Sequence record: OM386658.1
Source: Escherichia phage vB_EcoM_ESCO32
Reading direction: 5' to 3' (one strand)
Length of the DNA stretch: 64,000 bases
In this document: piece by piece, positions 1 to 64,000 of the stretch
How the letters are laid out: each line of letters begins with the position of its first letter
Numbering within the stretch: the first letter of the stretch is position 1
Notes under the pieces: generated by a model
Seen by the model: the letters and a program-made list of their open reading frames with translations, nothing else
Database searches by the model: none
Told to the model about the DNA's origin: nothing
Made by a program: the position numbers and the translations under genes

Positions 1-9428: not shown

Positions 9429-9526
9429 ATAAGACTAAAATCACTTAAAAAGAACCGCTAGAGTTTGAAGGAGAAAACCATGAGCGAAAAGAGAAATTTT
9501 CTCTAGCGATTCCATTTAAATAATCT

Positions 9527-9601
9527 TGGAGCGAGTAACAGGACTTGAACCTGCACCTGGAGGGTGGAAACCTCATATGCTACCATTAACACTATACCCG
9601 C
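9527..9601 (-). tRNA. tRNA-Gly(TCC)
   Basis: Acceptor GCGGGTA/TACTCGC, anticodon loop TTTCCAC, T-arm GCAGG-TTCAAGT-CCTGT, CCA. Confidence 0.55.
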
Positions 9602-9656
9602 TTAACAATATTACTCTAACATATTATTAGCCCCTTTGTCAAGAGGCTTTTAATAT

Positions 9657-9980
9657 TTATTTTAAAATAGTAGATGCACCACGTCTATTTAGATATGCAA
9701 CCGTAAAGCTCAAATCACCTATTTCTTCAGGTTCCCACTGACCTTCTAAGCCATAACAAGAACAATGATATGCGTGTACTTCATAAAACAAAGATGTTTT
9801 CATATCATAGAAATAAACGTGAGATTCGCCTTCATAATATGCACAATCATAAGTGGCAGAAAGAATTACAATGTTATCCTTATCTAACTCTACTTCATAA
9901 TATCTTTCAACATCTTCAATATCATCAAAACCATCGAAAACATTGATATTAAAATATTTCTCTAACTCTTTTTCTGTCAC
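9657..9980 (-). CDS. hypothetical protein (Cys/Tyr-rich)
   Basis: ORF track; N-terminus trimmed to GTG after AAAGGAG because longer ORF overlaps tRNA-Thr. Confidence 0.35.
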   Translation of the reverse strand: MTEKELEKYFNINVFDGFDDIEDVERYYEVELDKDNIVILSATYDCAYYEGESHVYFYDMKTSLFYEVHAYHCSCYGLEGQWEPEEIGDLSFTVAYLNRRGASTILK

Positions 9981-10002
9981 ATACACTCCTTTAGAGTTAA
10001 AT

Positions 10003-10076
10003 TGGTGCTCCCACAAGGACTCGAACCCTGATAAGTTGCTTACAAGGCAACCGTAATAGCCGTTATACGATAGGAG
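10003..10076 (-). tRNA. tRNA-Thr(TGT)
   Basis: Acceptor GCTCCTA/TGGGAGC, anticodon arm GTTGC-CTTGTAA-GCAAC, T-arm CAGGG-TTCGAGT-CCTTG, CCA. Confidence 0.6.
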
Positions 10077-10156
10077 CAAAATATTTGCTTGGTAGGATTT
10101 GATACCTACAATTCTAGAAAATTCTAGAGGTTTCTATTAACTCTACAAGCACTATT

Positions 10157-10241
10157 TGGCGATGGATCAAGGATTTGAACCTTGCTAGAACTTTCGTTCA
10201 CGGATTAACAGTCCGTCGCCCAACCACTAGGCCAATCCATC
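10157..10241 (-). tRNA. tRNA-Asn(GTT)-like with extra long variable arm (atypical)
   Basis: Anticodon arm ACGGA-CTGTTAA-TCCGT (Asn-like), then GAAC-GAAA-GTTC extra hairpin, T-arm CAAGG-TTCAAAT-CCTTG, acceptor GATGGAT/ATCCATC, CCA. Confidence 0.4.
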
Positions 10242-10248
10242 TTTAATT

Positions 10249-10335
10249 TGGTGCAGGTAGTTGGACTCGAACCAACGAAGCCCCGAAGGGCAGGAGATTT
10301 ACAGTCTCCAGCAATTGCCGCTATGCGATACCTAC
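10249..10335 (-). tRNA. tRNA-Tyr(GTA), type II
   Basis: Acceptor GTAGGTA/TACCTGC, anticodon arm GGAGA-CTGTAAA-TCTCC, long variable arm, T-arm GTTGG-TTCGAGT-CCAAC, CCA. Confidence 0.6.
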
Positions 10336-10340
10336 GTGTT

Positions 10341-10416
10341 TGGTACATCGTGAAGGATTCGAACCTTCGACCTTGGAGTTAAAAGCCCCTTGCTCTACCA
10401 ACTAAGCTAACGATGT
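10341..10416 (-). tRNA. tRNA-Lys(TTT)
   Basis: Acceptor ACATCGT/ACGATGT, D-arm GCTT-AGTTGGTA-GAGC, anticodon loop CTTTTAA, T-arm GAAGG-TTCGAAT-CCTTC, CCA. Confidence 0.65.
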
Positions 10417-10586
10417 ATAAATTATCTTTAAAATAGCCAGTGTTCGCACCACTGACTATGAGGTATCGGTAAGATGGTGGGGGCCATCTGCCGAAAGTCT
10501 ACTCTATTAAAGTAAGATGGTTGCAGCCATCCTTCCAAAAAGTTACACCAAGCAACTAAGAGTAACAAGCTACATTAAAGATAACT

Positions 10587-10672
10587 TGGCGGTAGATGTA
10601 GGACTTGAACCTACACGCCGTTTCCGACGACAGTTTAGCAAACTGTTGTGGCTACCATTTCACCAATCTACC
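10587..10672 (-). tRNA. tRNA-Ser(GCT), type II
   Basis: Acceptor GGTAGAT/ATCTACC, anticodon arm ACAGT-TTGCTAA-ACTGT, long variable arm, T-arm GTAGG-TTCAAGT-CCTAC, CCA. Confidence 0.6.
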
Positions 10673-10680
10673 GTTCTTAA

Positions 10681-10833
10681 TTATTCAAAACAACCGGAAT
10701 CTTTTTGTTCTGTTTTTACCATACGAATATTCTTACCATCTTCAGATTGTTGAAGATTAGAATACTCATAAACAACTTTATTATTTACAATCTTAACTCC
10801 GGTAACAACCTGTCCAATAGTTTTATAATTCAT
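10681..10833 (-). CDS. hypothetical small protein (about 50 aa)
   Basis: ORF track trimmed to internal ATG (MNYKTIGQ...) preceded by AGGAGC; sits between tRNA genes. Confidence 0.3.
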   Translation of the reverse strand: MNYKTIGQVVTGVKIVNNKVVYEYSNLQQSEDGKNIRMVKTEQKDSGCFE

Positions 10834-10851
10834 AAAGCTCCTAAGAGAATT

Positions 10852-10941
10852 TGGAGGAAGATAATGGAGTCGAACCATCACCGTATCGCTACAATGGGCC
10901 AGGGTTCAAACCTGGTTGCGCACCGCTGCGCCCTACCTTCC
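10852..10941 (-). tRNA. tRNA-Ser(TGA), type II
   Basis: Acceptor GGAAGGT/ATCTTCC, anticodon arm CCAGG-TTTGAAC-CCTGG, long variable arm, T-arm GATGG-TTCGACT-CCATT, CCA. Confidence 0.55.
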
Positions 10942-11004
10942 TGTTACCATACTTTAAATCTAACATAAAACTATCTTGCTTGTCAAGTAGTTTTTAAAAC
11001 TTTT

Positions 11005-11086
11005 TGGCCGGGGTGACAGGATTCGAACCTGCATACTCCAATTACTCGGTTAACGCCTGATTAGAAGTCAGGTGAGATACACCCCG
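11005..11086 (-). tRNA. tRNA-Arg(TCT)-like element with atypical architecture
   Basis: Acceptor CGGGGTG/CACCCCG, anticodon arm CCTGA-CTTCTAA-TCAGG, T-arm GCAGG-TTCGAAT-CCTGT, CCA; but only 5 nt where the D-arm should be and a 23-nt segment between anticodon and T arms. Confidence 0.35.
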
Positions 11087-11267
11087 TTTTCATAATGACT
11101 ATAACAAAAAACTAAGTAAATGTCAAGATATTTTTTACTAAAATTACTATTTAAATTGAAGCCTAGTTATGGAATCGAACCATATTTCGTATTTAGTTAG
11201 ACAAAGCGGTCTAACATATTTTTCAGGCTTTGATGGCCTCGGAATTACCAAATACCCTACTAGGTGT

Positions 11268-11353
11268 TGGTGCAAGTGGAGGGATTCGAACCCTCAAGCA
11301 TTTAAGCGTTGCGTTTTAAGCACAATGTGTATCACCAATTCCACCACACTTGC
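11268..11353 (-). tRNA. tRNA-Leu(TAA), type II
   Basis: Acceptor GCAAGTG/CACTTGC, anticodon arm TTGTG-CTTAAAA-CGCAA, long variable arm, T-arm GAGGG-TTCGAAT-CCCTC, CCA. Confidence 0.6.
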
Positions 11354-11384
11354 ATATAGGAGATGCATAGCACCTCCTTTTAAA

Positions 11385-11460
11385 TGGTGGTTCCCCAGGG
11401 TTACAATCCCTGCCCTCGACACTTATGAGGTGTGCGCTCTCGTCAGTGAGCTATGGAACC
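11385..11460 (-). tRNA. tRNA (CAT anticodon; Met or Ile2) with non-canonical T-loop
   Basis: Acceptor GGTTCCA/GGGAACC, D-arm GCTC-ACTGACGA-GAGC, anticodon loop CTCATAA, T-arm CAGGG-ATTGTAA-CCCTG (no TTC), CCA. Confidence 0.45.
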
Positions 11461-11467
11461 TTGAATA

Positions 11468-11734
11468 TTAAGCATACTGGGTCATTTCACCAGCTTCGCG
11501 TTTCTCCAGAAGAACTGCAATCAAAGCAATAGCTGCTTCTTCTTCGTGAGGAAGCCCCATTTCATCCAGAAGAGCAAGGAAGTCAATTACCAAACTTTCT
11601 GTTTTAAGGCTAACGCTACCATTTTCGTTTTCAGTAAGAACTGATTCAGGATCAAAAATAAAGATTGCTCCACCTTTATTATCAATCAATACGTGCTTCT
11701 CAATCAATTCTTTGCCATAAGTCTTTTCTGTCAT
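11468..11734 (-). CDS. hypothetical protein
   Basis: ORF track; 88 aa acidic protein. Confidence 0.35.
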   Translation of the reverse strand: MTEKTYGKELIEKHVLIDNKGGAIFIFDPESVLTENENGSVSLKTESLVIDFLALLDEMGLPHEEEAAIALIAVLLEKREAGEMTQYA

Positions 11735-11912
11735 AGTTTTCTCCTTTTGTTTAACTTGTGCTTATCTTAGCAAATAACTAGCTATGTTGTCAACTAGTTT
11801 TTACAATATTTTTCTTGATCTGTAACCTAGTGTATAACCGCATACAAAAGATACAATAGCAATAAAAACAGATAAGCCAAAAATAATTTCTGTAGACATA
11901 CTGTTTCCTTAA

Positions 11913-12134
11913 TTATGTGAAATCTAATTCCTCCTCTGGTGCTGTGTAATTTAGAAGAAGATCAGTTACACTTTGATGTTGATAAACCCTTTCGGGACTG
12001 TCGTCGAATGCCAAACTTGTACAAATCGAGCATAGATCCGACTCTTGAATATTACCATTCCTGTCTCTACGGGAGTGATTAGTCAAGTGTCTGTTACAGG
12101 CTCGGCAACGAAAATAAAAATTATGTTGTTTCAT
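11913..12134 (-). CDS. hypothetical zinc-ribbon protein
   Basis: 73 aa with CRACN...CSIC Cys pairs. Confidence 0.35.
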   Translation of the reverse strand: MKQHNFYFRCRACNRHLTNHSRRDRNGNIQESDLCSICTSLAFDDSPERVYQHQSVTDLLLNYTAPEEELDFT

Positions 12135-12205
12135 AAATCCTTCGTGAAGCCCATCCAGGGCAGTTGCAGGCTCTCCTTACCTTAATCTTATCACGAAGTT
12201 TTTAT

Positions 12206-13939
12206 TTAGTCAACCTGGATGGTTCCCATAGTACGAAGAACCTCTACATCAACACGGTTGCGGATATCAGTAAATGTTTCATCACGTCCTTCTACTTGTG
12301 GTGTAATAACCGTACCATCCCTGAAGATAACTTTTAACTCATTGTCTTCATCTTGGATATCTTTAAAAGAAAGATTATCCACAAGAGAAAGTTTACCGTT
12401 TGTATCCTTAACAACCTTAATAAAACCTTTTGCAGAGCGTTTACCAGGATCAGTTTTAGGCTCCTTACTTACCAAAATTTCGTGTTCACCGATGATACTA
12501 CCTGTTGCTTTAACAGCAAAACCAAAAGTATCTCGTGTATTGAACTGATAAGTATAACTACCAACACCAAATACAATATTGGAAGCTGCAAAACCTTTCT
12601 TCTTCAGTCGGCGTAAGATCTCGTGTTCTCGTTCAACAGTAATAGAATCACCATAAATCATACCGATGTGCTGATCAAGAACCTTGTAGCCTTTTCGGTT
12701 GATAGTACCACCAAACACTTCCCAAAGGATTTGAATAGAACCTACTGCTTCACAATAAGGAATCTCATAAGTTTCATCAATACAATCAGCAACACTGCAA
12801 TCCTGAAGAACATTGTAATACTTATTAACATCAGCCAAATGAACTACTTCAGTGGCTGTAGCAATACCATTATTTAAAAGGTCTTCATAGTTATCAAAAG
12901 ATTCAACATTGTATCCTGCAACAACTTTAACCGGATCTCCTGAATCTGGACGAATAACAAGACGACCATTTCGTGACATAATGGACTCTTTCAATTCTAC
13001 CAGAATGCGAGTCAAGACAGCCCAGTAATCATAAGAATCTGCTACATATGAACAAAAACCTTCTGGAACAATTTCTTCAATATAGCGGCGAAGAAACTCT
13101 TTCTCTGCTACATAACGAAGCCCATCAACATCATCTTTAAGATGTGGGAAATGTTTCTTCAGATCTTCAACAATAGCTCCAATGTTAGTCGTTGCTACTG
13201 AATGTTCTGTTGCCGGAATAGAACCTGCAACAAATTGATCATAATCAATACCATAGTAATCATGCACAGTTTCAATAGCCAGAATATTATCTGTTCCTGT
13301 GAAAGATGCCAAATGAGCGATACCACTCTTATAACCATCTTCGATATTGCTTAAGCCACGTAGACTAAAGTCATGACACTGGAAATTAACGTGATCAATG
13401 TTATCACACGTTGCCATCGCATACGCCATAGCGATACGCTTATACTGAAAAGCTGCTGTGGCATTAGTCATTGTCTTCCAAGTTTCATCTGACAAGAGTG
13501 TTTCCACATAGTTAGTTAACCAAAAGAATTTTTCTAAAGTGTTATGCACAGTAAACACAGGAACACCAATAGGACACAAAACACCTTCTGGCAGAGATCG
13601 AACTTCTAGCGGAAGATAACCTAAGTCGTGCAATTCTCCCCAACATTCAGCAGAAGGAGCAGAAGCACCTAATGCATTTTTAGACATACGGTAAAATTTA
13701 TTTACTGCTGCACTACGAGACATTTTAAAGAAGCTATCCCACATAGTTACAAGAGCATCAGTAACTGCTCGACGAATACCTAAAACAATTACACCACGTG
13801 CTTCACGATCTGCATAGTGTGCAAAGTTTTTATCATTACGAGGAGTTAAATTAGAGAAAATGAGTTTTGTATTTTGGTTGTACATCTGCTTGTGACCAGG
13901 CTTATACCAATCAGTAGCAAAAGGTGCAAAAATATTCAT
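12206..13939 (-). CDS. nicotinamide phosphoribosyltransferase-like enzyme (NAMPT family; Namat-type of phage NAD+ reconstitution pathway)
   Basis: 577 aa, NAMPT-like length and composition; immediately downstream of PRPP-synthetase-like gene, the arrangement described for phage NARP1. Confidence 0.75.
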   Translation of the reverse strand: MNIFAPFATDWYKPGHKQMYNQNTKLIFSNLTPRNDKNFAHYADREARGVIVLGIRRAVTDALVTMWDSFFKMSRSAAVNKFYRMSKNALGASAPSAECWGELHDLGYLPLEVRSLPEGVLCPIGVPVFTVHNTLEKFFWLTNYVETLLSDETWKTMTNATAAFQYKRIAMAYAMATCDNIDHVNFQCHDFSLRGLSNIEDGYKSGIAHLASFTGTDNILAIETVHDYYGIDYDQFVAGSIPATEHSVATTNIGAIVEDLKKHFPHLKDDVDGLRYVAEKEFLRRYIEEIVPEGFCSYVADSYDYWAVLTRILVELKESIMSRNGRLVIRPDSGDPVKVVAGYNVESFDNYEDLLNNGIATATEVVHLADVNKYYNVLQDCSVADCIDETYEIPYCEAVGSIQILWEVFGGTINRKGYKVLDQHIGMIYGDSITVEREHEILRRLKKKGFAASNIVFGVGSYTYQFNTRDTFGFAVKATGSIIGEHEILVSKEPKTDPGKRSAKGFIKVVKDTNGKLSLVDNLSFKDIQDEDNELKVIFRDGTVITPQVEGRDETFTDIRNRVDVEVLRTMGTIQVD

Positions 13940-14010
13940 AGTTATGTCTCCTTGTTTGTTAGTGTGGGAGTATCTTACTAAGCATACTCCCTATTGTCAA
14001 CACTTATTAT

Positions 14011-14904
14011 TTAAAAATTCCACACGTATGGAGATACAATTTGTTGTTGCAAATCTGACTGATTCTTAACAAGAACACCGGAATCTTCTTGGATGTTATC
14101 TTCCCACACATTAAGAGAATGAATGCAGTCAAAGTGCTCACTTAACTCTTTAAGACCTTTAGAAAAGATACCGTGTGTAACATATAACTCAATCTTACCT
14201 GCGTTACGAGCACGTAGCACTTTAGCCAATTCAATAAAAGTTCTACCGCCGTCACAGATATCATCTACGATCATCAGGTTACGCTTATTGAAATCCTGTA
14301 CAGAAATGTCTGTACGAACAATAGCACCTGTTGCAGTATCTCTAACCTTCTCTGCACAGAACACATCTAAAGACATTTTCTTAGATAATTTAAATATTTT
14401 CTTAAGAGCACCACCATCAGGACTAACAAGAGCAAAATTCTCCATACGTAACTTCCACTTTAAAGTTTCGTAAGCAATCTCTTCTTGAGGTATTACACAG
14501 AGTCTGTCAAACACTGCTGGAGTAACATCACTATGTGGATCAGCAACGATAACACGTGAGAAATTTAATGAATTAATTATAGAAGCAAATGCTTTAACTC
14601 CGAATGCTTCCCCAGGTTCACACACTCTGTCTTGTCGTGCATATGGCACATACAACATGAGCAAATCAACACAATATGGTTTATGATATAGCATATTGTC
14701 CAATGCATTCTTAGTCATAACCAAAGTCATCAAGTCTTTAGCAGATCTTACTTCTAAAGAGAGTAAGATTCTGTCTGTAGCATGATTGAAACCTGATAGA
14801 TTCGTGTCTAGTTGAACATGTTGTTCTCCACCAGAGAACGTAAAGACTTTAACGTCTACATCAGTAACATAACAGTCAACACCATGTAGAATACTAACTT
14901 TCAT
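14011..14904 (-). CDS. ribose-phosphate pyrophosphokinase-like enzyme (Prs family; Adps-type of phage NAD+ reconstitution pathway)
   Basis: 297 aa; Prs-like motifs VSPDGGALKK and MIVDDICDGGRT (PRPP-binding loop); adjacent to NAMPT-like gene. Confidence 0.75.
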   Translation of the reverse strand: MKVSILHGVDCYVTDVDVKVFTFSGGEQHVQLDTNLSGFNHATDRILLSLEVRSAKDLMTLVMTKNALDNMLYHKPYCVDLLMLYVPYARQDRVCEPGEAFGVKAFASIINSLNFSRVIVADPHSDVTPAVFDRLCVIPQEEIAYETLKWKLRMENFALVSPDGGALKKIFKLSKKMSLDVFCAEKVRDTATGAIVRTDISVQDFNKRNLMIVDDICDGGRTFIELAKVLRARNAGKIELYVTHGIFSKGLKELSEHFDCIHSLNVWEDNIQEDSGVLVKNQSDLQQQIVSPYVWNF

Positions 14905-15324
14905 TGTTTATCTCCTTAGTTGAGTTAGGACTTTATGTTCTCTACTCTACATACAGATAGATCTAAAGTCAATAGATATTTATTATTTAATTTATTATTT
15001 AATTAATAATAAAATTAATAAAGAATCTATTGTTAGTATAGAGTATGTATGTTAGTATTATAGACATAACATAGTGCTATATGTAGACTACTCAGTTGTC
15101 TGTTAGATCATGTATCACAAGATTAGATAACACCCCTCGCTGCGCTCGGCGTTTTTCGGGGGTTAGGGTAGCATACTTTTTTGCGTTTGTCAACACCTTT
15201 TTAGATTATTTTTAAGTACAACCTAAACCTCCTAAAAACGATTGTAACGAGTTTTACTGTGAGGTAAGGTGATTGCATATCTTAAAGGCCATTAGCTCGT
15301 TACAGAGCTATACAGGAGGGAATA

Positions 15325-15693
15325 ATGAGGGTCACACGTTACGTTAGAAGTGAAACAGTAGATGGAGGCATAATGTATGCTTTCTACGATGATAAAACTT
15401 TTTGTTCTGCGTTCTATGAAGAAGACTTGTCTACGGAATGGCAACAAATCATCTTCTTACTTGACATTTTGAAAAGAAGAGATAACTTTGAAGGTATTGA
15501 GTGGACAGTGGGAAGCAAAGTTATCATCCCAGGTTTAAGCAAACATGAGTTGCTTGACTTAGATTGCAAACTTTGTAATTATCAATTCTCAAAACGTTTA
15601 CCATTAGAAAGACAGTTAGGAGTTGAGATTCATGTTGACTTGGGCGATGGAGTATCCTATACTCTCAACAATCATAGTGCTGACGTTAATTAG
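15325..15693 (+). CDS. hypothetical protein
   Basis: ORF track; first gene of plus-strand block, RBS GGAGGG upstream. Confidence 0.35.
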   Translation: MRVTRYVRSETVDGGIMYAFYDDKTFCSAFYEEDLSTEWQQIIFLLDILKRRDNFEGIEWTVGSKVIIPGLSKHELLDLDCKLCNYQFSKRLPLERQLGVEIHVDLGDGVSYTLNNHSADVN

Positions 15694-15759
15694 TGGGATC
15701 ACAAAGTGCGTCACGAGCATTTGCGATTGTTTAACACATTTTAAACAAAGGAAAAATAA

Positions 15760-15957
15760 ATGAATCAAACTATGCAAACAATCTATAGAGTAATTCTTGG
15801 TGAGTTCCATGTTGTTAAGTCAACATTGAATTATGAAGAAGCTAAAGAGAATTTCTTGCTTTGGGTTGAAGCATTCTCTGAAGTTGAAAAGGTAAGTTAC
15901 AATTGTGTAACTTTGACTGCTGATCACGTACCTGTTTTGGAGTTTATTAAAAAATGA
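15760..15957 (+). CDS. hypothetical protein
   Basis: ORF track; tightly packed co-directional gene. Confidence 0.3.
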   Translation: MNQTMQTIYRVILGEFHVVKSTLNYEEAKENFLLWVEAFSEVEKVSYNCVTLTADHVPVLEFIKK

Positions 15958-16193
15958 AAAAAGAAATTTTAACTGATGTAACATATTCTTGTATTAGTAA
16001 AGGTGGTTTATATCGTGTAGTTGGTTTTCCTAAACCAGCGGGTGTATCTAAAGTGTTTGATCCTGTTGTGATCTACGAAGATGTAAGGACTGGTCAACAG
16101 TATTGGCGATTCCAGCAAGATTTCTTACACCGTATGGAGGTTGTTGATGGCGAAAACACCGAAGAAGCGATCCGTAACAAAGCACGCATCTAA
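15954..16193 (+). CDS. hypothetical protein
   Basis: ORF track; start overlaps previous stop. Confidence 0.3.
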   Translation: MKKEILTDVTYSCISKGGLYRVVGFPKPAGVSKVFDPVVIYEDVRTGQQYWRFQQDFLHRMEVVDGENTEEAIRNKARI

Positions 16194-16482
16194 AGAGGGG
16201 GCGGCAAAGGCCGCTCCTAAGAAACAAAAATTTGACACAGAGGCTTTTGTCTTTGATACCCCAATAGAGAAGATAGAAGAAGCTCTTGCTAGATTTGAAG
16301 AACGTGATGAAGATCCTATGGCAGATCCTTTCACAGAAGATGAATTGTATTGGTTTGGCTGGTGGGTTTTGAATCTACCAGAAGCTAAAAAACGAGGAAT
16401 GAAATCAGTTCCTATTTGTGCAAAAGAGTCGGCTGTGTTAGGTTTATACGAGAAGCCTAAAAGAAGGAGCAAAAAGAAATGA
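16147..16482 (+). CDS. hypothetical basic protein
   Basis: ORF track trimmed to ATG after GGAGG; Lys-rich N- and C-termini. Confidence 0.3.
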   Translation: MAKTPKKRSVTKHASKEGAAKAAPKKQKFDTEAFVFDTPIEKIEEALARFEERDEDPMADPFTEDELYWFGWWVLNLPEAKKRGMKSVPICAKESAVLGLYEKPKRRSKKK

Positions 16483-16757
16483 GAAAAACCTACCTGAAGT
16501 GTTTGTCTGTTGTGCAAAATGAATGGTATTCAGGTTTGCTGATAGTAGGTAAGAAATATGAAGTGCTCAATAAACCAGGGGCAAGGTTTTCATTAATTAA
16601 GAACGATGAAGGCACTGAAATGCTTATTTCAGTTGCAGATTCTGTGTATGGTACTTTTGAGTTTGTCTATGAACATGCACCAATTATTCTTGAATACAGC
16701 GGTACAAACAAACCTTACACAGCTTTAGATGTGATCAACAACAAAAGGAATAAATAA
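16479..16757 (+). CDS. hypothetical protein
   Basis: ORF track. Confidence 0.3.
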   Translation: MRKTYLKCLSVVQNEWYSGLLIVGKKYEVLNKPGARFSLIKNDEGTEMLISVADSVYGTFEFVYEHAPIILEYSGTNKPYTALDVINNKRNK

Positions 16758-16948
16758 TGTTCCTTATTTATTCAGGTAAAGCCAAATACATGCAAGGTGT
16801 AAAGCGTGTAGAAGTAGTAGATACTGTAACTATAGGAAAATCCTTTATTCTTTATCTGTTTTATGTCAATGGAGAAAGATTTGCTGTTTCTAAGCAATTG
16901 GTAGATAAAGGTAAAACTTGGAAAGAAGAGAAACAGGAAGGGGGTTGA
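16757..16948 (+). CDS. hypothetical protein
   Basis: ORF track. Confidence 0.3.
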   Translation: MFLIYSGKAKYMQGVKRVEVVDTVTIGKSFILYLFYVNGERFAVSKQLVDKGKTWKEEKQEGG

Positions 16949-17292
16949 TAGTGGCTAAAATTCTTTGGTTAGACGATTTAAGAGATCCTAAAGATTATGG
17001 TTATGAGGATGCCATTTGGTTAAAATCTTTTGGGGATTGGTCATCTTTTGTTTCAGATGAAGATAATTTCAATAATATCTCAGAAATACACTTCGATAAT
17101 GATCTTGGGGAAGATCAAGAAGGCTATCATGCGTTCTTAGATGTAGAATGTATGTTGTACGCTGGTGAATGGGATGCTCTTAAAACTATCTATGTTCATA
17201 CATCAAATCCTTCTGCTGCTGGTAAATATATGTTAGCTAAGGAAAATTTTATTGCATCCTATGGTGTTGAAATTAAACGTGTTAACTATTAA
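16918..17292 (+). CDS. hypothetical protein
   Basis: ORF track; true start may be downstream. Confidence 0.3.
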   Translation: MERRETGRGLIVAKILWLDDLRDPKDYGYEDAIWLKSFGDWSSFVSDEDNFNNISEIHFDNDLGEDQEGYHAFLDVECMLYAGEWDALKTIYVHTSNPSAAGKYMLAKENFIASYGVEIKRVNY

Positions 17293-17447
17293 GTAGGTAT
17301 TATGCATTACTCAGTCTGGTCAGAGCAAGAAGAGGATGAAGGGCATTTTATCTATAGAGAGGAAGAAAATTGGAGCGATACGAGTAATGATCTTTTACTT
17401 CCTGATTACAGTTTTTTCGCTGATAGACTAAAAGAGTATGGAGAAAA

Positions 17448-17810
17448 TTGATGTGCGCTACTAATCAACATGATATTTGTTACCAACCTCTCACTTGGAT
17501 TGGTGAGGATCACTATGCTCAACGTGTTATAGTCTGCGCTGCGAACAAGTATATTCTTAACAATGGCGAAGAGTTAATTATTCCTTGTGTTAGGCATGCA
17601 AATCCTGTACTATCTGCACAACTTAATGTTTTAAAAGATGCAGGATTGATCGATAAACTGTTTTGCTTACCTGATAATCAAGGGTTTATTGATCAGTATT
17701 ATAACTGGTGGAGTCGCAAAGATGCTTATGTCATTGCAGATAACGCCAAACAAATTAACTACGAAAGAAATGGTCACAACAGTGAACTATTCAGCGAGGG
17801 ATTATACTAA
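17448..17810 (+). CDS. hypothetical protein (Cys-containing)
   Basis: ORF track. Confidence 0.3.
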   Translation: MMCATNQHDICYQPLTWIGEDHYAQRVIVCAANKYILNNGEELIIPCVRHANPVLSAQLNVLKDAGLIDKLFCLPDNQGFIDQYYNWWSRKDAYVIADNAKQINYERNGHNSELFSEGLY

Positions 17811-18361
17811 TGTTTATTACAAGTGATTTGCATTTTATGCACAAACGTATCCGAGAGTTTGCTCCTGAATATCGCCCGTGGGAAGATATGGAGCATATGA
17901 CAGAAGCACTGATCGAAGCATGGAATAAATGTGCCACAACACCAGGAGTAAAGATGTACCATCTTGGGGACTTCTGTTTCGGGACTGAAGAAGATACCCG
18001 TAAGATTGCTTCCCGTCTCCAAGGGGATATTACTTACTGTGTTGGGAACCATGATTACAGTAAACACAGAAAAGTGCTTGCAGAGTATGGAGAAGTTGTG
18101 TATTATGACGAAGTGAAATATCAGAAGCTGTTCTTCGTCTTAAGTCATTACCCTATGGCTGCCTGGAATAAACAAGGGCATGGATCAATCATGCTACATG
18201 GACACTCTCACGGATCATTTCCTGATCATTTGTATGGGAAAATGTTGGATGTTGGTTGGGATGCACACGGGAAAATCTTGCATTTTGACGAAATCATCTC
18301 TATTATGGATAAGCGTGATATTATTGTTGTAGATCATCATAAGATAATCAAAGGAGATTAA
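17810..18361 (+). CDS. calcineurin-like metallophosphoesterase (putative RNA-end phosphatase of repair cassette)
   Basis: Motifs SDLHFMH, HLGDFCFG, GNHDY, HGHSH characteristic of metallophosphoesterases; directly upstream of RNA ligase and kinase. Confidence 0.6.
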   Translation: MFITSDLHFMHKRIREFAPEYRPWEDMEHMTEALIEAWNKCATTPGVKMYHLGDFCFGTEEDTRKIASRLQGDITYCVGNHDYSKHRKVLAEYGEVVYYDEVKYQKLFFVLSHYPMAAWNKQGHGSIMLHGHSHGSFPDHLYGKMLDVGWDAHGKILHFDEIISIMDKRDIIVVDHHKIIKGD

Positions 18362-18362
18362 T

Positions 18363-19295
18363 GTGGCTAAGTTCAATTGTGATGACCTGATTGCAAAAGG
18401 TTTAGTGCATAAAAAAGAAGTTAAGTCTGGAGAGTATGCTGGTCTTGCTGTACTTAAATACAAAAACAATGTATTCTGGGATAACTTGTGGAACGTTGAC
18501 AAACGACTTTTAGATTGTCGTGGGTTGGTTGTTGACTCAGAAGATAATATTGTTATTTGGCCTTTTACTAAAATCTTTAATCGTTTTGAGAATGGTACAG
18601 ATCTTCCAGGAGATGAATTTGTAGATGCTGTCCGTAAAGTAAATGGTTTTATGGCATCTGTAGGTGTGTACAAAGGGCAACTTGTTGTATCAACAACAGG
18701 GAGCCTAGAGTCAGACTTTGCAACTATTGCCAAGAACCGTATTGTTTCCGAGTGTGATGACATAGAGTATTTCATTAAGTGGACAGAAAGTGCAAAAGCA
18801 ACTTTCCTTTTTGAAATCTGTGATCCTTCTGATCCACATGTTGTCGAAGAAGAACCAGGCGCATACTTAATTGGAGCAAGAATTCAAAATCTTGATGGGA
18901 CAAGTTTCATGTTACCTGAAGGTGTTCTTGATGGGATTGCATCTATTACAAAGTTTAAACGTCCTGAAGTTTATCCGATGATTAAATTTTCAGATGTTGT
19001 TGAAATGTCTAAACATTGTAAACACGAAGGGTTTGTTGTTCGTGAAACAAACTACCCGTTTAACTTACTGTTAAAGATTAAGTCACCATACTATCTTGCT
19101 AAAAAATTCCTTATGCGTGGTGGCAATAAGAAGTGGGATATGATTTGGGACAACCCAAACAATGCTAAACAAATTGTTGACGAAGAATATTATACTTTGC
19201 TAGAATGGCTTCGAAACAACTTTACTAAGACTCAATGGGCTGCTTTAGATCCACAAGAGCGACGTAAAGAAATAGAAAACTTCTTTGGAGGCTAA
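18363..19295 (+). CDS. RNA ligase, T4 Rnl1-like
   Basis: GTG start; blocks DCRGLVV, WPFTKIFNRFEN, RKVNGFMAS (motif I with Asn in place of Asp), EGFVVR, LLLKIKSPYY align by eye with T4 RnlA motifs. Confidence 0.65.
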   Translation: MAKFNCDDLIAKGLVHKKEVKSGEYAGLAVLKYKNNVFWDNLWNVDKRLLDCRGLVVDSEDNIVIWPFTKIFNRFENGTDLPGDEFVDAVRKVNGFMASVGVYKGQLVVSTTGSLESDFATIAKNRIVSECDDIEYFIKWTESAKATFLFEICDPSDPHVVEEEPGAYLIGARIQNLDGTSFMLPEGVLDGIASITKFKRPEVYPMIKFSDVVEMSKHCKHEGFVVRETNYPFNLLLKIKSPYYLAKKFLMRGGNKKWDMIWDNPNNAKQIVDEEYYTLLEWLRNNFTKTQWAALDPQERRKEIENFFGG

Positions 19296-19700
19296 ATGAA
19301 ACAACTTATCATCTTACGTGGTGTTTCAGGTGCAGGTAAATCTACAGTAGCAGAAATTATTTCTGAAGGTTATTGGCCTATCTGTGAGGCAGATCAATAT
19401 CATTACACAGAAAGTGGTGTTTACGATTGGAAGCCAGAGAATGTAGGTAAAGCACACGCATGGTGTCAGAGTATTGTTCGTGATGCTATGGCATCTAATA
19501 TTAAAAAGATTATTGTCTCTAACACTTCAACCACAGAGAAAGAACTTAAACCTTATTTAACTCTTGCTGAAGAGTTTGGTTATCAAGTTATCTCTTTAGT
19601 AGTTGAAAATAGGCACGGTAACGACTCAATTCATGAGGTTCCACAACATATCCGTGATCAGCAAGAGAAACGTCTTCGCAGTTCACTTAAGCTACAATAA
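19296..19700 (+). CDS. polynucleotide 5'-kinase (T4 Pnk kinase-domain-like, P-loop)
   Basis: Walker A GVSGAGKST; VVSNTSTTEKELKPYLTLAEEFGYQV resembles T4 Pnk kinase domain. Confidence 0.6.
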   Translation: MKQLIILRGVSGAGKSTVAEIISEGYWPICEADQYHYTESGVYDWKPENVGKAHAWCQSIVRDAMASNIKKIIVSNTSTTEKELKPYLTLAEEFGYQVISLVVENRHGNDSIHEVPQHIRDQQEKRLRSSLKLQ

Positions 19701-19709
19701 GGAGAATTT

Positions 19710-20030
19710 ATGGAAATTTATTCTGGTAAAGGTAAGTATTTTACAGTAGTCGATGATGGTGAAATTATTATTTATCGCTACGGAAGTGAGTGGAGGAACG
19801 AAACAGGAGACGGCTATATCTTATCTTTGCTGCATTTGATTGATAGTCTTATGGAAGACCTTGAAGAAACAAAACGTTCATATGATGATCAAGTAGATTC
19901 ATTAGAAAACATTATTTCAGATCTAAATGAAGAAGTTTCTTGTTTGAATGAACAAGTTTCAGAGTTAACACTGGAATGTGAAGATTTAAATGATGTTATT
20001 GCAGATTTAAATGAACGTCTTAAGGATTAA
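19710..20030 (+). CDS. hypothetical acidic coiled-coil protein
   Basis: ORF track; heptad-like LNEEVSCLNEQVSELTLECEDLNDVIADLNERL. Confidence 0.3.
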   Translation: MEIYSGKGKYFTVVDDGEIIIYRYGSEWRNETGDGYILSLLHLIDSLMEDLEETKRSYDDQVDSLENIISDLNEEVSCLNEQVSELTLECEDLNDVIADLNERLKD

Positions 20031-20033
20031 TAT

Positions 20034-20258
20034 ATGAGCACAGCTATCTATGTTAAAGGTGTAAGCGAAGATCAACAAATGTTATTTTCATTTGGTGAGA
20101 ATACTGAAATGGAAGATATGTTTAATGATATCCTTGATGCCCTTTCTTCGGAAGGGTTCACAATGATTACATACTTTATGGCAACATCTTCTGAATATGT
20201 TGATACAGATCTTGAAGATTTGATGGAAGAAATTCAAACTCTTGTGTATAATTGGTAA
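20034..20258 (+). CDS. hypothetical acidic protein
   Basis: ORF track. Confidence 0.3.
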   Translation: MSTAIYVKGVSEDQQMLFSFGENTEMEDMFNDILDALSSEGFTMITYFMATSSEYVDTDLEDLMEEIQTLVYNW

Positions 20259-20455
20259 GGTTAACTATGACATTTATTGAAGAACTAACGAGAATTGCAA
20301 ACGCGCCTAACAGTAGTGAAGATCCTTACTTTATGGTGGATGATTACACTGGTGGTAATATTGATGATGCCTATGAACTAGGCAGACTACACGGTGAAAT
20401 TGAAATGGCTAAATGGGTTCTTTCGCAACTGGAGGTTAAAGATGAAACAAACTAA
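20252..20455 (+). CDS. hypothetical protein
   Basis: ORF track. Confidence 0.3.
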   Translation: MVRLTMTFIEELTRIANAPNSSEDPYFMVDDYTGGNIDDAYELGRLHGEIEMAKWVLSQLEVKDETN

Positions 20456-21557
20456 TCCTACATTATATGGTAAAACTTCTACAGGTAAAATTAGACAGTG
20501 GTCAGTCTATACCGAAGGTAGTGTTGTAACTGTTGCTCATGGTCAATTAGGTGGAAAGATCACTAGCAAATCTTATACGGCAGAACCTAAAAATATTGGT
20601 CGCTCAAATGAAACAACAGCAGAAGAACAAGCTGAAATAGAAGCTCTTGCCAAATGGACAAAGCAACTTAAGAATGGGTACTATAAAACAAAAGAGGAAG
20701 CTGAAAACCATGTTCCTTCCACACCCATGAAATGTCAGGATTATAAAGATTATGCTGATCGTGTTTTGTTCCCTGGTTATGCACAATATAAATTGAATGG
20801 TCTACGTTCAATGATTAACATGCAAGGTGAATGTTTATCTAAAGCTGGGGAGGTATATAAACTTCCACCTCACTGGGAAGAAATTCCAACCTTCATTAAA
20901 GAAGTAGTTGGTCATCCTCTTGACGGTGAAGTTTTTGCTGGTTTGGGTGTCCTTAGCCTTCAACAAATTAATAGTGCGTGGAAAAAGCATAATGCTAACA
21001 CACCACTTCTTAAATACTATGTATATGATGTTCCTGTGGCATCTGTACCATTTGAGAAGAGGGTTCAAGTTTTGGCTGCTCTAAAAGAAGTTGTTGAAGA
21101 TAAAGGTTTAGATGAACTTATTTGTGTAGTACATACAGAGTACATTGAAAACCAAGAACAGTTTGATGCTTTCTATGCAAAAGCTCTACGTGAGAAAGCG
21201 GAAGGTGTGGTGTATCGTAACGCAAAAGGTGTTTACGAATTCGATAAACGTTCTTATGATGTTATTAAACGTAAACCACGGCAGACGCTTGAAGTTAAAG
21301 TGGTAAGTGCAAAGCGTGATAAAAATGGTGACGGGGTATTGACAGGAGAGATGGAAAATGGTAAAGTAGTCGAATTCCTGATGCGTAAGGATTCAGATGA
21401 AACCATTAACTATCGTAAAGAAGAAAATGCTTTGACACTTATTGGTCAATTTGTTGAAATAGAGTACGAAGAATTTTCAGACGAAGGTATTCCTACCAAG
21501 CCTGTTGGGGTACGTGTACGTAAGATGATTCCAGGTACTTGGGAACCAGCAGAGTAA
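20442..21557 (+). CDS. ATP-dependent DNA ligase (T7-like)
   Basis: ATG after GGAGG; motif I KLNGLR (Asn replaces canonical Asp), motif III LDGEVF, motif IV EGVVYR, motif V DVIKRK, C-terminal PVGVRVRK similar to T7 ligase. Confidence 0.7.
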   Translation: MKQTNPTLYGKTSTGKIRQWSVYTEGSVVTVAHGQLGGKITSKSYTAEPKNIGRSNETTAEEQAEIEALAKWTKQLKNGYYKTKEEAENHVPSTPMKCQDYKDYADRVLFPGYAQYKLNGLRSMINMQGECLSKAGEVYKLPPHWEEIPTFIKEVVGHPLDGEVFAGLGVLSLQQINSAWKKHNANTPLLKYYVYDVPVASVPFEKRVQVLAALKEVVEDKGLDELICVVHTEYIENQEQFDAFYAKALREKAEGVVYRNAKGVYEFDKRSYDVIKRKPRQTLEVKVVSAKRDKNGDGVLTGEMENGKVVEFLMRKDSDETINYRKEENALTLIGQFVEIEYEEFSDEGIPTKPVGVRVRKMIPGTWEPAE

Positions 21558-21565
21558 GAGGTAAT

Positions 21566-21745
21566 ATGGTATTAGTAACAGTTCTTATGATGTTAATTGC
21601 TATTGCAATTATAATGTTAGCCTCGTTTCCAGTGGACAAATGGTACTGCAATTTTTGTAGATTTGTTGTTTTCCTCTGTGCTGGGGCGTATATGGGCGAA
21701 TCGGTAGTTCGCATTAGTGTTTTGTTAGAACAATATTTTAAATAA
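21566..21745 (+). CDS. small membrane protein
   Basis: Internal ATG after AGAGG; hydrophobic MVLVTVLMMLIAIAIIMLASF. Confidence 0.3.
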   Translation: MVLVTVLMMLIAIAIIMLASFPVDKWYCNFCRFVVFLCAGAYMGESVVRISVLLEQYFK

Positions 21746-21754
21746 GGAGAAACA

Positions 21755-22477
21755 ATGATCGAGAATTTTTTCAAACAAGTAAAAGTGGACAATAGCTTCT
21801 TTATCAAAGCTGCCGATCAAATTGTTGCTTGGAATGCTAAGGCACGTGGTGGAGTAACCCCAGAATTTACTCAAGAGATGTTTGAAGCTCAACTTTCTTT
21901 TGTACGAGAAGAACTTAAAGAGTTTCAAGCAGCAGCACAGGAAAATGATCACGTTGAATTACTTGATGCAGCAGCAGATATTTTTGTGGTAGCATCCTAC
22001 CTGGCATTTATGTTCTTTGGTAAAGAAGGTGTTGATAAAGCTCTGGAAATGCCAACAGGAGATGTTCTGGCAGAGAACATTTACGATGTTATCATTGAAT
22101 TTGATAAAATGGTAGAAAATGACTTGCAATTTGCCTTAATGTCTCTTACACTTACCCGTATGGCACGAGATACTTTGGTGCGTTCTGTTTATAACGAGAA
22201 GAAGGTTATGCGTGAAGTGTTGAATAGCAATGAGTCCAAGTATCCTACCAAGAAGCAACTCCTGGCTATTTGGGAAACTAAGGATATTATTGAAGCTCTT
22301 GAAAAAGAGTGCGATGCTATCGAGATGCGAAGCAAAGATCGTGCAGAAGGTTCTTATACTGGGGTACATGCTGTATATAACGAAGTTCAAAAGGTATACG
22401 TATTCTTTGATGACAAAGGTAAAATTATGAAACCATCTACCTTTGTTAAACCTAATATCGCAGCAATCATTGCTTAA
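21755..22477 (+). CDS. MazG-like all-alpha nucleoside triphosphate pyrophosphohydrolase (putative)
   Basis: EExxE...D-type motif: VREELKEFQAAAQEN...ELLDAAADIFVVASYLA. Confidence 0.5.
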   Translation: MIENFFKQVKVDNSFFIKAADQIVAWNAKARGGVTPEFTQEMFEAQLSFVREELKEFQAAAQENDHVELLDAAADIFVVASYLAFMFFGKEGVDKALEMPTGDVLAENIYDVIIEFDKMVENDLQFALMSLTLTRMARDTLVRSVYNEKKVMREVLNSNESKYPTKKQLLAIWETKDIIEALEKECDAIEMRSKDRAEGSYTGVHAVYNEVQKVYVFFDDKGKIMKPSTFVKPNIAAIIA

Positions 22478-22482
22478 GAAAT

Positions 22483-22503
22483 AAAGCCCCTTCGGGGGCT
22501 TAT
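22483..22503 (+). terminator. weak stem-loop (GCCCC-TTCG-GGGGC) after MazG-like gene
   Basis: Hairpin seen in sequence; poor T-tract. Confidence 0.3.
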
Positions 22504-22513
22504 TGGAGGTATT

Positions 22514-22792
22514 ATGTTAACAGCAGAAGATATCTTTAAACACGGTTTGCGTCAGGTAATCAAATCCTTGAAGAATGCAGGTATTGAAGATATCACACAG
22601 GAAATTGTTGGTTTAGAAAAAGAAGGTAAGAGAACAGAGTTTAAGTTTTACACAGAAGAACAGTGGCTGAGTAATCCGCAAAACAAAGCTAATGAGGCTG
22701 TTAGTCTGTTTGGTAAATCTTATAAAGGATTTAAATATCCTGATCATATTGTCGAATATGATGGTGTAAAATATTTTGTAGTTATTATTTGA
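22514..22792 (+). CDS. hypothetical protein
   Basis: ORF track. Confidence 0.3.
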   Translation: MLTAEDIFKHGLRQVIKSLKNAGIEDITQEIVGLEKEGKRTEFKFYTEEQWLSNPQNKANEAVSLFGKSYKGFKYPDHIVEYDGVKYFVVII

Positions 22793-22802
22793 GGAGAAAA
22801 CT

Positions 22803-23687
22803 ATGTTTGCTAAAAATTTCAAATCTTGCGTAACCCTGATTTCTGGTGATGGTCTGTCTATTTCCGCACTGAACACAGTAACAGACAAACCGCTGGATTT
22901 TGTTGTGGCACAGGGTCAACAAGCGCATACCATTGGTCTTGTTCGTTTTGAAGATGATGGTTCCTATGTAAAAGTGTTCTCTGGTTTAGAGGTTATTAAA
23001 GTAGGGCAATCTGTTAAGAAAGTTAACAAGAAAAAAGTTAAACGCATTCTTAATGAAAAACTCAAAGAGATGGAACAAGAGTTTATTGCTGCAAATCCTA
23101 CTAAAGAATTCTTCTTGGACAAAGAAAGTAAGAAAGCAATTGAGGCTGATATCGTGTTTTCTCTGCTCCCAGAAACAGAGGCAGATGATTTCTATAACTA
23201 TGTTGTTGTAGACACTGAAAACAGTATTACCTACGTTCTTAATGGTACTAAGAAAATTAGTGAAGATATTGCTGTGTTTCTTCGTGAGGTGTTGGGTACT
23301 TTCCCAGTCCTGCCGTTTAGTGTACACGAAGAGGCCATTATTAAAGGTTTTGATACCATCTTAGAAGAACATGAGGCTGAACGACTGACCCTTGGTAATT
23401 ATATTAAACTTGAAGATTCTGAAGGTGTGGTTGTATGGAGTAAAGAATCCCTTTATGAATCTCGTGCAGTAGAACTTATGGAAGATGGTAAGCACGTTGT
23501 TGCCATTGGCCTGGAATATGACGGTTTCGTTAACTTTATTGTTGATAAAGAATTTAAGTTGAGTGGTATTAAATTCCCTAAATACTTTAACGATGAAGAA
23601 GGATCTTTTGAAGCATCTGTCCTTCTGTGCTTTAATGAAATCCGTGGTATTATGCAAGACCTTATTAAGTCAACTATTCAAAAATAA
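22803..23687 (+). CDS. hypothetical protein (294 aa)
   Basis: ORF track; RBS GAGGAG upstream. Confidence 0.35.
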   Translation: MFAKNFKSCVTLISGDGLSISALNTVTDKPLDFVVAQGQQAHTIGLVRFEDDGSYVKVFSGLEVIKVGQSVKKVNKKKVKRILNEKLKEMEQEFIAANPTKEFFLDKESKKAIEADIVFSLLPETEADDFYNYVVVDTENSITYVLNGTKKISEDIAVFLREVLGTFPVLPFSVHEEAIIKGFDTILEEHEAERLTLGNYIKLEDSEGVVVWSKESLYESRAVELMEDGKHVVAIGLEYDGFVNFIVDKEFKLSGIKFPKYFNDEEGSFEASVLLCFNEIRGIMQDLIKSTIQK

Positions 23688-23690
23688 TAC

Positions 23691-23720
23691 TTGACTTACT
23701 AATTTAATATGTGTTAATAT
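23691..23720 (+). promoter_or_regulatory. sigma70-like promoter (TTGACT - 17 nt - TTAATA)
   Basis: -35/-10 hexamers with 17-nt spacer upstream of secreted-protein gene. Confidence 0.4.
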
Positions 23721-23761
23721 GCCTACCTACTTAGTTAGGTGGGCTTTTAAGGAGACACACC

Positions 23762-23974
23762 ATGAAAAAACTTCTTGTCGGTTTACTTTTAGTAATCAGT
23801 TCTTATTCTTATGCTGGTCAAATAACTTTAATTAATTCTGGAGAACAAGTTTCTGGAAGTACAAAATACTGTTTTTACTCTAACGGTATGTACGACAAGG
23901 TTATAGAGGTTTCTGCAAGTCGTCAGTGTCCCTACACACGAACATTCTCAACAGAGAGTTCAGATGATGAATAG
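23762..23974 (+). CDS. small secreted protein (signal peptide)
   Basis: MKKLLVGLLLVISSYSYA then mature domain; own promoter and RBS AAGGAG. Confidence 0.45.
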   Translation: MKKLLVGLLLVISSYSYAGQITLINSGEQVSGSTKYCFYSNGMYDKVIEVSASRQCPYTRTFSTESSDDE

Positions 23975-24066
23975 GAGGTAATATTAGCGGTTACATTTTA
24001 ATCCAACCGGAAGACCTGCACAAATATGTTGACGAGAACACAATTCTTGCAATAGACTACGATCAA

Positions 24067-25101
24067 GTGGCGTTCCAAGCGTCTTCAGCTTTAGAACAAA
24101 GAAAAATCCACGCTGTACACAAGGCTTCCGGTAATGTAAAAGAGTTTGAAACAAGAACAGATTTTTGGGGTAAATCTTCAAAAAATATTGGAGGATGGTT
24201 AGGAGCACTTAACGCGCAACGCGAAGCTGCTGGTAAGAAGTTGTTCTCCAAGGAAGATTTTGAAATAAAAGATGTTCAAATAGTCCCAGAGAATATTTCT
24301 TTTACGTTTCAAGCTGCAAAGACAAAAATAACCCAGATGGTGGATCACCTAAAACTTCAAAAGTATTGCGGTGTCATCGGGGTAGGAAAAACCTTCCGGC
24401 ATTCTTTCAAAATGCCAAAAGAATATAAATCAGAACGATCAGATTTAAGACCAATCCAATTATCAGATACTAAAGATTATCTAGTTGAAAAACATAACGG
24501 TGACGTTGTTACTGGTATTGAGGCAGATGATGCTTTAGAAATCTATGGATATGCAGGGTATAAAGCCTACAAGGAAACTGGTAAGTTTTCTCATATTGTA
24601 GCATCTATCGACAAAGATAGCTTACACACACCAAGTTTACTCTTTAACTTTTATAAAGAGGATGGTGTTTATAAAAATCCTTGTGTTATTCTGATTGATG
24701 AATCTATCGGTGATATCTGGATCGTAGAAAAAGGTAAGAAAAAAGAAGTTAAGGGTTGGGGTAGTTACTGGTTAGCTTATCAAATGCTAATGGGCGATAA
24801 GACAGATAGTATTCGACCTTACCAAGATTTCGATGTTAAGTTTGGAGATATTACTTGCTTTAATCTTATTTCCAAATGTAAAACACAGGCTGAACTTTTT
24901 CAGACAGTTAAAGATCAGTATTATGAATGGTTCCCAGATGGCGTTAAATTTACTTCTTGGGATGGTGAAGAAGTAGAAATGACAACTGATGAATGGATAG
25001 AGACAATTTTTCAGTTGGTATATATGAAACGTTGGGCGAATGATGAAACAACTTTTGAAAGTATGCTACAAGCATATATTTCAGAGCAGGAGGAACATTG
25101 A
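24067..25101 (+). CDS. RNase H / 5'-3' flap endonuclease (T4 rnh-like, FEN family)
   Basis: GTG start; IEADDALE, VILIDESIGD, LMGDKTDSI blocks resemble T4 RNase H acidic-residue motifs. Confidence 0.6.
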   Translation: MAFQASSALEQRKIHAVHKASGNVKEFETRTDFWGKSSKNIGGWLGALNAQREAAGKKLFSKEDFEIKDVQIVPENISFTFQAAKTKITQMVDHLKLQKYCGVIGVGKTFRHSFKMPKEYKSERSDLRPIQLSDTKDYLVEKHNGDVVTGIEADDALEIYGYAGYKAYKETGKFSHIVASIDKDSLHTPSLLFNFYKEDGVYKNPCVILIDESIGDIWIVEKGKKKEVKGWGSYWLAYQMLMGDKTDSIRPYQDFDVKFGDITCFNLISKCKTQAELFQTVKDQYYEWFPDGVKFTSWDGEEVEMTTDEWIETIFQLVYMKRWANDETTFESMLQAYISEQEEH

Positions 25102-26060
25102 GTAAATTAACAGACGAACAGAAAGCCTTGATTGTATCTATGAAAGCACAAGGTTATTCTTCGCGTAAGATTGCACAAGAGGTGTTGGGAAGTTCTACTA
25201 AGAAGAGCACAGTAAATGATTACTTAGCTCGTGTAAATTCACCACATCGTGGTGCTCCGCAAGATAAAGGTGGGCCAGTAATTAAAATTATTGACGTAGA
25301 GACAGCACCGGAGATTGTGTATAGCTTCTCACGTTTCAAAGCCTTTATTGCACCTGAACAAGTTATTCGTCGAGGTTACTTGCTTTCCTATTCATCTGCT
25401 GATTTAGAAACAGGGGAAGTAGAAGGTAAGAACCTTAGCAATTACCCTTTGTTTGACATAGATCATACAGATGATTGGGAATTATGTCAAGATCTCTGGC
25501 ACTTGCTTGACGATGCAGATATTGTGATCGCGCACAACGGTATTAAGTTTGATAAGGCTTATATTAACCAACGTTTTGCTTTTCACGGTATGGAGCCACC
25601 ATCACATTATGTTGTAATTGATACACTCAAGGCAGCTAAGAAGCAGTTTGCACTACCTTCTAATGCGCTTAAAGAAATGTGTTTGTATTTTGATACAGAA
25701 AACTTTAAACTTGATAATGAAGGTTTTCCTTTGTGGAAAGCATGTTGTGAAGGAGATAGACATGCCTTCTTCCGTATGCAAACATACAATGATGGTGATG
25801 TTGTTTCTCTTAGAGATCTTTACATCAAACTTCGTGCATGGATTCCACAACATCCTAACGTATCTGCATTCTATGACGATGAAAAACTTCGTTGTCCTCG
25901 TTGCGGTAAAGAGCACCTTGAAGTTGTTCCTGGTAAGGTTTACACAACAGCGGTTAGTACATTCCAAGTGCTAAGATGCACATCATGTAATAGCCTGTCT
26001 CGTGGACGTGTTAATTTGCGTAGCAAAGAGAAGCGTGTAAACACTGTTATTGGAATTTAA
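25098..26060 (+). CDS. DEDD-family 3'-5' exonuclease with N-terminal HTH-like region and C-terminal Cys4 zinc ribbon
   Basis: Exo motifs IDVETAP, IAHNGIKFD, YNDGDV; C-terminal CPRCG...CTSCN. Confidence 0.5.
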   Translation: MSKLTDEQKALIVSMKAQGYSSRKIAQEVLGSSTKKSTVNDYLARVNSPHRGAPQDKGGPVIKIIDVETAPEIVYSFSRFKAFIAPEQVIRRGYLLSYSSADLETGEVEGKNLSNYPLFDIDHTDDWELCQDLWHLLDDADIVIAHNGIKFDKAYINQRFAFHGMEPPSHYVVIDTLKAAKKQFALPSNALKEMCLYFDTENFKLDNEGFPLWKACCEGDRHAFFRMQTYNDGDVVSLRDLYIKLRAWIPQHPNVSAFYDDEKLRCPRCGKEHLEVVPGKVYTTAVSTFQVLRCTSCNSLSRGRVNLRSKEKRVNTVIGI

Positions 26061-26063
26061 TAA

Positions 26064-26090
26064 AAAAGGGGCGAAAGCCCCTTTATTTTT
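26064..26090 (+). terminator. rho-independent terminator, GGGGC-GAAA-GCCCC hairpin plus T-tract
   Basis: Hairpin followed by TTTATTTTT; same element recurs at 39152 and 50436. Confidence 0.6.
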
Positions 26091-26099
26091 GGAGGATTT

Positions 26100-26501
26100 A
26101 TGACTACAGCACTGGATATTCAAATTGATGGTGATCACTACAAACGTATGCGTATGCAACCTTTGGAACTTGCATATCTAATTGGTGCAACTCCTTGTTT
26201 CACTAAGTTAGCTAAGTATGCTTGTCGAAACAAAGGTGATCGTGTGATCAACCTAAACAAAGCGATTCACGTTATTCATATTGAAAAAGAATTAAGTGAT
26301 AAGTATTACAATATGTTGTATGAAGCCTACCCTAACTTAAAAAATCCTGTAAAAATTGAGTTAGCTAATCAGCTAATTGATTTATACACAGACGATGATC
26401 TTGTTCGTAAGGCTTTAAAAGCAATGTACAAAGGTAAGTATATTGAAGCAGCAGATGCTATTGAAACATTGAAGGAGAGTGTAGATGGCTTCTCACGGTA
26501 A
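26100..26501 (+). CDS. hypothetical protein
   Basis: ORF track; RBS GGAGG. Confidence 0.35.
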   Translation: MTTALDIQIDGDHYKRMRMQPLELAYLIGATPCFTKLAKYACRNKGDRVINLNKAIHVIHIEKELSDKYYNMLYEAYPNLKNPVKIELANQLIDLYTDDDLVRKALKAMYKGKYIEAADAIETLKESVDGFSR

Positions 26502-26679
26502 ACAATACGGAGAGGGTGAAGTATATAAAATATACAATAAACGTGGAGATAAACTCCTATATACAATCACAATCCCAGAAAACATGTGTAAAGCTGGTTT
26601 AGACCGTATGCTTTTCTTTAAATATAACATTCCACCAGGAGATTATGTAGCTAAAAAGGTGAGCACTATTGGAAAATAA
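26485..26679 (+). CDS. hypothetical protein
   Basis: ORF track. Confidence 0.3.
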   Translation: MASHGKQYGEGEVYKIYNKRGDKLLYTITIPENMCKAGLDRMLFFKYNIPPGDYVAKKVSTIGK

Positions 26680-27244
26680 AGAACCTAAAGTTATTTGGGG
26701 AGATGGAACACCTTGGAAAACTCAAGCAGCCTTTTATACATATTTAAGGGGTTGCTTAAGGAAAGCATGGGTGAGACACCCGAATAAGATAAAAAAGATC
26801 CAATCTGTACGATTTAAAGCGGATAGGTTGGATAAAGATGGAAATATAGTTTTAGATAAGAAAACAGGCAAACCGAAACAGGTTTGGAATTGTAAGTGTG
26901 AATTGTGTGGACATACAGGAGGTATGAAAGACTTTCAAGTAGACCATATTAATGCAGCAGGTACATTAACCTGTTATGAAGATATCCCAAGTTTTGTTTT
27001 ACGCCTATTGTACGTAACAGAAGACGACCTGCGTGTAGTTTGTAAGCAGTGTAACGCTATCCTGGCTTACGCTGACAAGCACGATATGACATTCAGGGAA
27101 GCAAAAGCGGAGAAGGAAGCGATAGCTTTATGCCAGTCTAAAAAGGATAAAAATTGGCTAACGAAGCGCGGAATTTCACCAGAAAGTACAGTAAGTAAGC
27201 GAAGAAAACAAATAGTAAAAATTCTTCTTGACGAAGAGAAATAA
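26669..27244 (+). CDS. HNH endonuclease (putative free-standing homing endonuclease)
   Basis: CELCG...DFQVDHINAAG...CKQCN arrangement matches HNH pattern CxxC..DH..N..CxxC. Confidence 0.5.
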   Translation: MENKEPKVIWGDGTPWKTQAAFYTYLRGCLRKAWVRHPNKIKKIQSVRFKADRLDKDGNIVLDKKTGKPKQVWNCKCELCGHTGGMKDFQVDHINAAGTLTCYEDIPSFVLRLLYVTEDDLRVVCKQCNAILAYADKHDMTFREAKAEKEAIALCQSKKDKNWLTKRGISPESTVSKRRKQIVKILLDEEK

Positions 27245-27289
27245 TAAAGTATTATCGCTCCCACAAATGGGAGCGTTAGAGGAGAAAAT

Positions 27290-27853
27290 ATGGCTAAACT
27301 TTATTTCCGATATAGTCCGATGAACAGTGGTAAAAGCACACATCTGCTACAAACAGCTTGGAACTATAAAGAAAGAAATATGAAAGTTCTTCTTTTAACT
27401 TCAGCTTTAGATACCAGATCTGGTTGTGCGATTGCTTCTAGGATAGGTATTAAAGAGGAAGCAAAACCAGTTAAAACAAAAGAAGATATGCTGGAAATTT
27501 ATACACAACTTAAAGAAAATCCAGTAGATGCAGTTTTTGTGGACGAATCACAATTCCTAACTAAAGATATGGTTGACATTCTTGGAGATGTGGTAGATAA
27601 TTACGATATTCCTGTATTCTGTTATGGACTTAAAACAGATTTTGCTACAGAATTGTTTGAAGGTTCTGAACGGTTATTAGCCATAGCAGATTCAATTACA
27701 GAATTGAAAAGCATTTGTAAATGTGGAAGAAAAGCTATTTTCAATGCTAGACTTATCGACTCTAAAGAACAGATTGTTATTGGAGGAGAAGACATTTACG
27801 AAACAATGTGTAGAAAATGTTATAACAGGAGAAAAAATGCGTCTAGTATGTGA
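27290..27853 (+). CDS. tdk: thymidine kinase
   Basis: P-loop SPMNSGKST, C-terminal zinc motif CKCGRKA...CRKCY, typical length. Confidence 0.85.
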   Translation: MAKLYFRYSPMNSGKSTHLLQTAWNYKERNMKVLLLTSALDTRSGCAIASRIGIKEEAKPVKTKEDMLEIYTQLKENPVDAVFVDESQFLTKDMVDILGDVVDNYDIPVFCYGLKTDFATELFEGSERLLAIADSITELKSICKCGRKAIFNARLIDSKEQIVIGGEDIYETMCRKCYNRRKNASSM

Positions 27854-28427
27854 TTGGGATTTAGTAATAGCTCCTGCCGATATAGAATGGTTGAGTTGGT
27901 TAAATGCGGTAAGTAGATCTAATATCAAGTTTGATAAGACACAAAAGACTGTGCATTATGATATTACGAAATATTTTCCTGATTTTAAAAAGCAATTTGG
28001 TGTAGATCCTTACTCTTTTTGGGATAACCAACATCTATATGATACTATGGGAGTAGTACCTAATAGTACAGATGTTGTTCATCGTATAATTGCAAATGGA
28101 GCTAATATATCTATAGCAAGCCACACTAAGGGTGGACACCTTAGTTCTAAATATAGACACGTAACACGATCTTTAGATAAAGTGGACTTTAGTAGAACAT
28201 CTGGTAATGGCTTTTTCGCAACAAAAGAAAAATACTTATTACCTTGTGACGTAACTATTGACGATAGGGCTGAAAATCTTGTCCTATTTCCAGATGAAAC
28301 GTTGAAAATATATTTCAACACTATTTACGAAGATCCATACTTGGAAGAGTTAAAGAAACTTCCTAATGTAATTATCACTGGTTTAGATAATCAGTGGGAA
28401 GAAATTGAAAGTATTTTACTACCTTAA
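27837..28427 (+). CDS. 5'(3')-deoxyribonucleotidase (HAD family, putative)
   Basis: Internal ATG after AGGAG; N-terminal VCDWDLV (DxD-type) and C-terminal VTIDDRAEN motif. Confidence 0.5.
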   Translation: MRLVCDWDLVIAPADIEWLSWLNAVSRSNIKFDKTQKTVHYDITKYFPDFKKQFGVDPYSFWDNQHLYDTMGVVPNSTDVVHRIIANGANISIASHTKGGHLSSKYRHVTRSLDKVDFSRTSGNGFFATKEKYLLPCDVTIDDRAENLVLFPDETLKIYFNTIYEDPYLEELKKLPNVIITGLDNQWEEIESILLP

Positions 28428-28436
28428 GGAGAAATA

Positions 28437-29408
28437 ATGACAGATTCTATTTCAGCAAAAATTATTGCACACTCTCAAACATCTGAAGGTAAGGATATTG
28501 TTACCTTTGAACTTGAATATCCTCGAATCATTCACTCTGAATTGATGACGCATCGTTTGTTTTCTCGTAATGCTGCATCAAGTCGAGCTATCCCTGTTAA
28601 AACTCTAATTGAAATGGTACGGCAATCTCCAGCACGTCCTTATCGTTTTGGTGCTAACCAACCAGGTATGCAAGATAAAGGCACAGATCACGATGCCCTG
28701 ATTGATGCAGGTTACACTGCAAAAGAATGGTGGGACTTGGCTGCACTAAGTGCTGCACGTTTTGCAGAAGAGTTTGCCCTTGCTGGTTATCATAAACAGG
28801 TTGCAAACCGACTACTAGAACCATTCCAGCGTATGAAGACTGTAGTAACCACTACAGAGTTAGAAAACTTCTTGTGGTTGCGCGTAGATGCTGATGCAGA
28901 TCCTACTATCGAGGCTCTTGCTAAAGAAATTAAAAAACTGTATGAATCTTCTGAACCATATCTTCTTTTCCCAGGGGAATGGCATACACCTTACGTTAAT
29001 CGTGATCGAGATCCAGAAACTGGTATGATCCGTTATTTCTTGGGTGAAGCCTTCTCCAACGAGAAAATGTTGACAGAAGATGAAGCAAAAGCTATTTCAG
29101 CTTCTTGTTGCGCTCAGGTAAGTTATCGTAAGTTGAATGATACTAAAGATAAAGCATTGGATATCTATTCTCGTTTGCTGTCTGGACAAAAGGTACATGC
29201 ATCTCCGTTTGAACACCAGGCAACACCAATGAAAGAAATGGATTTGTCAGGATTAAAACAACAGAAAGGTGGTATTAATATTCCTCCGTTCCCTACTTCT
29301 TGGGAAGAAGGTATTACACATATGGATCGTAAACATCGTTTGTGGAGTGGAAACTTCTGCGGTTGGATTCAACATCGTCAACTTTTGACTAACCATACAA
29401 AATGGTGA
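28437..29408 (+). CDS. thyX: flavin-dependent thymidylate synthase
   Basis: ThyX signature ELMTHRLFSRNAASSRAIP (RHR...S.R). Confidence 0.8.
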   Translation: MTDSISAKIIAHSQTSEGKDIVTFELEYPRIIHSELMTHRLFSRNAASSRAIPVKTLIEMVRQSPARPYRFGANQPGMQDKGTDHDALIDAGYTAKEWWDLAALSAARFAEEFALAGYHKQVANRLLEPFQRMKTVVTTTELENFLWLRVDADADPTIEALAKEIKKLYESSEPYLLFPGEWHTPYVNRDRDPETGMIRYFLGEAFSNEKMLTEDEAKAISASCCAQVSYRKLNDTKDKALDIYSRLLSGQKVHASPFEHQATPMKEMDLSGLKQQKGGINIPPFPTSWEEGITHMDRKHRLWSGNFCGWIQHRQLLTNHTKW

Positions 29409-29425
29409 TCAACTTAAAATTATAG

Positions 29426-29455
29426 TTGACTTTTAATTGAGATTCGTGTAGTATA
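29426..29455 (+). promoter_or_regulatory. sigma70-like promoter (TTGACT - 17 nt - TAGTAT)
   Basis: Hexamers seen upstream of 29506 gene; followed by inverted repeat AGGAGAGC-TA-TGCTCTCCT in leader. Confidence 0.4.
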
Positions 29456-29505
29456 GGCTAACGTTAGGAGAGCTATGCTCTCCTTAAAAGAGAGAAGGAG
29501 AATTT

Positions 29506-29916
29506 ATGTCACTAATTAATACAACCATTTGGGCGACCGTAAGTATGTCTACCATTAAGGCTACACCGATCTGGAAAGAAATGGCTAAAAAGCACGGAGG
29601 AAAAATTCCTCACGAATATCATAACACTACATTGCGAGCAGCATTAGTAATGCTTGGTATGTCTACCGATGGACATTATACAGTAGAACGTGGTGTTAAT
29701 ATTCGTAGTAACAACAATCGACGTGTGGTGTTTGCAAATACTACATTGTATACTTTCCCAGTTCGACAGGACTATAAATATAAACGAATCTATCAAGGTG
29801 TAGATATTTTGCACTTTGGAGAAGAAGATTTTACAGGTTGGGGTAGCTCTCATATCAAAATGGAAGACTTCGGAAATGAACATGATCCATCACGAGATGA
29901 TGATTCTGAATTCTAA
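29506..29916 (+). CDS. hypothetical protein
   Basis: ORF track; RBS AGAAGGAG. Confidence 0.35.
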   Translation: MSLINTTIWATVSMSTIKATPIWKEMAKKHGGKIPHEYHNTTLRAALVMLGMSTDGHYTVERGVNIRSNNNRRVVFANTTLYTFPVRQDYKYKRIYQGVDILHFGEEDFTGWGSSHIKMEDFGNEHDPSRDDDSEF

Positions 29917-30177
29917 TTGAGAGGCCAAATGACAGAAAGTAATAAATATGAAGGCTGTGAAATTGAAGTCTATTTTGATGAAACATTAGGTTGCAATGTA
30001 ACAGTTATCCTTGATACATCTAAAAGATTATCCCCAAAAAGACAAGAAGCAGACCGCAAAGCAAAGGCAAAAGGTTTTGAAGGTATAGATCATTTTGAAG
30101 GTTTTCTATACGCAAATGGCTTATATAATGAGATGCGTGGCGGTTATGATGTAGATGTTCTAAACATGCACAATTAA
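29917..30177 (+). CDS. hypothetical protein
   Basis: ORF track. Confidence 0.3.
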   Translation: MRGQMTESNKYEGCEIEVYFDETLGCNVTVILDTSKRLSPKRQEADRKAKAKGFEGIDHFEGFLYANGLYNEMRGGYDVDVLNMHN

Positions 30178-30188
30178 TAGGAGAGGAA

Positions 30189-32450
30189 GTGACTCAGTAT
30201 CTAAGCAAATCTATCCGTTATGTAACAAAAACAAACGGCAAGAAAGAAGAATTTAATCCAGAAAAACTTCGTAAATGGTCAGAGTTTGCTGCTGGTAAAT
30301 TAAATTGGTCTGAAATTGAACTCGAAGCTGTTAAACGTTGTTACGACGGTGTGCCTACTCGTGATTTACATAAAGCTATGATAGCAGCATGTATTGATAA
30401 GAAAGATCAGGCATATAGTGATATGGCAGGTCGGTTACTTCTTGGTATGATTTATAAACAGGCTCATGGGGGATATCATAATATCCCCTCCCTCCTGGAT
30501 TTCTACAATATGTCTGTAAGTAAAGGCTATTGGGGAAAAATGGATTATACAGAAGAAGAAATTATTGAGATTGGTAAAATTGTCGATCACGATAAAAACC
30601 TAACTTATGGTTATTCCGTACTGCGCCAGATGGTTGATAAGTATCTTGTGAAAGATGCGATCAATGATGTTGTTTTTGAATCACCACAGTTTTTATTCAT
30701 TGGTGTAGCAATGAAGGTAATGGAAATTCAACCAAAAGATCGCAGAGTAGAAGACATTAAACGTCTATATACCTACGTAAGTGATCTTAAGATTAATTTA
30801 CCATCGCCTTATTTAACAACTTTGCGTACTAAGATTAAAGGTAGTGCTTCTTGTTGCCTGTTTAGAGCAGATGATACAGCAGAATCTTTAGCAATTGCTA
30901 ACTATCTTGCTCATGAATATACATTGAATAATGCAGGTATTGGTGTTAACCTCCAAACCCGTGCTACAGGACAAGGTGTTAAGAACAACCGTATCGTTCA
31001 CGGTGGTCTTTTACCATACCTGAAATGGATGGAGACAAGTGTTGGAGCATCAAAACAAGCAAGTCGTGGTGGAAGTGCAACAGTAACGTTTACAATATTA
31101 GAACCTGATTTTGAAGATCTGGTACGTTTGAAAAACCCAACTACTGTTAGTGAAAAACGAGTAGATAAACTTGATTACTCTATCGTAGTAAACAATGCTT
31201 TCCTGCGTCGTGCAGCAAAAGGTAAAGATTGGATGCTAGTCAGTTATGACGAAGCACCAGAACTCTATGAGGCGCTTTATAAAAGCGAGGAAGAGTTTGA
31301 AGAAGTATATGAAAAAGTTAGTCGCAAACGAATTAAGAAGAAGTTTGTAAAAGCACGAGATCTTCTGGCAGAAATTATTACACAAAGAGCAGAGACAGGA
31401 CGTATTTATATGTTCTTTGCGGATAATGTTAATAAGCATACTCCGTTTAAGGATGTTATTTACCAGTCAAACTTGTGCCAAGAAATTTTCTTACCTACGA
31501 AAGCATTTCACAATATGACTGATCTTTTCACAGGTGAGAATACAGAAGATCAAGAATTGGCATTATGCTTCCTGTCTTCTATTGTAGCTGGTCGTGTTAC
31601 ACCAGAAGAATATGAAGATGTTGCATATTATACCGTTCTAACTATTGATAATGTTATTGAAACAATGCAGTATCCGTTTAAACATAACGAAATCACTGCT
31701 AAAGCACGTAGGTCTATCGGTGTAGGTATTACAAACCTTGCACATTATCTGGCAAGTAATTTTGTTACTTATTCAGATCCTTACGGCAAAAAACTAATTC
31801 ACGAATTAGCAGAAAGACATTATTATTGGTTAGCAAGAGCTTCTCTTCGTTTGGCAAAAGAGAAAGGTAATGCAGAATGGATGCATAAAACCAAATGGCC
31901 TGAAGGATGGTTGCCTATTGACACCTACGCTAAAGCTGTAGACGATATTGGCAATTTTAAACTTAAAATGGATTGGGAAGGTTTACGACAAGATATCATT
32001 GCACAGGGCGGTATCCGAAATAGTGTATTAGCAGCTATTGCTCCAAATGAGTCCAGTAGTCTTGTAAGTAATACGACTAACTCTGTGTATCCTGTACGTG
32101 ATACTATAGTTTATAAACAAAGCCAAAAGGGTAATGTTCTGTTTATTGTGCCAGACTACGATAAACTAAAAGATATTTACCAATCGGCTTGGGATACACC
32201 AGATAAAGATATGGCTGAAGCATATGGGCTGTTGACTAAATTCTTAGATCAAGGTGCATCATGTGATAAGTGGATTGACTATTCTAAGATGGAAGGTGGT
32301 CGTTTATCCATTAAATCAGAAATGCAATATATTCTTCAGTTTGCAAAACTTGGTGGTAAATCTTTGTACTATCTAAATAGCAGAACAAAATCGGCAACCT
32401 CACTCGCTCAAGAGGATGAAGAATCCGGTTGTGAGGCTTGTAAGATGTAA
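30189..32450 (+). CDS. nrdA: ribonucleotide reductase class Ia alpha subunit
   Basis: 753 aa; N-terminal ATP-cone-like region, NLCQEIFL active-site block, C-terminal Cys pair SGCEAC. Confidence 0.85.
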   Translation: MTQYLSKSIRYVTKTNGKKEEFNPEKLRKWSEFAAGKLNWSEIELEAVKRCYDGVPTRDLHKAMIAACIDKKDQAYSDMAGRLLLGMIYKQAHGGYHNIPSLLDFYNMSVSKGYWGKMDYTEEEIIEIGKIVDHDKNLTYGYSVLRQMVDKYLVKDAINDVVFESPQFLFIGVAMKVMEIQPKDRRVEDIKRLYTYVSDLKINLPSPYLTTLRTKIKGSASCCLFRADDTAESLAIANYLAHEYTLNNAGIGVNLQTRATGQGVKNNRIVHGGLLPYLKWMETSVGASKQASRGGSATVTFTILEPDFEDLVRLKNPTTVSEKRVDKLDYSIVVNNAFLRRAAKGKDWMLVSYDEAPELYEALYKSEEEFEEVYEKVSRKRIKKKFVKARDLLAEIITQRAETGRIYMFFADNVNKHTPFKDVIYQSNLCQEIFLPTKAFHNMTDLFTGENTEDQELALCFLSSIVAGRVTPEEYEDVAYYTVLTIDNVIETMQYPFKHNEITAKARRSIGVGITNLAHYLASNFVTYSDPYGKKLIHELAERHYYWLARASLRLAKEKGNAEWMHKTKWPEGWLPIDTYAKAVDDIGNFKLKMDWEGLRQDIIAQGGIRNSVLAAIAPNESSSLVSNTTNSVYPVRDTIVYKQSQKGNVLFIVPDYDKLKDIYQSAWDTPDKDMAEAYGLLTKFLDQGASCDKWIDYSKMEGGRLSIKSEMQYILQFAKLGGKSLYYLNSRTKSATSLAQEDEESGCEACKM

Positions 32451-32456
32451 TGAAAC

Positions 32457-32482
32457 TAGGGGGCTTTGTCCCCCCTTTCTTA
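32457..32482 (+). terminator. stem-loop (GGGGG-CTTTGT-CCCCC) plus T-rich tract
   Basis: Hairpin after nrdA. Confidence 0.4.
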
Positions 32483-32491
32483 AGGAGGAAT

Positions 32492-32827
32492 ATGCCTACA
32501 TTAGTTGTATTACCTGGAGCAACACCACAAAGACGCTGGGGAAATTATACACTGGTAGATAGTAAAGATTTTACATTCGATTGGTGTTGTCATTATATTG
32601 CAGGTTTTCAATTTTCCAGTGTTGAAATATGGGCTTCCAATGATCCCATAGCTACCTGGTATGCTTTAACCAGAGCAAGGTATGAGGGAGAGGTTACTAT
32701 ACTACTCACAAAGAGTGTATGGGACGCATTAGAGAAGGCTTACCTAGATGATGGTATGGAGAGAGAACACATTGATACAATAAAAGCAATGTGTGATATT
32801 GTGGAGGATTTAAATGGCAGCAATTAA
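32492..32827 (+). CDS. hypothetical protein between nrdA and nrdB
   Basis: Internal ATG after AAGGAGG. Confidence 0.35.
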   Translation: MPTLVVLPGATPQRRWGNYTLVDSKDFTFDWCCHYIAGFQFSSVEIWASNDPIATWYALTRARYEGEVTILLTKSVWDALEKAYLDDGMEREHIDTIKAMCDIVEDLNGSN

Positions 32828-33899
32828 CTTATACAACGACACTTACAAAGAAGGTTTCTACCCTGTATTTTTGGGAGAACAGTTAGGTATTTTTGATTCT
32901 ATTAATGTAACATACCCAGAAATGCATCGTCTGTACAAACTACAAAAACAGCAAGATTGGGATGAAAACGAAGTAAACTTAGATCAGACACGAAAAGATT
33001 TCGTAGCTTGTTCTAAAAGCAACTATGATGTTATGATCAAAAACCTATCTTTCCAATGGGAAAATGATTCACTTGCTAAATCAATCATCACTTTGTTTGC
33101 ACCATTTTTAAGCAACAACGAAGCATGTGCAATGATGATGAAGCAATCAGAAATGGAAGTTTTACACGCTTTGACATATTCTGAAATTATTCGTCAGTGT
33201 ATCCCTAATCCAAATGAAGTTATCGATCAGATTATGGAGAACGAAAGAATCTTCCAGAGGATGGGTATAGTTGAAGAGATAATGAGTGATCTGGCAGAGG
33301 CAGGACATAAATATGCTCTAGGTCTGATTGAGAAGGATGATAACCTTCGTCTACTGATTCTGAAAGGAATGATTGCACTTATCGGTCTGGAAGGTATTCA
33401 GTTCATCTCCTCTTTTGCTGCAACATTTGCCTTAGCAGAGCAGCAATTGTTTGTAGGTGCAGCTAAACTCATTCAAAAAATTATGTTGGATGAACTATTG
33501 CACGTTAAAATGGATTATGCTATTATTGATGCACTGCTGAAAGATCCTGTCTGGAGAAAAGTATACGAAGATAATATCGACGTTCTGACAGAAATTCTTG
33601 ACACAGTAGTTGGACAAGAGGAAGATTGGTGTGACTATCTGTTTAGTGAAGGAAGGATTATCGTTGGCGGTAACGCAGAGTTGTTCAAACTTTGGGTTTA
33701 CTTCAATGCCGCGCCTATCTATCGCAGACTGAAAATGAAACACAAATTCCGTGCACCTAAGAAAAGTCCACTGCCTTGGATGGATGTTTGGTTAAATCCA
33801 GATCAAATTCAAGCAGCAGCACAAGAGATCCAAATTACAGCTTACAAACTGAATTCAGCAAATAAAGATGTAAGTGATGACGAGGAGTTAGACTTTTAA
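32814..33899 (+). CDS. nrdB: ribonucleotide reductase class Ia beta subunit
   Basis: 361 aa; follows nrdA; EVLHALTYSEIIRQ-type di-iron ligand helix. Confidence 0.8.
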   Translation: MAAINLYNDTYKEGFYPVFLGEQLGIFDSINVTYPEMHRLYKLQKQQDWDENEVNLDQTRKDFVACSKSNYDVMIKNLSFQWENDSLAKSIITLFAPFLSNNEACAMMMKQSEMEVLHALTYSEIIRQCIPNPNEVIDQIMENERIFQRMGIVEEIMSDLAEAGHKYALGLIEKDDNLRLLILKGMIALIGLEGIQFISSFAATFALAEQQLFVGAAKLIQKIMLDELLHVKMDYAIIDALLKDPVWRKVYEDNIDVLTEILDTVVGQEEDWCDYLFSEGRIIVGGNAELFKLWVYFNAAPIYRRLKMKHKFRAPKKSPLPWMDVWLNPDQIQAAAQEIQITAYKLNSANKDVSDDEELDF

Positions 33900-34117
33900 T
33901 GAAACTACTTTGTGTTGGATTAATTTCTGACTTCAAAGACGTTTTCGAAAAGGGAGCCTCTTACGAGGCTTCCGAATTACAGAATGGTTTCTGTGATGTT
34001 TACGGCAAACGTTTAAAAAAGAATGGTGATCATTGGCTAGGAGTTATGTCTTGCGGTCACATTATAGTTAATGGTGTAGCCAAGTTTGAAATTATCAAAG
34101 GAGAAAAAGATGATTGA
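33899..34117 (+). CDS. hypothetical protein
   Basis: ORF track. Confidence 0.3.
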   Translation: MKLLCVGLISDFKDVFEKGASYEASELQNGFCDVYGKRLKKNGDHWLGVMSCGHIIVNGVAKFEIIKGEKDD

Positions 34118-34292
34118 TTTTGTTGATGTAGATATTAATTCTGACTTAACAGAAGATGAAGGTGGCGCTTTTGTGTGTTCAGATGGAGAAAAATGTTTTA
34201 CTCTGATGGTAGAAACTTATGACGGTATCACAGAAATTCTATTAACAGAGAATGAGTTAAAACAGATGTTAGAAAAGATTGAGGAGCTTTAA
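34110..34292 (+). CDS. hypothetical acidic protein
   Basis: Internal ATG after AAAGGAG. Confidence 0.3.
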   Translation: MIDFVDVDINSDLTEDEGGAFVCSDGEKCFTLMVETYDGITEILLTENELKQMLEKIEEL

Positions 34293-34295
34293 TAA

Positions 34296-34442
34296 TGGAT
34301 GATGTAAGTATTTGTCCTATCTGCGGGGGTACTGGGAATTTTATTGTTAGTATGGAACAATTTATTCCTTGTTGGAATTGTAACGGTTTAGGTTTCGTTC
34401 ATACAGAAGAAAAAGAAGAGGAGGAAGATAGTGGGAGTTGAT
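34296..34442 (+). CDS. small zinc-ribbon protein (about 48 aa)
   Basis: Manual translation MDDVSICPICGGTG...CWNCNGLG; below ORF-track cut-off. Confidence 0.3.
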
Positions 34443-34757
34443 ATTGCATGGCGTATGTTACAGGGTGCACCTTTTAATAAATGGGAAGAGGCTGTAGGAG
34501 AAGATCCTAAAATTGAAGAAGAATTTGATGGAGATTTGAACTGGTTCTTACAAGAAGGTCTTGATTTAAGTCGTATCTCTCCTTTCTATGATGCTGATGA
34601 ATCTTATTGCATATATGGCATTTATTTAGAAGGTGGCGAAGGAAGTATAGCTGTAGATCTTGAGCAACTAAATAAGAATGCAAAAGAAGCCTATGCACAA
34701 CTTCTTGAAAAATATAACATTGAAACGGAAACTATTATTTCTCAACACGTTTGGTAA
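34431..34757 (+). CDS. hypothetical acidic protein
   Basis: ORF track. Confidence 0.3.
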   Translation: MGVDIAWRMLQGAPFNKWEEAVGEDPKIEEEFDGDLNWFLQEGLDLSRISPFYDADESYCIYGIYLEGGEGSIAVDLEQLNKNAKEAYAQLLEKYNIETETIISQHVW

Positions 34758-34770
34758 GGAGGATAGTAGA

Positions 34771-34968
34771 ATGATGCTAGATCAACTGATCAATGCTCCT
34801 CGCGTAACAGTAAGTCCAAAAACATTTGCATCACTTTTAGAAGATGCTAAAGAGGTTTATAACTTTACTGAAGAAGAGCTTCCTGTTCCTGTTGAAAAAG
34901 GTTCCAGATGGTTGTTTTATGAAGGTATTATTTTTACTGAAGGGAATAATTGGAAGGAGACTAAATGA
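34771..34968 (+). CDS. hypothetical protein
   Basis: Internal ATG after AAGGAGG. Confidence 0.3.
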   Translation: MMLDQLINAPRVTVSPKTFASLLEDAKEVYNFTEEELPVPVEKGSRWLFYEGIIFTEGNNWKETK

Positions 34969-35954
34969 AATACTTAGTAACAGGTGGTTTAGGCTTTATT
35001 GGAAGTGCGGTAGTTCGTTTCCTGGCTAAAAATACTAAGAACGATATTTACGTTATAGATAAATGGGGTTACGCTTCAGATCCTAGAAATTTAGCAGAAA
35101 CACCTAATGTAAAGTTTTGTCGTGTTGACTTGACAAATGCGCAGGTAACTGCTAAGATTGTGGCAGATGTTAATCCAGATTATATAATGCATCTTGCAGC
35201 AGAAAGTCACGTAGATAATTCAATAGCATCACCGAGTGTTTTTATAAATTCAAATATTGTTGGGACATTTAATCTTCTAGAAGCTGTTCGTTTAATGGGA
35301 GATAAATCAAATCTTAAAATGTTCCATCATATTTCAACAGATGAAGTGTATGGTGATCTGGAAGAAGGGGATTATCCGTTTACAGAACAGAATCCTTATA
35401 AGCCAAGTAGTCCATATGCTGCATCTAAGGCAGCAAGCGATCATTTGGTAAGAGCGTGGCATCGTACTTATGGTATTCCGACAGTTATAACAAATTGTTC
35501 AAATAATTTTGGAGCATATCATCATCCAGAAAAACTAATACCTAAAACGATAACAAATATCTTGATGCATAAACCAATCCCTGTTTATGGCAATGGTCTT
35601 CAAGTAAGAGATTGGTTATACGTTGACGATCACGCAGAAGCATTACACCTAGTAGTAACTAAAGGCAAATCTGGAGAAACATATAATATTGGGAGCAGAA
35701 ACCCTAGAACTAATATTGATGTAATCTATATGATTTGTGATTATATGGATGCGGTGTATCCATCTGAAACAGATGCTTGTAGCCTCATTGAGATGGTTAC
35801 AGATAGACCTGGACATGATTTAAGATATGAAGTGAATCCTTATAAGATTGAAAAGGAATTAGGGTGGAAAGCTAAAGGCACATTTGAAGAAAAACTTTAT
35901 TCAACCATTGATTGGTATGTAGATAACAAAGAGTGGTGGGAAAATAAAGTTTAA
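34965..35954 (+). CDS. rmlB: dTDP-glucose 4,6-dehydratase
   Basis: SDR fold: [10 protein letters not shown] Rossmann motif, YAASK catalytic YxxxK, typical length 329 aa. Confidence 0.85.
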
Positions 35955-35962
35955 GGAGGAGT

Positions 35963-36832
35963 ATGAAAGGTATTATCTTAGCAGGTGGTAGTGGAACAAG
36001 ACTTTACCCAGTTACTAAAGGGGTTAGTAAACAACTATTACCAATTTATGATAAGCCTATGATTTATTATCCGCTCTCTGTCCTAATGCTTTCTGGAATT
36101 AGGGAAATACTAATAATTACAACACCAGAAGATCAAATTAATTTTGTAAATCTTCTAGGTGATGGTTCTTCTTTTGGTATTTCCCTACAGTATGCAATAC
36201 AGGATAGCCCAAAAGGTTTAGCAGAAGCGTTTATTATTGGTGAGAACTTTATTGGTGAAGATTCTGTAGCACTTGTGCTAGGTGATAATTTATTCTTTGG
36301 TCAGAGTTTTGGTAGCATTTTAGATTCTGCTAAAGAACATATTGAAAAGAATGGTGGAGCTAATATTTTTGGGTATCACGTAAATGATCCTGAAAGATTT
36401 GGTGTTGTTGAGTTTGATTCTGAAGGTACAGTGGTGAGTATTGAAGAAAAACCAAAAGCACCAAAAAGCAACTACGCAATCACAGGCTTGTACTTTTACG
36501 ATAATTCTGTTATACAGAAAGCTAAGAGCGTTAAACCTTCTGCTAGAGGGGAGTTAGAGATTACAGATATAAATGAGATGTACTGGAAAGAAAAGACTTT
36601 ACGTGTCTGTAAACTAGGAAGAGGTTTCACTTGGCTGGATACAGGAACACATGAAAGTCTTATGGAAGCATCTCAATTTGTTCATGCAATAGAAAAGCAA
36701 CAAGGTATGAAGGTTGCATGCCTGGAAGAGATTGCTTTTAAAAATGAATGGATTACTTTAGACTCTGTAAAAAGTTCTGGAGAGGTTTTAAGTAAAACAG
36801 ACTACGGTAAGTATTTACTTAAATTAAAATAA
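35963..36832 (+). CDS. rmlA: glucose-1-phosphate thymidylyltransferase
   Basis: N-terminal [14 protein letters not shown] nucleotidyltransferase signature; 289 aa. Confidence 0.85.
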
Positions 36833-36844
36833 AGGGGGAATTAA

Positions 36845-37399
36845 ATGATTCAAGCAACAAAAATCGAAGATTTGTTGATCATTCAACCTGACGTTTACGG
36901 AGATGAACGTGGCTTTTTCTTAGAAAGTTTTAATCAGGCTTTATATGATCAATACATAGGTAAACAAAACTTTGTCCAAGATAACCATTCACGTTCTATT
37001 CGAGGAGTTCTACGTGGGCTTCATTTTCAAAAGAAAAACCCACAAGGGAAGTTAGTACGTTGTGTTCGTGGTGAAGTTTATGATGTTGCTGTAGATATTA
37101 GGGTTGGTAGTCCAACATTTGGAGAATGGGTAGGTGTTCTCTTATCTGAAAAGAATAAAACACAATTTTGGATTCCTCCTGGTTTCGCTCATGGCTTTGT
37201 TGTGATTAGTGACATTGCTGATTTTGAATATAAATGTACAGAATATTACGATCCGACTTCAGAGTGTAGTCTTGCGTGGAATGATCCAGATATCAATATT
37301 GATTGGGGTTTTGATTTAATCTTTAATGATATTAATTTTAAACCTATCTTGTCACAAAAAGATCAGGAAGCCAAAACACTAAAGGAGATCATATTTTGA
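36845..37399 (+). CDS. rmlC: dTDP-4-dehydrorhamnose 3,5-epimerase
   Basis: 184 aa cupin; DERGFFLE and HFQK motifs typical of RmlC. Confidence 0.8.
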   Translation: MIQATKIEDLLIIQPDVYGDERGFFLESFNQALYDQYIGKQNFVQDNHSRSIRGVLRGLHFQKKNPQGKLVRCVRGEVYDVAVDIRVGSPTFGEWVGVLLSEKNKTQFWIPPGFAHGFVVISDIADFEYKCTEYYDPTSECSLAWNDPDINIDWGFDLIFNDINFKPILSQKDQEAKTLKEIIF

Positions 37400-38226
37400 C
37401 AAAATTTTTAATCTTTGGTTCAAAAGGTCAATTAGGACAATCTTTGGCAAAAGTTGCACCAGAAGATGTTATTTTGATTGAAGCAAGTGATATAGACATT
37501 ACCAACTTTAAAGATGTTATGAATAGTCTTGTACAGCACGTGCCTGATGTTGTTGTGAATTGTGCGGCTTACACGGCAGTAGATAAAGCTGAAGAAGATG
37601 TTAACACCTGTATAAATGTTAATGCATACGGTGCAACAAACATTGCCAAAGCATGTAATGATTTACTGATACAGTTTGTACATATTTCAACAGACTATGT
37701 TTTTGATGGGCATGTTGCTGGCACAGAAGATAGTAAAACAAACCCCTTGAACACCTACGGTTACAGTAAACAATTAGGTGAAACTTTAGTACAAACAGTT
37801 TGTCCTACAGCACTTACTATCAGAACAGCTTCTGTTTATAGTGAATTTGGACATAACTTTTTGAAAACTATGTTGGAACGCTACAACGGTGGTCAAAAAG
37901 AATTTAATGTAGTATGTGATCATTTGTCGTGTCCTACTTATGCACCTGATCTTGCAGAAACAATTTTTAAACTTGTAAAAGATGGTGTAAATAGTAAAAT
38001 TGTACACTATGCAGGTGCAGATTATATTTCTTGGTATGATTTTGCACGAAAGATATTTCTTGTTATAGATTTATCTGTTACAGTTAATCCTGTATCTGCT
38101 TCAACCTATAATTCCAAAGCAGTCAGACCAGCAACATCTTATTTAAAAACAGATCCTACTTTAAATCCGCGAAGTGTTGATAGCGGTATTGTAAGAACTT
38201 TAACTATACTTTTAAACAAGGAGTGA
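37396..38226 (+). CDS. rmlD: dTDP-4-dehydrorhamnose reductase
   Basis: 276 aa SDR; GSKGQLG N-terminus, YGYSK catalytic motif; completes RmlB-A-C-D set. Confidence 0.75.
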   Translation: MTKFLIFGSKGQLGQSLAKVAPEDVILIEASDIDITNFKDVMNSLVQHVPDVVVNCAAYTAVDKAEEDVNTCINVNAYGATNIAKACNDLLIQFVHISTDYVFDGHVAGTEDSKTNPLNTYGYSKQLGETLVQTVCPTALTIRTASVYSEFGHNFLKTMLERYNGGQKEFNVVCDHLSCPTYAPDLAETIFKLVKDGVNSKIVHYAGADYISWYDFARKIFLVIDLSVTVNPVSASTYNSKAVRPATSYLKTDPTLNPRSVDSGIVRTLTILLNKE

Positions 38227-38228
38227 AA

Positions 38229-38489
38229 ATGAATTTTATTATCTACGGTAAACCAAATTGTCCTTTCTGCACTAACGCTAAGATTCTACTAGAACAGCGT
38301 GAACAGGATTTTAAATACCTTACCTTAGATGAAGACTATTCTTTAGATCAGATTCAGAATCTGGTTTTAGAGAAAACAGGTGTTCTACCACGCACATTTC
38401 CTCAGATTTTTGTGGAAGATGGTGAACAGCTAACCCACGTAGGAGGTTTTTCTGAACTACGTGAATTCATGGCTCAGATTGCGGAGTAA
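38229..38489 (+). CDS. glutaredoxin / NrdH-like redoxin
   Basis: CPFC active-site motif near N-terminus; 87 aa. Confidence 0.75.
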   Translation: MNFIIYGKPNCPFCTNAKILLEQREQDFKYLTLDEDYSLDQIQNLVLEKTGVLPRTFPQIFVEDGEQLTHVGGFSELREFMAQIAE

Positions 38490-38649
38490 CAATATGAAAG
38501 GTAAACAGAAACGTAAGATCTTTTCTCGTGCTTTGGCAACAGAGCTTAAGTCCCAAACTAAAAAGACGAAGCCTAAACGTGAAATGTCTCCTGAACACCT
38601 ACTGTTTCAAGAGCTAGATCATGGGGAGGGCGACTAATATAAGGAAAAC

Positions 38650-39150
38650 ATGGCTAAAGTAGTTGATGTGTTTGATATGTTACGTTTTGATGAAGGACTA
38701 AAGCTAACTGTATATCCTGATACCGAAGGGTATTGGACAGTTGGTATTGGACACCTTCTGACAAAACTCAAAGATAAAGCAGAAGCTATACGCATTCTTG
38801 ATAACTTAGTAGGTAGAAAAACCAATGGAGTTATTACTGAAGCGGAAGCTAGAAGAATCTTTGAAAGTGACGTAAAGAAAGCGATACAACAAATCCATTC
38901 AAGTACCATATTATCTCCTATTTACGATAAAGTAAGTCCTAATCGTAAAATGGCTATTATTAATATGGTATTTCAAATGGGGTTGAAAGGTGCAGAATCT
39001 TTCAAAAATAGCTTGACTTTAGTGAGTAATTCATATTATACTCAAGCCTCTATAAATTTACGTAAAAGTAAATGGTATCGCCAAACGCCTAATCGCGCAG
39101 AGCGTGTAATTCAGGTGCTTAAAACTGGAACATTAGACGCTTATAACTAA
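38650..39150 (+). CDS. lysozyme (T4 e-type endolysin)
   Basis: N-terminus MLRFDEGLKLTVYPDTEGYWTVGIGHLL matches T4 lysozyme catalytic Glu/Asp/Thr context. Confidence 0.85.
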   Translation: MAKVVDVFDMLRFDEGLKLTVYPDTEGYWTVGIGHLLTKLKDKAEAIRILDNLVGRKTNGVITEAEARRIFESDVKKAIQQIHSSTILSPIYDKVSPNRKMAIINMVFQMGLKGAESFKNSLTLVSNSYYTQASINLRKSKWYRQTPNRAERVIQVLKTGTLDAYN

Positions 39151-39151
39151 A

Positions 39152-39176
39152 CAAAGGGGCGAAAGCCCCTTTTATA
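39152..39176 (+). terminator. rho-independent terminator, GGGGC-GAAA-GCCCC hairpin plus T-tract
   Basis: Second copy of the repeated tetraloop hairpin. Confidence 0.6.
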
Positions 39177-39188
39177 AGGAGTGCAAAC

Positions 39189-39941
39189 ATGGGAAATAAA
39201 ACCGCAAAGGCTCGTCGTCAATCAGCAGCCAATGATGACAAACGTGCCAGTCGTTATGCGGCTAAAGCAGTAGGAAATGATGATTACCGTCTTGATGAAT
39301 TTACCCCTGTTGGGAATCAAGAAGCTATTGTAAGAAGCATGGTTTGGAATGATTTAACCATTGTTAACGCCCCAGCAGGAACAGGAAAAACGACAACAGC
39401 ACTATGGAAAGCATTGCAAATGCTTAAAGCTGGTGATTTCAGAAAGTTGATTTTCCTTAAAAACCCGACAGAAGTAGGTGATGACCAGATTGGTTTCTTA
39501 TCTGGAGATAAAACTGATAAACTAGCAGCACACTACGAATCAACTAAACGAATTTTCCAACAGTTTATGACTGCAAATAAATTGGAAAACGATATTGCAA
39601 GTGGCAAAATTGAACTTAATATTCCAAACTATGCACTAGGTGCTACGTGGGATAACAGCATTATTCTTATTGATGAAGTTCAACTTATGTCACCAAACAC
39701 AGTAAAACTTCTTCTTGAGCGAGCAGGTCTTAATACACGAATTGTCATTATGGGCGATGTTAATCAAACATATGCAATTAAACGAAGAGCTAACGGGTTA
39801 GGTGATTTGTTAGATCGTGTTGTTCCTATTAACGAAGAAGGAGAAAGGGAAGCTATTGTAGATTTTATTGGTTATGTTGAAATGACAACTGCTGATAACC
39901 AACGTTCCCGTTTGTCTCAGTTCATCACGGAAGTATATTAA
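39189..39941 (+). CDS. PhoH-like ATPase
   Basis: Walker A NAPAGTGKTT, downstream LIDEVQ Walker B-like block. Confidence 0.8.
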   Translation: MGNKTAKARRQSAANDDKRASRYAAKAVGNDDYRLDEFTPVGNQEAIVRSMVWNDLTIVNAPAGTGKTTTALWKALQMLKAGDFRKLIFLKNPTEVGDDQIGFLSGDKTDKLAAHYESTKRIFQQFMTANKLENDIASGKIELNIPNYALGATWDNSIILIDEVQLMSPNTVKLLLERAGLNTRIVIMGDVNQTYAIKRRANGLGDLLDRVVPINEEGEREAIVDFIGYVEMTTADNQRSRLSQFITEVY

Positions 39942-39977
39942 TAATTACAAGGCAAGGATGCCTGTTATGGAGGTTAA

Positions 39978-40472
39978 ATGACGCTAATTGAGATTGATCG
40001 CAATGGTATTGATGAATGCTATCAAGCTGGCTTAGTTAAGCCGAATGAGTTTAGACAGATTTATATTGACAAGATTGAAAAAGAGATATCTCTTCGTTTA
40101 GAGAACATGACAACTTTGCAAAAAGTTCAGATGTTTTTTAGTTGGTTAAAAGGCGAGGATTGGCTAACTAAATATTACCAGGAATTATCTGATAGTCAAG
40201 AAGGCTTGTTTGAGTGTATAATAAATATAGCTGGGTCTAATTCAGAATTACTCCTGATTGATGAAGAAGATTCTAAACTTCTTTTTCTTAGCAGTATCTT
40301 TCACAAGAAATCTATGTTAGTAAGAAATTGCAGTGATTTACTAAATCATCCACTAACAAGAACTAATAAAATTCTTGTGGATAAAGAAACACTAAGAGCT
40401 ATTGATTACCTCCGTAAATATGTAAGCGGTGGTAAAGCAGTCCTTAAAACACTACAGGAGGAAGTACAATGA
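39978..40472 (+). CDS. hypothetical protein
   Basis: ORF track; stop overlaps start of HslV-like gene. Confidence 0.35.
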   Translation: MTLIEIDRNGIDECYQAGLVKPNEFRQIYIDKIEKEISLRLENMTTLQKVQMFFSWLKGEDWLTKYYQELSDSQEGLFECIINIAGSNSELLLIDEEDSKLLFLSSIFHKKSMLVRNCSDLLNHPLTRTNKILVDKETLRAIDYLRKYVSGGKAVLKTLQEEVQ

Positions 40473-41122
40473 CAACAATTATTGCAACACATAACAAAAT
40501 TCTATCTGATGGTAAAGTAACAGTAGGTAATCGAGTAGACACTTTAAATTTCAAGAAAGTGCGTAAAATTGGGGATTACCTTGTTGGTGGTGCAGGACGT
40601 CTGTCTTCTATCCTGACTTTCTTTTCTTGGTTCGAACAAAACTTACAGTGCCAGGCAGCACAAGAGACAATCCCAGGTTTGGTGATCCAGTCAGATCCTG
40701 ATAAAGAAGATGAAGAGTTTGTGGCATTAGTTGTTCACCCAGACGGTAAAATTTATATGCACGAGGGTAACAATCCAACGCGAGCATATCCTTTAACTGA
40801 AGATTATTATGCTGTTGGTAGTGGGGCAGATTTTGCTTTAGCAGCTTTAGACGCTGGGGCAACCCCAGAAGAAGCGATGGAAGTTGCAAAACTGCGAGAT
40901 GCTTTTTCAGGCGGTGAAACTTTTATCGAAGAGATCGAAGAACAACTGGAGTTAACAGCGGAAGATATTCTGAACTTCAGCAAGGAGCAACTAATTAGTA
41001 TGCTGTTGACTGGTGATCCTGATAGTGATGAAGCTGAAAGTATTTTAGCAGAAATGAAAGAATCACAAGAAAAAGTATTGACAGTCTCTGAAAAACTTGA
41101 TAAAGTGTCCTCTGATAATTAA
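40469..41122 (+). CDS. HslV-like proteasome-type Ntn hydrolase with acidic C-terminal extension
   Basis: N-terminus MTTIIAT...GNRVD...KKVRKIG...GGAG parallels HslV Thr1 nucleophile, Lys33 and GxxG segments. Confidence 0.5.
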   Translation: MTTIIATHNKILSDGKVTVGNRVDTLNFKKVRKIGDYLVGGAGRLSSILTFFSWFEQNLQCQAAQETIPGLVIQSDPDKEDEEFVALVVHPDGKIYMHEGNNPTRAYPLTEDYYAVGSGADFALAALDAGATPEEAMEVAKLRDAFSGGETFIEEIEEQLELTAEDILNFSKEQLISMLLTGDPDSDEAESILAEMKESQEKVLTVSEKLDKVSSDN

Positions 41123-41130
41123 TCTAGTAT

Positions 41131-41153
41131 AAACCCCCGCAAGGGGGTTATTA
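41131..41153 (+). terminator. stem-loop (CCCCC-GCAA-GGGGG) plus weak T-tract
   Basis: Hairpin after HslV-like gene. Confidence 0.4.
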
Positions 41154-41162
41154 GGAGGAGAT

Positions 41163-41591
41163 ATGTTACCAGTACCTGTAATCTTTGTAGAAAAAGCCTA
41201 CTACTCTTTAGAACAAAATTGTAAAAGAGCTAAAAATTTTATTGAAAGTTTAGCAGAACAGCGTTACACTGTATCTAAAAAGGGATGGTTCAGAACTTCA
41301 CAATATTTAGTCAACCCTTTCGGAGAAGTTCGTGTGTTGTATGGCAACACAGAAAATATCTTAGAAAGAATGTTAGAACTAGACAGGATCTCCTCCTGTG
41401 ATTATCAACTGTTGAAATTTTACGATGTGTCAGAAAACGTTAAAAACTTTCTTGATGACTTATGTAAACGAAAAACAGAAGAAGATACAATACCAGTATC
41501 TATGGAAGAATTAACGTTCTTAAGAGATATTATGGTTTTTGAAGAAAACCCTGAAATCACAAAAGAGGAGATTTTAAGTAGTGGCAAATAA
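41163..41591 (+). CDS. hypothetical protein
   Basis: ORF track; RBS AGGAGG. Confidence 0.35.
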   Translation: MLPVPVIFVEKAYYSLEQNCKRAKNFIESLAEQRYTVSKKGWFRTSQYLVNPFGEVRVLYGNTENILERMLELDRISSCDYQLLKFYDVSENVKNFLDDLCKRKTEEDTIPVSMEELTFLRDIMVFEENPEITKEEILSSGK

Positions 41592-42090
41592 GTATGATCG
41601 TCCACCAACTGATTACTATCCTACTCCACAAAAATGTATAAATGCATTATTTAGTGTAATAGATTTTAATAACCTTAAAGAAGAAGGTTTTATTTTTGCA
41701 GAACCGTGTAAAGGCGCTGCTGCTGCAATTTATCAACATTTTCCAGAAGGATCAGAATATTGTGAGTTAGAAGAAGGGAAGGATTATTTTAACCACGAAT
41801 GGCATACTAAGCCGGATATTATAATCACAAATCCACCATTCAGACTTGCACTTGAGTTCTTGCAAAAGAGCTTAAAAGAAGCAGACGTTTGCATATACTT
41901 GTTGCGTCTTGGGTTCCTAGAGTCTATTAAACGAAGGGAATTCCATAAACAGAATCCACCAACAAATTTGATTGTTCTTTCTGAACGACCATCTTTTGTT
42001 GCAGGTGGTACTGATAAGACAGCATATGCTTGGTACGTCTACGACCCAAAAAACAGGCTGGGTTTAACTCAACCTTTCTATTTTGTTTAA
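41581..42090 (+). CDS. small amino-methyltransferase (DNA N6-adenine or N4-cytosine MTase, putative)
   Basis: DYYPTP near N-terminus, EPCKGAAAA (SAM-binding-like), IITNPPF catalytic (D/N)PP(Y/F) motif. Confidence 0.55.
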   Translation: MANKYDRPPTDYYPTPQKCINALFSVIDFNNLKEEGFIFAEPCKGAAAAIYQHFPEGSEYCELEEGKDYFNHEWHTKPDIIITNPPFRLALEFLQKSLKEADVCIYLLRLGFLESIKRREFHKQNPPTNLIVLSERPSFVAGGTDKTAYAWYVYDPKNRLGLTQPFYFV

Positions 42091-42334
42091 GAGGAGCATT
42101 TTTATGACCGAGAAATTTATTGTTACTATGGAACTCACCTTTGATGAAGAAGATTTTGATCTTCATGTATCAACTAAAGCAGATAACATTCACACAACAC
42201 AGAGTGTTGCAATCGCTATGTTCTTTAAGCAAGCAATTGCAAAACAAGCTGAAGTGTGTGCTGGTTTAGCTGTAGAGTACGCAGAAGTTGTCAAGGTTCT
42301 TGAAAGTGCTCGCAACAACGATTGGGATGAATAA
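42083..42334 (+). CDS. hypothetical protein
   Basis: ORF track. Confidence 0.3.
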   Translation: MFKRSIFMTEKFIVTMELTFDEEDFDLHVSTKADNIHTTQSVAIAMFFKQAIAKQAEVCAGLAVEYAEVVKVLESARNNDWDE

Positions 42335-42537
42335 TGGCATACAATTACTATCTGGTATATTTTAACGAAACTAAGAAAAAAGACACAGGAACTAATGTTT
42401 ATGCGGAATCCGAAGAACACGCAAAAGCTATTGGTTCAGTGCTTCTTTCTAGAATAGCAGGTGAAGAAATTCCTGTAGAGGCTATCTTTGCAGAAGTTGA
42501 CCCTGATATTCAAGAAGATGATATTACCACTACTTAA
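42334..42537 (+). CDS. hypothetical protein
   Basis: ORF track. Confidence 0.3.
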   Translation: MAYNYYLVYFNETKKKDTGTNVYAESEEHAKAIGSVLLSRIAGEEIPVEAIFAEVDPDIQEDDITTT

Positions 42538-42540
42538 CTG

Positions 42541-42569
42541 TTGACTTTAACATTAAGGTAGTGCATACT
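42541..42569 (+). promoter_or_regulatory. possible sigma70-like promoter (TTGACT - 17 nt - CATACT)
   Basis: Hexamers upstream of serine recombinase gene; -10 is weak. Confidence 0.3.
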
Positions 42570-42594
42570 TCCTGCAACAGAACAGGAGGGTATT

Positions 42595-43257
42595 ATGAAG
42601 TTTGTACTGTATCATCGACTTTCTAAGAAGAAACAACAAGGCAACCAGTATGGTATAGAATCACAGGAAGCAGATATCCAACGCTTCCTGGATTCACAAG
42701 AAAATTATACTATTGTAGGTAGCTTTGCAGAGTTTTATTCTGGTAAAGGCGATTGGAAGCAACGTAGAGAGCTTGTAAAAGCTGTTAATCTTTGCAAAGA
42801 AACAGGTGCTACACTTGTTGTTGCTAAGGTTGACCGTCTGGGACGTAACACAGCTTCTGTTGCAACCTTGTTAGAGATGATTAATGTACGGATAGCAACT
42901 ATGCCCTCCGCTGAAAATATGATAATAAATATTTTAGCAGTTCTGGCAGAAGAAGAGGCTCGTGCAATATCTGATCGTGTTAAGAAGAGCCTTAAGGTAG
43001 CAAAAGCGAAGGGAACGCTTCTTGGTGCAGCAAACCCTAAATACAAAAGAACAGATTATACGAAAACGGAAGAAGCAAAACGCTCAAGAGAGTTTGCGCT
43101 TTCTTTAAAAGATTCTTTAGTTGCATACAGAGCTTGTAAAACGCCATATATGACGATTGCAAAGCATCTGAATGAATCAGGAAAGAGAACTATTCGTGGG
43201 AGTTTGTTCGATGCCAAAGCGGTACAACGTCTTTGTGCAAAATTGAATATTAAATAA
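42595..43257 (+). CDS. serine recombinase (resolvase/invertase family)
   Basis: N-terminal YHRLSKKKQ (catalytic Ser context), GATLVVAKVDRLGRN signature, E-helix region, C-terminal HTH-like tail. Confidence 0.6.
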   Translation: MKFVLYHRLSKKKQQGNQYGIESQEADIQRFLDSQENYTIVGSFAEFYSGKGDWKQRRELVKAVNLCKETGATLVVAKVDRLGRNTASVATLLEMINVRIATMPSAENMIINILAVLAEEEARAISDRVKKSLKVAKAKGTLLGAANPKYKRTDYTKTEEAKRSREFALSLKDSLVAYRACKTPYMTIAKHLNESGKRTIRGSLFDAKAVQRLCAKLNIK

Positions 43258-43266
43258 GGAGGAAAC

Positions 43267-43470
43267 ATGGCAGTTCAATCTTTTGAGGAGACTGTTAAAA
43301 AACAATTCCTATCGAAGCGAGCGATGGTTGAATTTTTGCATTTTCTCGAAGTAGATAGGGTACTTATTGAGACTACACCAGATGGTAACTGGCAAGTCTC
43401 GTATATTGCCACCAGGCATATCGTAGACAGTACGAAAGAAGAAAGTTCGGAAGTTACGGTTGCTAGTTAA
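43267..43470 (+). CDS. hypothetical protein
   Basis: ORF track; RBS AAGGAGG. Confidence 0.3.
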   Translation: MAVQSFEETVKKQFLSKRAMVEFLHFLEVDRVLIETTPDGNWQVSYIATRHIVDSTKEESSEVTVAS

Positions 43471-43481
43471 AGGAGTTAAAT

Positions 43482-44054
43482 ATGCGTTTAGCTTTTAACG
43501 GGAAGATAAGCACAGCAAACATATTGTCAGCAGTAGGATTATTAGGTAAAAAATTCACACCTTTCAGTTTACCAGTTTGTGTAGATTTTGATCATGTGTT
43601 TGATATTAATAATCCTTCACGTTGTATCGCCAGAAGTAATATTGATAACCCAAGTGAAAATCTGTTTTATATTACTAAACCATCCCAAGCAATTTTGAAT
43701 CAATGGGAAGCAGGTCTGATTAAACCAGGTAAATATTTTGCATTACTACCTTGTAAATCATTGGCTATAGAGGACAGTCTAAACTATGCAAACAATCTTG
43801 TTGTTACAGCATTCATTGTCTCAGAAAAAGAAGAAACTGCGGCACTTGCAAACACTGTTAAATCTTTGTATGATGCTTTGGGTGTTACTTACACTACCTT
43901 CGTTTGTGAAGATATTCCACATTGCGTTGAATTCGTGGTGAATGGTGTAACTGTATGTCGTGTAGAAACAACTCAAGACGAAGACGTTTTTATTACTGTA
44001 GCCGATGTAATATCTGAACCTGTGTTTAGTTACGCAGTTTCATTAACACATTAA
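43482..44054 (+). CDS. hypothetical protein
   Basis: ORF track. Confidence 0.35.
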   Translation: MRLAFNGKISTANILSAVGLLGKKFTPFSLPVCVDFDHVFDINNPSRCIARSNIDNPSENLFYITKPSQAILNQWEAGLIKPGKYFALLPCKSLAIEDSLNYANNLVVTAFIVSEKEETAALANTVKSLYDALGVTYTTFVCEDIPHCVEFVVNGVTVCRVETTQDEDVFITVADVISEPVFSYAVSLTH

Positions 44055-44064
44055 GGAGAAGGGG

Positions 44065-44391
44065 ATGAAAATAACGACAGAACAGGCTTTAATAGACAAA
44101 GGAAGGGAAATCTTAGAAAGTCATTTGGAGGATATTCAAAGGACTCCAGGGTATCTCGGCTGGCGTATACAAGAAGCCGTCGATTTTCTACCCCGTAAAA
44201 ATAAAGAGATTGAAGTAAGATCTCTATTCCTCCTTGTTAAAGTAGATGGTGACGCTATATACAAAGATGTAGCGTCTCACATTGAACAAATAGAAGAAAA
44301 AGCCTACAAAGAATTTGCAGATCTTGTTGTAGAACATAATATAGAAGGTAAAGTTAATATCTTTATACTTATGGATTTTGAGGAGAGTTGA
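44065..44391 (+). CDS. hypothetical protein
   Basis: ORF track. Confidence 0.3.
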   Translation: MKITTEQALIDKGREILESHLEDIQRTPGYLGWRIQEAVDFLPRKNKEIEVRSLFLLVKVDGDAIYKDVASHIEQIEEKAYKEFADLVVEHNIEGKVNIFILMDFEES

Positions 44392-45134
44392 TGTTAGTAT
44401 ATCAAGAAATTAGTGTAAAAGATGATCAAGACCTGTTTATTATTGGTGATTTACATGGTTGCTTTGATTTGTATCAGAAGGGTGTTAATACTTTAGGTAT
44501 CCGAGATCAAGATGTTGTTGTATCTTTAGGAGATCTTACAGATCGCGGCAAGCAGAATTTTCGTTGTGTTGTTGAATTCACCAGAAAGCTAAATCGTTAT
44601 GGTATTCGTGGAAATCATGAAGATATGATGATTAAAGGGTTGCTAGAAGGTGATAGACGATATTACGAATGTTGGTTTCAGAACGGAGGCCATACAGTTC
44701 TAGACGAGTGTGGAGAAGAGGGTGCAACTGCTCTTGCTTTGATGCTAGAAGATTTACCTGTTGTACTTGTTGTCAATTATCGTAATATGAAACTAGGCTT
44801 TATTCACGGTGGGTATCCTTCAGTTTTGGAACATTTACCAGTAACAGAAGTTTTGCCATTTTGTTTGAATATGAATAAAGAGCAAGTTTCTCGATTCACA
44901 GAATCTTTAATGTGGGATCGTGATATGATAGATTGCGCACTTGAAGGGATTCTTCTTCCTAGGGTTTCAGGAGTAGATTATGTATTTCACGGGCATTCTT
45001 ATGTTCCTAAACCTGTAATTAGCAGTAATAGGGTATATATGGACACAGGATCTTGCTTCAATGGTAATTTAACCTTTGCATATTTTGATGATTCAAATAC
45101 GTTACAATTTTATTCTACTTTAGAGGAGGATTAA
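44388..45134 (+). CDS. Ser/Thr protein phosphatase (PPP-family metallophosphatase)
   Basis: GDLHGC, GDLTDRG, GNHE signature triad. Confidence 0.75.
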   Translation: MMLVYQEISVKDDQDLFIIGDLHGCFDLYQKGVNTLGIRDQDVVVSLGDLTDRGKQNFRCVVEFTRKLNRYGIRGNHEDMMIKGLLEGDRRYYECWFQNGGHTVLDECGEEGATALALMLEDLPVVLVVNYRNMKLGFIHGGYPSVLEHLPVTEVLPFCLNMNKEQVSRFTESLMWDRDMIDCALEGILLPRVSGVDYVFHGHSYVPKPVISSNRVYMDTGSCFNGNLTFAYFDDSNTLQFYSTLEED

Positions 45135-45454
45135 TGTATAAAATCACAATTAAAGAAACAGTAGGAGAACTTACGAAAGAAACTACTATTGAGACGGAAG
45201 ATGTTGAGTTAGTCCAAGAGCTTTTATTTCCAAAACCAGAAATAAAAGACAATGATGAACAGTTGGATGAAGATAATGAGACAGCAAGGGATAAATGGAA
45301 GAAACAATTAGCGGAGATTTGGAAAAAGCCTGAAGTAACTCCTCCATACGATCCTCGTAGACCTTATTATCCTTGGGAAATTGGAAGCCCTTGGTTTACG
45401 TACCCTATTACTCCAATTGTTAATCCAATTGTTACTCCCAATATTACTTGTTAA
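45134..45454 (+). CDS. hypothetical protein with Pro-rich C-terminus
   Basis: ORF track. Confidence 0.3.
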   Translation: MYKITIKETVGELTKETTIETEDVELVQELLFPKPEIKDNDEQLDEDNETARDKWKKQLAEIWKKPEVTPPYDPRRPYYPWEIGSPWFTYPITPIVNPIVTPNITC

Positions 45455-45464
45455 GGAGAAAACC

Positions 45465-46043
45465 ATGAGCGATTTATTCTACACAGGTGTTGGTAGCAGA
45501 GATATTACAGACGAAGAATGGGATACTATGGTATCTGTTGCAAAATGGTTATCTACATGGTTCATTTTGCGGTCTGGTAAAGCAGAAGGTGCAGATTCCG
45601 CATTTGAATGCGGGGTATATGATAGTGGGAACAATACGAAGAAAGAAATATACATCCCTTGGCTCTCGTTTAAAGGTAATGAGATAGAGGGAGAGGTTAT
45701 TGTTCTTGACAGACCAGATAGTGTAAACTATGCTTTAACCTTACAATATGCAAAAGAATTGCATCCAGCTTGGGACAGATTATCTCAAGGTGCTAAAAAA
45801 TTACATCAAAGAAATATCCACCAAGTTCTTGGAAGAGATCTTGAGAATCCAAAACCATCTTGTTTTCTTTTAGCTTGTGCAAATACAGATAAAAATGGAG
45901 ATCCTTTAGGTGGTACAAGAACAGCTTGGATGTTGGCTAAAAAGTTTAATGTCCCTTGTTTTAATATTCGAGGTAAAAGTAAAAAACAAATTTTCGAATT
46001 TATTAAGCCTATTTTAGAGGAGAATGGTCTTGTCCAGAAATAA
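45465..46043 (+). CDS. DprA/Smf-like SLOG-domain protein
   Basis: YTGVGSRDI...LRSGKAEGADSAFECG resembles DprA Rossmann motifs; ATG after AAGGAG. Confidence 0.45.
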   Translation: MSDLFYTGVGSRDITDEEWDTMVSVAKWLSTWFILRSGKAEGADSAFECGVYDSGNNTKKEIYIPWLSFKGNEIEGEVIVLDRPDSVNYALTLQYAKELHPAWDRLSQGAKKLHQRNIHQVLGRDLENPKPSCFLLACANTDKNGDPLGGTRTAWMLAKKFNVPCFNIRGKSKKQIFEFIKPILEENGLVQK

Positions 46044-46548
46044 TATAAGCGTCATTAAAGATAGTTTTATTGATGTAACAAACGATATTGTACCTACAAT
46101 ACAATATATAGTTGAGGCACAAGGTTTAAACTTTATACGTGATAAAGTTAAGATTGTTTTTCATAACACTCCAGGTTTTGTAATAGTAGATTCAACAAAA
46201 ACGATGTATCCTACAGATCTGATTACTTTAGACAAAAACTTAACACAAGAAGAAGTAGAAATTCTTAACCTCTATTGGTTAGGTTTTAAAAGATACGAGG
46301 ATACAGCTTTATCCCGAATGTCAACTATTTTAGCTAACATTCTGGTTCGGAAAATTTCTAAACTATGGGATGAAGAAAACCCAGATGAAATAGTTTTACA
46401 CTTTGCTAAACCGGAAGACGGGGCATATGATATAGACACATCTGAAATGGCTTACGGGTTTATTATTTCTGGTAATGTATTACAGATGGAATCTTTATTG
46501 TATGTTGAGACAGTAAAACACAATAACAACTACGAGGAGGTTGTATGA
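46024..46548 (+). CDS. hypothetical protein
   Basis: ORF track. Confidence 0.3.
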   Translation: MVLSRNNISVIKDSFIDVTNDIVPTIQYIVEAQGLNFIRDKVKIVFHNTPGFVIVDSTKTMYPTDLITLDKNLTQEEVEILNLYWLGFKRYEDTALSRMSTILANILVRKISKLWDEENPDEIVLHFAKPEDGAYDIDTSEMAYGFIISGNVLQMESLLYVETVKHNNNYEEVV

Positions 46549-46802
46549 AAGGTTTAGAGTTTAACTTTGTAGATGCGTGGGAAGGATGGGATGAACTAGG
46601 AGTAGGGGATTTATGTTTTTATGATGTTACCTTGAAGGAAGAATACAAACATCTAGCTCCTAGTGAAGATTGCGATGTGATTCTATCTATCCTATTAAGT
46701 CAGTCTATAGTGCAATTTGATTTTCTAAAAGGTAGTGAGTGTATTGAAAGTAAAGCATTCCGTTTAGAAGTTTCTCTTGGTGAAGAAGTTCCTGTAGAAT
46801 AA
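46545..46802 (+). CDS. hypothetical acidic protein
   Basis: ORF track. Confidence 0.3.
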   Translation: MKGLEFNFVDAWEGWDELGVGDLCFYDVTLKEEYKHLAPSEDCDVILSILLSQSIVQFDFLKGSECIESKAFRLEVSLGEEVPVE

Positions 46803-46805
46803 TAT

Positions 46806-46830
46806 AAACCCGCTTCGGCGGGTTTTTTGT
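46806..46830 (+). terminator. rho-independent terminator (CCCGC-TTCG-GCGGG plus T6)
   Basis: Strong hairpin followed by TTTTTTG. Confidence 0.7.
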
Positions 46831-46858
46831 TGACAACACCAGTTTTTTCGAATAAACT
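46830..46858 (+). promoter_or_regulatory. sigma70-like promoter (TTGACA - 17 nt - TAAACT)
   Basis: Consensus -35 immediately after terminator; upstream of 46885 gene. Confidence 0.4.
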
Positions 46859-46884
46859 ACAGAAAAACAGAAGAGGAGATTAGC

Positions 46885-47295
46885 ATGTATTATAGTGATT
46901 ATTTTGTAAACCCAACAAAAGAACAACTTCAATCAGCAGTGGATAAGATGCAGATTGTAGTTAAAGAATGTGAGAAAATAAGAAAACAACTACAAGAAGA
47001 GACTGTTGTTGCTAATAAATGGTTTGGTCTTAAGAAGAAAGTTGTTAGTAAACACGATATCATCCTTGAAAAAGCAAAAACGACAGGAACTAGTTACGCC
47101 TTACAAGCCTTGTTACTAAATTACATTGATATAGAACAACATTCTCTTCTGCACTGTTGGCTTAACAGCCCTGGTATTGAGGATCTCTTGTTCTGGTTAT
47201 CGTGTGAATCTGTACTTTTAAATGAGAATGAGGCTTATCGTTTAAACTTCTGCCTCAAGGCAGAATTACCAGCTAGTGTTAAGGAGAAGAAGTAA
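46885..47295 (+). CDS. hypothetical protein
   Basis: ORF track; RBS GAGGAG. Confidence 0.35.
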   Translation: MYYSDYFVNPTKEQLQSAVDKMQIVVKECEKIRKQLQEETVVANKWFGLKKKVVSKHDIILEKAKTTGTSYALQALLLNYIDIEQHSLLHCWLNSPGIEDLLFWLSCESVLLNENEAYRLNFCLKAELPASVKEKK

Positions 47296-47297
47296 TA

Positions 47298-48287
47298 ATG
47301 AAAGTTTTAAGTCTTTTTGATGGTATGTCAGGAGGAATGCTTGCGCTAAAAAGTGCAGGTATTGAAGTAGATACATATTATGCTTCAGAATTAGACAAAT
47401 TCGCCATAGCTGAAAGCCAAGCAAATTTTCCAGATATTATTCAGTTAGGTGATGTTACAAAATGGAGAGAATGGGATATTCCGTGGGGAGAAATTGATCT
47501 TTTGTTAGGTGGTAGTCCGTGTCAAGGCTTCTCTTCTTCTGGTAAGGGTTTGAACTTTCAAGATCCGCGATCTAAGCTATTCTTCGAATATGTTGAGATT
47601 CTTGAACATATTAAAAAGTTTAACCCTAATGTTAAGTTCATGCTTGAAAACGTTAAGATGAAAGTGGAGTGGGAAAACGTGATCACAAGTTACTTAGGTG
47701 TTGATCCCGTATTCATTAACTCCGCAGATTTCACGGCACAAAATAGACAACGTTTATACTGGTGCAACTGGGAAATAAAACCTTGGGATATTACCAATGA
47801 AGTGTTGCAAGATATCATTGAAGATGATAGTATCGTAGACAGAGATAAGGCTTATTGCATAGATGCAAATTATGCCAAAGGTGGTAATATAGAACAGTAT
47901 TTTGAAAAGAGTCGCAGACAACTGGTTTTTTATCCGGCAGCAATATATGGGCGTAGAATTAATGAAAATGGTAAACGTAGTACATCTAAAACTGATCGTT
48001 TGGTACATTGTTTGGAAGTTCAGGACAGTGAAAAAACTCGTTGCCTCACGACTGTGCCTAAAGACGTACTATTAGCCTACATTCCACCTGGAAGATATCT
48101 AGATGCCTTTGAAAAATTGAGTGAAGGCGTACATTATAGAAAGTTAACGGTTAAAGAGTGTTGCCGCTTGCAAGGTGTGCCAGATGATTACTTTAAAGTG
48201 AGTAGTAACACACAAGCATATAAGATGTTAGGCAATGGTTGGACTATACCTGTCATTGCACATATTCTTAAATGTATGGAGGAATAA
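47298..48287 (+). CDS. DNA cytosine-5 methyltransferase
   Basis: Motif I LFDGMSGG, motif IV GGSPCQGFS (catalytic Cys), motif VI ENV. Confidence 0.8.
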   Translation: MKVLSLFDGMSGGMLALKSAGIEVDTYYASELDKFAIAESQANFPDIIQLGDVTKWREWDIPWGEIDLLLGGSPCQGFSSSGKGLNFQDPRSKLFFEYVEILEHIKKFNPNVKFMLENVKMKVEWENVITSYLGVDPVFINSADFTAQNRQRLYWCNWEIKPWDITNEVLQDIIEDDSIVDRDKAYCIDANYAKGGNIEQYFEKSRRQLVFYPAAIYGRRINENGKRSTSKTDRLVHCLEVQDSEKTRCLTTVPKDVLLAYIPPGRYLDAFEKLSEGVHYRKLTVKECCRLQGVPDDYFKVSSNTQAYKMLGNGWTIPVIAHILKCMEE

Positions 48288-48410
48288 TGGAAACATTGTG
48301 GAAAGGCTGGAAGACTGCTCTGATAGCTTTTATAATTCCATTAACTTTTCTTGGTTGGTGTTTTTGGGAATTTATCTTTTGGTTAATTTCCCATATACAT
48401 TGGGGGTAAT

Positions 48411-49019
48411 ATGACTCAAAAAGTTGCATATCAAGTAGATCGTGAAGATGGTGAAGGTAGTGTTGTAGTTTTTGATACACATGGCCTTGCAGCAAGACGC
48501 AAAGGAGCTTGTCTACTGGACATTGGTGGTGAAGATGAATACTGCACTGTACGTAGAGTAAAAGAATTTGATCAATATGCTGAAAAAGGTTTTGTACCTG
48601 TGAAAGCACTATTAGAAGCTGGATGGTGGATACCTAGTGCACATGATTATGATATTTTGGAAGATACAGATGAATTCAACAGCGAGGATTTTGTTTTTTC
48701 TCTGGATGAAAAATGCGTTTGGAAAGACTGGGATGAAATGGAACGCCATGCTTATTTTATAAACGAAGCATTAGATCGTAAAACTTGGTTTGAAAATACA
48801 GTTAAAGCAGCGTATCCTCAATTTACTTTTACACAGTTTTGGGGTGGCCCACATCATATTACTCATACAGCATATTTCGAGTTCCCAGGTTCACGTTATA
48901 AAGGTACTGTTTATTGGGATTGGGACGAGGACAAAGAACCTTCTGCTCAAGACTTCCGTTGCTATGTTTGTCAAGGTGATCAAGAAGCCCTTGACAAGTA
49001 CCTTAAAAGTCTGGTATAA
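48411..49019 (+). CDS. hypothetical protein (Trp/acidic-rich)
   Basis: ORF track. Confidence 0.35.
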   Translation: MTQKVAYQVDREDGEGSVVVFDTHGLAARRKGACLLDIGGEDEYCTVRRVKEFDQYAEKGFVPVKALLEAGWWIPSAHDYDILEDTDEFNSEDFVFSLDEKCVWKDWDEMERHAYFINEALDRKTWFENTVKAAYPQFTFTQFWGGPHHITHTAYFEFPGSRYKGTVYWDWDEDKEPSAQDFRCYVCQGDQEALDKYLKSLV

Positions 49020-49035
49020 TCCGTAAAACTTAACC

Positions 49036-49063
49036 AAAGCCCCCAGGCAGGGGCTTTATTTGT
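49036..49063 (+). terminator. rho-independent terminator (GCCCC-loop-GGGGC plus T-tract)
   Basis: Hairpin followed by TTTATTTGT. Confidence 0.5.
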
Positions 49064-49074
49064 CTGGAGAATAT

Positions 49075-49605
49075 ATGGGTTTTGATGACATGTTATTATA
49101 TGAGGAGGCTTGTGTGAAAGAAGCTATGGCTTTACCAGTTTTATCTATTGATATTACAACAGTAGACACTTTTTCAGATTGTGAAACGTGTGGATCGTAT
49201 TCGTCTATTGTACATGAGGTTAGTGGGGATTTAGGCACTTACGAAGATGGAGATTATGCAAGTTGTTTAGGTGATAATCGAGATGGTGAAGTGGCGAATG
49301 TTGCAAACTGGATTGCTTCTAAGTTAAAAGAAAGAAATCGTCCGTTCCCTAATCTTCTTACACCAGAAGCTATGCTTAAAGCTGAACAAGAGATGTATGA
49401 TTATGGTTATAAAGTAGATTATGACTATAATGATCCTAAATATAAAAAATTGAGTGACAAGTATTGGGAACTAGCTAATGCTTATGATAAATACTACTCT
49501 ACAGAAAACATTGTTAAATTGTTTTTAGATTTTGGAGTAGAAATTAATTGGGATTTCGAAGAGGAAGAGCGTTACGACGCATCTTCTTGGGATGATGATT
49601 ACTAA
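49075..49605 (+). CDS. hypothetical acidic protein
   Basis: Internal ATG after GGAGAAT. Confidence 0.35.
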   Translation: MGFDDMLLYEEACVKEAMALPVLSIDITTVDTFSDCETCGSYSSIVHEVSGDLGTYEDGDYASCLGDNRDGEVANVANWIASKLKERNRPFPNLLTPEAMLKAEQEMYDYGYKVDYDYNDPKYKKLSDKYWELANAYDKYYSTENIVKLFLDFGVEINWDFEEEERYDASSWDDDY

Positions 49606-49616
49606 GAGGATATTGA

Positions 49617-50429
49617 ATGCGAAGAGTAATTTTTGTTAGTGGCGCAGGTTTAAGTGCAGACAGTGGGATTCGAACGTTCCGAACAGACACAGATAGTGGT
49701 CGTGCCTTATGGGAAGAATATGACTTAGAAGAGGTCTGCGATATTGGAGCTTTCCAAGCAGGTTATCGTGTGAGAACATCTCCAGATCTTCCAGTGGTCG
49801 GTGGTGTAGACGAGAACGGTATGGACTTGTATGCCAAAACACACGAATTTTATAACAAAAGACGTGTTGAGCTTAAAGATGTACAACCTAATGCTGCACA
49901 TATTCAAATAGCAAGGTGGTTTAAGGAATATCCTAACCAAGTAGTAAACTTGACAACAAACGTTGATGACCTACTAGAGCGAGCAGGTGTAGACAGGGAT
50001 TCTGTTATTCACGTGCACGGATATCTTCCTGAAGTAGTTTACCGTATGCATCCTGGAGATTACAAAACACTGGTAGACATTGGTTACAATAGTATAAACA
50101 TAGATGATTATAACTGGGTGAAGCCTAATGTTGTATTTTTTGGTGAGGCTGCACCTTTGTATGCAGATATGGCTCACTTGTTTGATACTTTGACCATGCA
50201 AGATTTGGTTGTTGTAGTAGGATGTTCAAACCAAGTTATCAATTTTAATTGGGAATTATTCCCTGCACTTAATATGGGTACAAAAATGATCGTTGTTAAC
50301 CCAGGAATTAATTACGAAGAAACTCTTCTTTACGAAGATAGAGGAGTCTTTGTTTATAGAGAAAAGGCAGCAGATGCTTTTAGCAATCCTGCTTTCATAA
50401 AAATGATAGAAGATCATTTGACTAAGTAA
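49617..50429 (+). CDS. SIR2-family (sirtuin-like) NAD+-dependent enzyme lacking zinc-ribbon module
   Basis: GAGLSADSGIRTFR NAD-binding signature, QPNAAHIQIA, TTNVDDLL, catalytic HVHG, VVFFGE, VVVGCS; no CxxC pairs. Confidence 0.7.
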   Translation: MRRVIFVSGAGLSADSGIRTFRTDTDSGRALWEEYDLEEVCDIGAFQAGYRVRTSPDLPVVGGVDENGMDLYAKTHEFYNKRRVELKDVQPNAAHIQIARWFKEYPNQVVNLTTNVDDLLERAGVDRDSVIHVHGYLPEVVYRMHPGDYKTLVDIGYNSINIDDYNWVKPNVVFFGEAAPLYADMAHLFDTLTMQDLVVVVGCSNQVINFNWELFPALNMGTKMIVVNPGINYEETLLYEDRGVFVYREKAADAFSNPAFIKMIEDHLTK

Positions 50430-50435
50430 CTTAAC

Positions 50436-50460
50436 CAAGGGGGCGAAAGCCCCTTTTCTT
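50436..50460 (+). terminator. rho-independent terminator, GGGGC-GAAA-GCCCC hairpin plus T-tract
   Basis: Third copy of the repeated tetraloop hairpin. Confidence 0.6.
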
Positions 50461-50473
50461 ATAGGAGAATATT

Positions 50474-50731
50474 ATGACCACAGAACAAATCGTTAAAGAC
50501 CATTTTATGATGCACTACGTTTATTACTTCAATAATAATCAACAGAAAGGTGAGGGATTTTGTTATCTATCTGCACAACAAGGTTTTGGTATCCGTCAAG
50601 CAGATATTAACGGGGCAGTGGCTGGGATTACAAAAGGCTTGGTTGCAAACCTTAAAGACAATGTTGTTGTTGTCCCAACATGCATCTCTTATCTCTCAAC
50701 CTGTCCTGAAGAAGATTTTATGCATTCCTAA
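50474..50731 (+). CDS. hypothetical protein
   Basis: ORF track; RBS AGGAG. Confidence 0.35.
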   Translation: MTTEQIVKDHFMMHYVYYFNNNQQKGEGFCYLSAQQGFGIRQADINGAVAGITKGLVANLKDNVVVVPTCISYLSTCPEEDFMHS

Positions 50732-50797
50732 AACCTCCTGTAACGCATTCTAACGCACTTTTTATTTTAGTAATACGTTTCCCTACCTTATGCAAAC

Positions 50798-50836
50798 AAA
50801 AGCCCCTAGAAGCGATTCTAGGGGCTTTATTTTAGT
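50798..50836 (+). terminator. long hairpin (CCCCTAGA-loop-TCTAGGGG) plus T-tract at convergent block boundary
   Basis: Perfect 8-bp arms followed by CTTTATTTTA; lies between convergent plus and minus blocks. Confidence 0.55.
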
Positions 50837-50906
50837 CTTCTGTAAAATATCCTATGACAACAATGATAAAGATGATTAACACTACGATACTCTCTAGTAA
50901 AGTCAT

Positions 50907-51128
50907 CTATAAATCTCGTTCATATAGTTCAATTATCAATTCATCCTCTGCTGTTATCGTACCAATTTGCCAAGTGTGAAGATAAACCTCTGTGTAAGAG
51001 TGTATCTTACTATCTAACAAGCACAACCACGTATTGTTGCTTACCTTTTCTTGAATATGAACCTTAACCACGAAAGGGTGAGGGTTATCTACTAAGAAAC
51101 CAATACTACCTTCTACAACTACAGACAT
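50907..51128 (-). CDS. hypothetical protein
   Basis: ORF track. Confidence 0.3.
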   Translation of the reverse strand: MSVVVEGSIGFLVDNPHPFVVKVHIQEKVSNNTWLCLLDSKIHSYTEVYLHTWQIGTITAEDELIIELYERDL

Positions 51129-51183
51129 AATACCTCCTATTGTTTATGCTAAAAGTGTTTATAACATATAAAGAGCATATATA

Positions 51184-51208
51184 CAAGAAAACCCGCCGAA
51201 GCGGGTTT
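51184..51208 (-). terminator. rho-independent terminator on minus strand (CCCGC-TTCG-GCGGG plus T-tract)
   Basis: Hairpin followed by TTTTCTT on the minus strand, downstream of 51214 gene. Confidence 0.5.
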
Positions 51209-51213
51209 ATGCG

Positions 51214-51537
51214 TTATACAATGTGTTTTGTTTTAACGTGCGAAGATTTAAAAATCTTATTATGTAATGAAATACGATTATCACGGAACACATAATAGTT
51301 AGCAACATCTGGCTTATCAACACAGAGTGTAGCCACAACTTTCATAGGTATAGATACATTCTCACGAAGAGTAACACTACCTTTCAAACGTTCAGATGAA
51401 ATGTGAATCAAACCTTCTTTTTCATCAATGACAACTTCTTTAACATTTTTGAAATTATAACAAGAGTTGTCAATATAAGATACCCTTGCCTTTGTTTGCT
51501 TCTGTTTAGGACGAGAACCAGTGTTTATTTTTTGCAT
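51214..51537 (-). CDS. hypothetical protein
   Basis: ORF track. Confidence 0.35.
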   Translation of the reverse strand: MQKINTGSRPKQKQTKARVSYIDNSCYNFKNVKEVVIDEKEGLIHISSERLKGSVTLRENVSIPMKVVATLCVDKPDVANYYVFRDNRISLHNKIFKSSHVKTKHIV

Positions 51538-51545
51538 AGTTTTCC

Positions 51546-51833
51546 TTATTTGCTTTCACGAGCAAAATAATAATTTTCATATTCATTACGTGTAACGATT
51601 TCTGGATGATCAGGTTCACCGTAACTAAGTTTAACTTCAGGATACACTTTGGTGTTGAACAGACACGTAACACCTCTCATATAATATCCTGTAGGACTTA
51701 AAACAACATCATCTTCACTTACACTTGAGAATTTTATTTCACCATTAGTATCTTTGACGACAATAAGAGCATGTTCAGGCCAATCAAGATTTTCTTCTTT
51801 TAGTTTTTCATAAACTTCTTGTACTAGTTCCAT
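51546..51833 (-). CDS. hypothetical protein
   Basis: ORF track. Confidence 0.35.
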   Translation of the reverse strand: MELVQEVYEKLKEENLDWPEHALIVVKDTNGEIKFSSVSEDDVVLSPTGYYMRGVTCLFNTKVYPEVKLSYGEPDHPEIVTRNEYENYYFARESK

Positions 51834-51843
51834 ATTGCCTCCT

Positions 51844-52017
51844 CAGATTACAAATTTTTCTTCTTCTGGTTTCTCGTAGTTGGGAGAATAAACGTGGGAT
51901 GGATTAAAACCTTTAAAGCTACCTCGCCCTTTTCGTGGACAATTGAACGTCTTAGCTTGGTGATCACCAAAAGATTTACCACAATGTACACATTTATAAT
52001 TGGTATCTTTGAACATT
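51844..52017 (-). CDS. small zinc-finger-like protein (about 57 aa)
   Basis: Manual translation MFKDTNYKCVHCGKSFGDHQ...NCPRKG after AAGGAGAG; preferred over overlapping low-complexity ORF 51848..52045. Confidence 0.35.
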
Positions 52018-52172
52018 TTACTCTCCTTTGAAAGATAGGCTGCACAATAGTACAGCCTTTTAGAAAATTAGTGTTTAAATTTTTCGATTACTTCGTCAAC
52101 TTTAGCGATGATAACATCCTGATACTTGTGACCAAAATAACCAACAACAACACCAACAATAAACGTCATCAT

Positions 52173-52772
52173 TTACTTCTCCTTTTTAACTATAATGGCT
52201 TCTTCATTCAGAGTAAACAGCAAGGAAGATGTATCACCAACACACCTTGCACCTGGAATGAGTTCTAAAATTTTAGAGGATATAGCAATAGTAGTGTCAT
52301 CCAGTACGTATTCCCCAGGTAACAATCTTAATGTTATTGGAAAATCTACAGATGCCAGACCAGAGAACATCCCATCATTCAGAAGAATAACTTCTAAACC
52401 GCTATCTTCTTGTTGTGCATTATGCACTTTTTCAGGTAAGAAGTCAATACATTGATTTAAAATTTCTACATCTAATTCTACACCAGTCCTAGCCTTATAA
52501 ACTCTAGCCAAATCTATGATCCGAGAATCAATGCTGGCGTAAGGAGATTCCAAGTGTTTTGGGTCAATAGGAGCAACGCGTAATTTACTATCGAGAGATA
52601 CCCACGTTACAATCCACATTTCACCAACCCCAGGTTGATCTCGCGCAGTAAGGAATTCTACTAATGCTCCAGGATTAGGCATTATGTAATCTTGTGTGAT
52701 CAACATGTTCTTCACTCGCAAAAGCATTCCTGGCTTTAGTAAGCCCTTCTCACCACTCCAATATTCTTTCAT
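52173..52772 (-). CDS. hypothetical protein
   Basis: ORF track trimmed to ATG after AGGAGTG. Confidence 0.35.
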   Translation of the reverse strand: MKEYWSGEKGLLKPGMLLRVKNMLITQDYIMPNPGALVEFLTARDQPGVGEMWIVTWVSLDSKLRVAPIDPKHLESPYASIDSRIIDLARVYKARTGVELDVEILNQCIDFLPEKVHNAQQEDSGLEVILLNDGMFSGLASVDFPITLRLLPGEYVLDDTTIAISSKILELIPGARCVGDTSSLLFTLNEEAIIVKKEK

Positions 52773-52785
52773 TTTCACTCCTGAT

Positions 52786-53058
52786 TTAATGTCGTAGTTC
52801 ACTAAACTTACAAACAAAGTGAACGTTAAGAAAAGTTAGTTTTCGATCTGGTGTAAACTCTGTTACTGTTTTATACACCTGTGCAATACCGAACCTGTTG
52901 ACAGCAGGTACTGACAATTGGCTTATACACTTTATAGCTGATAGTTTTGCCTCTTCTTCAGATGCAAAATAGGTAAACATACCTTCTTCGTCAACTATAA
53001 TCTCTTGTGTAACACAGTCTACAAAACAAAAGAAGACGTTAGGTAATTTTTCCGACAT
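52786..53058 (-). CDS. hypothetical protein
   Basis: ORF track trimmed to internal ATG to avoid overlap with upstream membrane-protein gene. Confidence 0.3.
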   Translation of the reverse strand: MSEKLPNVFFCFVDCVTQEIIVDEEGMFTYFASEEEAKLSAIKCISQLSVPAVNRFGIAQVYKTVTEFTPDRKLTFLNVHFVCKFSELRH

Positions 53059-53059
53059 A

Positions 53060-53272
53060 TTAGTTGTTCCTGTACTTAGAGAACAAAGTATTGACCAACC
53101 AATCAGCAAACAGTAGTCCAAGTGTACCAATACCGTAACCAATAAGCATAATGTAAGGCACGGCTTTATTTTCATTACCTGTCATTACTTCGGGAAAAAT
53201 CAAAAATACGATACCGTTACCAACGATAATCCAAAACATAAGAAACACAAAAACACGAAGCAACATTCCCAT
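53060..53272 (-). CDS. small membrane protein (two predicted TM segments)
   Basis: Hydrophobic stretches LLRVFVFLMFWIIVGNGIVFLIF and IMLIGYGIGTLGLLFADWLV. Confidence 0.4.
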   Translation of the reverse strand: MGMLLRVFVFLMFWIIVGNGIVFLIFPEVMTGNENKAVPYIMLIGYGIGTLGLLFADWLVNTLFSKYRNN

Positions 53273-53273
53273 A

Positions 53274-53456
53274 TTATTCTTCCTCCTTCACTTCTTCAAC
53301 TTTACGAAGCATACGTTTATCAAATGTAGCTTTCTGTAGTTGCTCATTAACATCAAACCACACTACTTCGCAAGTATCATAAGTAGATACCATTACAGTC
53401 ATTAACATTTCTTCACTGGCAAGACGTACAATATCACCTGTTTTAATATTTACCAT
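53274..53456 (-). CDS. hypothetical protein
   Basis: ORF track. Confidence 0.3.
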   Translation of the reverse strand: MVNIKTGDIVRLASEEMLMTVMVSTYDTCEVVWFDVNEQLQKATFDKRMLRKVEEVKEEE

Positions 53457-53860
53457 AACTCCTCCAGAAGTTTACCAAGTTTAGTTTTAAATTCATTATC
53501 CCACGCTATACGAACTATGTCAAGATCACCTTGTGCATTACGTTTTGTATCTAAGTAGTAACCACCATGCTCATAGCGGTGTTTTATATGCTCGATCAGA
53601 CGTTCTTTATCACTCTTAGATAAATAATCATCAAACTCCCCATTGAAAAGATCTAAGATTGTTTGTCTATTATCTCCTAATTGAGTGATTCTAAAGCTAA
53701 TCAGACACCCCTGTAAACCTATATCTGTTTGTTTAAGAGAAAACCCATGACCAAAGCCGCCTGTAACTATAACAAGCGGTTTTCCTGTGATAGAGCTTTT
53801 AATAACATCTTGCTTAGGTTCTGCCAAAGATGTTAGAAACCCTTTTAACCATTTGAACAT
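53450..53860 (-). CDS. hypothetical protein with Gly-rich loop (VIVTGGFGHGF)
   Basis: ORF track; glycine-rich motif of unknown family. Confidence 0.35.
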   Translation of the reverse strand: MFKWLKGFLTSLAEPKQDVIKSSITGKPLVIVTGGFGHGFSLKQTDIGLQGCLISFRITQLGDNRQTILDLFNGEFDDYLSKSDKERLIEHIKHRYEHGGYYLDTKRNAQGDLDIVRIAWDNEFKTKLGKLLEELW

Positions 53861-53965
53861 AAACCCTCCTGTGTGGCGTGGCTTTGCCTAAGCGCCGAAG
53901 GCGCGGATCAAATATAAGCTGAATTTATTACGCCCAGGTAGCCAGGGCGCATAAATATCAGAAAT

Positions 53966-54214
53966 TTACCATCGAATAACTATTCGAGTAAAGTTTTCAT
54001 CGTAATGAGATGTTTCTGTATCAATAAAAGTTGAAAAACCTTCAGCATCCAAGCTAACTTTTACGAAAGTTGGATAAAGCGTGTATATAGCAGCTTCTCT
54101 GTCCCCATCTTTAGCTGCTCTTTCAATATACGCGTAGATGCTTTGTAAACTCTCTTTTGCTTTGTTAAGTTCTGCGTTTTCTGCCAGTTCTCTCATTTTA
54201 TCTGCTACAGTCAT
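53966..54214 (-). CDS. hypothetical protein
   Basis: ORF track. Confidence 0.3.
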   Translation of the reverse strand: MTVADKMRELAENAELNKAKESLQSIYAYIERAAKDGDREAAIYTLYPTFVKVSLDAEGFSTFIDTETSHYDENFTRIVIRW

Positions 54215-54483
54215 TTGTCAGTATCCTTTTCAATAAAGCCTGTGGTTTTACAAGGTACACATTCATACATTTGTCCAACATCTGCAACCACCCAACCCAT
54301 TCCATTGCAATAAGGACAGATTGTTTTGTTCTCTTTAGCATACACAGCCAGAAGTCTTTCTTCTAGCTTGTTGTAATCAGCAAGAAGAACATAGTCTCCT
54401 TCTGGATCTGGTACAATATCACATTGACCAGCAGCACCTTGGCTGTACACCTCTAAATCATATCGTGTAACCATTATTCCCAC
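54211..54483 (-). CDS. hypothetical Cys-rich protein
   Basis: ORF track; CPYCNG...CVPC. Confidence 0.3.
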   Translation of the reverse strand: MGIMVTRYDLEVYSQGAAGQCDIVPDPEGDYVLLADYNKLEERLLAVYAKENKTICPYCNGMGWVVADVGQMYECVPCKTTGFIEKDTDK

Positions 54484-54692
54484 TCCGCAATCAGTTTTGG
54501 ATTTTCTGCACGAGAATAGAATGTTGTAATGTCACCGTAAGTGTACTCTTGTTCCGACAGTTTTACAAGAGAGATCATTTCACGATCTGGAGTACCAGGA
54601 ATCCAGTCAAATACAGCAACGCCACGTGGTGTTACATAGAAACCAGATGTATTACCCGTAAACTTATCTTTTCCTTTATATAATTTGTACAC
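54474..54692 (-). CDS. hypothetical protein
   Basis: ORF track. Confidence 0.3.
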   Translation of the reverse strand: MYKLYKGKDKFTGNTSGFYVTPRGVAVFDWIPGTPDREMISLVKLSEQEYTYGDITTFYSRAENPKLIAEWE

Positions 54693-54899
54693 TTTCTACT
54701 CCTCATAGATAGAATCTATTAAAAACCTGCTATCAATCGGTATAAACAGTTTTACTTTTCGTAAAAAACATGCTACCCTAATCTTATATACCGAGCGATA
54801 GCGAGGTAGAGAATATTCCATGTTATACATGGAAAGAGTATATGTAATGTTACTAACTCTATAACTAACTATATACTCTTTATACCTTACTTACTACTC

Positions 54900-55163
54900 T
54901 TATTGAAGTTCAAAGATATCCCCATCTCCATCATATCCATACTCTAACTCTCCTGTATCATATAATACAATAAAGTCTGTATCATCTTCAATAAAAGATT
55001 TAGCATAATCTACTAACTCTTCATTATCTTCATACCCTTCCAGGTACTCAATACGACCATTGATACATTTAGCTGCAACAACTCCTGGGCCATTGCTTGG
55101 AGTCCACTCACTGTATACTCGCATACCTAATTCTTTAATCATTGTTTGTCTCCTCATAATCAA
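54900..55163 (-). CDS. hypothetical acidic protein
   Basis: ORF track. Confidence 0.3.
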   Translation of the reverse strand: MIMRRQTMIKELGMRVYSEWTPSNGPGVVAAKCINGRIEYLEGYEDNEELVDYAKSFIEDDTDFIVLYDTGELEYGYDGDGDIFELQ

Positions 55164-55359
55164 TGTAGTTGTAACACTTATTCTTTAAGAAATCTTCTGC
55201 TTGTTTCTTGTGTTTTAGAATGATGCACTTCTCTTTATTCTGTTCTACATCATTATGTAGATTGTATAAGTTAGATGCACCATACAGAATACCAATTAAC
55301 AAAAGCAAAAAGATTGCGGTTGATAACAAAAATTGTTGCAACTTGTTTACAGACTTCAT
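55135..55359 (-). CDS. small membrane-anchored protein, paralog of 59853..60071
   Basis: N-terminal TM; shares EKCIILKHKKQAEDFLKNKC motif with EQCIVFKHQRDAEKFLALDC in the paralog. Confidence 0.4.
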   Translation of the reverse strand: MKSVNKLQQFLLSTAIFLLLLIGILYGASNLYNLHNDVEQNKEKCIILKHKKQAEDFLKNKCYNYIDYEETNND

Positions 55360-55582
55360 AAACCCTCCTTATCGTTAGTACACATTGATACTAACAAGAA
55401 GTTAAGATCGTGTCAACATCTTTGTGTTAATTTTATCCACTGTTCACATTCTTCTTTTGTGTCGTACTCTACAGGCTTTCCTGTATCATTTCCACAACCA
55501 TCTCCGAACGTAGCCCACCAGGAGAATAGAAAACAAGTTTCTCTTACTCTCCACTTATTGGCATAAGGTACAACATAATAAC

Positions 55583-55834
55583 TCATAAGATTGTGATCCT
55601 TAGCTCATTTTCTAAGGTATGTCTCACACATTCTTTGAAATTGTTATCAATATAAACCACACGTACTCCATGAGGTGTTTCTTTACATTCAAACACATTA
55701 TATACAGTGTCAGATAAGACATGTTGTACGTTTACTTGTCCAATACCATCTTTAACCACAACCATTACTTTCAGTAAACTTGTATGGTTTTTAACTTCAT
55801 CTTCTACGTATGCTACAACATCTTTGATATTCAT
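55583..55834 (-). CDS. hypothetical protein
   Basis: ORF track. Confidence 0.3.
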   Translation of the reverse strand: MNIKDVVAYVEDEVKNHTSLLKVMVVVKDGIGQVNVQHVLSDTVYNVFECKETPHGVRVVYIDNNFKECVRHTLENELRITIL

Positions 55835-56130
55835 CGTTTCTCCTGTTTAAGTACGATATAAGATTGACGAGATTTCCATCGTCCTATCTTAACAAGGCAA
55901 ATAATGCCTCTCTTTAACAGATATTTCATATCTTCGTCATAAGCTGTTTGCAATTGCCACTTACTGTTAACAGGAAGAGAACCATGTACCCTTAAATGAG
56001 CTAACAAATACTTTCTTCGCTCCTTCCCATAAGGCAGATATTGCCATTCTTTCTTTGATACAGGTTCATGTACTTTACGATGCCAGTAAGTAAGGTGTCT
56101 TCTTTTATGTAAACCCCTATTCCTTACCAT
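55831..56130 (-). CDS. hypothetical basic protein
   Basis: ORF track; Arg/Lys/His-rich. Confidence 0.3.
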   Translation of the reverse strand: MVRNRGLHKRRHLTYWHRKVHEPVSKKEWQYLPYGKERRKYLLAHLRVHGSLPVNSKWQLQTAYDEDMKYLLKRGIICLVKIGRWKSRQSYIVLKQEKR

Positions 56131-56369
56131 TATACCTCTACCTCCGTTACCCCAGGATCTCTAGTCCAGGTGTAGTAGAGCATACCATCTTCTTTCAGTG
56201 CAATGCGATCACTTTCGTCTCGAAGATATAGGTCACATACTACGCGCAGTTGCGGATCTGATCCGAGTAGTTCTGAAACAATAAGGTCATCACCGCTCAT
56301 ACGAGCAACAATCACTGCATATTGACCAGTATCTGCATCAAAAATTGGTTGTCCGATGTTTAATTGCAT
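56130..56369 (-). CDS. hypothetical protein
   Basis: ORF track. Confidence 0.3.
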   Translation of the reverse strand: MQLNIGQPIFDADTGQYAVIVARMSGDDLIVSELLGSDPQLRVVCDLYLRDESDRIALKEDGMLYYTWTRDPGVTEVEV

Positions 56370-56641
56370 TGTGTTGTCTCCTTATTCAGTACGTTGTTTT
56401 GTGCTGCGCACCAGCACTCATAAAAACCTTGGGTTAATGGCATAGTGTAATTTCCAGAAGGATCTCTTTCGAGATCCCCATCTGCATAACAACCACTACC
56501 TAAGAACCATTTTTCAAAATCGGATAAATCATACCAATCTACACTATTTTTCATATTATACTGTCTTATACCCGACAATGGCAACCTGATTCGTAGGCTT
56601 CCAACGACCAATAATCTCACCAGAAATCTCTGTGCTACCAT
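56360..56641 (-). CDS. hypothetical protein
   Basis: ORF track. Confidence 0.3.
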   Translation of the reverse strand: MVAQRFLVRLLVVGSLRIRLPLSGIRQYNMKNSVDWYDLSDFEKWFLGSGCYADGDLERDPSGNYTMPLTQGFYECWCAAQNNVLNKETTQCN

Positions 56642-57014
56642 TTATGTATTGGTAATGGGTATCATCATGATTAACCCACGCCATAACGTCAAGAGTAGGG
56701 GTTTTGACGTGTACCAGTAGTGTAGCCCATTCTGGGGCTTCTTTAATATCTACAGAATCTTGCCAATCTTCTTCGATGTGCCAAGTAGGTTCACCATCAA
56801 CATCTGTAATGAAGAAACGAGCTTTCATACGTTTAAAGAACATTGGTGTATACCCGTGATCGCACTCTGGGATAAAATCATCCATTGTCTCGTCATAGGT
56901 GAAATATTGTCCATCTTTGTAATGAAAAGATGCACAAAATAGTTCATTACGAGCAGGAACATGCCATACAGCTACAAAACTACGACCATGTGGATAATGT
57001 TTAACCTCTTGCAT
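56556..57014 (-). CDS. hypothetical protein
   Basis: ORF track trimmed to ATG after AAGGAG. Confidence 0.35.
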   Translation of the reverse strand: MQEVKHYPHGRSFVAVWHVPARNELFCASFHYKDGQYFTYDETMDDFIPECDHGYTPMFFKRMKARFFITDVDGEPTWHIEEDWQDSVDIKEAPEWATLLVHVKTPTLDVMAWVNHDDTHYQYINGSTEISGEIIGRWKPTNQVAIVGYKTV

Positions 57015-57030
57015 AGTTTTCTCCTTATTT

Positions 57031-57375
57031 TTATTCAAAAGAATCAATTCGATTTTGTTCTATGTCAATTGCAGCATCTAAGATAAGTTTTAATGCTTCA
57101 AATTGCAAGTGTTCTTCTAAAGAGAAGACGTATAAAACAACGGATTCCAAGTAAGACAGCACCCCAAGACTAAGAGTTGCAATTTCTACTCCTGCATCGG
57201 AGAAGCCTGTTTGCAAAACTTCTTTGAAGAAACGTTGTTTATCAACAATAGCAGATAAAATAAGCGTTTTACACTCGTCTGCTGATCGTACTGTGCAGTA
57301 TATGTTGCTAAAAGAATCTAGCCACATTTTGATCATACCCTGTCGGTACATAAGGATTTCAATATCAGCCAACAT
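57031..57375 (-). CDS. hypothetical protein
   Basis: ORF track trimmed to ATG after GAGGAG. Confidence 0.3.
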   Translation of the reverse strand: MLADIEILMYRQGMIKMWLDSFSNIYCTVRSADECKTLILSAIVDKQRFFKEVLQTGFSDAGVEIATLSLGVLSYLESVVLYVFSLEEHLQFEALKLILDAAIDIEQNRIDSFE

Positions 57376-57376
57376 A

Positions 57377-57544
57377 TTATTTCTCCTCTGGAGAGAGATT
57401 AGGATTGATTTGATAGTAAAAATCAAAATCCTTGTGTTGATCGCACCATTCTTGAGCTTCTTTAAATGACGCAAATTGCATAGTGAATGTTGCCATCCAC
57501 GTGTTCATACTTTTATTGAACTTGTCGATAAAAAATGTTTGCAT
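57377..57544 (-). CDS. hypothetical protein
   Basis: ORF track trimmed to ATG after GGGAGG. Confidence 0.3.
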   Translation of the reverse strand: MQTFFIDKFNKSMNTWMATFTMQFASFKEAQEWCDQHKDFDFYYQINPNLSPEEK

Positions 57545-57762
57545 TATTCCTCCCATTTTATCCAAAGGCAGTATTCTGGAACATAAACCTCCTTCCCTTT
57601 GTTATTTACAAAGGTGTACTCCACAAATTCTGCTTTATATGTTTTGTTATATTCCTCTGCTGCTGGCACAGGACATTTTGTAATGCGCGTTTCAGTCCAA
57701 CGGCGGTGTATAACCGCCTTGTTCTTTGGATCAAATGGATGTATAAAGTGCGTTTTACTCAT
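57544..57762 (-). CDS. hypothetical protein
   Basis: ORF track. Confidence 0.3.
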   Translation of the reverse strand: MSKTHFIHPFDPKNKAVIHRRWTETRITKCPVPAAEEYNKTYKAEFVEYTFVNNKGKEVYVPEYCLWIKWEE

Positions 57763-58159
57763 GCGCCATTTCCACCAGATTTTTAATCATAGTCTCTCGA
57801 CAGAGATTCCACATATCTGAAGCAACCATAGAGGCATATTCATCGGGGTTGGATTCTGGTAAAATCTCTTTAACGGCTTCTGGTGTCGGGTTGCACATAG
57901 CGGGTAGTGCTTTAAGTGCATCTTCAATAGAGAGCTTCTTACCTTCACTGTAAATAACTTCGTAATCATAGTCATTTACATCTTCTGGAATATCTCGATC
58001 CAGGAAACGTACAGTAGAGTTATGCATTTTGTTCATAGCTTCACTAACACCAGCGCCACAAAGCTGTGCAACTTCTTTAGAGATACAGTCACAAATAACA
58101 ACTTCGTAAGGCTTTCCACCATAATACTGCGCATTATATTTGATTTTAACAGACCACAT
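57755..58159 (-). CDS. hypothetical protein
   Basis: ORF track. Confidence 0.35.
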   Translation of the reverse strand: MWSVKIKYNAQYYGGKPYEVVICDCISKEVAQLCGAGVSEAMNKMHNSTVRFLDRDIPEDVNDYDYEVIYSEGKKLSIEDALKALPAMCNPTPEAVKEILPESNPDEYASMVASDMWNLCRETMIKNLVEMAHE

Positions 58160-58169
58160 ATTACTCTCC

Positions 58170-58856
58170 TTATTTAACGTGTTTTAGCAATTCAATGTTG
58201 GCAGAATAGTTTTCACCACAATTAGTAACGCTCAACAGTGACCATTTACAAGAGAATACACCTTTTAGATGATCTGGAACACACATCAGCGGAACATAAA
58301 CTGTTTCTGAATCTTCTGTTTGCTCTGTTTTGTTAACATTGCAACAAAATGGCAATACATCATCATGAATCATTTTACATTCACTCAAATTATCTAACAT
58401 ATGTGAAACTTGTTCTGAAGTTTCAAACATTTGTGCTTCACAAGCCAGCGCACCAACCACTTGATAAGCCTCTCCACACAAATCTTCTAGTTCTAAAATA
58501 CGTTCAGACATAGCTTCGATGATTGCTGATCGTGCTTCCACCTTAGTTTCTGCTTCTTTAATTTTCTTCTCAAGTTCTGCAATGTACTTCAGTAGCGCAC
58601 TAACAACATCTTGAGTATTTTCTTGGTCATCTTGGGAAATTTTTACCAAAGAAGAAGCTGCTTTGCAACGTACTTTAGGTTCTACATAACCAAAAGTCAT
58701 ATTTTCCGAAGAAGATTGTTGTGAAAACCAGTGTTTGTTCGAAGAAAACACAGGTTCATCTTCAAACCAGAACACATCTCCAGTGATATCACGAGCCATG
58801 AAATTTGCATTGTCTGGAACTTCGTAACGATGCCCTTCAAACATAATCTCTTTCAT
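58170..58856 (-). CDS. hypothetical protein with central coiled coil
   Basis: ORF track. Confidence 0.35.
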   Translation of the reverse strand: MKEIMFEGHRYEVPDNANFMARDITGDVFWFEDEPVFSSNKHWFSQQSSSENMTFGYVEPKVRCKAASSLVKISQDDQENTQDVVSALLKYIAELEKKIKEAETKVEARSAIIEAMSERILELEDLCGEAYQVVGALACEAQMFETSEQVSHMLDNLSECKMIHDDVLPFCCNVNKTEQTEDSETVYVPLMCVPDHLKGVFSCKWSLLSVTNCGENYSANIELLKHVK

Positions 58857-59440
58857 TACACATCCTCCATTTGGAACATCTCTTTGTGGTTAGAATAGAT
58901 CTGTTTGAAAATCTTGTCAAGGCGTTCATATGATTCTTTATGCTCTTGTTTCCATCCATGATTTCGGATTTTATCTGCCAAATCATAAGCCTCGCATAAA
59001 ACTTTGGCAAAGTTGGTATTATCTATAGCACAAGCCTCAAAACCTTGAACTAAACCCTCTACATCATACCATGTATAGTCAGAGTCACTAGGAGTCTTTC
59101 CTGCATCGGCTAAACGTTGCCTCACCCATTCGATACGTTTTTCATTCAAATGGCACTTACCTTCTCTACACTCTTGTTCTAATTCTTCTTTAGATTCATT
59201 GAATGGGTGAAGGACAGGTAGCTCTGCTTTTTGCAATTGCTCCAGATATTCTCCTACAATGCGCATAGCTTCACTGTGTGTACACTTTCTACCTGTGTGC
59301 CAGTAACGGAAGATACTTTCTGTTAAACAGATGTTTTTACTAAACATCGCATTATCTTTAACATTCGATCTATTAACCCAGTCTATATAATATACATAAA
59401 ACTGCAATAATTCATAACTGCTTGGTATAATTTTACTCAT
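58856..59440 (-). CDS. Cys-rich paralogous-family protein (member A, extended)
   Basis: Shares LLQFY..W, LHPFN, RIEWVRQRL motif pattern with 60064, 62356 and 62714 ORFs. Confidence 0.4.
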   Translation of the reverse strand: MSKIIPSSYELLQFYVYYIDWVNRSNVKDNAMFSKNICLTESIFRYWHTGRKCTHSEAMRIVGEYLEQLQKAELPVLHPFNESKEELEQECREGKCHLNEKRIEWVRQRLADAGKTPSDSDYTWYDVEGLVQGFEACAIDNTNFAKVLCEAYDLADKIRNHGWKQEHKESYERLDKIFKQIYSNHKEMFQMEDV

Positions 59441-59618
59441 AACCTCTCCTTAATTGTGAAAAATGTTATCGATCAGTATGACTAGTAGTACGAGGACAGA
59501 AGGGAGCAGGAATAGAAATCTTAACATTATGTGATGCGTGTGAGAAGCGGCTTTAGCGCCAGCCGCCAATAAGCCTACTAATCCTACAATAAAGAGCAGT
59601 TGTTCAGGGACACCCATA

Positions 59619-59843
59619 TTATGGAACACTTGGATACTCCGTAAGTTTGGCTAATAGTTGGATATGTGGACACGTAAACTGTTGTCCTGGATAGCGTGAG
59701 CTAATGTCATCCAGTAAAGCAATCACAGCATTGTGCAATGCTTCGTAATCCTCATAATACACCATCTCTCCATTAGGATCTTCAACAATATCACAGTGAC
59801 AAGCGTGAGCAGTACACGCATCCCATTCCAGACGTTTTACCAT
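59619..59843 (-). CDS. hypothetical Cys/His-rich protein
   Basis: ORF track. Confidence 0.3.
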   Translation of the reverse strand: MVKRLEWDACTAHACHCDIVEDPNGEMVYYEDYEALHNAVIALLDDISSRYPGQQFTCPHIQLLAKLTEYPSVP

Positions 59844-59852
59844 AAACCCTCC

Positions 59853-60071
59853 TTACTCATACATTTGATAAGATACATAACGATTGCAATCAAGTGCGAG
59901 AAACTTTTCAGCATCTCTTTGATGCTTGAACACAATACACTGTTCTTTTTTAGCTGCACTTTCACGAGCTTCTCTTGCCATATACTCACCTAAACGAATG
60001 ATACTAGAGAATAACACGTATGCAAGAATAAGACAAATAGTGATTGCACAGAAAGTTTTAAACTTAACCAT
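59853..60071 (-). CDS. small membrane-anchored protein, paralog of 55135..55359
   Basis: N-terminal TM FKTFCAITICLILAYVLF; conserved C-I-x-x-K-H...AE-x-FL...C motif. Confidence 0.4.
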   Translation of the reverse strand: MVKFKTFCAITICLILAYVLFSSIIRLGEYMAREARESAAKKEQCIVFKHQRDAEKFLALDCNRYVSYQMYE

Positions 60072-60432
60072 TGTATTCCTCCATATCACGAATACGATCA
60101 ATCACCCATTGTACACGTTCTTTATTAAGGTGTGCAATGCCTAACTCTGTTTCCGTAAAGTAATGTGAGAAATCTGTATTAAATGGGTGTAAATGGTTCA
60201 AACCCGCTTTCTTAAACTGTTCCTTCATTTCCTCTCGTACAGAGGACTGGAGGTTTGCTACATTCTCAACATCTTTTATCCAAGCAATATTGTACAAGAA
60301 GTCTACAAGACACGTGCAAAGACCATAATGCTTTTTGCTAAAGTTTGTATCTTCTTGTTCTAACCACCACTCATAAAATTGTAGCAAATAGGGGCTGCTT
60401 TTCATGTTACACACTTTATTATTTTCTTGCAT
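60064..60432 (-). CDS. Cys-rich paralogous-family protein (member B)
   Basis: LLQFYEWW, GLCTCLVDFL, HLHPFN, RVQWVIDRI. Confidence 0.45.
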   Translation of the reverse strand: MQENNKVCNMKSSPYLLQFYEWWLEQEDTNFSKKHYGLCTCLVDFLYNIAWIKDVENVANLQSSVREEMKEQFKKAGLNHLHPFNTDFSHYFTETELGIAHLNKERVQWVIDRIRDMEEYNG

Positions 60433-60441
60433 GGCTTCTCC

Positions 60442-60741
60442 TTAATGCCAATCTACGATCACTGAATCTACAAAACCCTCTTTGGTGTTTAAAGCATACA
60501 CCTTACTAAGCCCACGCTCTCGTAGTGCTTCCATAGCAAGATCAATCAAATCAACTTGGCGTTTCCTTGCTTGTTCATTTGTCGGATAGTCATCCAAACC
60601 GAAAACAGATGGTTTAAATGCTTTGGAGTATTTACCAGTTTTAGCCTGATCATAACAGTCCTGAATAACTTCATCAATAGGAAACCATAAACCTTCCCCG
60701 CTTTGCTTTGCAATACAGCGCAGTTTTTCTGTAACAGTCAT
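60442..60741 (-). CDS. hypothetical protein
   Basis: ORF track. Confidence 0.3.
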   Translation of the reverse strand: MTVTEKLRCIAKQSGEGLWFPIDEVIQDCYDQAKTGKYSKAFKPSVFGLDDYPTNEQARKRQVDLIDLAMEALRERGLSKVYALNTKEGFVDSVIVDWH

Positions 60742-60950
60742 TCTTCCTCTCCTTTCAATTTATACTCAAAGATACCATTCTTAATGTTATCTGTCAAATA
60801 AAGGTTATCTTCTATCTCTTCTTTTGTATACACATAAGCCTCCTTTTCCACGTCTGTCAGACCTTGCATCGGAGCTAGTAGCCACCAGCCCCGCCAGTCA
60901 AACATAGGAGACTTATCAGATACACGAAGAATGTATCTGGCATTACACAT
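60738..60950 (-). CDS. hypothetical protein
   Basis: ORF track. Confidence 0.3.
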   Translation of the reverse strand: MCNARYILRVSDKSPMFDWRGWWLLAPMQGLTDVEKEAYVYTKEEIEDNLYLTDNIKNGIFEYKLKGEEE

Positions 60951-60953
60951 ATA

Positions 60954-61406
60954 TTATACGATGTTCACACTAATATCTGCAACACCAACAAGAGAATAGA
61001 CTTCAACTACACTCTGTGTACGATCCAGCTTGTAACGTTTCGCCTCTTTTTCAACTTCCTCACGGGAGATGGTTTCCATGATCGGAACTCCATCCACTAC
61101 AAGCAGGTATTTCTCTTCGTGTTTACTTTTTGGTGCTTCCTCTAAGACTTCTACAAAATACTCAAACTCACTTTTTGCAAGCAACGTGTAACACTGAAGA
61201 AAGTCTCCTTCATTTTGAGCGATAATTTCTTGTTCTCCTGCTAAGGATTGCAAAGCAGTGACACCATACCAATCATCCACATCTAATACACGAAAATAGG
61301 AATCACCTAAAAAAGAAGCAATCCTGCTATTACACTCAGACATGTTAGCAAACTTACGGATATAAGATGGGTTTTTAAAACGATACACTTTACCAATTTC
61401 AAACAT
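60954..61406 (-). CDS. hypothetical protein
   Basis: ORF track. Confidence 0.35.
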   Translation of the reverse strand: MFEIGKVYRFKNPSYIRKFANMSECNSRIASFLGDSYFRVLDVDDWYGVTALQSLAGEQEIIAQNEGDFLQCYTLLAKSEFEYFVEVLEEAPKSKHEEKYLLVVDGVPIMETISREEVEKEAKRYKLDRTQSVVEVYSLVGVADISVNIV

Positions 61407-61609
61407 TACACAAATCCTTATTGTTCAAGAGTAAAAGGAATGATTTCACTATAGCTGTATTGCATGGCATTCACTTCTGCTTCTGCACGTTGTGCTAGTT
61501 CTAATGTTGCACAGATCTTGTAAGGTACAGTGCTGCATTGGCTCCAGCCTGGGGTATTCTTTGTTACTAAGTACACAGTAGTTTGTTTATCCATCTTCTT
61601 TTCCTCTCT

Positions 61610-61870
61610 TTAAACAGTATATTCGTGTGGAAGGAAAACATAATCTTCTCCTTCAACAACATCAACTACTTCCCACTTCCAGCCAGGTACTTGGCTCATT
61701 GTCTTGAATGACACATAAGCAACTCCGCTGTAAGCGATATCGGCATCTAATATAAGAGGGAAAGCAACGTGTGTCAACCCCAGATAACCACAATTATTTT
61801 CAATACACACCTGAATGCTTTTCATGTTATGCTCCATTAAAGACGGGGCGTGTAGCATTACGTTCATCAT
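61610..61870 (-). CDS. hypothetical protein
   Basis: ORF track. Confidence 0.3.
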   Translation of the reverse strand: MMNVMLHAPSLMEHNMKSIQVCIENNCGYLGLTHVAFPLILDADIAYSGVAYVSFKTMSQVPGWKWEVVDVVEGEDYVFLPHEYTV

Positions 61871-62285
61871 TCACTGTAATAAGGTTTTTCATAACCATAA
61901 CACCCTGAATATAGCCTAGCCAACGATGGCGTTTGGTTTCAGACATACCATTACTCCCATCCTGAATTTCACTCAACATCCACAGTAAGTGGGGAACACC
62001 TGTTTCACTGGTATCTGGATCTTCTACAGAACTAAGAATCGTTTCATAGCGTTCACAAATTTCTGGGTAGAATTCATAATCCTGTTGTACATCTCGCATT
62101 TCTCGAATGAAGTGACGAGCAATAGGCTTCCCACGAAAATATTCATTGATGAAATCAATAACACACATCTCGCTGCCTGTCACCACGGAAGGCGTTCCTA
62201 TGTTAAATTGAACACTCACACCGCATTCTTTTACAAGATTATGTACACGCTCCGTGTTAGCAAGATACAAAGATACAGTTTTCAT
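61827..62285 (-). CDS. hypothetical protein
   Basis: ORF track. Confidence 0.35.
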   Translation of the reverse strand: MKTVSLYLANTERVHNLVKECGVSVQFNIGTPSVVTGSEMCVIDFINEYFRGKPIARHFIREMRDVQQDYEFYPEICERYETILSSVEDPDTSETGVPHLLWMLSEIQDGSNGMSETKRHRWLGYIQGVMVMKNLITVNDERNATRPVFNGA

Positions 62286-62355
62286 TTACACCTCTCATTA
62301 GTAGTTTGTTATGCGCGATATTGCATATTTTATGGAACACAGTGTACAGGCATTT

Positions 62356-62724
62356 CTATTCAATGCAAGCATTATTTGCATCTTCGATTCTGTCTTTCAC
62401 CCATTGAAGACGTAACGTGTTGGTATGACACGCCAAGTCTATACACTCTGAAAGGTAATCCATGCAATCTGCATTGAACGGAAGATTGTAGTCCAGTCCT
62501 GCACATGTAAATTGTTTCCTCATTTCGTATTTCAAACTATCCAACAAACGATCACGCCATCTTTTATCTTCTTCTCTAGTTACCTCACCAACAAAATCAT
62601 CTACATAATCTACCAGACAACCACATAAGCCACTCGTTGTGCGATTCATTGCAGGATGGTTGGCAATCCATGCTTTATAGAATCGTATTAAAGCTGCACT
62701 ACTCAACGGAATATTACTTTTCAT
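62356..62724 (-). CDS. Cys-rich paralogous-family protein (member C)
   Basis: LIRFYKAW, GLCGCLVDYV, FTCAGLDYNLPFNAD, HTNTLRLQWVKDRI. Confidence 0.45.
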   Translation of the reverse strand: MKSNIPLSSAALIRFYKAWIANHPAMNRTTSGLCGCLVDYVDDFVGEVTREEDKRWRDRLLDSLKYEMRKQFTCAGLDYNLPFNADCMDYLSECIDLACHTNTLRLQWVKDRIEDANNACIE

Positions 62725-63148
62725 TATTACCCCCTAACACCAAACATGAATCGGCAATACGATCTTTCACCCACTGCAATCTCCCTGGGTTAGTATGGCA
62801 AGAATGTTTCTTACCTTCATCTTCATAACACAGAAGGTCATCATTAAAGGGCAGGAAGGAGGATAGCCCAGCACACGTGAATTGCAATTTCATCTCTTCT
62901 AGCGTTTTACTACGAACCATCTTGAAATGTTCTATATCTTCTTGCGTAGGTTTTTTCTTTGACATAGTGGTTGCCAGATAATCCATAAGGCAAATACACA
63001 AACCAACATTCTCACGATGCATTGAGGAATGATCTTCCATCCATGCTTTGTAAAATTCTAACAGCAGTGGACTGCTAAGAGGAACACACATATCAGACTC
63101 CTTTATAAATTTACGTTTCATGCCACACATCATACAGCATCTTTTCAT
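62714..63148 (-). CDS. Cys-rich paralogous-family protein (member D)
   Basis: LLEFYKAW, GLCICLMDYL, FTCAGLSSFLPFNDD, HTNPGRLQWVKDRI; closest to member C. Confidence 0.45.
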   Translation of the reverse strand: MKRCCMMCGMKRKFIKESDMCVPLSSPLLLEFYKAWMEDHSSMHRENVGLCICLMDYLATTMSKKKPTQEDIEHFKMVRSKTLEEMKLQFTCAGLSSFLPFNDDLLCYEDEGKKHSCHTNPGRLQWVKDRIADSCLVLGGNNEK

Positions 63149-63464
63149 CTATTACAAGAACAGCAACATAGAAACATCATTAATGGAGGGCTTAGTATAG
63201 GAATTAGTATAGGTATTCCCTATCAATTATTCTATATATACCTATTATTTTTAACACACCCCTTTGTACATAATATAGACAAATAAATATCTATGCCACA
63301 AAAATTTTCCGGTATACCCGATTTATTTCGACACACCCTTTTTCATAAGCGTAAAGTCAATAATATCAATAACTTGCCGCAAAATACTGCTCGCTTGCGA
63401 GAGGTGCTTAACGCGATTTTCAGCGCCCCCCGATTTCTGCCGACCGTCCCCCTCAAATATCAAT

Positions 63465-63483
63465 GAGAATAATTATCATTTGC
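63465..63483 (+). promoter_or_regulatory. Fur-box-like palindrome (GAGAATAATTATCATTTGC)
   Basis: 14 of 19 positions match the Fur consensus GATAATGATAATCATTATC; part of a ~20-bp direct repeat. Confidence 0.3.
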
Positions 63484-63658
63484 ATTATCATTCAATGACT
63501 TATAAGACTTTTGATTATTTTCTGAGCAAGAAAGGTACTACTCACAACAAAACAGATAAATTCTAAGTAAATCAATGGCTTGGCAAGTCTAAACATCTAT
63601 ATACACCTTGCCAAATGAAATGATCTGGCGTGAAATAGTGCCACCCGTGGAAGATAAC

Positions 63659-63678
63659 TGATAATGATTATCATTTGC
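63659..63678 (+). promoter_or_regulatory. Fur-box-like palindrome (GATAATGATTATCATTTGC)
   Basis: 16 of 19 positions match the Fur consensus; second copy of the repeat. Confidence 0.35.
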
Positions 63679-64000
63679 ATACTTTCTGTACTATAAAACC
63701 GACTAAAAATCAAGATAATTCTGATTTATTGCGCTTTTAAGAAAGTAGGCTCAACAAATAGGGGAATACATTGCAACAAATGAGGTATGTTATAGGGGCA
63801 ATAGTATGAAAAATCATCTATTCAGATAAAATAATTTTGCGCAATAGTGGCAATATTTTTCTTGACAAGAAAGATTTCTTTGTGTTCACATAGCGCCCCC
63901 TGGAGGGTGGCGCATTATGATCATCAGTGTCATTATTCATTTCAGTGTTATTATTCACCATGTTTATTATATGCAGCTTATATTATAGCCAATGTTCTAA

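Follow-up and report, generated by a model that had tools for sequence, protein, structure and literature searches.

The 85-nt element at positions 10157-10241 of the window, by which we mean the whole 64,000-nt stretch of Escherichia phage vB_EcoM_ESCO32 DNA (OM386658.1) that was analysed, is confirmed as a real phage tRNA-Asn gene, and its sequence fits best with a class I tRNA carrying an inserted mini-hairpin. ARAGORN calls a tRNA-Asn (gtt) there on the minus strand, with exactly the ends and the 85-nt length given in the earlier, sequence-only reading of this DNA, and the Rfam tRNA model RF00005 scores it at 56.5 bits as a cloverleaf tRNA, the gathering score being 29. The anticodon GUU, also put forward in that reading, is returned alike by the ARAGORN call, the Rfam alignment and the fold. 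The gene and its parts are as follows.

10157-10241, minus strand: tRNA-Asn(GUU), complete, 85 nt (ARAGORN, Rfam RF00005 and fold)
10157-10159, minus strand: encoded CCA, with the discriminator G73 at 10160 (tRNA-Asn(GUU) sequence)
10168-10184, minus strand: T-arm CAAGG-UUCAAAU-CCUUG (Infernal, fold and alignment)
10185-10199, minus strand: variable region of 15 nt, made up of the hairpin GAAC-GAAA-GUUC (10188-10199) and then the unpaired UAG (10185-10187)
10200-10216, minus strand: anticodon arm ACGGA-CUGUUAA-UCCGU, with the anticodon GUU at 10207-10209
10218-10232, minus strand: D-arm GCCU-AGUGGUU-GGGC, with a 4-bp stem and a 7-nt loop

Read along the minus strand, the tRNA begins GAUGGAU UG GCCU AGUGGUU GGGC G ACGGA CUGUUAA UCCGU, continues through GAACGAAAGUUCUAG, and ends CAAGG UUCAAAU CCUUG AUCCAUC G CCA. 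The same 85-nt sequence recurs with 100% identity in dozens of phi92-like phages and in phi92 itself, where its annotation is tRNA-Asn (gt008). Over the surrounding 3-kb tRNA region, the identity to phi92-like myoviruses of E. coli (genus Justusliebigvirus) is 98-99%. The anticodon arm had been judged close to that of bacterial tRNA-Asn, and over nucleotides 28-43 the match to E. coli tRNA-Asn is in fact exact, including the stretch U36-A-A-U39-C40 followed by C41. With E. coli tRNA-Asn(GUU) (asnT/U/V/W), the phage tRNA has in common the GUU anticodon, G73, positions 28-43, A37 and U33-G34-U35. In contrast, the E. coli tRNA is 76 nt long, with a 5-nt variable loop (AUGUC) and a U1-A72 pair, whereas the phage tRNA is 85 nt long, with a 15-nt hairpin region and a G1-C72 pair; the acceptor, D and T stems of the two also differ.

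Several independent observations indicate that the extra hairpin is real. Both the minimum free energy fold and the centroid fold give a cloverleaf with GAAC-GAAA-GUUC as a fifth hairpin (-29.5 kcal/mol, z = -2.6). Infernal fits 11-12 extra bases between the anticodon arm and the T-arm, as an insertion in the variable region, and these bases therefore lie inside the tRNA. The covariance-model fold, which the sequence-only reading had named as decisive for its proposal, gives the anticodon GUU and keeps the extra hairpin within the tRNA. The suspicion voiced there of a manual-folding error is refuted by Infernal, ARAGORN and the minimum free energy fold, and the same three analyses rule out a hairpin lying outside the tRNA. 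When the 15-nt variable region was shuffled, only 19 of 5000 shuffles folded as well as the native sequence.

The comparison with orthologues that had been recommended points the same way: the hairpin reported from this sequence, present in both folds, is conserved in homologues, and the tRNAs of related phages keep it through compensatory changes. Among phi92, phAPEC8, PVP-SE1 and T5-like phages the two strands of the stem read GAAC/GUUC, GUUC/GAAC, GAGU/ACUC or GUC/GAC, with the GAAA loop retained. When 12 diverged homologues were aligned with MAFFT, 97.9% of the cells of the variable helix are paired and three of its four pairs change on both sides, against only 31-46% paired in slid controls. 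This pattern resembles that of the four canonical helices; the D-stem, for example, is also 97.9% paired, with three covarying pairs, and all five helices are intact and covarying in this alignment, with 99% of cells paired. The first pair of the hairpin is an invariant G:C within the window-like group of the alignment.

According to the textbook rule, long variable arms occur only in Leu, Ser, Tyr and Sec tRNAs, and it had been correctly stated for this sequence that they are normally limited to Leu, Ser and Tyr. The bacterial class II body has a 3-bp D-stem and an enlarged D-loop. A class II arm is recognized as a variable region of at least 10 nt that forms a stem-loop (PMC7609411), and the arm of the phage tRNA-Asn, with 15 nt, 4 bp and a GAAA loop, is one by that definition. 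The rest of the molecule does not have the class II form: its D-stem has 4 bp, its D-loop has 7 nt, and its anticodon is GUU. In view of this D-stem and D-loop, we therefore describe it as class I with a mini-hairpin. It is like the class II tRNAs (Leu, Ser, Tyr and Sec) in having a variable region of more than 10 nt folded as a stem-loop, and differs from them in its class I-family anticodon, its class I D-arm and a variable stem that starts at position 44. The term type-II-like, applied to it earlier, is thus apt for the variable arm and misleading for the body, in which the D-arm is that of class I and the closest match in the window is tRNA-Gln. When AACGAAAGUU is removed, an ordinary 5-nt variable loop remains. 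Given the class I-like D-arm, a small insertion is the best structural description among the three options that had been offered, the others being altered synthetase recognition and an error of folding.

As to where such a tRNA came from, of the tRNAs in the window it comes closest to tRNA-Gln, a class I tRNA, at 57 of 71 aligned positions; one of the least similar is tRNA-Tyr. Descent by an anticodon shift from the adjacent tRNA-Tyr, or from tRNA-Ser(GCU), was considered and rejected on the class I D-arm and the closeness to tRNA-Gln. No consistent donor isotype emerged from a nearest-neighbour survey of 1,384 tRNAs among the matches listed. In the wider family of long-arm tRNA(GUU), again among the matches listed, enlarged D-loops and D-arms resembling those of Tyr or Ser tRNAs are frequent. 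The long arm may therefore be of more than one origin, and the architecture may have arisen repeatedly.

Homologues with a long variable region occur in phAPEC8 (Phapecoctavirus, 86 nt), in the Salmonella phage PVP-SE1 (Seunavirus, 85 nt), in Klebsiella phages and, as an 83-nt long-arm tRNA-Asn in about 280 records, in T5-like phages (Lindwurm, SP15, Bas32). T5 proper has a 78-nt class I tRNA-Asn (L345:5953-6030) with two non-standard pairs in its anticodon stem (GCAUC/GUUGA), and about 280 other T5-like phages have the 83-nt long-arm type at the same position of the cluster, which indicates an exchange of two different Asn genes inside a single group of phages. For a broader survey, IMG/VR viral contigs were scanned for an anticodon arm of Asn type with a T-arm a long way 3' of it, which gave at least 120 stretches, and the identical scan was applied to one genome per prokaryotic species; the counts hold among the matches listed. 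From viral and cellular loci together, ARAGORN recognized at least 114 distinct tRNA(GUU) sequences of 79-96 nt among the matches listed. A variable-region hairpin of at least 3 bp is present in 92 of these 114 listed sequences, whereas shuffled sequences averaged 36 and never exceeded 47. The loop belongs to the GNRA type in 59 of the 114, among them 46 with GAAA.

A second scan of viral contigs, neutral to the length of the variable loop, returned long forms in 20 of 120 of the matches listed. Where clusters are defined as loci with at least five tRNA genes, the long-arm tRNA(GUU) accounts for 18 of 51 matches listed inside clusters and 1 of 55 outside them (Fisher p = 4e-6). These distribution frequencies are rough, as they refer to one anticodon-stem pattern among the matches listed. 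Cellular long-arm tRNA(GUU) genes sit in arrays that hold 11-36 tRNA genes per 8 kb, for example in Mycobacterium, Micromonospora/Verrucosispora and a Thermoguttaceae MAG; outside such arrays, the cellular pattern matches listed are mostly standard 75-nt tRNA-Asn genes or contain no tRNA. In the densest of these cellular arrays (L125, L128, L135, L138, L166, L190 and L201), with 18-36 tRNA genes in 8 kb, the arms are 16-18 nt long, and are GNRA-capped in Micromonospora/Verrucosispora. Overall, the long-arm tRNA(GUU) is found in phages and in arrays of many phyla, and several phage contigs hold long-arm and standard tRNA(GUU) genes together. No long-arm tRNA-Asn was found in E. coli genomes or prophages among 5,426 complete genomes. 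Long arms are also present in other class I isotypes of viral clusters, namely Thr(UGU) (5/40), Cys (4/27), Trp (4/37), Lys(UUU) (2/49) and Met (10/74), all among the matches listed. Hairpin-forming long variable regions were also seen in Gln and Asp tRNAs at the viral loci L005-L124.

The identity elements, as read from the sequence, point to Asn and not to Ser. The E. coli AsnRS identity set consists of G34, U35, U36 and G73 (PMC9976931). It is complete in the phage tRNA-Asn, with GUU in the loop CUGUUAA and G73 at 10160, and of the 114 long-arm relatives among the matches listed, 112 likewise have G73. Class IIb synthetases approach the tRNA from the side of the variable loop; if they do so here, AsnRS must accommodate the arm. 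The commonest 1:72 pair among the listed long-arm relatives is U1-A72 (71/114), a hallmark of bacterial tRNA-Asn and a determinant of transamidation (PMC9976931). The window tRNA has G1-C72 instead; because E. coli has AsnRS, U1-A72 is not required in this host.

A long extra arm on a tRNA with a class I anticodon is also known from the nematode nev-tRNAs. Allo-tRNAs similarly combine a long extra arm with the anticodon of a short-arm tRNA (PMC5389517). Both differ from the phage tRNA-Asn in having a Leu- or Ser-like body and in being charged by a synthetase that ignores the anticodon, which leads to altered decoding. The phage tRNA has a class I body and identity elements that match its anticodon, and for that reason no recoding would be expected from it.

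The gene is one of 15 or 16 tRNA genes that form a dense cluster on the minus strand. Promoter-like TTGACA and extended -10 elements, which are consensus matches only, lie upstream on the same strand. The immediate neighbours of tRNA-Asn are the following.

10003-10077, minus strand: tRNA-Thr(UGU), 79 nt downstream of tRNA-Asn (ARAGORN and Rfam alignment)
10249-10335, minus strand: tRNA-Tyr(GUA), 7 nt upstream of tRNA-Asn (ARAGORN)
10341-10416, minus strand: tRNA-Lys(UUU), 5 nt upstream of tRNA-Tyr (ARAGORN and Rfam alignment)

The PARIS nuclease AriB cuts the Lys(UUU) and Thr(UGU) tRNAs of E. coli and its tRNA-Asn(GUU) between nucleotides 40 and 41 (PMC12409363). It does so in the context U36-A-A-U39-C40-N41, in which U39 is critical, and the substitution U39A abolishes cleavage of tRNA-Lys (PMC12409363). 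The Lys, Thr and Asn tRNAs of T5 jointly restore infection under PARIS (PMC12409363; PMC11464382). A second AriB monomer has been modelled on the tRNA D-loop, and the variable region goes unmentioned in the same paper (PMC12409363). E. coli tRNA-Tyr is reported to be the target of the retron-Eco7 PtuAB, and Septu is reported to cut tRNA-Tyr in its variable loop. The window's Lys(UUU)-Tyr(GUA)-Asn(GUU)-Thr(UGU) block thus brings together the isoacceptors of three AriB targets, among them the host tRNA-Asn(GUU), and tRNA-Tyr, the target of PtuAB/Septu.

Two of the three AriB-related phage tRNAs are altered at the cut site. The phage tRNA-Lys(UUU) reads U36-A-A-C39-U40-C41, against U, C and A at positions 39-41 in E. 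coli, and tRNA-Thr(UGU) reads U36-A-A-G39, against U39 in E. coli. The phage tRNA-Asn shows no such substitution: its positions 36-43 are those of the host, with U39-C40-C41, and its extra arm starts three nucleotides 3' of the AriB cut. The phage tRNA-Lys(UUU) also has an A27-A43 mismatch. Beyond the window, U39 is retained in the long-arm tRNA-Asn of phi92-like, phAPEC8-like and T5-like phages, and position 39 is changed in both class I tRNA-Asn genes of enterobacterial phages that were examined, those of T5 and the Kuttervirus SFP10. The tRNA-Asn of T5 has G39 U40 U41. That of the Salmonella phage SFP10 (L350:596-671) is of class I and nearly a duplicate of the host's, sharing the D-arm and the variable loop with the E. 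coli gene, and its 31-39 pair is flipped from A-U to U-A (A39), a change of the same kind as the AriB-resistance change in tRNA-Lys. PVP-SE1 combines a long arm and G39 in one tRNA-Asn.

With the T5 tRNA-Asn(GUU), the gene described here shares the isoacceptor, the setting in a tRNA cluster of an E. coli phage, and a host counterpart that is an AriB substrate (PMC12409363). The two differ in that the T5 tRNA is a 78-nt class I molecule altered at positions 39-41, whereas the window tRNA has the host cut site and the extra arm. We had considered whether the anti-PARIS tRNA-Asn of T5 might itself be of the long-arm type; this was rejected on the 78-nt class I gene of T5 proper. Phage Bas34 (SelmaRatti) was likewise considered as a natural test of the long arm, as its own tRNA-Asn is insufficient against PARIS (PMC12409363). 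Over its first ~70 nt, the annotated gene (L349:12599-12681) is of the long-arm type; on the 3' side, however, the acceptor strand is shorter and contains mismatches, three pairs being lost, and ARAGORN makes no call. This damage may explain the failure of the Bas34 tRNA-Asn against PARIS, and since the copy is damaged its failure to protect is uninformative about the arm.

In the explanation that we favour, the phage tRNA-Asn would be a functional tRNA that reads AAC and AAU and is transcribed with its neighbours in the minus-strand cluster. Host AsnRS would charge it through GUU and G73, and selection would maintain the compact 4-bp, GAAA-capped hairpin inserted in the class I variable loop. 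Its most likely role would be to sustain Asn decoding in infection, chiefly when a defence nuclease depletes the host tRNA-Asn(GUU). The phage Lys and Thr tRNAs would avoid the AriB motif through their substitutions at position 39, and the Asn tRNA, with the anticodon arm of the host, would rely instead on the extra arm as a steric anti-determinant; as it keeps the host sequence at the AriB site, the hairpin may be a steric shield. For the whole of this proposal, a functional AsnRS-charged tRNA-Asn whose selected hairpin helps to sustain decoding by shielding it from AriB-type cleavage, we would put the chances at slightly below even. We infer AsnRS charging, the anti-defence role and, above all, shielding by the hairpin, this last from few lineages.

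Several considerations bear on how far this proposal may be taken. The contrast between class I genes with a changed position 39 and long-arm genes with U39 covers very few lineages, and PVP-SE1 has both features. Long arms occur in many phyla and on other class I isotypes, and an explanation specific to PARIS is therefore too narrow. By analogy with the tRNA-Tyr variable loop reported to be cut by Septu, a long arm could even be a liability, that is, a nuclease target itself. In the open-access literature we found no experiments on a long-arm tRNA-Asn; the PARIS work used T5, with its class I tRNA-Asn.

The rival to be taken most seriously is that the gene is an ordinary codon-supply tRNA-Asn whose hairpin is a tolerated insertion with no role of its own, kept paired solely since 10 inserted nucleotides without pairing would interfere with folding. 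We consider this quite possible, though we lean against it. The window has 37% GC and uses 48 Asn codons per 1000, ACA and AAA being frequent too; in such an AT-rich phage, codon supply alone is sufficient to account for the presence of the gene. Moreover, the AsnRS identity elements are the anticodon and G73, which leaves room for change in the variable region, and the anticodon arm is unchanged from the host. Codon supply does not explain the hairpin itself, which persists with compensatory changes in at least three phage families although the tRNA bodies are only ~75% identical. Nor would a merely tolerated insertion be expected in more than 100 distinct sequences, concentrated in clusters among the matches listed and not found in 5,426 complete E. 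coli genomes, and the contigs that carry both long and standard tRNA(GUU) genes suggest that the two are not equivalent. The extra arm might alternatively be a handle, with no part in shielding from nucleases, for a modification or processing enzyme, for a protective protein or for a GNRA tertiary contact. GNRA loops, which are often recognition or docking elements, are over-represented in the long arms among the matches listed, most of them being GAAA, and the invariant G:C pair at the base of the hairpin in the window-like group would suit such a contact. We find this improbable: a candidate partner was not identified, GNRA loops are the most stable caps for stems of 3-4 bp, and the arm of tRNA-Ser(GCU) in the window is GAAA-capped as well.

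Two further readings would question the gene as a plain tRNA-Asn. In the first of these, SerRS would charge the tRNA through its long arm and G73, giving it a dual or altered identity in which AAC and AAU are partly read as Ser, much like other tRNAs that carry a class I anticodon on a long-arm body and are recognized by their synthetase whatever the anticodon. The SerRS determinant in the E. coli acceptor stem is G2:C71. The window tRNA has A2:U71 in its place, and among the listed long-arm relatives the 2:71 pair varies, with G-C in only 40 of 114, so that this determinant is not conserved; U1-A72 is the commonest first pair in the same set. A long variable arm together with G73 is a known recognition signal for SerRS (PMC7609411), and both are present in the window tRNA-Asn, whose arm matches that of the window tRNA-Ser(GCU) in size (15 nt, 4 bp and GAAA); how the arm is oriented is not readable from sequence. 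With a class I D-arm, the geometry of the arm should differ from that in tRNA-Ser. Taking A2:U71, the unconserved 2:71 pair and the class I D-arm together, and considering also that the full AsnRS set is present and that misreading Asn as Ser throughout the proteome would be costly, we regard charging by SerRS as very unlikely. The earlier suggestion that the extra arm could alter synthetase recognition finds no support in a tRNA with a complete AsnRS set, a near-invariant G73 and a variable 2:71 pair. A decaying pseudogene, or an artefact of gene finding, seems to us scarcely credible. Aberrant tRNA-like genes do occur in the same cluster (11005-11086 and 11385-11460), and Bas34 has a degenerate long-arm Asn copy, but the five helices of the tRNA-Asn are intact, covarying and 99% paired, it reaches 56.5 bits in Rfam, it has both CCA and G73, and the 85-nt sequence is unchanged in dozens of phi92-like phages.

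If the shielding proposal for tRNA-Asn could be extended, extra mini-hairpins on class I phage tRNAs would be a general and previously undescribed escape from tRNA-targeting immunity, in which docking of the nuclease is blocked sterically. We think this unlikely, although it deserves consideration. Should the general reading hold, examples would include the variable-arm hairpin of this tRNA and of more than 100 other tRNA(GUU) genes, the similar arms that some Thr, Lys, Cys and Trp tRNAs of phages carry, and the D-loop hairpin of the PVP-SE1 tRNA-Lys. Such an escape would keep the anticodon arm needed by the synthetase and the ribosome and would require no point mutation. Escapes known so far consist of point substitutions within the anticodon stem-loop, and an escape based on architecture, if true, would be a new principle.

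The existence of the gene is already known, as it is in public records and is routinely annotated as tRNA-Asn. In open-access text we came across no account of a phage tRNA-Asn with a structured long variable arm, nor of the covariation of the arm, its frequency in clusters or the contrast with escape by point mutation. A conserved, covarying extra arm on tRNA-Asn is a structural exception to the textbook rule for Leu, Ser, Tyr and Sec, and it is carried by roughly a third of the in-cluster phage tRNA(GUU) genes among the matches listed. It bears on how phage tRNAs evade tRNA-cleaving defences such as PARIS, PrrC and PtuAB, and is relevant to the annotation of tRNA genes, the prediction of synthetase identity and the design of nuclease-resistant or orthogonal tRNAs.

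Other unusual tRNAs were noted in the course of this analysis, two of them in the window.

11005-11086, minus strand: tRNA-like gene with the anticodon UCU (Arg), Rfam 38.6 bits, no ARAGORN call
11385-11460, minus strand: tRNA-Met(CAU) by ARAGORN, below threshold in Rfam

The tRNA-like gene at 11005-11086 has a 7-bp acceptor stem, G73, CCA and a normal T-arm, with the D-arm replaced by a 7-nt linker, and its long variable region forms the GUAA-capped hairpin CCGA-GUAA-UUGG. It is identical in phi92 (L001:1692-1773, unannotated) and in two IMG/VR contigs, and a 76% version is present in L342. The tRNA-Met(CAU) at 11385-11460 has an aberrant T-loop, GGGAUUGUAACCC, which is without TTC; its phi92 counterpart is annotated as a 'hypothetical tRNA'. 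In PVP-SE1, the 86-nt tRNA-Lys(UUU) (L003:2348-2433) has a normal variable loop and carries a GCAA-capped hairpin, GAC-GCAA-GUC, in its D-loop; its host counterpart is a nuclease target, and ARAGORN miscalls its anticodon.

Follow-up and report, generated by a model that had tools for sequence, protein, structure and literature searches.

The 64-kb window analysed here, the whole 64,000 nucleotide stretch of Escherichia phage vB_EcoM_ESCO32 [GenBank: OM386658.1], is from a phi92-like E. coli myophage (Justusliebigvirus) and has ~99% identity to more than 50 deposited genomes. Two genes in the ORF list, both on the minus strand, together span positions 12206–14904. The 5' gene, adps (14011–14904), encodes a Prs-like protein of 297 aa that matches PHROG 619, 'ribose-phosphate pyrophosphokinase' (E = 5.3e-91), falls within the Adps clade, and is a putative ADP-ribose pyrophosphate synthetase. 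The second gene, namat (12206–13939), encodes a Nampt-like protein of 577 aa that matches PHROG 448, 'nicotinamide phosphoribosyl transferase' (E = 1.4e-187), and which residue mapping suggests is a nicotinamide ADP-ribose transferase. They are separated by a spacer of 71 nt (13940–14010, minus strand). A preliminary description of this DNA had reported a Prs-like gene directly upstream of a gene for a 577 aa Nampt-like protein on the same strand, which the ORFs match exactly. It had also noted VSPDGG and IVDDICDGGRT motifs in the Prs-family protein, and these are present from residues 160 and 212, respectively. In the public records the two genes are named 'ribose-phosphate pyrophosphokinase' and 'nicotinamide/nicotinate phosphoribosyltransferase'.

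Each gene has potential expression signals 5' of its start codon. The spacer contains a promoter-like site, TTGACA-N17-TAAGAT, at 14000–13972, with 10 of 12 matches to the consensus. The leader upstream of adps (14905–14972, minus strand) contains a promoter-like site in an AT-rich stretch, TTGACT-N17-TAGAGT, at 14972–14944, which is a consensus match only. There are 21 promoter-like sites in the region against an expected 15.7 ± 4.0, a count that is not significant. An AAGGAG Shine-Dalgarno sequence is located 6–8 nt 5' of both start codons, at 13953–13948 for namat and at 14917–14912 for adps.

More than 50 relatives carry both genes with unbroken reading frames, and the 71 nt spacer has the same sequence in phage cardinal. 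Comparison of the two genes with those of this close relative revealed 28 synonymous and only 2 nonsynonymous codon differences, which suggests that the pair is under purifying selection. Chance ORFs can be excluded because of the matches to PHROG 619 and PHROG 448 and to Pfam families PF00156, PF14572, and PF04095. In Bas63 (genes 79–80), SPbetaL1 (genes 190–191), and ICP1, too, adps lies 5' of namat with a short gap between them; the published proximity criterion for NARP1 is that Adps and Namat lie within 10 genes of one another, typically with adps immediately 5' of namat.

Is the Prs-like protein a PRPP synthetase, or is it an Adps? In a neighbour-joining tree based on Poisson distances, the split between bacterial Prs (n = 4, all class I and the only outgroup) and the phage and prophage Adps-like proteins (n = 18, including that of the window) was recovered in 300 of 300 bootstraps. 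The window protein scores 273 bits on an Adps HMM from which it had been left out and 74 bits on a Prs HMM, whereas E. coli Prs behaves in the opposite manner (135 and 523 bits). It passes the broad TIGR01251 model marginally, with 118.8 bits against a cut-off of 113; on this model Bas63 Adps scores 138, SPbetaL1 Adps 106, and E. coli Prs 423. It is under the cut-off of every one of the narrow NCBI Prs models by about 200–480 bits, including PRK01259 (99.6 against 297; E. coli Prs scores 533) and PRK00934 (98 against 296). NCBIfam contains no model specific for Adps or for Namat. Pairwise BLAST scores were set aside as a discriminator, since those of the window Adps against SPbetaL1 Adps (83 bits) and E. 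coli Prs (73 bits) do not separate the two families; its identity to the SPbetaL1 and Bas63 Adps is only 28–35%.

The window Adps is 40.5% identical to ICP1 Adps (157 bits), structures of which define the catalytic residues and a PP loop, C215–S220, with an F221 lid [PMC13586617]. The catalytic residues are all kept: ICP1 K185, R87, H121, D161, D212, D213, and D216 correspond to window K186, R90, H124, D163, D214, D215, and D218, with the Lys of the catalytic beta-hairpin, K186, equivalent also to SPbetaL1 K162. The PP loop of the window protein is C217-D-G-G-R-T-F223, a pattern that is the same in Bas63 and KN2-1, while three aligned Prs have IDTGGT(L/I). For the contacts with the adenine of ADPR, ICP1 F18 is kept as window F23, and ICP1 F92 is replaced by C95 in the window, by Met in Bas63, and by Cys in KN2-1. 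The TIGR01251 match ends at profile position 253 of 309, and 52 residues follow the THG motif, compared with 64–71 in Prs and 37–50 in other Adps. At the sequence level, the window Adps thus appears to be without the C-terminal alpha11-alpha12 filament/regulatory module of PRPS.

The evidence for the second enzyme is of a similar kind. Its best PDB matches are to SPbetaL1 Namat (9W5X/9W5W; 9e-118, 398 bits), with human Nampt at 2.6e-48 and 168 bits. The published SCH signature of Namat is GS-X-phi1-X-phi2-X-phi3-TRD, where the X at positions 3 and 7 are aromatic [PMC12774641]. Residues 460–470 of the window protein, GSYTYQFNTRD, are an exact match to this adenine-clamp motif, with Y462 and F466 at the adenine-stacking positions. 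At the same site, the NARP2-type Nampts used as comparators have GGGLLQQLDRD (the KVP40-like phage PVA8) and GGGLLQEVTRD (RB43). The window protein keeps D10, Y12, F191, R194, D217, A243, H246, R330, D332, G430, D431, R469, and D470, among which His246 and Arg330 are catalytic. The NAM/ribose contacts F189, R192, D215, R306, and D308 correspond to its F191, R194, D217, R330, and D332, and the phospho-His is H246.

The SCL loop is less informative. The published rule is that its third residue is Arg, Lys, or Tyr, with the stacking residue located there or one position further along. The third residue in the window is Lys37, equivalent to Bas63 K42, followed by Asn38 as opposed to the stacking Trp43 of Bas63; Nampts also align a Lys at the third position, making it non-discriminating by sequence. 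The NF006629 model likewise matches Namat and Nampt alike and does not discriminate for this enzyme. Compared with SPbetaL1 Namat, the window protein contains two insertions, at residues 253–277 and about 343–399, both of which are shared with Bas63 Namat, to which it is 39.6% identical.

Taken together, the SCH motif, the placement in the Adps clade, the PP loop and catalytic Lys, the failure against the narrow Prs models, and the gene order support the NARP1 (Adps and Namat) reading put forward in the preliminary description. For each of these sequence discriminators, the comparison comes out for NARP1. The accompanying view, that the sequence alone cannot separate NARP1 from canonical salvage, is now out of date, as published signatures separate the two to a good approximation. 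The pair is therefore very probably a core NARP1 operon of a phi92-like phage that would rebuild NAD+ after host NADase defence.

The presence of NARP1 in this phage group is already known from the tables of the discovery paper itself. In Table S1 of Osterman et al., the Adps of phage alia (MN850632_00231) is identical to the window Adps, and Tables S1 and S2 label the proteins of phi92, alia, and EmilieFrey 'Namat within 10 genes: Yes' and, for Namat, 'Adps-associated' [10.1101/2024.02.11.579819]. We found no literature linking NARP1 experiments to phi92-like phages. The chemistry has been shown for the SPbetaL1, ICP1, and Paenibacillus homologues, and the anti-defence phenotype is known from Bas63, from FADO, and from expression of the SPbetaL1 operon. 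By homology, the enzymes of the window phage would be expected to share the substrate preference of their homologues, and the operon may guard this phage against NAD+-depleting defences.

The proposed pathway would begin when a host NADase defence, such as SIR2-HerA/Nezha, DSR1/2, type I Thoeris, SEFIR, or a similar system, splits NAD+ into ADP-ribose and nicotinamide. Adps would then use ATP to pyrophosphorylate ADPR on its distal ribose, at the 1'' position, generating ADPR-PP and AMP. Namat would replace the pyrophosphate of ADPR-PP with nicotinamide, directly generating NAD+. Such a route would need neither an NMN intermediate nor the host salvage enzymes PncC and NadR. As the operon is without Adpp, it should not rescue the phage from aRES, the product of which is ADPR-1''-phosphate.

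The pair is core NARP1, and not NARP1-AP, because there is no Macro-domain phosphatase beside it. A Pfam scan of the 73 aa and 88 aa downstream ORFs and the 122 aa upstream ORF found no Macro domain (PF14519, PF01661, PF20016) within two genes; hmmscan is less sensitive than the HHpred used in the NARP1-AP paper, and the 73 aa and 88 aa ORFs are in any case too short for a Macro domain. The annotation of cardinal has two further small neighbours, one of about 36 aa on the downstream side and one of 54 aa on the upstream side, which are also far too short. A metallophosphoesterase encoded at 17810–18361 was considered as a possible NARP1 phosphatase and rejected, being in a divergent RNA-ligase/kinase cassette, whereas Adpp is an in-operon Macro-domain protein. 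Assignment of the pair to NARP2 or NARP3 is not appropriate. NARP2 has a PRPP-specific Nampt without the aromatic SCH motif and a phage Nmnat, whereas the SCH motif here is of the Namat type and no Nmnat (CTP_transf-like/Nudix) was found among about 65 ORFs scanned in the 64-kb window, from a genome of about 147 kb. NARP3 is a different gene pair, of a PnuC-like transporter and a NadR-like bifunctional enzyme, and neither NadR nor PnuC was found in the window.

Might NARP1 chemistry serve chiefly as housekeeping, recycling NAD+ used by phage or host enzymes such as a CobB-like sirtuin, instead of counter-defence? We consider this unlikely. The window does encode a CobB-like SIR2-family protein, at 49617–50429 (PF02146, E = 3e-22; best PDB match E. 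coli CobB), and PADLOC returned nothing relevant for either it or the gene pair. A KVP40-like NARP2 phage has a sirtuin homologue, as does a T5-like phage annotating a NadR-type enzyme, and many chromosomal, non-mobile copies of NARP1 have been reported, with suggested bacterial housekeeping roles [AntiDefenseFinder; PMC12774641]. However, in Bas63 infections ADPR-PP was seen only when SIR2-HerA was present and not in defence-free infected cells. Furthermore, sirtuins give O-acyl-ADPR, which has to be deacylated before it can be used by Adps, and neither a deacylating esterase nor a Macro domain was found in the scans of the window ORFs. Phages of several families, 983 records in all, encode the sirtuin, and only four BASEL phages carry the operon. 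Because only these four carry it, sirtuin-bearing BASEL Vequintavirinae such as EduardKellenberger are probably without NARP1.

A broader version, in which NARP1 is one arm of an NAD+ cycle run by the phage, with the sirtuin consuming NAD+ and Adps and Namat rebuilding it, would extend the function beyond counter-defence and is quite unlikely. Here, the non-canonical adenine-contact residues, C95 of Adps and N38 of Namat, might be signs that the range of substrates has shifted, perhaps towards ADPR derivatives other than free ADPR. Homologous sirtuins occur in single example genomes alongside NARP1 (the window), NARP2 (KVP40-like), and a NadR-type NARP3-like gene (the T5-like phage fuchur), which would suggest that phage sirtuins are coupled to NAD+ reconstitution in general.

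It is very unlikely that the genes encode a true PRPP synthetase and a true Nampt/NadV generating NMN, which host NadR, NadD, or PncC would take on to NAD+, boosting the nucleotide and NAD+ supply without recycling of ADPR. This is how the public records annotate both genes, and the matches to PF14572, PF04095, NF006629, and TIGR01251 reach or exceed the thresholds of these models. Namat homologues also retain PRPP to NMN activity in vitro, meaning that some NMN formation is possible [PMC12774641]. Yet the second protein has the Namat-specific SCH motif and is missing the GGGLLQ of the Nampt type, and the Prs-like protein belongs to the Adps clade, has a PP loop of the Adps type, and is under all of the narrow Prs cut-offs. 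The SPbetaL1 Adps data also speak against canonical salvage, with the negative control given as 'PRPP and ATP' in the running text of the paper. In addition, Bas63 overcame SIR2-HerA even when the host was mutated in both pncC and nadR, and scanning of about 65 window ORFs did not find a phage Nmnat. That the pair is a decaying or inactive remnant with no present function is scarcely credible; nothing was found in favour of this, and it is effectively refuted by the intact frames in more than 50 relatives, the retention of all catalytic residues, and the ratio of 28 synonymous to 2 nonsynonymous differences.

Recognition of this pair as a core NARP1 operon is mainly of value for correct annotation, as the names in the public records predict the wrong chemistry. 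The phi92-like phages, which are phage therapy candidates, have a very broad host range. From a core NARP1 lacking Adpp, they are predicted to resist NAD+ depletion of the SIR2-HerA, DSR, and type I Thoeris types and to stay sensitive to aRES-type defence. This prediction of host range extends the published work and is not a discovery in itself.

Among the known systems, NARP2 of Vibrio phage KVP40 (Nampt plus Nmnat/Nudix) has a second enzyme from the same Nampt superfamily as the window Namat. The KVP40-like Nampt is about 27–31% identical to it, has GGGLLQ in place of the SCH, and has no adjoining Prs-like gene. NARP1-AP (Adps-Adpp-Namat) of Vibrio phage Gary has the Adps and Namat core in common with the window [10.64898/2026.01.28.702374]; it requires an in-operon Macro-domain ADPR-1''-phosphate phosphatase, whereas the window pair is without one.

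The NARP1 of Bas63 (JohannRWettstein) comes from a phage of the same host species and has the same two-gene order and short spacer as the window [10.1101/2024.02.11.579819]. Like the window, it has the Adps PP loop DDICDGGRTF and a long Namat (593 versus 577 aa) that contains the two insertions and the SCH GSYTYQ(Y/F)xTRD. The identities are 35% for Adps and 40% for Namat, however, and Bas63 is a Felixounavirus as opposed to a Justusliebigvirus. In addition, the Bas63 operon is known from in vivo deletion and metabolite data, and that of the window from its sequence. The NARP1 of Bacillus phage SPbetaL1 (Adps WIT26982, Namat WIT26983; 9W5W/9W5X) is biochemically proven, and all of its NAM, ribose, and phosphate contacts and SCH aromatics are kept in the window. 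Unlike the window proteins, its Namat is of 491 aa, has no insertions, and uses Arg40 in the SCL, and its Adps has the PP loop DDLSSFGGTF. The closest Adps to that of the window to have been characterised in vitro is that of Vibrio phage ICP1 (UniProt F1D1Q1) [PMC13586617]. Between the ICP1 and window proteins, F92 is changed to C95, A218-A219-S220 to G-R-T, and F223 to E225, and the C-terminal tail of the window protein is ~15 residues longer, while F18, I194, V195, C215, and F221 of ICP1 Adps are also matched in the window.

The Prs-like and Nampt-like genes that the preliminary description placed on one strand at 12206-14904 have exactly those limits. The first, adps (14011-14904, minus strand), is an ORF of 297 aa (PHROG 619, 5.3e-91), and the second, namat (12206-13939, minus strand), is an ORF of 577 aa (PHROG 448, 1.4e-187); the Pfam domains across the pair are PF00156, PF14572 and PF04095. 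The genes lie head-to-tail with a 71-nt spacer, the Prs-like gene 5' in the direction of transcription, and AAGGAG precedes both start codons. The order and motifs that had been described are present, with VSPDGG at residue 160 and IVDDICDGGRT at residue 212 of the Prs-like protein. With a 4-kb query around the pair, matches of 95-99% nucleotide identity came from 55 phage records, including phi92, alia, inny, cardinal (Stephanstirmvirinae; Justusliebigvirus) and the BASEL phage EmilieFrey.

It is very likely that this pair performs the reactions of NARP1, the two-enzyme pathway that rebuilds NAD+ from ADP-ribose (ADPR) and nicotinamide. Adps would use ATP to pyrophosphorylate ADPR at its distal ribose, and Namat would couple nicotinamide with the resulting ADPR-PP to give NAD+. 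By analogy with characterised homologues, the window pair is predicted to have both these activities and an anti-defence role. In phage Bas63, deletion of the operon lowered plating on SIR2-HerA hosts about 20-fold, protection was independent of host pncC or nadR, and ADPR-PP was seen only with wild-type phage in defence-expressing cells (Osterman et al., bioRxiv 10.1101/2024.02.11.579819). A role mainly in housekeeping NAD+ recycling is compatible with the NARP1 chemistry, yet we consider it unlikely. No published experiment was found that concerned the operon in any phi92-like phage.

Pairwise scores of the window Adps (136 bits with Bas63 Adps, 83 with SPbetaL1 Adps and 73 with E. coli Prs) are ambiguous for distant members, and a wider set was therefore used, made up of 18 phage or prophage sequences and four bacterial Prs from the table of the discovery paper and from fetched loci. 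In a neighbour-joining tree the four Prs were split from all Adps-like proteins, the window protein among them, in 300 of 300 bootstraps, and the window branch fell within a Gram-negative group that holds Bas63. The window protein was left out of the Adps HMM, which gave it 273 bits, against 74 from the Prs HMM; E. coli Prs had the opposite pattern (135 and 523). With TIGR01251 the window protein scores 119 bits for a cut-off of 113 (Bas63 138, SPbetaL1 106, E. coli Prs 423), and it is below the cut-off of all the narrower curated Prs models by about 200-480 bits. The solved structure of Adps from Vibrio phage ICP1 assigned catalysis to Lys185, identified the acceptor residues and showed that the PP loop is remodelled and the C-terminal module of PRPS lost (PMC13586617). 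The window Adps is 40.5% identical to it (157 bits) and keeps K186, R90, H124, D163, D214, D215, D218, F23, I195, V196 and F223. Its PP loop reads C-D-G-G-R-T-F, as opposed to I-D-T-G-G-T-L/I in three aligned Prs, and at sequence level the PRPS C-terminal module is apparently missing. The adenine contact F92 of ICP1 differs, being Cys95 in the window and Met in Bas63.

Structures of SPbetaL1 Namat (9W5W, 9W5X) define a "selectivity clamp" made up of a loop that varies (SCL) and a helix that is conserved (SCH), the latter with the signature GS-X-phi-X-phi-X-phi-TRD, where X is aromatic (PMC12774641). We aligned the Namat proteins of the window, Bas63, SPbetaL1 and an Erwinia Vequintavirinae phage with KVP40-like and RB43 Nampts. 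The SCH region is GSYTYQFNTRD in the window, GSYTYQYMTRD in Bas63 and GSFTYQYNTRD in SPbetaL1, whereas the Nampts have GGGLLQQLDRD or GGGLLQEVTRD; the window sequence is thus an exact match to the published signature. The adenine-stacking positions are Y462 and F466, and the nicotinamide, ribose, phosphate and catalytic residues of the structure paper are all kept, including His246, Arg330 and Asp332. The SCL is less clear-cut: its third residue, Lys37, agrees with Bas63 but lies in a column where the Nampts also align Lys, and the next is Asn38 in place of the stacking Trp43 of Bas63. Against the PDB, the window Namat scores 398 bits with SPbetaL1 Namat and 168 with human Nampt. It is about 86 aa longer than the crystallised SPbetaL1 protein through insertions at residues 253-277 and about 343-399, the second immediately after the conserved RPDSGDP motif. 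Both are absent from SPbetaL1 but occur in Bas63 (593 aa, with a longer second insertion) and in the Erwinia Namat, and are therefore a mark of the Gram-negative myophage branch rather than a peculiarity of this phage. PDB entries 9ke8 and 9keo, deposited as 'nicotinamide phosphoribosyltransferase', match the window Namat at 3e-100, far better than human Nampt; their SCH region, GAQTYQRNTRD, keeps only the middle aromatic, and by sequence they look intermediate between Namat and Nampt.

Canonical salvage, with Prs making PRPP and Nampt making NMN, is what the gene labels in the matching records imply ("ribose-phosphate pyrophosphokinase" and "nicotinamide/nicotinate phosphoribosyltransferase"), and Namat can indeed make NMN from PRPP, although ADPR-PP is preferred (bioRxiv 10.1101/2024.02.11.579819). 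In the same study SPbetaL1 Adps converted ADPR and ATP to ADPR-PP with the canonical Prs-type product absent, the control substrate being ribose-5-phosphate in the legend of Fig. 2D and "PRPP and ATP" in the running text, and SPbetaL1 Namat formed NAD+ from ADPR-PP and nicotinamide. Set against characterised Adps and Namat on one side and Prs and Nampt on the other, the first window protein groups with Adps and the second carries a Namat-type SCH, and we judge canonical salvage very improbable. The SCH motif, the Adps-clade tree, the competing HMMs and the PP loop together support the NARP1 interpretation first put forward in the preliminary description. Decay of the pair can practically be dismissed: both are genuine and intact genes on which purifying selection acts, with 28 synonymous and 2 nonsynonymous codon differences from phage cardinal.

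In NARP1-AP, a Macro-domain phosphatase (Adpp) within the operon lets the pathway handle aRES defence (2026 preprint, bioRxiv 10.64898/2026.01.28.702374). No Macro domain was found in the scanned neighbours (ORFs of 73 and 88 aa downstream and one of 122 aa upstream on the other strand), and two more small neighbours outside the scan, annotated in cardinal at about 36 and 54 aa, are too short for one; the locus is therefore core NARP1 by the published criterion and, lacking Adpp, should not overcome aRES. A Pfam scan of about 65 ORFs in the 64 kb of this roughly 147-kb genome found no Nmnat, Nudix, NadR, PnuC or Macro domain, and the phage DNA ligase is ATP-dependent. NARP3, the PnuC/NadR pair, is unrelated to NARP1. 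The practical value lies in annotation correction and in the predicted defence sensitivity of phi92-like therapeutic phages.

Promoter-like sites, all minus-strand consensus matches whose total is not above shuffled expectation, are present upstream of adps (TTGACT-17-TAGAGT, 14972-14944), within the adps-namat spacer (TTGACA-17-TAAGAT, 14000-13972) and ahead of the next two small ORFs (TAAGAT-type, 12213-12185 and 11793-11764). The last three share TTGAC(A/T)-N17/18-TAAGAT with an unusual -10 hexamer, each just upstream of a minus-strand ORF, and may represent a class of early or middle promoters specific to the phage. The interval from 15800 to 11300 yielded no terminator on the minus strand. 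The minus-strand block that ends with the pair continues through small ORFs and, directly downstream, a cluster of 15 tRNA genes (8713-11460, minus strand; tRNA-Met, tRNA-Ser and tRNA-Leu each twice) to terminase, portal, protease and capsid genes. The strand switches at about 15.0-15.3 kb, beyond which early and metabolic genes form a plus-strand block. Because the mechanical ORF 9657-10079 overlaps tRNA-Thr (10003-10077), it probably starts further downstream, where the cardinal annotation places it.

Divergent from the pair is an RNA-repair-like cassette (16918-19700, plus strand) of a cREC_REC cyclic-phosphate-processing receiver domain (16918-17292, 3.9e-13), a weakly matched metallophosphoesterase (17810-18361), a T4 Rnl1-type RNA ligase (18363-19295, 5.4e-14) and an AAA_33 P-loop kinase (19296-19700). 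Because it adjoins the tRNA cluster, it probably serves tRNA repair against anticodon nucleases. Atd1, a phage (p)ppGpp pyrophosphatase of MazG-like type that dampens the toxicity of TIR effectors, is reported from Justusliebigvirus by AntiDefenseFinder. The MazG-like pyrophosphohydrolase ORF at 21755-22477 (plus strand, PF01503, 3.2e-7) is plausibly this gene, in which case the phage would have a second means of countering NADase-type defence. The dTDP-L-rhamnose pathway is complete on the plus strand at 34965-38226, with RmlB (34965-35954), RmlA (35963-36832), RmlC (36845-37399) and RmlD (37396-38226) all at Pfam E<1e-70; a 'putative dTDP glycosylation machinery' has already been mentioned for phi92-like phages (Maffei et al., PMC8594841). 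A serine recombinase/resolvase (42595-43257, plus strand, PF00239, 8.4e-22) and a C-5 cytosine DNA methyltransferase (47298-48287, plus strand, PF00145, 1.4e-43) occur in this phage, which is regarded as virulent, and a second metallophosphatase lies at 44388-45134.

The genome also encodes an NAD+-consuming enzyme, a CobB-like sirtuin of 270 aa (49617-50429, plus strand; PF02146, 3e-22; top PDB match E. coli CobB 1s5p) with the motifs GAGLSADSGIRTFR and VIHVHG and no PADLOC match. Among the 983 phage records with a homologue are a KVP40-like NARP2 phage and T5-like phages; one of the latter, fuchur, also has an annotated NadR-type adenylyltransferase and NAD-dependent DNA ligase. Phage sirtuins may be linked to NAD+ reconstitution, though the connection is so far anecdotal. 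The sirtuin is present in 25 'Campylobacter' records, and four records among the NARP1 locus matches (almost all 95-99% identical) bear the label 'Campylobacter phage' and give Campylobacter jejuni as host; host mislabelling or contamination of the deposits is probable.

PHROG 12872, a profile of 547 positions, is matched by the window Adps at 9-222 and by the window Namat at 221-536. The Shigella phage Ag3 entry FJ373894_00125 in the Osterman table reads as though an Adps N-terminus led straight into the C-terminal half of Namat, which is either a real fusion that some phages carry or the product of a frameshift or faulty annotation. Within the BASEL collection the Prs-like/Nampt-like operon was spotted "in four phages", and Bas63 served for its deletion (bioRxiv 10.1101/2024.02.11.579819). 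The phi92-like phages of that collection are Bas60-62, and the deleted Bas63 is a Felixounavirus, from which we infer that the four are these three plus Bas63. Table S1 of that paper enters phi92 FR775895_00103, alia MN850632_00231 and EmilieFrey MZ501063_00238 as "Adps homologs"; those rows that were available in full carry the flag "Namat within 10 genes: Yes", and Table S2 gives the adjacent proteins of these phages as "Adps-associated" Namat. Phage Nernie has a Namat with 100% identity to that of the window, and the window Adps, one residue off the phi92 entry, equals the alia entry over 297 of 297 residues. The finding is thus already known, down to an identical protein sequence in the supplementary table of the discovery paper.

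Follow-up and report, generated by a model that had tools for sequence, protein, structure and literature searches.

A three-gene cassette of coliphage ESCO32 predicted to heal and seal RNA ends

Three consecutive genes of Escherichia phage vB_EcoM_ESCO32 encode a metallophosphoesterase (MPE), an RNA ligase and a polynucleotide kinase. Together they probably form a split module for healing and sealing RNA ends. The phage would express it to undo RNA cuts made by host defense ribonucleases, and it most likely mends tRNAs cut by bacterial defense nucleases. The genes lie in the 64,000-nucleotide stretch of DNA analyzed here (the window; sequence record OM386658.1). All have intact catalytic motifs and family matches far beyond chance, they are tightly linked, and fusions of such genes occur; we infer which substrates the enzymes use, what chemistry the MPE performs and what the biological target is. 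The cassette is real, widespread, already annotated and predicted in print. No experimental study of any of its enzymes was found in the literature.

The source of the window is a phAPEC8-like coliphage (Stephanstirmvirinae), and annotations of the cassette are already present in its relatives. A 2.85 kb segment carrying these genes is 97–98.5% identical across dozens of sequenced coliphages, in which the three products are called 'putative phosphoesterase', 'RNA ligase' and 'polynucleotide kinase'. The features are collected in Table 1. The sequence-only reading had described three consecutive, tightly spaced genes, and its coordinates agree exactly with the list of open reading frames. The genes are co-directional. 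The upstream gene and the MPE gene overlap by 1 nt in TAATG (17808-17812). The MPE/ligase junction is TAA-t-GTG (18359-18365) with AAAGGAGA just before it, and the ligase/kinase junction is TAAATG (19293-19298), just preceded by GGAGG. The same reading placed the cassette next to the tRNA array. The array is nearby, but it is not adjacent, lying 6.3 kb away on the other strand with two NAD+-salvage-type genes and about nine small ORFs in between. Of 40 ligase loci sampled, 25 have at least one tRNA gene no more than 10 kb from the ligase, and 15 have four or more.

Table 1. Cassette genes and other features of the window discussed in the text
Feature	Position	Strand	Basis or remark
Array of 15 tRNA genes	8713..11460	-	ARAGORN; context only, outside operon
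cREC (cyclic-phosphate-processing receiver-like) protein	16918..17292	+	Pfam cREC_REC PF20274, 3.9e-13
Two ORFs of unassigned function (49 aa and 120 aa, phrog_839)	17302..17810	+	phrog_839, 1.3e-46
Binuclear MPE, aq_1665/1xm7 clade, 183 aa	17810..18361	+	phrog_547; profile against 1xm7; AF2 fold
Short Rnl1-family ATP-dependent RNA ligase, 310 aa	18363..19295	+	Pfam RNA_lig_T4_1; T4 Rnl1 profile match; GTG start, AGGAG Shine-Dalgarno
Stand-alone Pnk-clade P-loop kinase, 134 aa, putative RNA 5'-OH kinase	19296..19700	+	AAA_33, phrog_505 and Pnk profile matches
ATP-dependent DNA ligase	20394-21557		0.7 kb downstream of kinase
MazG-like nucleotide pyrophosphohydrolase	21755..22477	+	Pfam PRA-PH, 3.2e-7; phrog_671, 5.9e-28
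Terminator-like hairpin	22484-22509		after MazG-like gene
Second MPE, lambda-phosphatase/PrpA type	44388-45134		weak match to bacterial Pnkp
rV5-type sirtuin	49617..50429	+	Pfam SIR2, 3e-22

The first protein has the complete set of binuclear MPE motifs (D6-x-H8, G53-D54, G79-N80-H81-D82, H113 and G131-H132-x-H134), all invariant or nearly so; D6, H8, D54, N80, H81, H113, H132 and H134 are invariant in the family. DLHFMH, GDFCFG and GNHD, the motifs from which a calcineurin-type enzyme had been recognized, are found at aa 6-11, 53-58 and 79-82, and with every metal-binding motif intact that assignment stands. The protein matches phrog_547 at 8.5e-55, scores 20.6 bits against Pfam Metallophos_2, which is below threshold, and has no NCBIfam match. 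The sole PDB match of its family profile is Aquifex aeolicus aq_1665 (PDB 1xm7, 3.6e-21), its closest solved relative, which is also the top fold match (TM 0.69) of the AF2 model (pLDDT 92.6). Mre11, LpxH, the MJ0936 phosphodiesterase and a P. putida nuclease follow. Using Foldseek, lambda phosphatase matched the model at E = 0.05 only, and the CthPnkp phosphatase was absent among the matches. Judged by sequence and model, the MPE is thus placed outside the lambda-phosphatase/CthPnkp/PrpA/ApaH clade. Since aq_1665 is a structural-genomics protein without assigned function, it offers no functional clue. The MPE is the weak link of the heal-and-seal reading, and it is from the gene context that we propose a 3'-phosphatase role for it, healing 2',3'-cyclic-phosphate or 3'-phosphate ends. 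There is precedent for 2',3'-cyclic phosphodiesterase/phosphatase activity in MPE-type enzymes (PMC2190708, PMC4411300), and two of these, CthPnkp and lambda phosphatase, hydrolyze RNA-type 2',3'-cyclic phosphates (PMC2190708).

The ligase scores 53 bits against Pfam RNA_lig_T4_1 (PF09511; 5.4e-14, cutoff 28.3), and its family profile finds the homologous adenylyltransferase domain of T4 Rnl1 (2c5u) at 8.9e-12 with motifs I, III, IV and V aligned, which bears out the earlier description of a T4 Rnl1-like enzyme. The lysine nucleophile is K92 of motif I. Motifs I (K92-V-N-G), III (F150-E151), IV (E222-G223) and V (K238-x-K240) are invariant in the family. The motif I Asp has become an invariant Asn, as in Trl1, giving KxNG in place of the KEDG of T4 Rnl1. 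R53 and K70 are likewise invariant and align to T4 Rnl1; the roles of the corresponding residues in T4 Rnl1 and Trl1 have been described (PMC6379707). The ligase has 310 aa, compared with 374 in T4 Rnl1, and the sequence alignment of the two ends at T4 residue 249. In the AF2 model (pLDDT 89.3) motif V is followed by a helical stretch of about 70 residues (242-309), which is approximately half as large as the T4 C-domain. Given that this short module has no sequence match to the tRNA-specificity domain of T4 Rnl1, tRNA specificity of the ligase is an assumption. It is predicted to seal RNA 3'-OH/5'-PO4 ends. A homolog is present in 748 phage records, and the family comprises 472 clusters at E<=1e-30. 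PHROG 562 and many GenBank records bear the label 'RNA ligase and tail fiber protein attachment catalyst', which would make the enzyme mainly a T4 gp63-like tail-fiber attachment factor. We give this hardly any credence. The label is carried over from T4 gp63. The gene is situated in an early or nucleotide-metabolism region, it is linked to a kinase or, elsewhere, fused to one, and every adenylyltransferase residue is conserved.

The kinase scores 39.8 bits against Pfam AAA_33 (6.9e-10, cutoff 27) and matches phrog_505 (polynucleotide kinase) at 5.8e-9. The best solved relatives of its family profile are Pnkp1 (4xrp, 2.9e-6), T4 Pnk (7.8e-5), the kinase domain of CthPnkp (1e-3) and PSTK (1e-3), in agreement with the P-loop 5'-kinase of T4 Pnk type that had been proposed. 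The P-loop GVSGAGKS (aa 9-16, including K15 and S16) is invariant, as is D33, which aligns within the 'RDDYR' segment of T4 Pnk to D35, the residue that we take to be the general-base Asp. The acceptor-binding Arg of the DxxR motif, presumably R38 in T4 Pnk and R41 in CthPnkp, is not present in the alignment of the kinase to T4 Pnk; a nearly invariant H36 stands at that position. N76 stands at the position of T4 D85. Both replacements count against the heal-and-seal reading. R106, in an invariant ENRHG segment, is a candidate for the lid Arg contacting the NTP phosphates, which we assume to be R126 in T4 Pnk; the register of the alignment is ambiguous here. All 134 aa are kinase domain, with no HAD/DxDxT 3'-phosphatase domain.

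The linkage of the three genes was counted in 80 ligase-seeded loci from viral contigs (36-98% identity). The kinase is no more than 3 kb from the ligase in 70 of these and the MPE in 61, the latter on either side, and the gene orders include MPE-LIG-KIN, KIN-LIG-MPE and divergent arrangements. The genes are also fused. A kinase-ligase fusion is encoded at 11 ligase loci, and the best 150 ligase cluster representatives include eight KIN-LIG and three LIG-KIN proteins together with about 20 fusions of 700-812 aa, of which those scanned against Pfam are AAA_33-Metallophos-RNA_lig_T4_1. In kinase-seeded loci the MPE-kinase pair stands beside a cassette-type ligase in 17 cases and beside a PF09414-type RNA ligase in 11, the MPE directly adjoining the kinase even with this other ligase family. 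Three-domain proteins are found in cyanobacteria as single chromosomal polypeptides of 710-800 aa, in contrast to the separate proteins of the cassette. Their ligase domains belong to the same family (31-35% identity; 32% in Leptolyngbya sp. PCC 7375, locus L265, where RtcB lies 1.6 kb away), and the kinase domain is related to the cassette kinase (95.5% by hhalign). The same three activities are predicted. Their MPE is of Pnkp/lambda-phosphatase type (partial match to TIGR04075, 4e-53), unlike that of the cassette. We know of no characterization of these trifunctional proteins. The coupling of healing to sealing that had been read from the ESCO32 genes gains support from linkage maintained despite shuffled order, fusions in both orders, association with a second RNA ligase family and the cyanobacterial proteins. 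Comparative genomics thus gives the heal-and-seal reading good support.

The position of the MPE within the module is where these data can be read in another way. It is possible, if unlikely, that kinase and ligase alone make up the repair module and that the MPE is an independent enzyme of the same counter-defense island. The MPE could then act as a phosphodiesterase on nucleotide second messengers or on ADP-ribose derivatives, or it could be a nuclease, with 3' ends healed by the cREC protein, by the lambda-phosphatase-type MPE elsewhere in the window or by a host enzyme. Neither ligase nor kinase lies within 4 kb in 39 of 80 MPE-seeded loci, and these solitary MPEs have unrelated neighbors such as a cell-wall hydrolase, a DnaB-like helicase or a peptide deformylase. 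Two near relatives (L087 and L089) have kept the MPE and cREC without ligase and kinase, and the kinase-ligase fusion loci have no recognizable phosphatase nearby, and no MPE. The difference in clade from Pnkp and lambda phosphatase, and the presence in the window of an MPE closer to these, point the same way. Yet independence would not account readily for an MPE so often close to the ligase on either side, for one directly beside the kinase when the ligase is of another family, or for the architecturally equivalent kinase-MPE-ligase fusions and one Metallophos-ligase fusion (P0503). Moreover, the phosphatase known to be associated with NARP1 is not an MPE but a Macro-domain protein.

Processing of DNA ends has also to be weighed. 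T4 and mammalian PNKP enzymes are able to clean DNA nicks with 5'-OH and 3'-phosphate ends, and kinase and MPE might do so for the DNA ligase encoded just downstream. In 30 of the 80 loci such a ligase is found no more than 10 kb from the RNA ligase, and Mre11 and a ssDNA nuclease MPE are among the nearest fold matches that the MPE has next to aq_1665. However, only 17 of the 80 loci have the DNA ligase within 3 kb, and RNA ligases, of two families, are both the tightest partners of kinase and MPE and the fusion partners of the kinase. We regard this as very improbable.

The repair unit is wider than three genes, with cREC upstream, the MazG-like gene downstream and a remote sirtuin. The sequence-only reading had missed these, together with the published neighborhood type to which they belong (PMC9503650). 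That type is the sirtuin-centered predicted RNA-repair neighborhood of rV5/Mydo type described by Iyer, Burroughs, Anantharaman and Aravind in 2022 (PMC9503650). Its genes encode a T4-like tRNA ligase, cREC, a nucleotide kinase, a MazG pyrophosphatase and, in some cases, a calcineurin-like phosphoesterase (PMC9503650). All five are present in ESCO32 within 16918-22477 on one strand. The order MPE-ligase-kinase on a single strand differs from the divergent arrangement in phage FV3, and the sirtuin, coupled to the ligase in the rV5-type neighborhood, is outside it here. The cREC protein is 46% identical to the ligase-adjacent cREC of FV3; its annotated homolog begins at the GTG that corresponds to position 16951. 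Its function has been predicted (PMC7824862, PMC9503650), and it may act as an accessory by opening the cyclic phosphate. The 49-aa and 120-aa ORFs that separate cREC from the MPE are translationally coupled to the MPE, have no match in Pfam or NCBIfam and are confined to close relatives. The sirtuin is 49% identical to FV3 Sir2, which is 1.2 kb from the FV3 ligase. Sirtuins are ligase-adjacent in Vequintavirinae, whereas in ESCO32 the gene is 30 kb downstream of the cassette with no recognizable repair genes around it; it may be a remote accessory.

These neighbors, and the ligase itself, recall the yeast-type, NAD+-linked pathway of the Iyer/Aravind hypothesis. The cREC protein would open the cyclic phosphate to 3'-OH/2'-PO4, the kinase would phosphorylate the 5' end, and a Trl1-like KxNG ligase would require the 2'-PO4 for sealing. 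The phage sirtuin would then be the NAD+-dependent remover of the junction 2'-phosphate, as an analog of Tpt1/KptA, and MPE and MazG would process ADP-ribose-phosphate by-products. Fungal and plant Trl1 (LIG-KIN-CPD), which acts with Tpt1, shares with the cassette ligase KxNG in motif I and EGFVxR in motif IV (EGFVIR in Trl1-LIG; PMC6379707), and in both the ligase is physically coupled to a Pnk-clade kinase. Fungal Trl1-LIG and T4 Rnl1 tied at about 1e-12 as Foldseek matches of the ligase model, Trl1-LIG having the highest TM (0.70). cREC and a rV5-type sirtuin are encoded in the genome, NARP1-type NAD+-rebuilding genes are next door (in 42 of the 80 loci such genes lie 10 kb or less from the ligase), and the neighborhood type is the published one (PMC9503650). 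Nevertheless, cREC and sirtuin are each found with the ligase in no more than about 10-11 of the 80 loci, compared with 61-70 for MPE and kinase, and the ESCO32 sirtuin is distant. At the sequence level the ligase profile finds T4 Rnl1 and not Trl1, R227 of motif IV varies within the family, and there is no detectable counterpart of the Trl1 C-terminal module proposed to bind the 2'-PO4; nor does the cassette have the 2H CPD domain or Tpt1. We consider this pathway quite improbable. If true, it would create a direct link between RNA repair and the neighboring NAD+-rebuilding genes.

The preferred reading is that of a heal-and-seal module, and its steps would be the following. The MPE would hydrolyze a 2',3'-cyclic phosphate or 3'-phosphate to leave a 3'-OH, possibly helped in ESCO32 by the upstream cREC protein in opening the cyclic phosphate. 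The kinase would transfer the phosphate of an NTP to the 5'-OH. The ligase would adenylylate itself on K92, activate the 5'-phosphate as AppRNA and then seal the break. RNA-end clean-up was independently predicted for this type of neighborhood by Iyer et al. (PMC9503650).

The cassette follows the logic of the anti-PrrC pair T4 Pnkp and Rnl1, comprising a 5'-kinase of the same clade, a 3'-end phosphoesterase and an Rnl1-family ligase. The T4 repair genes are not known to be contiguous, unlike the three genes here. T4 Pnkp has a HAD (DxDxT) phosphatase fused to its kinase, and the contrast previously drawn with a separate calcineurin-like enzyme is correct; the use of such an enzyme is not new, given the bacterial Pnkp precedent (PMC2190708). 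Pnkp-Hen1 of Clostridium thermocellum and Pnkp1-Rnl-Hen1 of Capnocytophaga likewise bring together a kinase with a calcineurin-type metallophosphoesterase and an ATP-dependent RNA ligase, and among solved structures Pnkp1 matches the cassette kinase family best. They differ in that their MPE is of the lambda-phosphatase clade rather than the aq_1665 clade. The cassette ligase is Rnl1-like and not of the Pnkp ligase clade, and the cassette proteins are separate. No Hen1 2'-O-methyltransferase was seen among the window ORFs scanned.

Nucleases that cut tRNA or other RNA, such as PrrC, RloC, HEPN/Schlafen-type nucleases, colicin-like toxins and type III CRISPR accessories, are now regarded as a major arm of bacterial immunity. 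To our knowledge T4 Pnkp/Rnl1 is the only phage repair answer established experimentally. The cassette does not overturn current ideas, because its logic is the expected one. It is a predicted solution that differs from that of T4 and is much more widespread, and it occurs in easily handled coliphages, including phages of the BASEL collection. Its function bears on the role of the orphan aq_1665 metallophosphoesterase clade, on what constitutes a minimal Rnl1-type ligase, on the exchange of healing modules between ligase families, and on which host defenses are neutralized.

The cassette comprises a metallophosphoesterase (MPE) gene, a T4 Rnl1-family ligase gene and a Pnk-clade P-loop kinase gene. 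ORF calling confirmed the exact coordinates and strand of all three, and the motifs quoted in the sequence-only reading are present. The cassette is therefore real, and its interpretation as an RNA end-healing and sealing system is essentially right. The MPE gene starts at a TAATG junction, overlapping the gene upstream by 1 nt. The MPE–ligase junction is TAA-t-GTG with a AAAGGAGA Shine–Dalgarno sequence, and the ligase–kinase junction is TAAATG preceded by GGAGG. The cassette sits inside a co-directional gene block that begins near 15.3 kb, and a terminator-like hairpin (22484-22509) follows this block, 3' of the MazG-like gene. The two small genes before the MPE are translationally coupled to it and confined to close relatives; Pfam and NCBIfam scans of their products gave no match. 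The cassette had been placed next to the tRNA array. The array is indeed nearby, but it lies 6.3 kb away on the other strand, so that it does not adjoin.

Features of the locus and of a chromosomal relative
Feature	Position	Strand	Comment
tRNA array	8713-11460	-	15 genes
NAPRTase-family protein	12206-13939	-	577 aa; NARP1 pair member
Ribose-phosphate-diphosphokinase-like protein	14011-14904	-	297 aa; NARP1 pair member
cREC protein	16918-17292		upstream of cassette; PF20274 3.9e-13
49-aa ORF and 120-aa phrog_839 protein	17302-17810	+	between cREC and MPE
MPE	17810-18361	+	183 aa
Ligase	18363-19295	+	310 aa
Kinase	19296-19700	+	134 aa
ATP-dependent DNA ligase	20394-21557	+	0.7 kb downstream of kinase
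MazG-like pyrophosphohydrolase	21755-22477		downstream of cassette
RdgC-like protein	22803-23687	+	
RmlB, RmlA, RmlC, RmlD	34965-38226	+	dTDP-L-rhamnose pathway, complete, phage-borne; very strong Pfam matches
PhoH	39189-39941	+	
Serine recombinase	42595-43257	+	
Second MPE	44388-45134	+	PrpA/lambda Ser/Thr-phosphatase type, NF008516 4.9e-27
C5 cytosine DNA methyltransferase	47298-48287	+	
Sirtuin (SIR2 family)	49617-50429	+	orthologous; 49% identity to rV5/FV3 sirtuin
Trifunctional protein, Leptolyngbya sp. PCC 7375	L265 4768-6906		712 aa; AAA_33-Metallophos-RNA_lig_T4_1, chromosomal
RtcB ligase, Leptolyngbya sp. PCC 7375	L265 8508-9689		1.6 kb downstream of trifunctional protein

Dozens of ~146-kb E. 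coli myoviruses from the Stephanstirmvirinae (phAPEC8-like; Justusliebigvirus/Phapecoctavirus), such as phages arall, muut, EmilieFrey and ECGD1, share the 2.85 kb around the cassette at 97-98.5% identity. In their records the MPE gene is annotated 'putative phosphoesterase', the ligase gene 'RNA ligase' or sometimes 'RNA ligase/RNA repair', and the kinase gene either 'polynucleotide kinase' or 'ATPase'. Records labeled 'Campylobacter phage' (MG065639, MG065645, MG065656, MG065689 and others) are ~97% identical to the coliphages across the cassette, and these host labels look doubtful.

The best supported reading, and probably the correct one, is a three-step pathway for which T4 Pnkp/Rnl1 is the precedent. 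The MPE would convert 2',3'-cyclic-phosphate or 3'-phosphate ends to 3'-OH, possibly assisted by cREC, the cyclic-phosphate-processing receiver-like protein. The kinase would add a phosphate to the 5'-OH, and the ligase would close the break via K92-AMP and AppRNA. CthPnkp and lambda phosphatase (PMC2190708), and also Pnkp1-Rnl-Hen1 (PMC4411300), set the precedent for end healing by a phosphoesterase of the MPE type. That tRNA is the target is assumed, and plausible.

The assignment of an Rnl1-like RNA ligase is well founded. The protein scores 53 bits against Pfam RNA_lig_T4_1 (cutoff 28.3), and its family profile matches T4 Rnl1 (2c5u) in the PDB at 8.9e-12, spanning the adenylyltransferase domain; a single-sequence phmmer search of the PDB and an NCBIfam scan gave no match. 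Motifs I (K92-V-N-G), III (FE151), IV (E222-G223) and V (K238-I-K240) are family-invariant and aligned. So are R53 and K70, which correspond to T4 Rnl1 Arg54 and Lys75, residues touching the gamma-phosphate of ATP (PMC6379707). AF2 modeled the protein with confidence (pLDDT 89.3). With this model in Foldseek, fungal Trl1-LIG and T4 Rnl1 tie as best (~1e-12), followed by archaeal Rnl3 ligases, and the highest TM is 0.70, to Trl1-LIG-KIN. Motifs I (KxNG) and IV (EGFVxR) are Trl1-like and motif V is T4-like. Only ~70 helical residues follow motif V in the model, and these have no sequence match to the T4 Rnl1 C-domain in the family profile alignment, so the protein counts as a short Rnl1-like adenylyltransferase. 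The family contains 472 clusters of 50% identity at E<=1e-30, and homologues occur in 748 phage records with hosts including Escherichia, Pseudomonas, Vibrio, Streptomyces, Klebsiella and Acinetobacter.

The kinase matches Pfam AAA_33 (6.9e-10) and PHROG 505 'polynucleotide kinase' (5.8e-9). The best solved relatives of its family profile are RNA or polynucleotide kinases throughout: Pnkp1 (2.9e-6), from the Pnkp1-Rnl-Hen1 repair complex; T4 Pnk (7.8e-5), with an end-to-end alignment; the kinase domain of CthPnkp (1e-3); and PSTK. Within the family neither the P-loop nor D33 varies, and D33 aligns with T4 Pnk Asp35, the general base. A T4 Pnk-like P-loop kinase, as originally proposed, is upheld. 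H36 and N76 align with T4 Pnk R38 and D85, a genuine departure from that enzyme. The 134-aa protein has no phosphatase domain. Given the DNA ligase gene just downstream, the kinase and MPE might instead heal DNA nicks for that enzyme. Third in weight among the rivals, this seems very improbable beside the linkage and fusion to RNA ligases described below.

Assignment of the first gene as a calcineurin-type phosphoesterase also stands, within the aq_1665 clade. Every binuclear-site motif is invariant in the family, and AF2 predicts the fold with confidence (pLDDT 92.6). Among solved structures, only that of Aquifex aq_1665 (1xm7; profile 3.6e-21, TM 0.69), a protein without known function, is close. 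Mre11, LpxH, the MJ0936 phosphodiesterase and a P. putida nuclease MPE follow as fold matches; lambda phosphatase matches at just E=0.05, and the CthPnkp phosphatase was not found among the fold matches. An NCBIfam scan of the MPE gave no match. Profile, fold and NCBIfam comparisons thus all speak against membership of the lambda-phosphatase/CthPnkp clade, which we rejected. Because that clade is excluded and the closest relative is uncharacterized, we infer the end-healing role of the MPE from context and not from homology. Identity with the recently reported NARP1-associated phage phosphatase was also rejected; that enzyme is a Macro-domain protein. The second MPE of the window lies outside the cassette and belongs to a clade for which 2',3'-cyclic phosphodiesterase activity is proven. 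Its local match to bacterial Pnkp is weak (TIGR04075, 2e-6).

Linkage was scored in 80 viral-contig loci fetched for each of the ligase, kinase and MPE families and scanned with family HMMs; the loci are non-independent with redundancy retained, and the counts are indicative. Around ligases of 36-98% identity, a kinase was found within 3 kb in 70/80 loci and an MPE in 61/80. Gene orders were MPE-LIG-KIN (this phage and Aeromonas 2L372X), KIN-LIG-MPE, interrupted (PAK_P1) and divergent (FV3/rV5, of the Vequintavirinae). Set against this linkage, a gp63-like tail-fibre role, the last in weight of the rivals, is scarcely credible. Within 4 kb of 80 kinase seeds, an MPE was accompanied by the Rnl1-family cassette ligase in 17 loci, by a PF09414-type ligase, from a different RNA ligase family, in 11, and by neither in 14. 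Loci lacking an MPE had the cassette ligase alone (6), a PF09414-type ligase alone (2) or both (1), and 29 had neither MPE nor ligase. The PF09414-type ligases at L180 and L183 carry a PHA02142 OB domain. A kinase–MPE pair that stays put across a switch of ligase family is the pattern expected of a healing module.

The MPE-seeded loci were less uniform. Within 4 kb, 30/80 had both kinase and cassette ligase, with one further locus adding a PF09414-type ligase; kinase alone was found in four, cassette ligase alone in three and PF09414-type ligase alone in three. The remaining 39 had no such partner and unrelated genes as neighbors, although one of them (L099) has a short PF09414 ligase missed by the HMM. 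Two related ~150-kb phage contigs, L087 (8001-9881; MPE 91% identical) and L089 (59%), retain cREC, MPE, DNA ligase and MazG but have no RNA ligase or kinase gene. They are natural 'knock-outs' for ligase and kinase, useful in comparison. A kinase–ligase fusion of ~430 aa is encoded at 11 of the 80 ligase-seeded loci, and a Pfam scan next to the fusion genes recognized no phosphatase. The partnerless loci, L087/L089 and these fusion loci weaken the MPE link. That the MPE is an unrelated gene of the island is accordingly the weightiest rival, yet with 61/80 ligase loci holding an MPE we consider it unlikely, and favor its role in healing.

Fusions extend to bacteria. The top 150 ligase cluster representatives include 8 KIN-LIG, 3 LIG-KIN and one Metallophos-ligase protein, together with ~20 proteins of 700-812 aa; those Pfam-scanned are AAA_33-Metallophos-RNA_lig_T4_1. 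In chromosomal kinase/Pnkp-type-MPE/ligase proteins of Leptolyngbyaceae the C-terminus is the same ligase domain (31-35% identity), and hhalign relates the phage kinase family to the kinase domain of the Leptolyngbya fusion with 95.5% probability. By its domain content the 712-aa Leptolyngbya protein would be a Pnkp-like trifunctional enzyme with an Rnl1-type ligase domain; to our knowledge it is uncharacterized. Hen1 was not seen in the view around its gene. Cardiobacteriaceae MAG contigs encode a kinase–ligase fusion followed by an aq_1665-type MPE.

The repair unit is broader than three genes, and its neighborhood type is already published. The cREC domain is a predicted opener of 2',3'-cyclic phosphates (PMC7824862, PMC9503650), and Iyer et al. 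(2022) described precisely such a neighborhood in medium-sized phages, with Escherichia phage V5 and Proteus phage Mydo as prototypes, proposing NAD+-dependent RNA-end clean-up (PMC9503650). NCBIfam scans of cREC and the MazG-like protein gave no match. A sirtuin beside the cassette was sought and not found: in rV5/FV3 it adjoins the RNA ligase, whereas here 30 kb separate the two, and a Pfam scan of the ORFs flanking the sirtuin gave no matches. cREC and sirtuin lie near the ligase in just ~10-11/80 ligase-seeded loci, against 70 and 61 for kinase and MPE, so the conserved core is ligase, kinase and MPE, and the NAD+-linked layer is at best lineage-specific. The Trl1-like features of the ligase would suit a 2'-phosphate-dependent pathway linked to sirtuin and NAD+; with the sirtuin so distributed, this rival, second in weight, is improbable, and healing and sealing by the core remains preferred.

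Between tRNA array and cassette comes the NARP1 (Namat/Adps) gene pair. NARP1 rebuilds NAD+ from ADP-ribose and nicotinamide, countering NAD+-depleting defenses. Its genes occur within 10 kb of the ligase in 42/80 (NAMPT-like) and 35/80 (Adps-like) viral loci. The region, with tRNA array, NARP1-type genes and then repair genes, looks like a counter-defense island. A tRNA gene is present within 10 kb of the ligase in 25/40 sampled loci, and at least four in 15/40, counts that have no random-window baseline for comparison. Three phage contigs with ligase relatives (L054, L061, L076) have a tmRNA gene within ~6-8 kb. Suppressor-type tRNAs with CUA or UUA anticodons are found at L029, L036, L046 and L076, and may reflect stop-codon recoding.

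The cassette is not new as an idea, because its genes are annotated, the neighborhood class is published, and a bacterial repair system of kinase, calcineurin-type phosphoesterase and RNA ligase is known experimentally. Literature searches for the cassette or for Phapecoctavirus RNA ligases found no experimental study. The biochemical interest lies in what MPEs of the aq_1665-type clade do, in which substrates are preferred by a minimal Rnl1-type ligase whose motifs are Trl1-like, and in the host nucleases that are countered.

Follow-up and report, generated by a model that had tools for sequence, protein, structure and literature searches.

Escherichia phage vB_EcoM_ESCO32 (OM386658.1) encodes an RNA ligase and a DNA ligase in which the aspartate of nucleotidyltransferase motif I found in the T4 and T7 enzymes is replaced by asparagine. 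Does this replacement signal a defect, a departure in chemistry or an ordinary variant? A sequence-only reading of the locus treated the Asn as unusual and proposed that it is either tolerated or accompanied by altered adenylylation or metal use. The evidence obtained directly, comprising sequence, alignment, conservation, fold, gene context and covariation for the 64,000-nucleotide stretch analysed (the window; ∼98% identical to annotated Justusliebigvirus genomes), leads us to propose that both proteins are very probably ordinary, functional ATP-dependent enzymes in which Asn is an ancestral, selected subfamily state rather than a lesion or new chemistry. The relevant features are listed in Table 1.

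Table 1. Ligase genes, motifs and associated genes, in window coordinates. ASFV, African swine fever virus.
Feature	Position	Strand	Evidence
cREC (cyclic-phosphate processing receiver-like) protein	16951..17292	+	Pfam PF20274 cREC_REC E 2.9e-13
Calcineurin-like metallophosphoesterase	17810..18361	+	PHROG 547 'phosphoesterase' E 8.5e-55; Pfam Metallophos_2 E 4.8e-4
Rnl1-like ATP-dependent RNA ligase, 310 aa	18363..19295	+	Pfam RNA_lig_T4_1 E 5.4e-14; PHROG 562 E 9e-68
RNA ligase motif I K92-V-N94-G95	18636..18647	+	codons AAA GTA AAT GGT
P-loop nucleotide/polynucleotide kinase-like protein, 134 aa	19296..19700	+	Pfam AAA_33 E 6.9e-10; PHROG 2071 E 8.9e-58
ATP-dependent DNA ligase, 371 aa	20442..21557	+	Pfam DNA_ligase_A_M E 3e-11; PHROG 114 E 1.8e-74
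DNA ligase N-terminal-domain loop K50-N-I-G-R-S-N56-E-T-T	20589..20618	+	alignment to ASFV 'gknlgkknatt'
DNA ligase motif I K117-L-N119-G-L-R122	20790..20807	+	codons AAA TTG AAT GGT CTA CGT
DNA ligase OB-domain T352-K353	21495..21500	+	alignment to ASFV ligase
MazG-like NTP pyrophosphohydrolase	21755..22477	+	Pfam PRA-PH E 3.2e-7
Sirtuin (Sir2 homologue)	49617-50429		48% identity to rV5 sirtuin

The RNA ligase reading frame has a GTG start preceded by AAAGGAG, and its codons at 18630-18653 (GTC CGT AAA GTA AAT GGT TTT ATG) read VRKVNGFM, with K92 and N94. Those at 20784-20810 (CAA TAT AAA TTG AAT GGT CTA CGT TCA) read QYKLNGLRS in the DNA ligase, with K117 and N119 counted from the ATG at 20442. 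This ATG was taken in place of the GTG at 20394 given in the open-reading-frame list, which was rejected because close homologues are 371 residues long, a 98%-identical reference record annotates the corresponding start and a GGAGG precedes it. The codons thus bear out the motifs RKVNGF and YKLNGLR reported earlier. The alignment check that had been suggested identifies both as true motif I, with the lysines at the nucleophile position: the RNA ligase family profile aligns 'rkvnGfma' with 'tkedGslv' of T4 Rnl1 (K99/D101; hmmsearch E 6e-10, hhalign E 9.6e-10) and phmmer aligns 'qyklnglr' of the DNA ligase with 'qrkrngvr' of the ASFV enzyme (K151/N153; PDB code 6imj, E 3.2e-7). K92 is predicted to be the adenylylated lysine of the RNA ligase, and in both enzymes ATP would adenylylate the lysine two residues upstream of the Asn.

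The remaining motifs had been described as intact. This holds for motifs IV and V (EGFVVR and LKIKS in the RNA ligase; EGVVYR and IKRKP in the DNA ligase), whereas a motif III of the 'DGE' type is confined to the DNA ligase (LDGEVF, residues 160-165), the RNA ligase having the Rnl1-style FLFEIC (E151). Motif Ia is noncanonical in both enzymes (S-T-T-G, with no basic residue, in the RNA ligase; S-K for S-R in the DNA ligase). The further catalytic residues R53, K70, E151, E222, G223, K238 and K240 of the RNA ligase and D161, E163, E254, G255, K276 and K278 of the DNA ligase are invariant in the compared homologues.

Conservation was assessed, for each ligase, in the window protein together with 120 database cluster representatives. 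The K, N and G of motif I are invariant in the RNA ligases (121/121), and the DNA ligases have N in 112/121 and D in 9/121; Asn is retained down to ∼47% identity in these sets. Because it is present in so many aligned sequences, the Asn is, on this alignment, not a product of chance or sequencing in either ligase, and with orthologues so commonly carrying it the implied unusualness falls away. KxNGF also occurs in the RNA ligases of rV5, Pakpunavirus JG005, Vibrio VF16 and Acinetobacter Aci02-2 (31-46% identity), and T4-type Rnl1 has KxDGS in 6/6 sampled sequences. To judge from these comparisons, the RNA ligase belongs to a KxNGF phage subfamily whose C-terminal helical region is short.

This conservation makes it extremely improbable that one or both proteins are dead or repurposed, with Asn reflecting relaxed constraint and the RNA ligase homologue acting solely, for example, in tail-fibre attachment, which is a second function of T4 gp63. 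Such a role is suggested by the name 'RNA ligase and tail fiber protein attachment catalyst' carried by PHROG 562 and many GenBank records, and by the absence from the subfamily of the motif Ia lysine (T4 Rnl1 K119). However, the label was carried over from the annotation of T4, the nucleophile lysine and the residues of motifs III, IV and V are invariant in 55 to 121 homologues, as are R53 and K70, the ATP γ-phosphate-binding residues of the N-terminal subdomain, and the invariance of the RNA ligase Asn itself indicates selection, not drift. Furthermore, tight operon-like coupling to kinase and phosphoesterase genes is meaningful only if the ligase is active. Both ligases are presumed to be catalytically active.

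Motif I Asn has precedents in three active ligases. The ASFV enzyme (K151-R-N153-G) is active, and both its mechanism and its ATP contacts are conserved (PMC6344480). In the catalytically active fungal Trl1, the KxNG residue Asn150 reaches a penta-hydrated metal, Mn(H2O)5, through water, as motif III and IV residues do, and this metal complex is, according to the authors, common to Trl1, T4 Rnl1 and other ligases (PMC6379707). MthRnl, also KxNG and active, retains 22% activity as N99A, experimental evidence that its Asn is not essential; according to its authors, Asp, Asn, His, Met and Ser all occur naturally here, and the Asn counterpart in fungal tRNA ligase is dispensable in vivo (PMC4797309). 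Of the two possibilities first raised, tolerance is thus the one upheld, and altered adenylylation or metal use finds no support in the usual metal contact of Trl1, the conserved ATP contacts of ASFV ligase or the MthRnl mutant. If the contacts seen in these homologues carry over, Asn would have a similar structural role in both phage enzymes. The Asn-type motif I is real but ordinary, the conserved state of both subfamilies. It may still have a kinetic consequence in the DNA ligase, since motif I Asp matters in Asp-type DNA ligases: LigIV D275A has lost nearly all activity (PMC6035275) and the Asp of Chlorella virus ligase is reported to be essential for step 2 (PMC4797309). In ASFV ligase, N153D was assayed solely within triple and quadruple mutants, so that the contribution of Asn was not isolated (PMC6344480).

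The DNA ligase had been called T7-like, a label that proves imprecise. Its AF2 model (pLDDT 93.6) superposes on the whole of closed ASFV ligase (Foldseek, 6iml, E 4.1e-25, TM 0.78, 405 columns); Chlorella virus ligase (2q2t) ranks 12 and T7 ligase (1a0i; E 8e-11, TM 0.41) ranks 32. N-terminal (∼1-95), adenylation (∼96-280) and OB (∼281-371) domains are present, and the enzyme is ASFV-type in architecture, including the N-terminal domain termed unique by the ASFV authors (PMC6344480). The loop beginning at K50, in which N51 and N56 are invariant and K50 and G53 at least 90% conserved among 54 homologues, is by alignment the equivalent of the ASFV β7-α3 loop (K85-N86...N91), which contacts DNA (PMC6344480).

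In human LIG1, motif I Asp570 forms a salt bridge with R871 (PMC6344480), and LigIV has a corresponding pair, D275-R577 (PMC6035275). Residues T352-K353 of the phage DNA ligase align with ASFV L402-Q403 and LIG1 R871-F872, the latter equivalence being stated by the ASFV authors (PMC6344480). A sample of 144 full-length DNA ligase representatives (26-51% identity) divides into 87 with Asp and 57 with Asn in motif I, with at least 24 N/D switches by parsimony on a neighbour-joining tree. Of the Asp-type sequences 30/87 have the OB Arg, as against 0/57 of the Asn-type (Fisher p = 2.7e-8, with shared ancestry not fully corrected for). Because 57 of the 87 Asp-type sequences also lack it, loss of this Arg is, within this sample, permissive of Asn and does not force it. 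Asn would be permitted in the phage DNA ligase because its lineage lacks the OB-domain Arg that pairs with motif I Asp in closed DNA-bound cellular ligases, an arrangement probably common to ASFV-type three-domain ligases.

The same residues could be read as consequential, with N119, T352, K353 and Leu173 together loosening the nick-site clamp, as proposed for error-prone ASFV ligase; the enzyme would then tolerate mismatched, damaged or modified nicks or change the rates of AMP transfer to DNA. The ASFV nick site is more flexible than that of LIG1, and its residues N153, L211, L402 and Q403 were singled out as important to catalytic efficiency (PMC6344480). The phage enzyme combines N119 with L173 ('LSLQQI' versus ASFV 'PLQWI'), motif Ia is S-K, not S-R, in all 121 close sequences, and the pairing of N with T-K (109 sequences) and D with L-K (8/9) among close orthologues suggests coupled evolution. 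We nevertheless consider this unlikely: the ASFV authors call the basis of low fidelity elusive and assign the residues to complex assembly, not mismatch discrimination (PMC6344480), the phage OB pair is not L-Q, and the frequency of N/D switches suggests near-neutral exchange once Arg is absent.

The RNA ligase, which we likewise take to be an ordinary enzyme, is Rnl1-like, as described earlier, in its adenylyltransferase domain, but not beyond it: the T4 Rnl1 tRNA-specificity C-domain was not detected, the profile alignment ending at residue ∼265. Its gene starts 1 nt after the phosphoesterase stop and its own stop abuts the kinase start, with the cREC gene upstream of the three. The phosphoesterase, whose Metallophos_2 match is below the curated Pfam cut-off, also matches PDB entry 1xm7 (aq_1665; E 1.3e-6) and is a predicted 3'-end healing enzyme. 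The kinase also matches PHROG 505 'polynucleotide kinase' (E 5.8e-9) and, over its full length but weakly, T4 Pnk (1ly1; E 0.24), and is predicted to act on 5'-OH ends; the cREC protein is predicted to be a further end-healing component. Grouping of ligase, kinase and phosphoesterase genes is conserved across rV5, JG005, VF16 and Aci02-2: the phosphoesterase is linked to the ligase in the first three, the kinase adjoins it in the last three, and a cREC domain occurs in rV5 gp079, adjoining the rV5 RNA ligase. In the 98%-identical reference record, the MazG-like gene carries the annotation nucleoside triphosphate pyrophosphohydrolase. An rV5-type neighbourhood of ligase, cREC, kinase, MazG and phosphoesterase was previously predicted to function in RNA repair (Iyer et al., 2022; PMC9503650), and such a cassette is thus already described, as a prediction, for rV5-like phages. 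RNA ligase, kinase, phosphoesterase and cREC would together form a heal-and-seal module whose likely task is to mend tRNAs cut by host anticodon nucleases.

A more specific scheme, which we consider improbable, makes the RNA ligase Asn part of a Trl1-like site recognizing a 2'-phosphate on the 3'-OH end. In such a yeast-like pathway, the cyclic phosphate would be opened to a 2'-phosphate and the 5' end phosphorylated; sealing would then depend on the 2'-phosphate, which either the phage sirtuin or the KptA of the host would finally remove in an NAD-dependent step. In Trl1, Asn150, His227, Arg334 and Arg337 hold a sulfate proposed as a 2'-PO4 mimic (PMC6379707). In the phage subfamily, N94 is accompanied by an invariant His159 aligned with His227, EGFVVR (Trl1 EGFVIR) and a conserved basic helix after motif V (YLxKKxxMR versus YLMYRQWRE), all absent from T4-type Rnl1s; moreover, the window encodes Nampt and Prs in addition to cREC and the Sir2 homologue, and KptA-like RNA 2'-phosphate removal has been predicted for the rV5-type sirtuin (PMC9503650). 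However, by overall profile the enzyme resembles T4 Rnl1 (probability 96%) far more than Trl1 (E 0.0018, probability 15%), the Asn is reported to be dispensable in vivo in the fungal enzyme (PMC4797309), the helix alignment may be off by one or two residues, the Trl1 C-domain is not demonstrable, the sulfate assignment is itself a proposal and the calcineurin-like phosphoesterase could strip the phosphate altogether. The shared details remain a speculative lead.

Among known systems, the phage DNA ligase is best matched in the PDB, by both sequence and fold, by ASFV DNA ligase (AsfvLIG, NP419L; 6IMJ/6IMK/6IML/6IMN), with which it shares the three domains, K-x-N-G-x-R, Leu at the L211 position and the K-N-x-G-x-x-N DNA-contacting loop. 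It is only ∼22% identical, shorter (371 versus 419 residues) and from a phage of a bacterial host, and differs at the OB nick-site pair and in motif Ia, which is S-R in ASFV. T7 and Chlorella virus ligases share the nucleotidyltransferase core, OB domain, motifs I, III, IIIa, IV and V and ATP use, but are two-domain KxDGxR enzymes lacking the N-terminal domain.

For the RNA ligase, the relative of solved structure that lies nearest by sequence profile is T4 Rnl1 (gp63; 2C5U, 5TT6), which shares the Rnl1-type N-terminal subdomain (phage R53/K70, T4 R54/K75), aligned motifs III, IV and V and a pairing with end-healing enzymes, the tRNA-repair role of the phage enzyme being a prediction. The phage protein differs in having KxNGF for KEDGS and T112 at the K119 position, and in being 64 residues shorter; its partners are a separate kinase, phosphoesterase and cREC, whereas T4 has a fused kinase-HAD phosphatase (Pnkp). 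The Trl1 ligase domain (Rnl6; 6N0T, 6N67, 9QW7) matches the phage AF2 model (pLDDT 91.5) as well in fold (Foldseek, 9qw7/6n0t, E ∼1e-12; T4 Rnl1 5tt6, E 4.9e-13) and shares KxNG, E-[IL]-C-D...H after motif III, EGFV[IV]R and basic residues in the post-motif V helix. Its profile similarity is weak, its motif Ia SKHS is absent from the phage enzyme and it is fused to kinase and 2H cyclic phosphodiesterase domains. MthRnl (Methanobacterium thermoautotrophicum, Rnl3) shares KxNG and an Rnl1-like N-terminal subdomain, but is archaeal, circularizes single-stranded RNA, has its own C-terminal dimerization domain and gives a lower fold match (E ∼1e-7 to 1e-9). Finally, the sirtuin-linked neighbourhoods of rV5/Mydo type, known from computational prediction, contain the same T4-like tRNA ligase, cREC, nucleotide kinase, MazG and calcineurin-like phosphoesterase; in the window, the sirtuin lies ∼30 kb away rather than adjoining the ligase, and the DNA ligase gene and three small ORFs stand between kinase and MazG.

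At the third position of motif I, the codons read VRKVNGFM (18630–18653) in the Rnl1-like RNA ligase of 310 residues and QYKLNGLRS (20784–20810) in the DNA ligase of 371 residues. The sequence-only reading was correct in placing asparagine there in both enzymes (Asn94 and Asn119), and its presence is non-random. Lys117 of the DNA ligase aligned by phmmer on Lys151 of the African swine fever virus (ASFV) DNA ligase ('qyklnglr' against 'qrkrngvr'); Lys151 and Asn153 of the latter were counted along the printed alignment and match the numbering of the structure paper (PMC6344480). For the RNA ligase, a single-sequence phmmer search of PDB sequences gave no match even at an E value of 10, so that a family profile of 55 sequences was needed for the alignment with T4 Rnl1, in which Lys92 falls on Lys99 ('rkvnGf' against 'tkedGs', with Lys99 and Asp101; hmmsearch E 6e-10, hhalign E 9.6e-10). 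No exception to the motif I lysine and glycine is seen among the 121 sequences of either ligase family, and on these alignments Lys92 and Lys117 are assigned as the true motif I nucleophiles. A misplaced motif I lysine is ruled out by the alignments to the ASFV ligase and T4 Rnl1, and a sequencing error (AAT versus GAT) by the retention of Asn across independent genomes.

Judged from alignments of each window protein with 120 cluster representatives, the best in a 5.8-billion-protein collection (down to ∼47% identity), asparagine is the conserved native residue of both subfamilies and has characterized precedents. The position is Asn in all 121 RNA ligases and in 112 of the 121 DNA ligases, the other nine having Asp; homologues occur in 660 phage records for the RNA ligase and 958 for the DNA ligase. 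The KxNGF signature reaches rV5, Pakpunavirus JG005, Vibrio phage VF16 and Acinetobacter phage Aci02-2 (31–46% identity to the RNA ligase), whereas KxDGS is found in 6/6 T4-type Rnl1 proteins (T4, Sharanji, BcepSaruman, Wofford, CPX and pW2); in the sampled phages, therefore, two RNA-ligase clades are consistently unlike at this residue. Natural residues at the third position of motif I among ligases comprise Asp, Asn, His, Met and Ser; Asn99 in the KxNG of the archaeal RNA ligase MthRnl is non-essential, and fungal tRNA ligase can do without the equivalent Asn in vivo (PMC4797309). When the fungal tRNA ligase construct Trl1-LIG is bound to ATP and two Mn ions, motif I Asn150 meets the penta-hydrated catalytic metal via water; the glutamates of motifs III and IV make contact in the same way, in a metal complex that the authors describe as common to T4 Rnl1 and others (PMC6379707). 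The ASFV ligase, with K151-R-N153-G, is active, and its ATP contacts and mechanism are reported to be conserved (PMC6344480). A literature search found no primary papers dealing directly with Asp101 of T4 Rnl1 or with conservative replacements of Asp29 in the Chlorella virus ligase; points concerning the motif I Asp of these enzymes are drawn from secondary statements in PMC4797309 and PMC6035275. The orthologues do not bear out the premise that this Asn is anomalous and calls for an explanation of its own, and altered adenylylation or metal use finds no support in view of the Trl1, MthRnl and ASFV precedents with KxNG. The motif I finding is an already known, lineage-typical variant and matters little as stated.

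The remaining motifs had been described as intact, with DGE as motif III. Motifs III–V are all present and invariant (Glu151, Glu222-Gly223 and Lys238/Lys240 in the RNA ligase; Asp161/Glu163, Glu254-Gly255 and Lys276/Lys278 in the DNA ligase), but DGE occurs only in the DNA ligase, the RNA ligase having an Rnl1-style FLFEIC, and motif Ia is off-canon in both enzymes. In the RNA ligase motif Ia is a nearly invariant S-T-T-G-[ST] (residues 110–114, 18690–18704), with Thr112 at the position of T4 Rnl1 Lys119 (K117-S-K119-G) and of the lysine in Trl1 SKHS; because S-T-T-G replaces these sequences, the subfamily is without a motif Ia basic residue. In the DNA ligase (residues 132–137, 20835–20852) motif Ia is S-K134 in 119/121 sequences and T-K in 2/121, Lys134 being invariant, while S-R is found in the ASFV ligase and Arg in 113 of 144 distant relatives (as S-R in 102). 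By alignment, this Lys is a second conservative active-site change in the clade.

The best PDB sequence match of the DNA ligase is the ASFV enzyme (phmmer E 3e-7), in an alignment that opens inside the N-terminal domain and takes in the β7–α3 loop. An AlphaFold2 model (pLDDT 93.6) can be superposed on the ASFV ligase, in its closed, DNA-bound form, over the whole length of that enzyme (Foldseek E 4e-25, TM 0.78; 405 alignment columns between the 371-residue model and the 403-residue structure). An extra N-terminal domain of ∼95 residues lies ahead of the adenylation domain, and two-domain ligases (Lig E, Chlorella virus and T7) match in the adenylation and OB domains only. The N-terminal domain and the full-length superposition therefore define an ASFV-type three-domain ligase and not a T7-type one; the earlier 'T7-like' label has to be given up, given this domain, the motif I Asn and the placing of T7 ligase (PDB code 1a0i) at rank 32 by fold. 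In NCBIfam neither the RNA ligase nor the phosphoesterase has a model, and the DNA ligase gave nothing above threshold, with sub-threshold matches only. A Rhizobium phage ligase (PDB code 9fzx), considered as an ASFV-type phage ligase, was rejected as T4/Prochlorococcus-like.

The ASFV N-terminal domain was termed 'completely novel' and Asn153, Leu211, Leu402 and Gln403 'unique' in the structure paper, which offered the domain, Asn153 and Leu211 as drug-target features (PMC6344480). A search of 1.84 billion cluster representatives (50% identity clusters) with the DNA ligase profile gave 3,481 matches at E ≤ 1e-30, and among the best 150 of these nearly all are full-length. The N-terminal domain, Asn153 and Leu211 are common to a very large phage ligase family (958 phage genome records; 3,481 clusters). 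The ASFV–phage relationship itself is not new, since Yutin and Koonin (2009) grouped the ASFV ligase with those of bacteria and phages and inferred a bacterial or phage origin for it (PMC2806865). The shared N-terminal domain and Asn are apparently undiscussed, the sole co-mention of AsfvLIG and bacteriophage in a literature search concerning an unrelated ASFV protein. Several relatives are 706–785 residues long and match the ligase profile in two separated stretches, which points to either a fusion or an inserted element, possibly an intein or homing endonuclease, located between the N-terminal and adenylation domains.

The motif I residue has a counterpart in the OB domain, forming the pairs Asp570–Arg871 in LIG1 and Asn153–Leu402 in the ASFV ligase (PMC6344480) and Asp275–Arg577 in LigIV (PMC6035275); the equivalent site in the phage enzyme is Thr352-Lys353, corresponding to ASFV Leu402-Gln403 and LIG1 Arg871-Phe872. 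Across 144 full-length representatives with 26–51% identity to the window DNA ligase, motif I has Asp in 87 and Asn in 57, and Arg occupies the OB position in 30 of the 87 sequences of Asp type but never in the 57 of Asn type (Fisher p = 2.7e-8, not fully phylogeny-corrected). A neighbour-joining tree with Fitch parsimony requires a minimum of 24 Asn/Asp and 13 Arg/non-Arg changes, so that this exclusion is not one inherited event. In close orthologues Asn goes with T-K (109 sequences) and Asp with L-K (8/9), which suggests that the two sites are coupled at a further level, in addition to the mutual exclusion of Asn and Arg among the more distant relatives. KxDGxR accompanied by Q-F at the OB site is found in the ligases of Felix O1, an rV5-like phage, PaP1 and LSL4. 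The simplest reading is that in the absence of the Arg partner the carboxylate would no longer be needed, allowing Asn and Asp to interchange. The exclusion provides a simple structural rationale, and natural variants, for nick-site design and fidelity studies.

The 3.8 kb around both ligase genes shares 97–98% identity with complete Justusliebigvirus genomes (Stephanstirmvirinae, phi92-like E. coli myophages), e.g. vB-Eco-KMB37, in whose records the corresponding ORFs are labelled phosphoesterase, RNA ligase, nucleotide kinase and DNA ligase; dozens of nearly identical phage genomes already carry annotations for both ligase genes. Features of the locus are listed in the table.

Genes of the ligase locus and related features of the window
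Feature	Coordinates	Strand	Remarks
15 tRNA genes	8713-11460	-	Ile, Met x2, Leu x2, Phe, Pro, Gln, Gly, Thr, Asn, Tyr, Lys(UUU), Ser x2
Nampt/NAPRTase-family gene	12206-13939	-	PF04095, E 2.5e-37; NAD+ salvage-type
Ribose-phosphate pyrophosphokinase-like (Prs-like) gene	14011-14904	-	pairs with Nampt-like gene
cREC (cyclic-phosphate processing receiver domain) protein	16951-17292	+	PF20274, E 2.9e-13; just upstream of phosphoesterase
Calcineurin-like phosphoesterase	17810-18361	+	family-level match
RNA ligase	18363-19295	+	Pfam RNA_lig_T4_1, PHROG 562
P-loop kinase	19296-19700	+	family-level match
Three small ORFs		+	between kinase and DNA ligase
DNA ligase	20442-21557	+	start ATG at 20442
MazG-like pyrophosphohydrolase	21755-22477	+	downstream of DNA ligase
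Sir2-family protein	49617-50429	+	PF02146, E 3e-22; 48% identical to rV5 sirtuin

The phosphoesterase, RNA ligase and kinase genes abut, with 1–2 nt from stop to start and a Shine-Dalgarno sequence at each start. The DNA ligase was begun at its ATG because the homologues have 371 residues and the reference record begins at the corresponding position; a GTG start at 20394 is spurious, produced by an ORF rule that takes the first start codon following a stop. Four small conserved ORFs of unassigned function lie in or beside the cassette (17448–17810 and 19710–20455, both +): one of 120 residues labelled 'Arn.3 conserved hypothetical' in the reference record, a 106-residue coiled coil, a 74-residue acidic protein and one of 67 residues overlapping the DNA ligase start by 14 nt. 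The GC skew changes sign from negative to positive at ∼15–16 kb and back to negative at ∼50 kb; these flips coincide with switches in transcription direction, the ligase genes lying in the + block between them.

Gene linkage points to a heal-and-seal module, the ligase gene adjoining those of a predicted 5' kinase and of a phosphoesterase predicted to act on 3' ends; the identities of the kinase and phosphoesterase are family-level matches only. The linkage of ligase, kinase and phosphoesterase is found again in rV5, JG005, VF16 and Aci02-2, and rV5 gp079, a neighbour of the rV5 RNA ligase, also has a cREC domain. For rV5-like phages, Iyer et al. predicted that a 'type 2' neighbourhood is an NAD-utilizing RNA-repair system and that the rV5 sirtuin takes 2'-phosphates off RNA (PMC9503650). 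The gene set of the window (ligase, kinase, phosphoesterase, cREC, MazG, Sir2 and Nampt/Prs) is that of this 'type 2' neighbourhood. The Sir2 gene is not adjacent to the RNA ligase gene, lying ∼30 kb away. In Pakpunavirus JG005 the Nampt-like and Prs-like pair directly adjoins the RNA ligase and kinase, which suggests that NAD supply and RNA repair are functionally linked. Gene context makes it likely that the module would heal and then seal tRNAs cleaved by host nucleases. The tRNA cluster is ∼7 kb upstream of the RNA-repair cassette, and may be relevant to the evasion of host tRNA-cleaving defences.

The RNA ligase matches Pfam RNA_lig_T4_1 (E 5e-14) and PHROG 562 (E 9e-68), the description of which carries the T4 gp63 name. 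Its model (pLDDT 91.5) resembles T4 Rnl1 (E 5e-13) and fungal Trl1 ligase domains (E ∼1e-12) about equally. Residues 242–307 of the model form six short helices, and the tRNA-specificity C-domain of T4 Rnl1 is not detectably shared by profile alignment. Because RNA ligase families are defined by appended domains (PMC6379707), the protein is best filed as an 'Rnl1-like adenylyltransferase, uncharacterised KxNGF subfamily' and not as a bona fide Rnl1. The original Rnl1-like label holds for the adenylyltransferase domain, but does not extend to KxDG or to the motif Ia Lys.

Comparison with Trl1, using PDB chain sequences, places phage Asn94, His159 and EGFVVR on Trl1 Asn150, His227 and EGFVIR (hhalign and MAFFT). 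The segment E-I-C-D...H159 (residues 148–160, 18804–18842), in which His159 is invariant, is absent from T4-type Rnl1, and motif V is followed by a conserved basic helix, YLxKKxxMR (residues 237–253, 19071–19121), set against YLMYRQWRE in Trl1. No profile alignment of the RNA ligase with the Trl1 C-domain was obtained with hhalign. Trl1 binds a sulfate through Asn150, His227, Arg334 and Arg337, and this ion has been proposed as a stand-in for the 2'-phosphate that Trl1 requires (PMC6379707). Asn94, His159 and the helix bearing Lys247, Lys248 and Arg252 are thus a candidate Trl1-like pocket for a 2'-phosphate at the RNA 3' end, a reading to which we give little credence: the sirtuin and NAD-salvage genes in the window speak for it, but the overall Trl1 alignment is weak (hhalign E 0.0018) and the register of the helix uncertain. 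Were such a pocket present, the subfamily, with its 660 phage records, would act like yeast tRNA ligase in sealing 3'-OH,2'-PO4/5'-PO4 breaks; either the phage sirtuin or host KptA/Tpt1 would afterwards use NAD+ to take the 2'-phosphate off the junction. Bacteria would gain a physiological source of 2'-phosphate RNA junctions, and the travelling of NAD-salvage genes with the repair module would be explained. A KxNGF subfamily that joins an Rnl1-like core to Trl1-like active-site details could bear on the predicted NAD-dependent phage RNA repair.

The lasting value of the analysis lies in the ASFV-type architecture of a large phage ligase family, with its clean Asn/Arg exclusion, and in the uncharacterized KxNGF subfamily. 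The RNA ligase shares with T4 Rnl1 the γ-phosphate-binding N-terminal subdomain (residues 48–264 aligned on T4 residues 48–265, hhalign E 9.6e-10), with the invariant Arg53 and Lys70 falling on Arg54 and Lys75. It is 64 residues shorter, the profile alignment stopping at T4 residue 265, and it combines KxNG with S110-T-T112-G113 where T4 Rnl1 has KxDG and the motif Ia Lys119; conversely, T4-type Rnl1 is without the Trl1-like Asn, His159, EGFVVR and basic helix of the phage enzyme. The DNA ligase differs from T7-type ligases, which consist of adenylation and OB domains with KxDGxR, in its N-terminal domain and its Asn. It resembles the ASFV ligase in the strongly conserved loop K50-N-I-G-R-S-N56, the counterpart of the DNA-touching β7–α3 loop of the viral enzyme, and in Asn119 and Leu173, which align on Asn153 and Leu211 (Leu in 121/121 close sequences), but departs from it at Thr352-Lys353, where the viral enzyme has Leu402-Gln403 and 109 of 121 close sequences have T-K.
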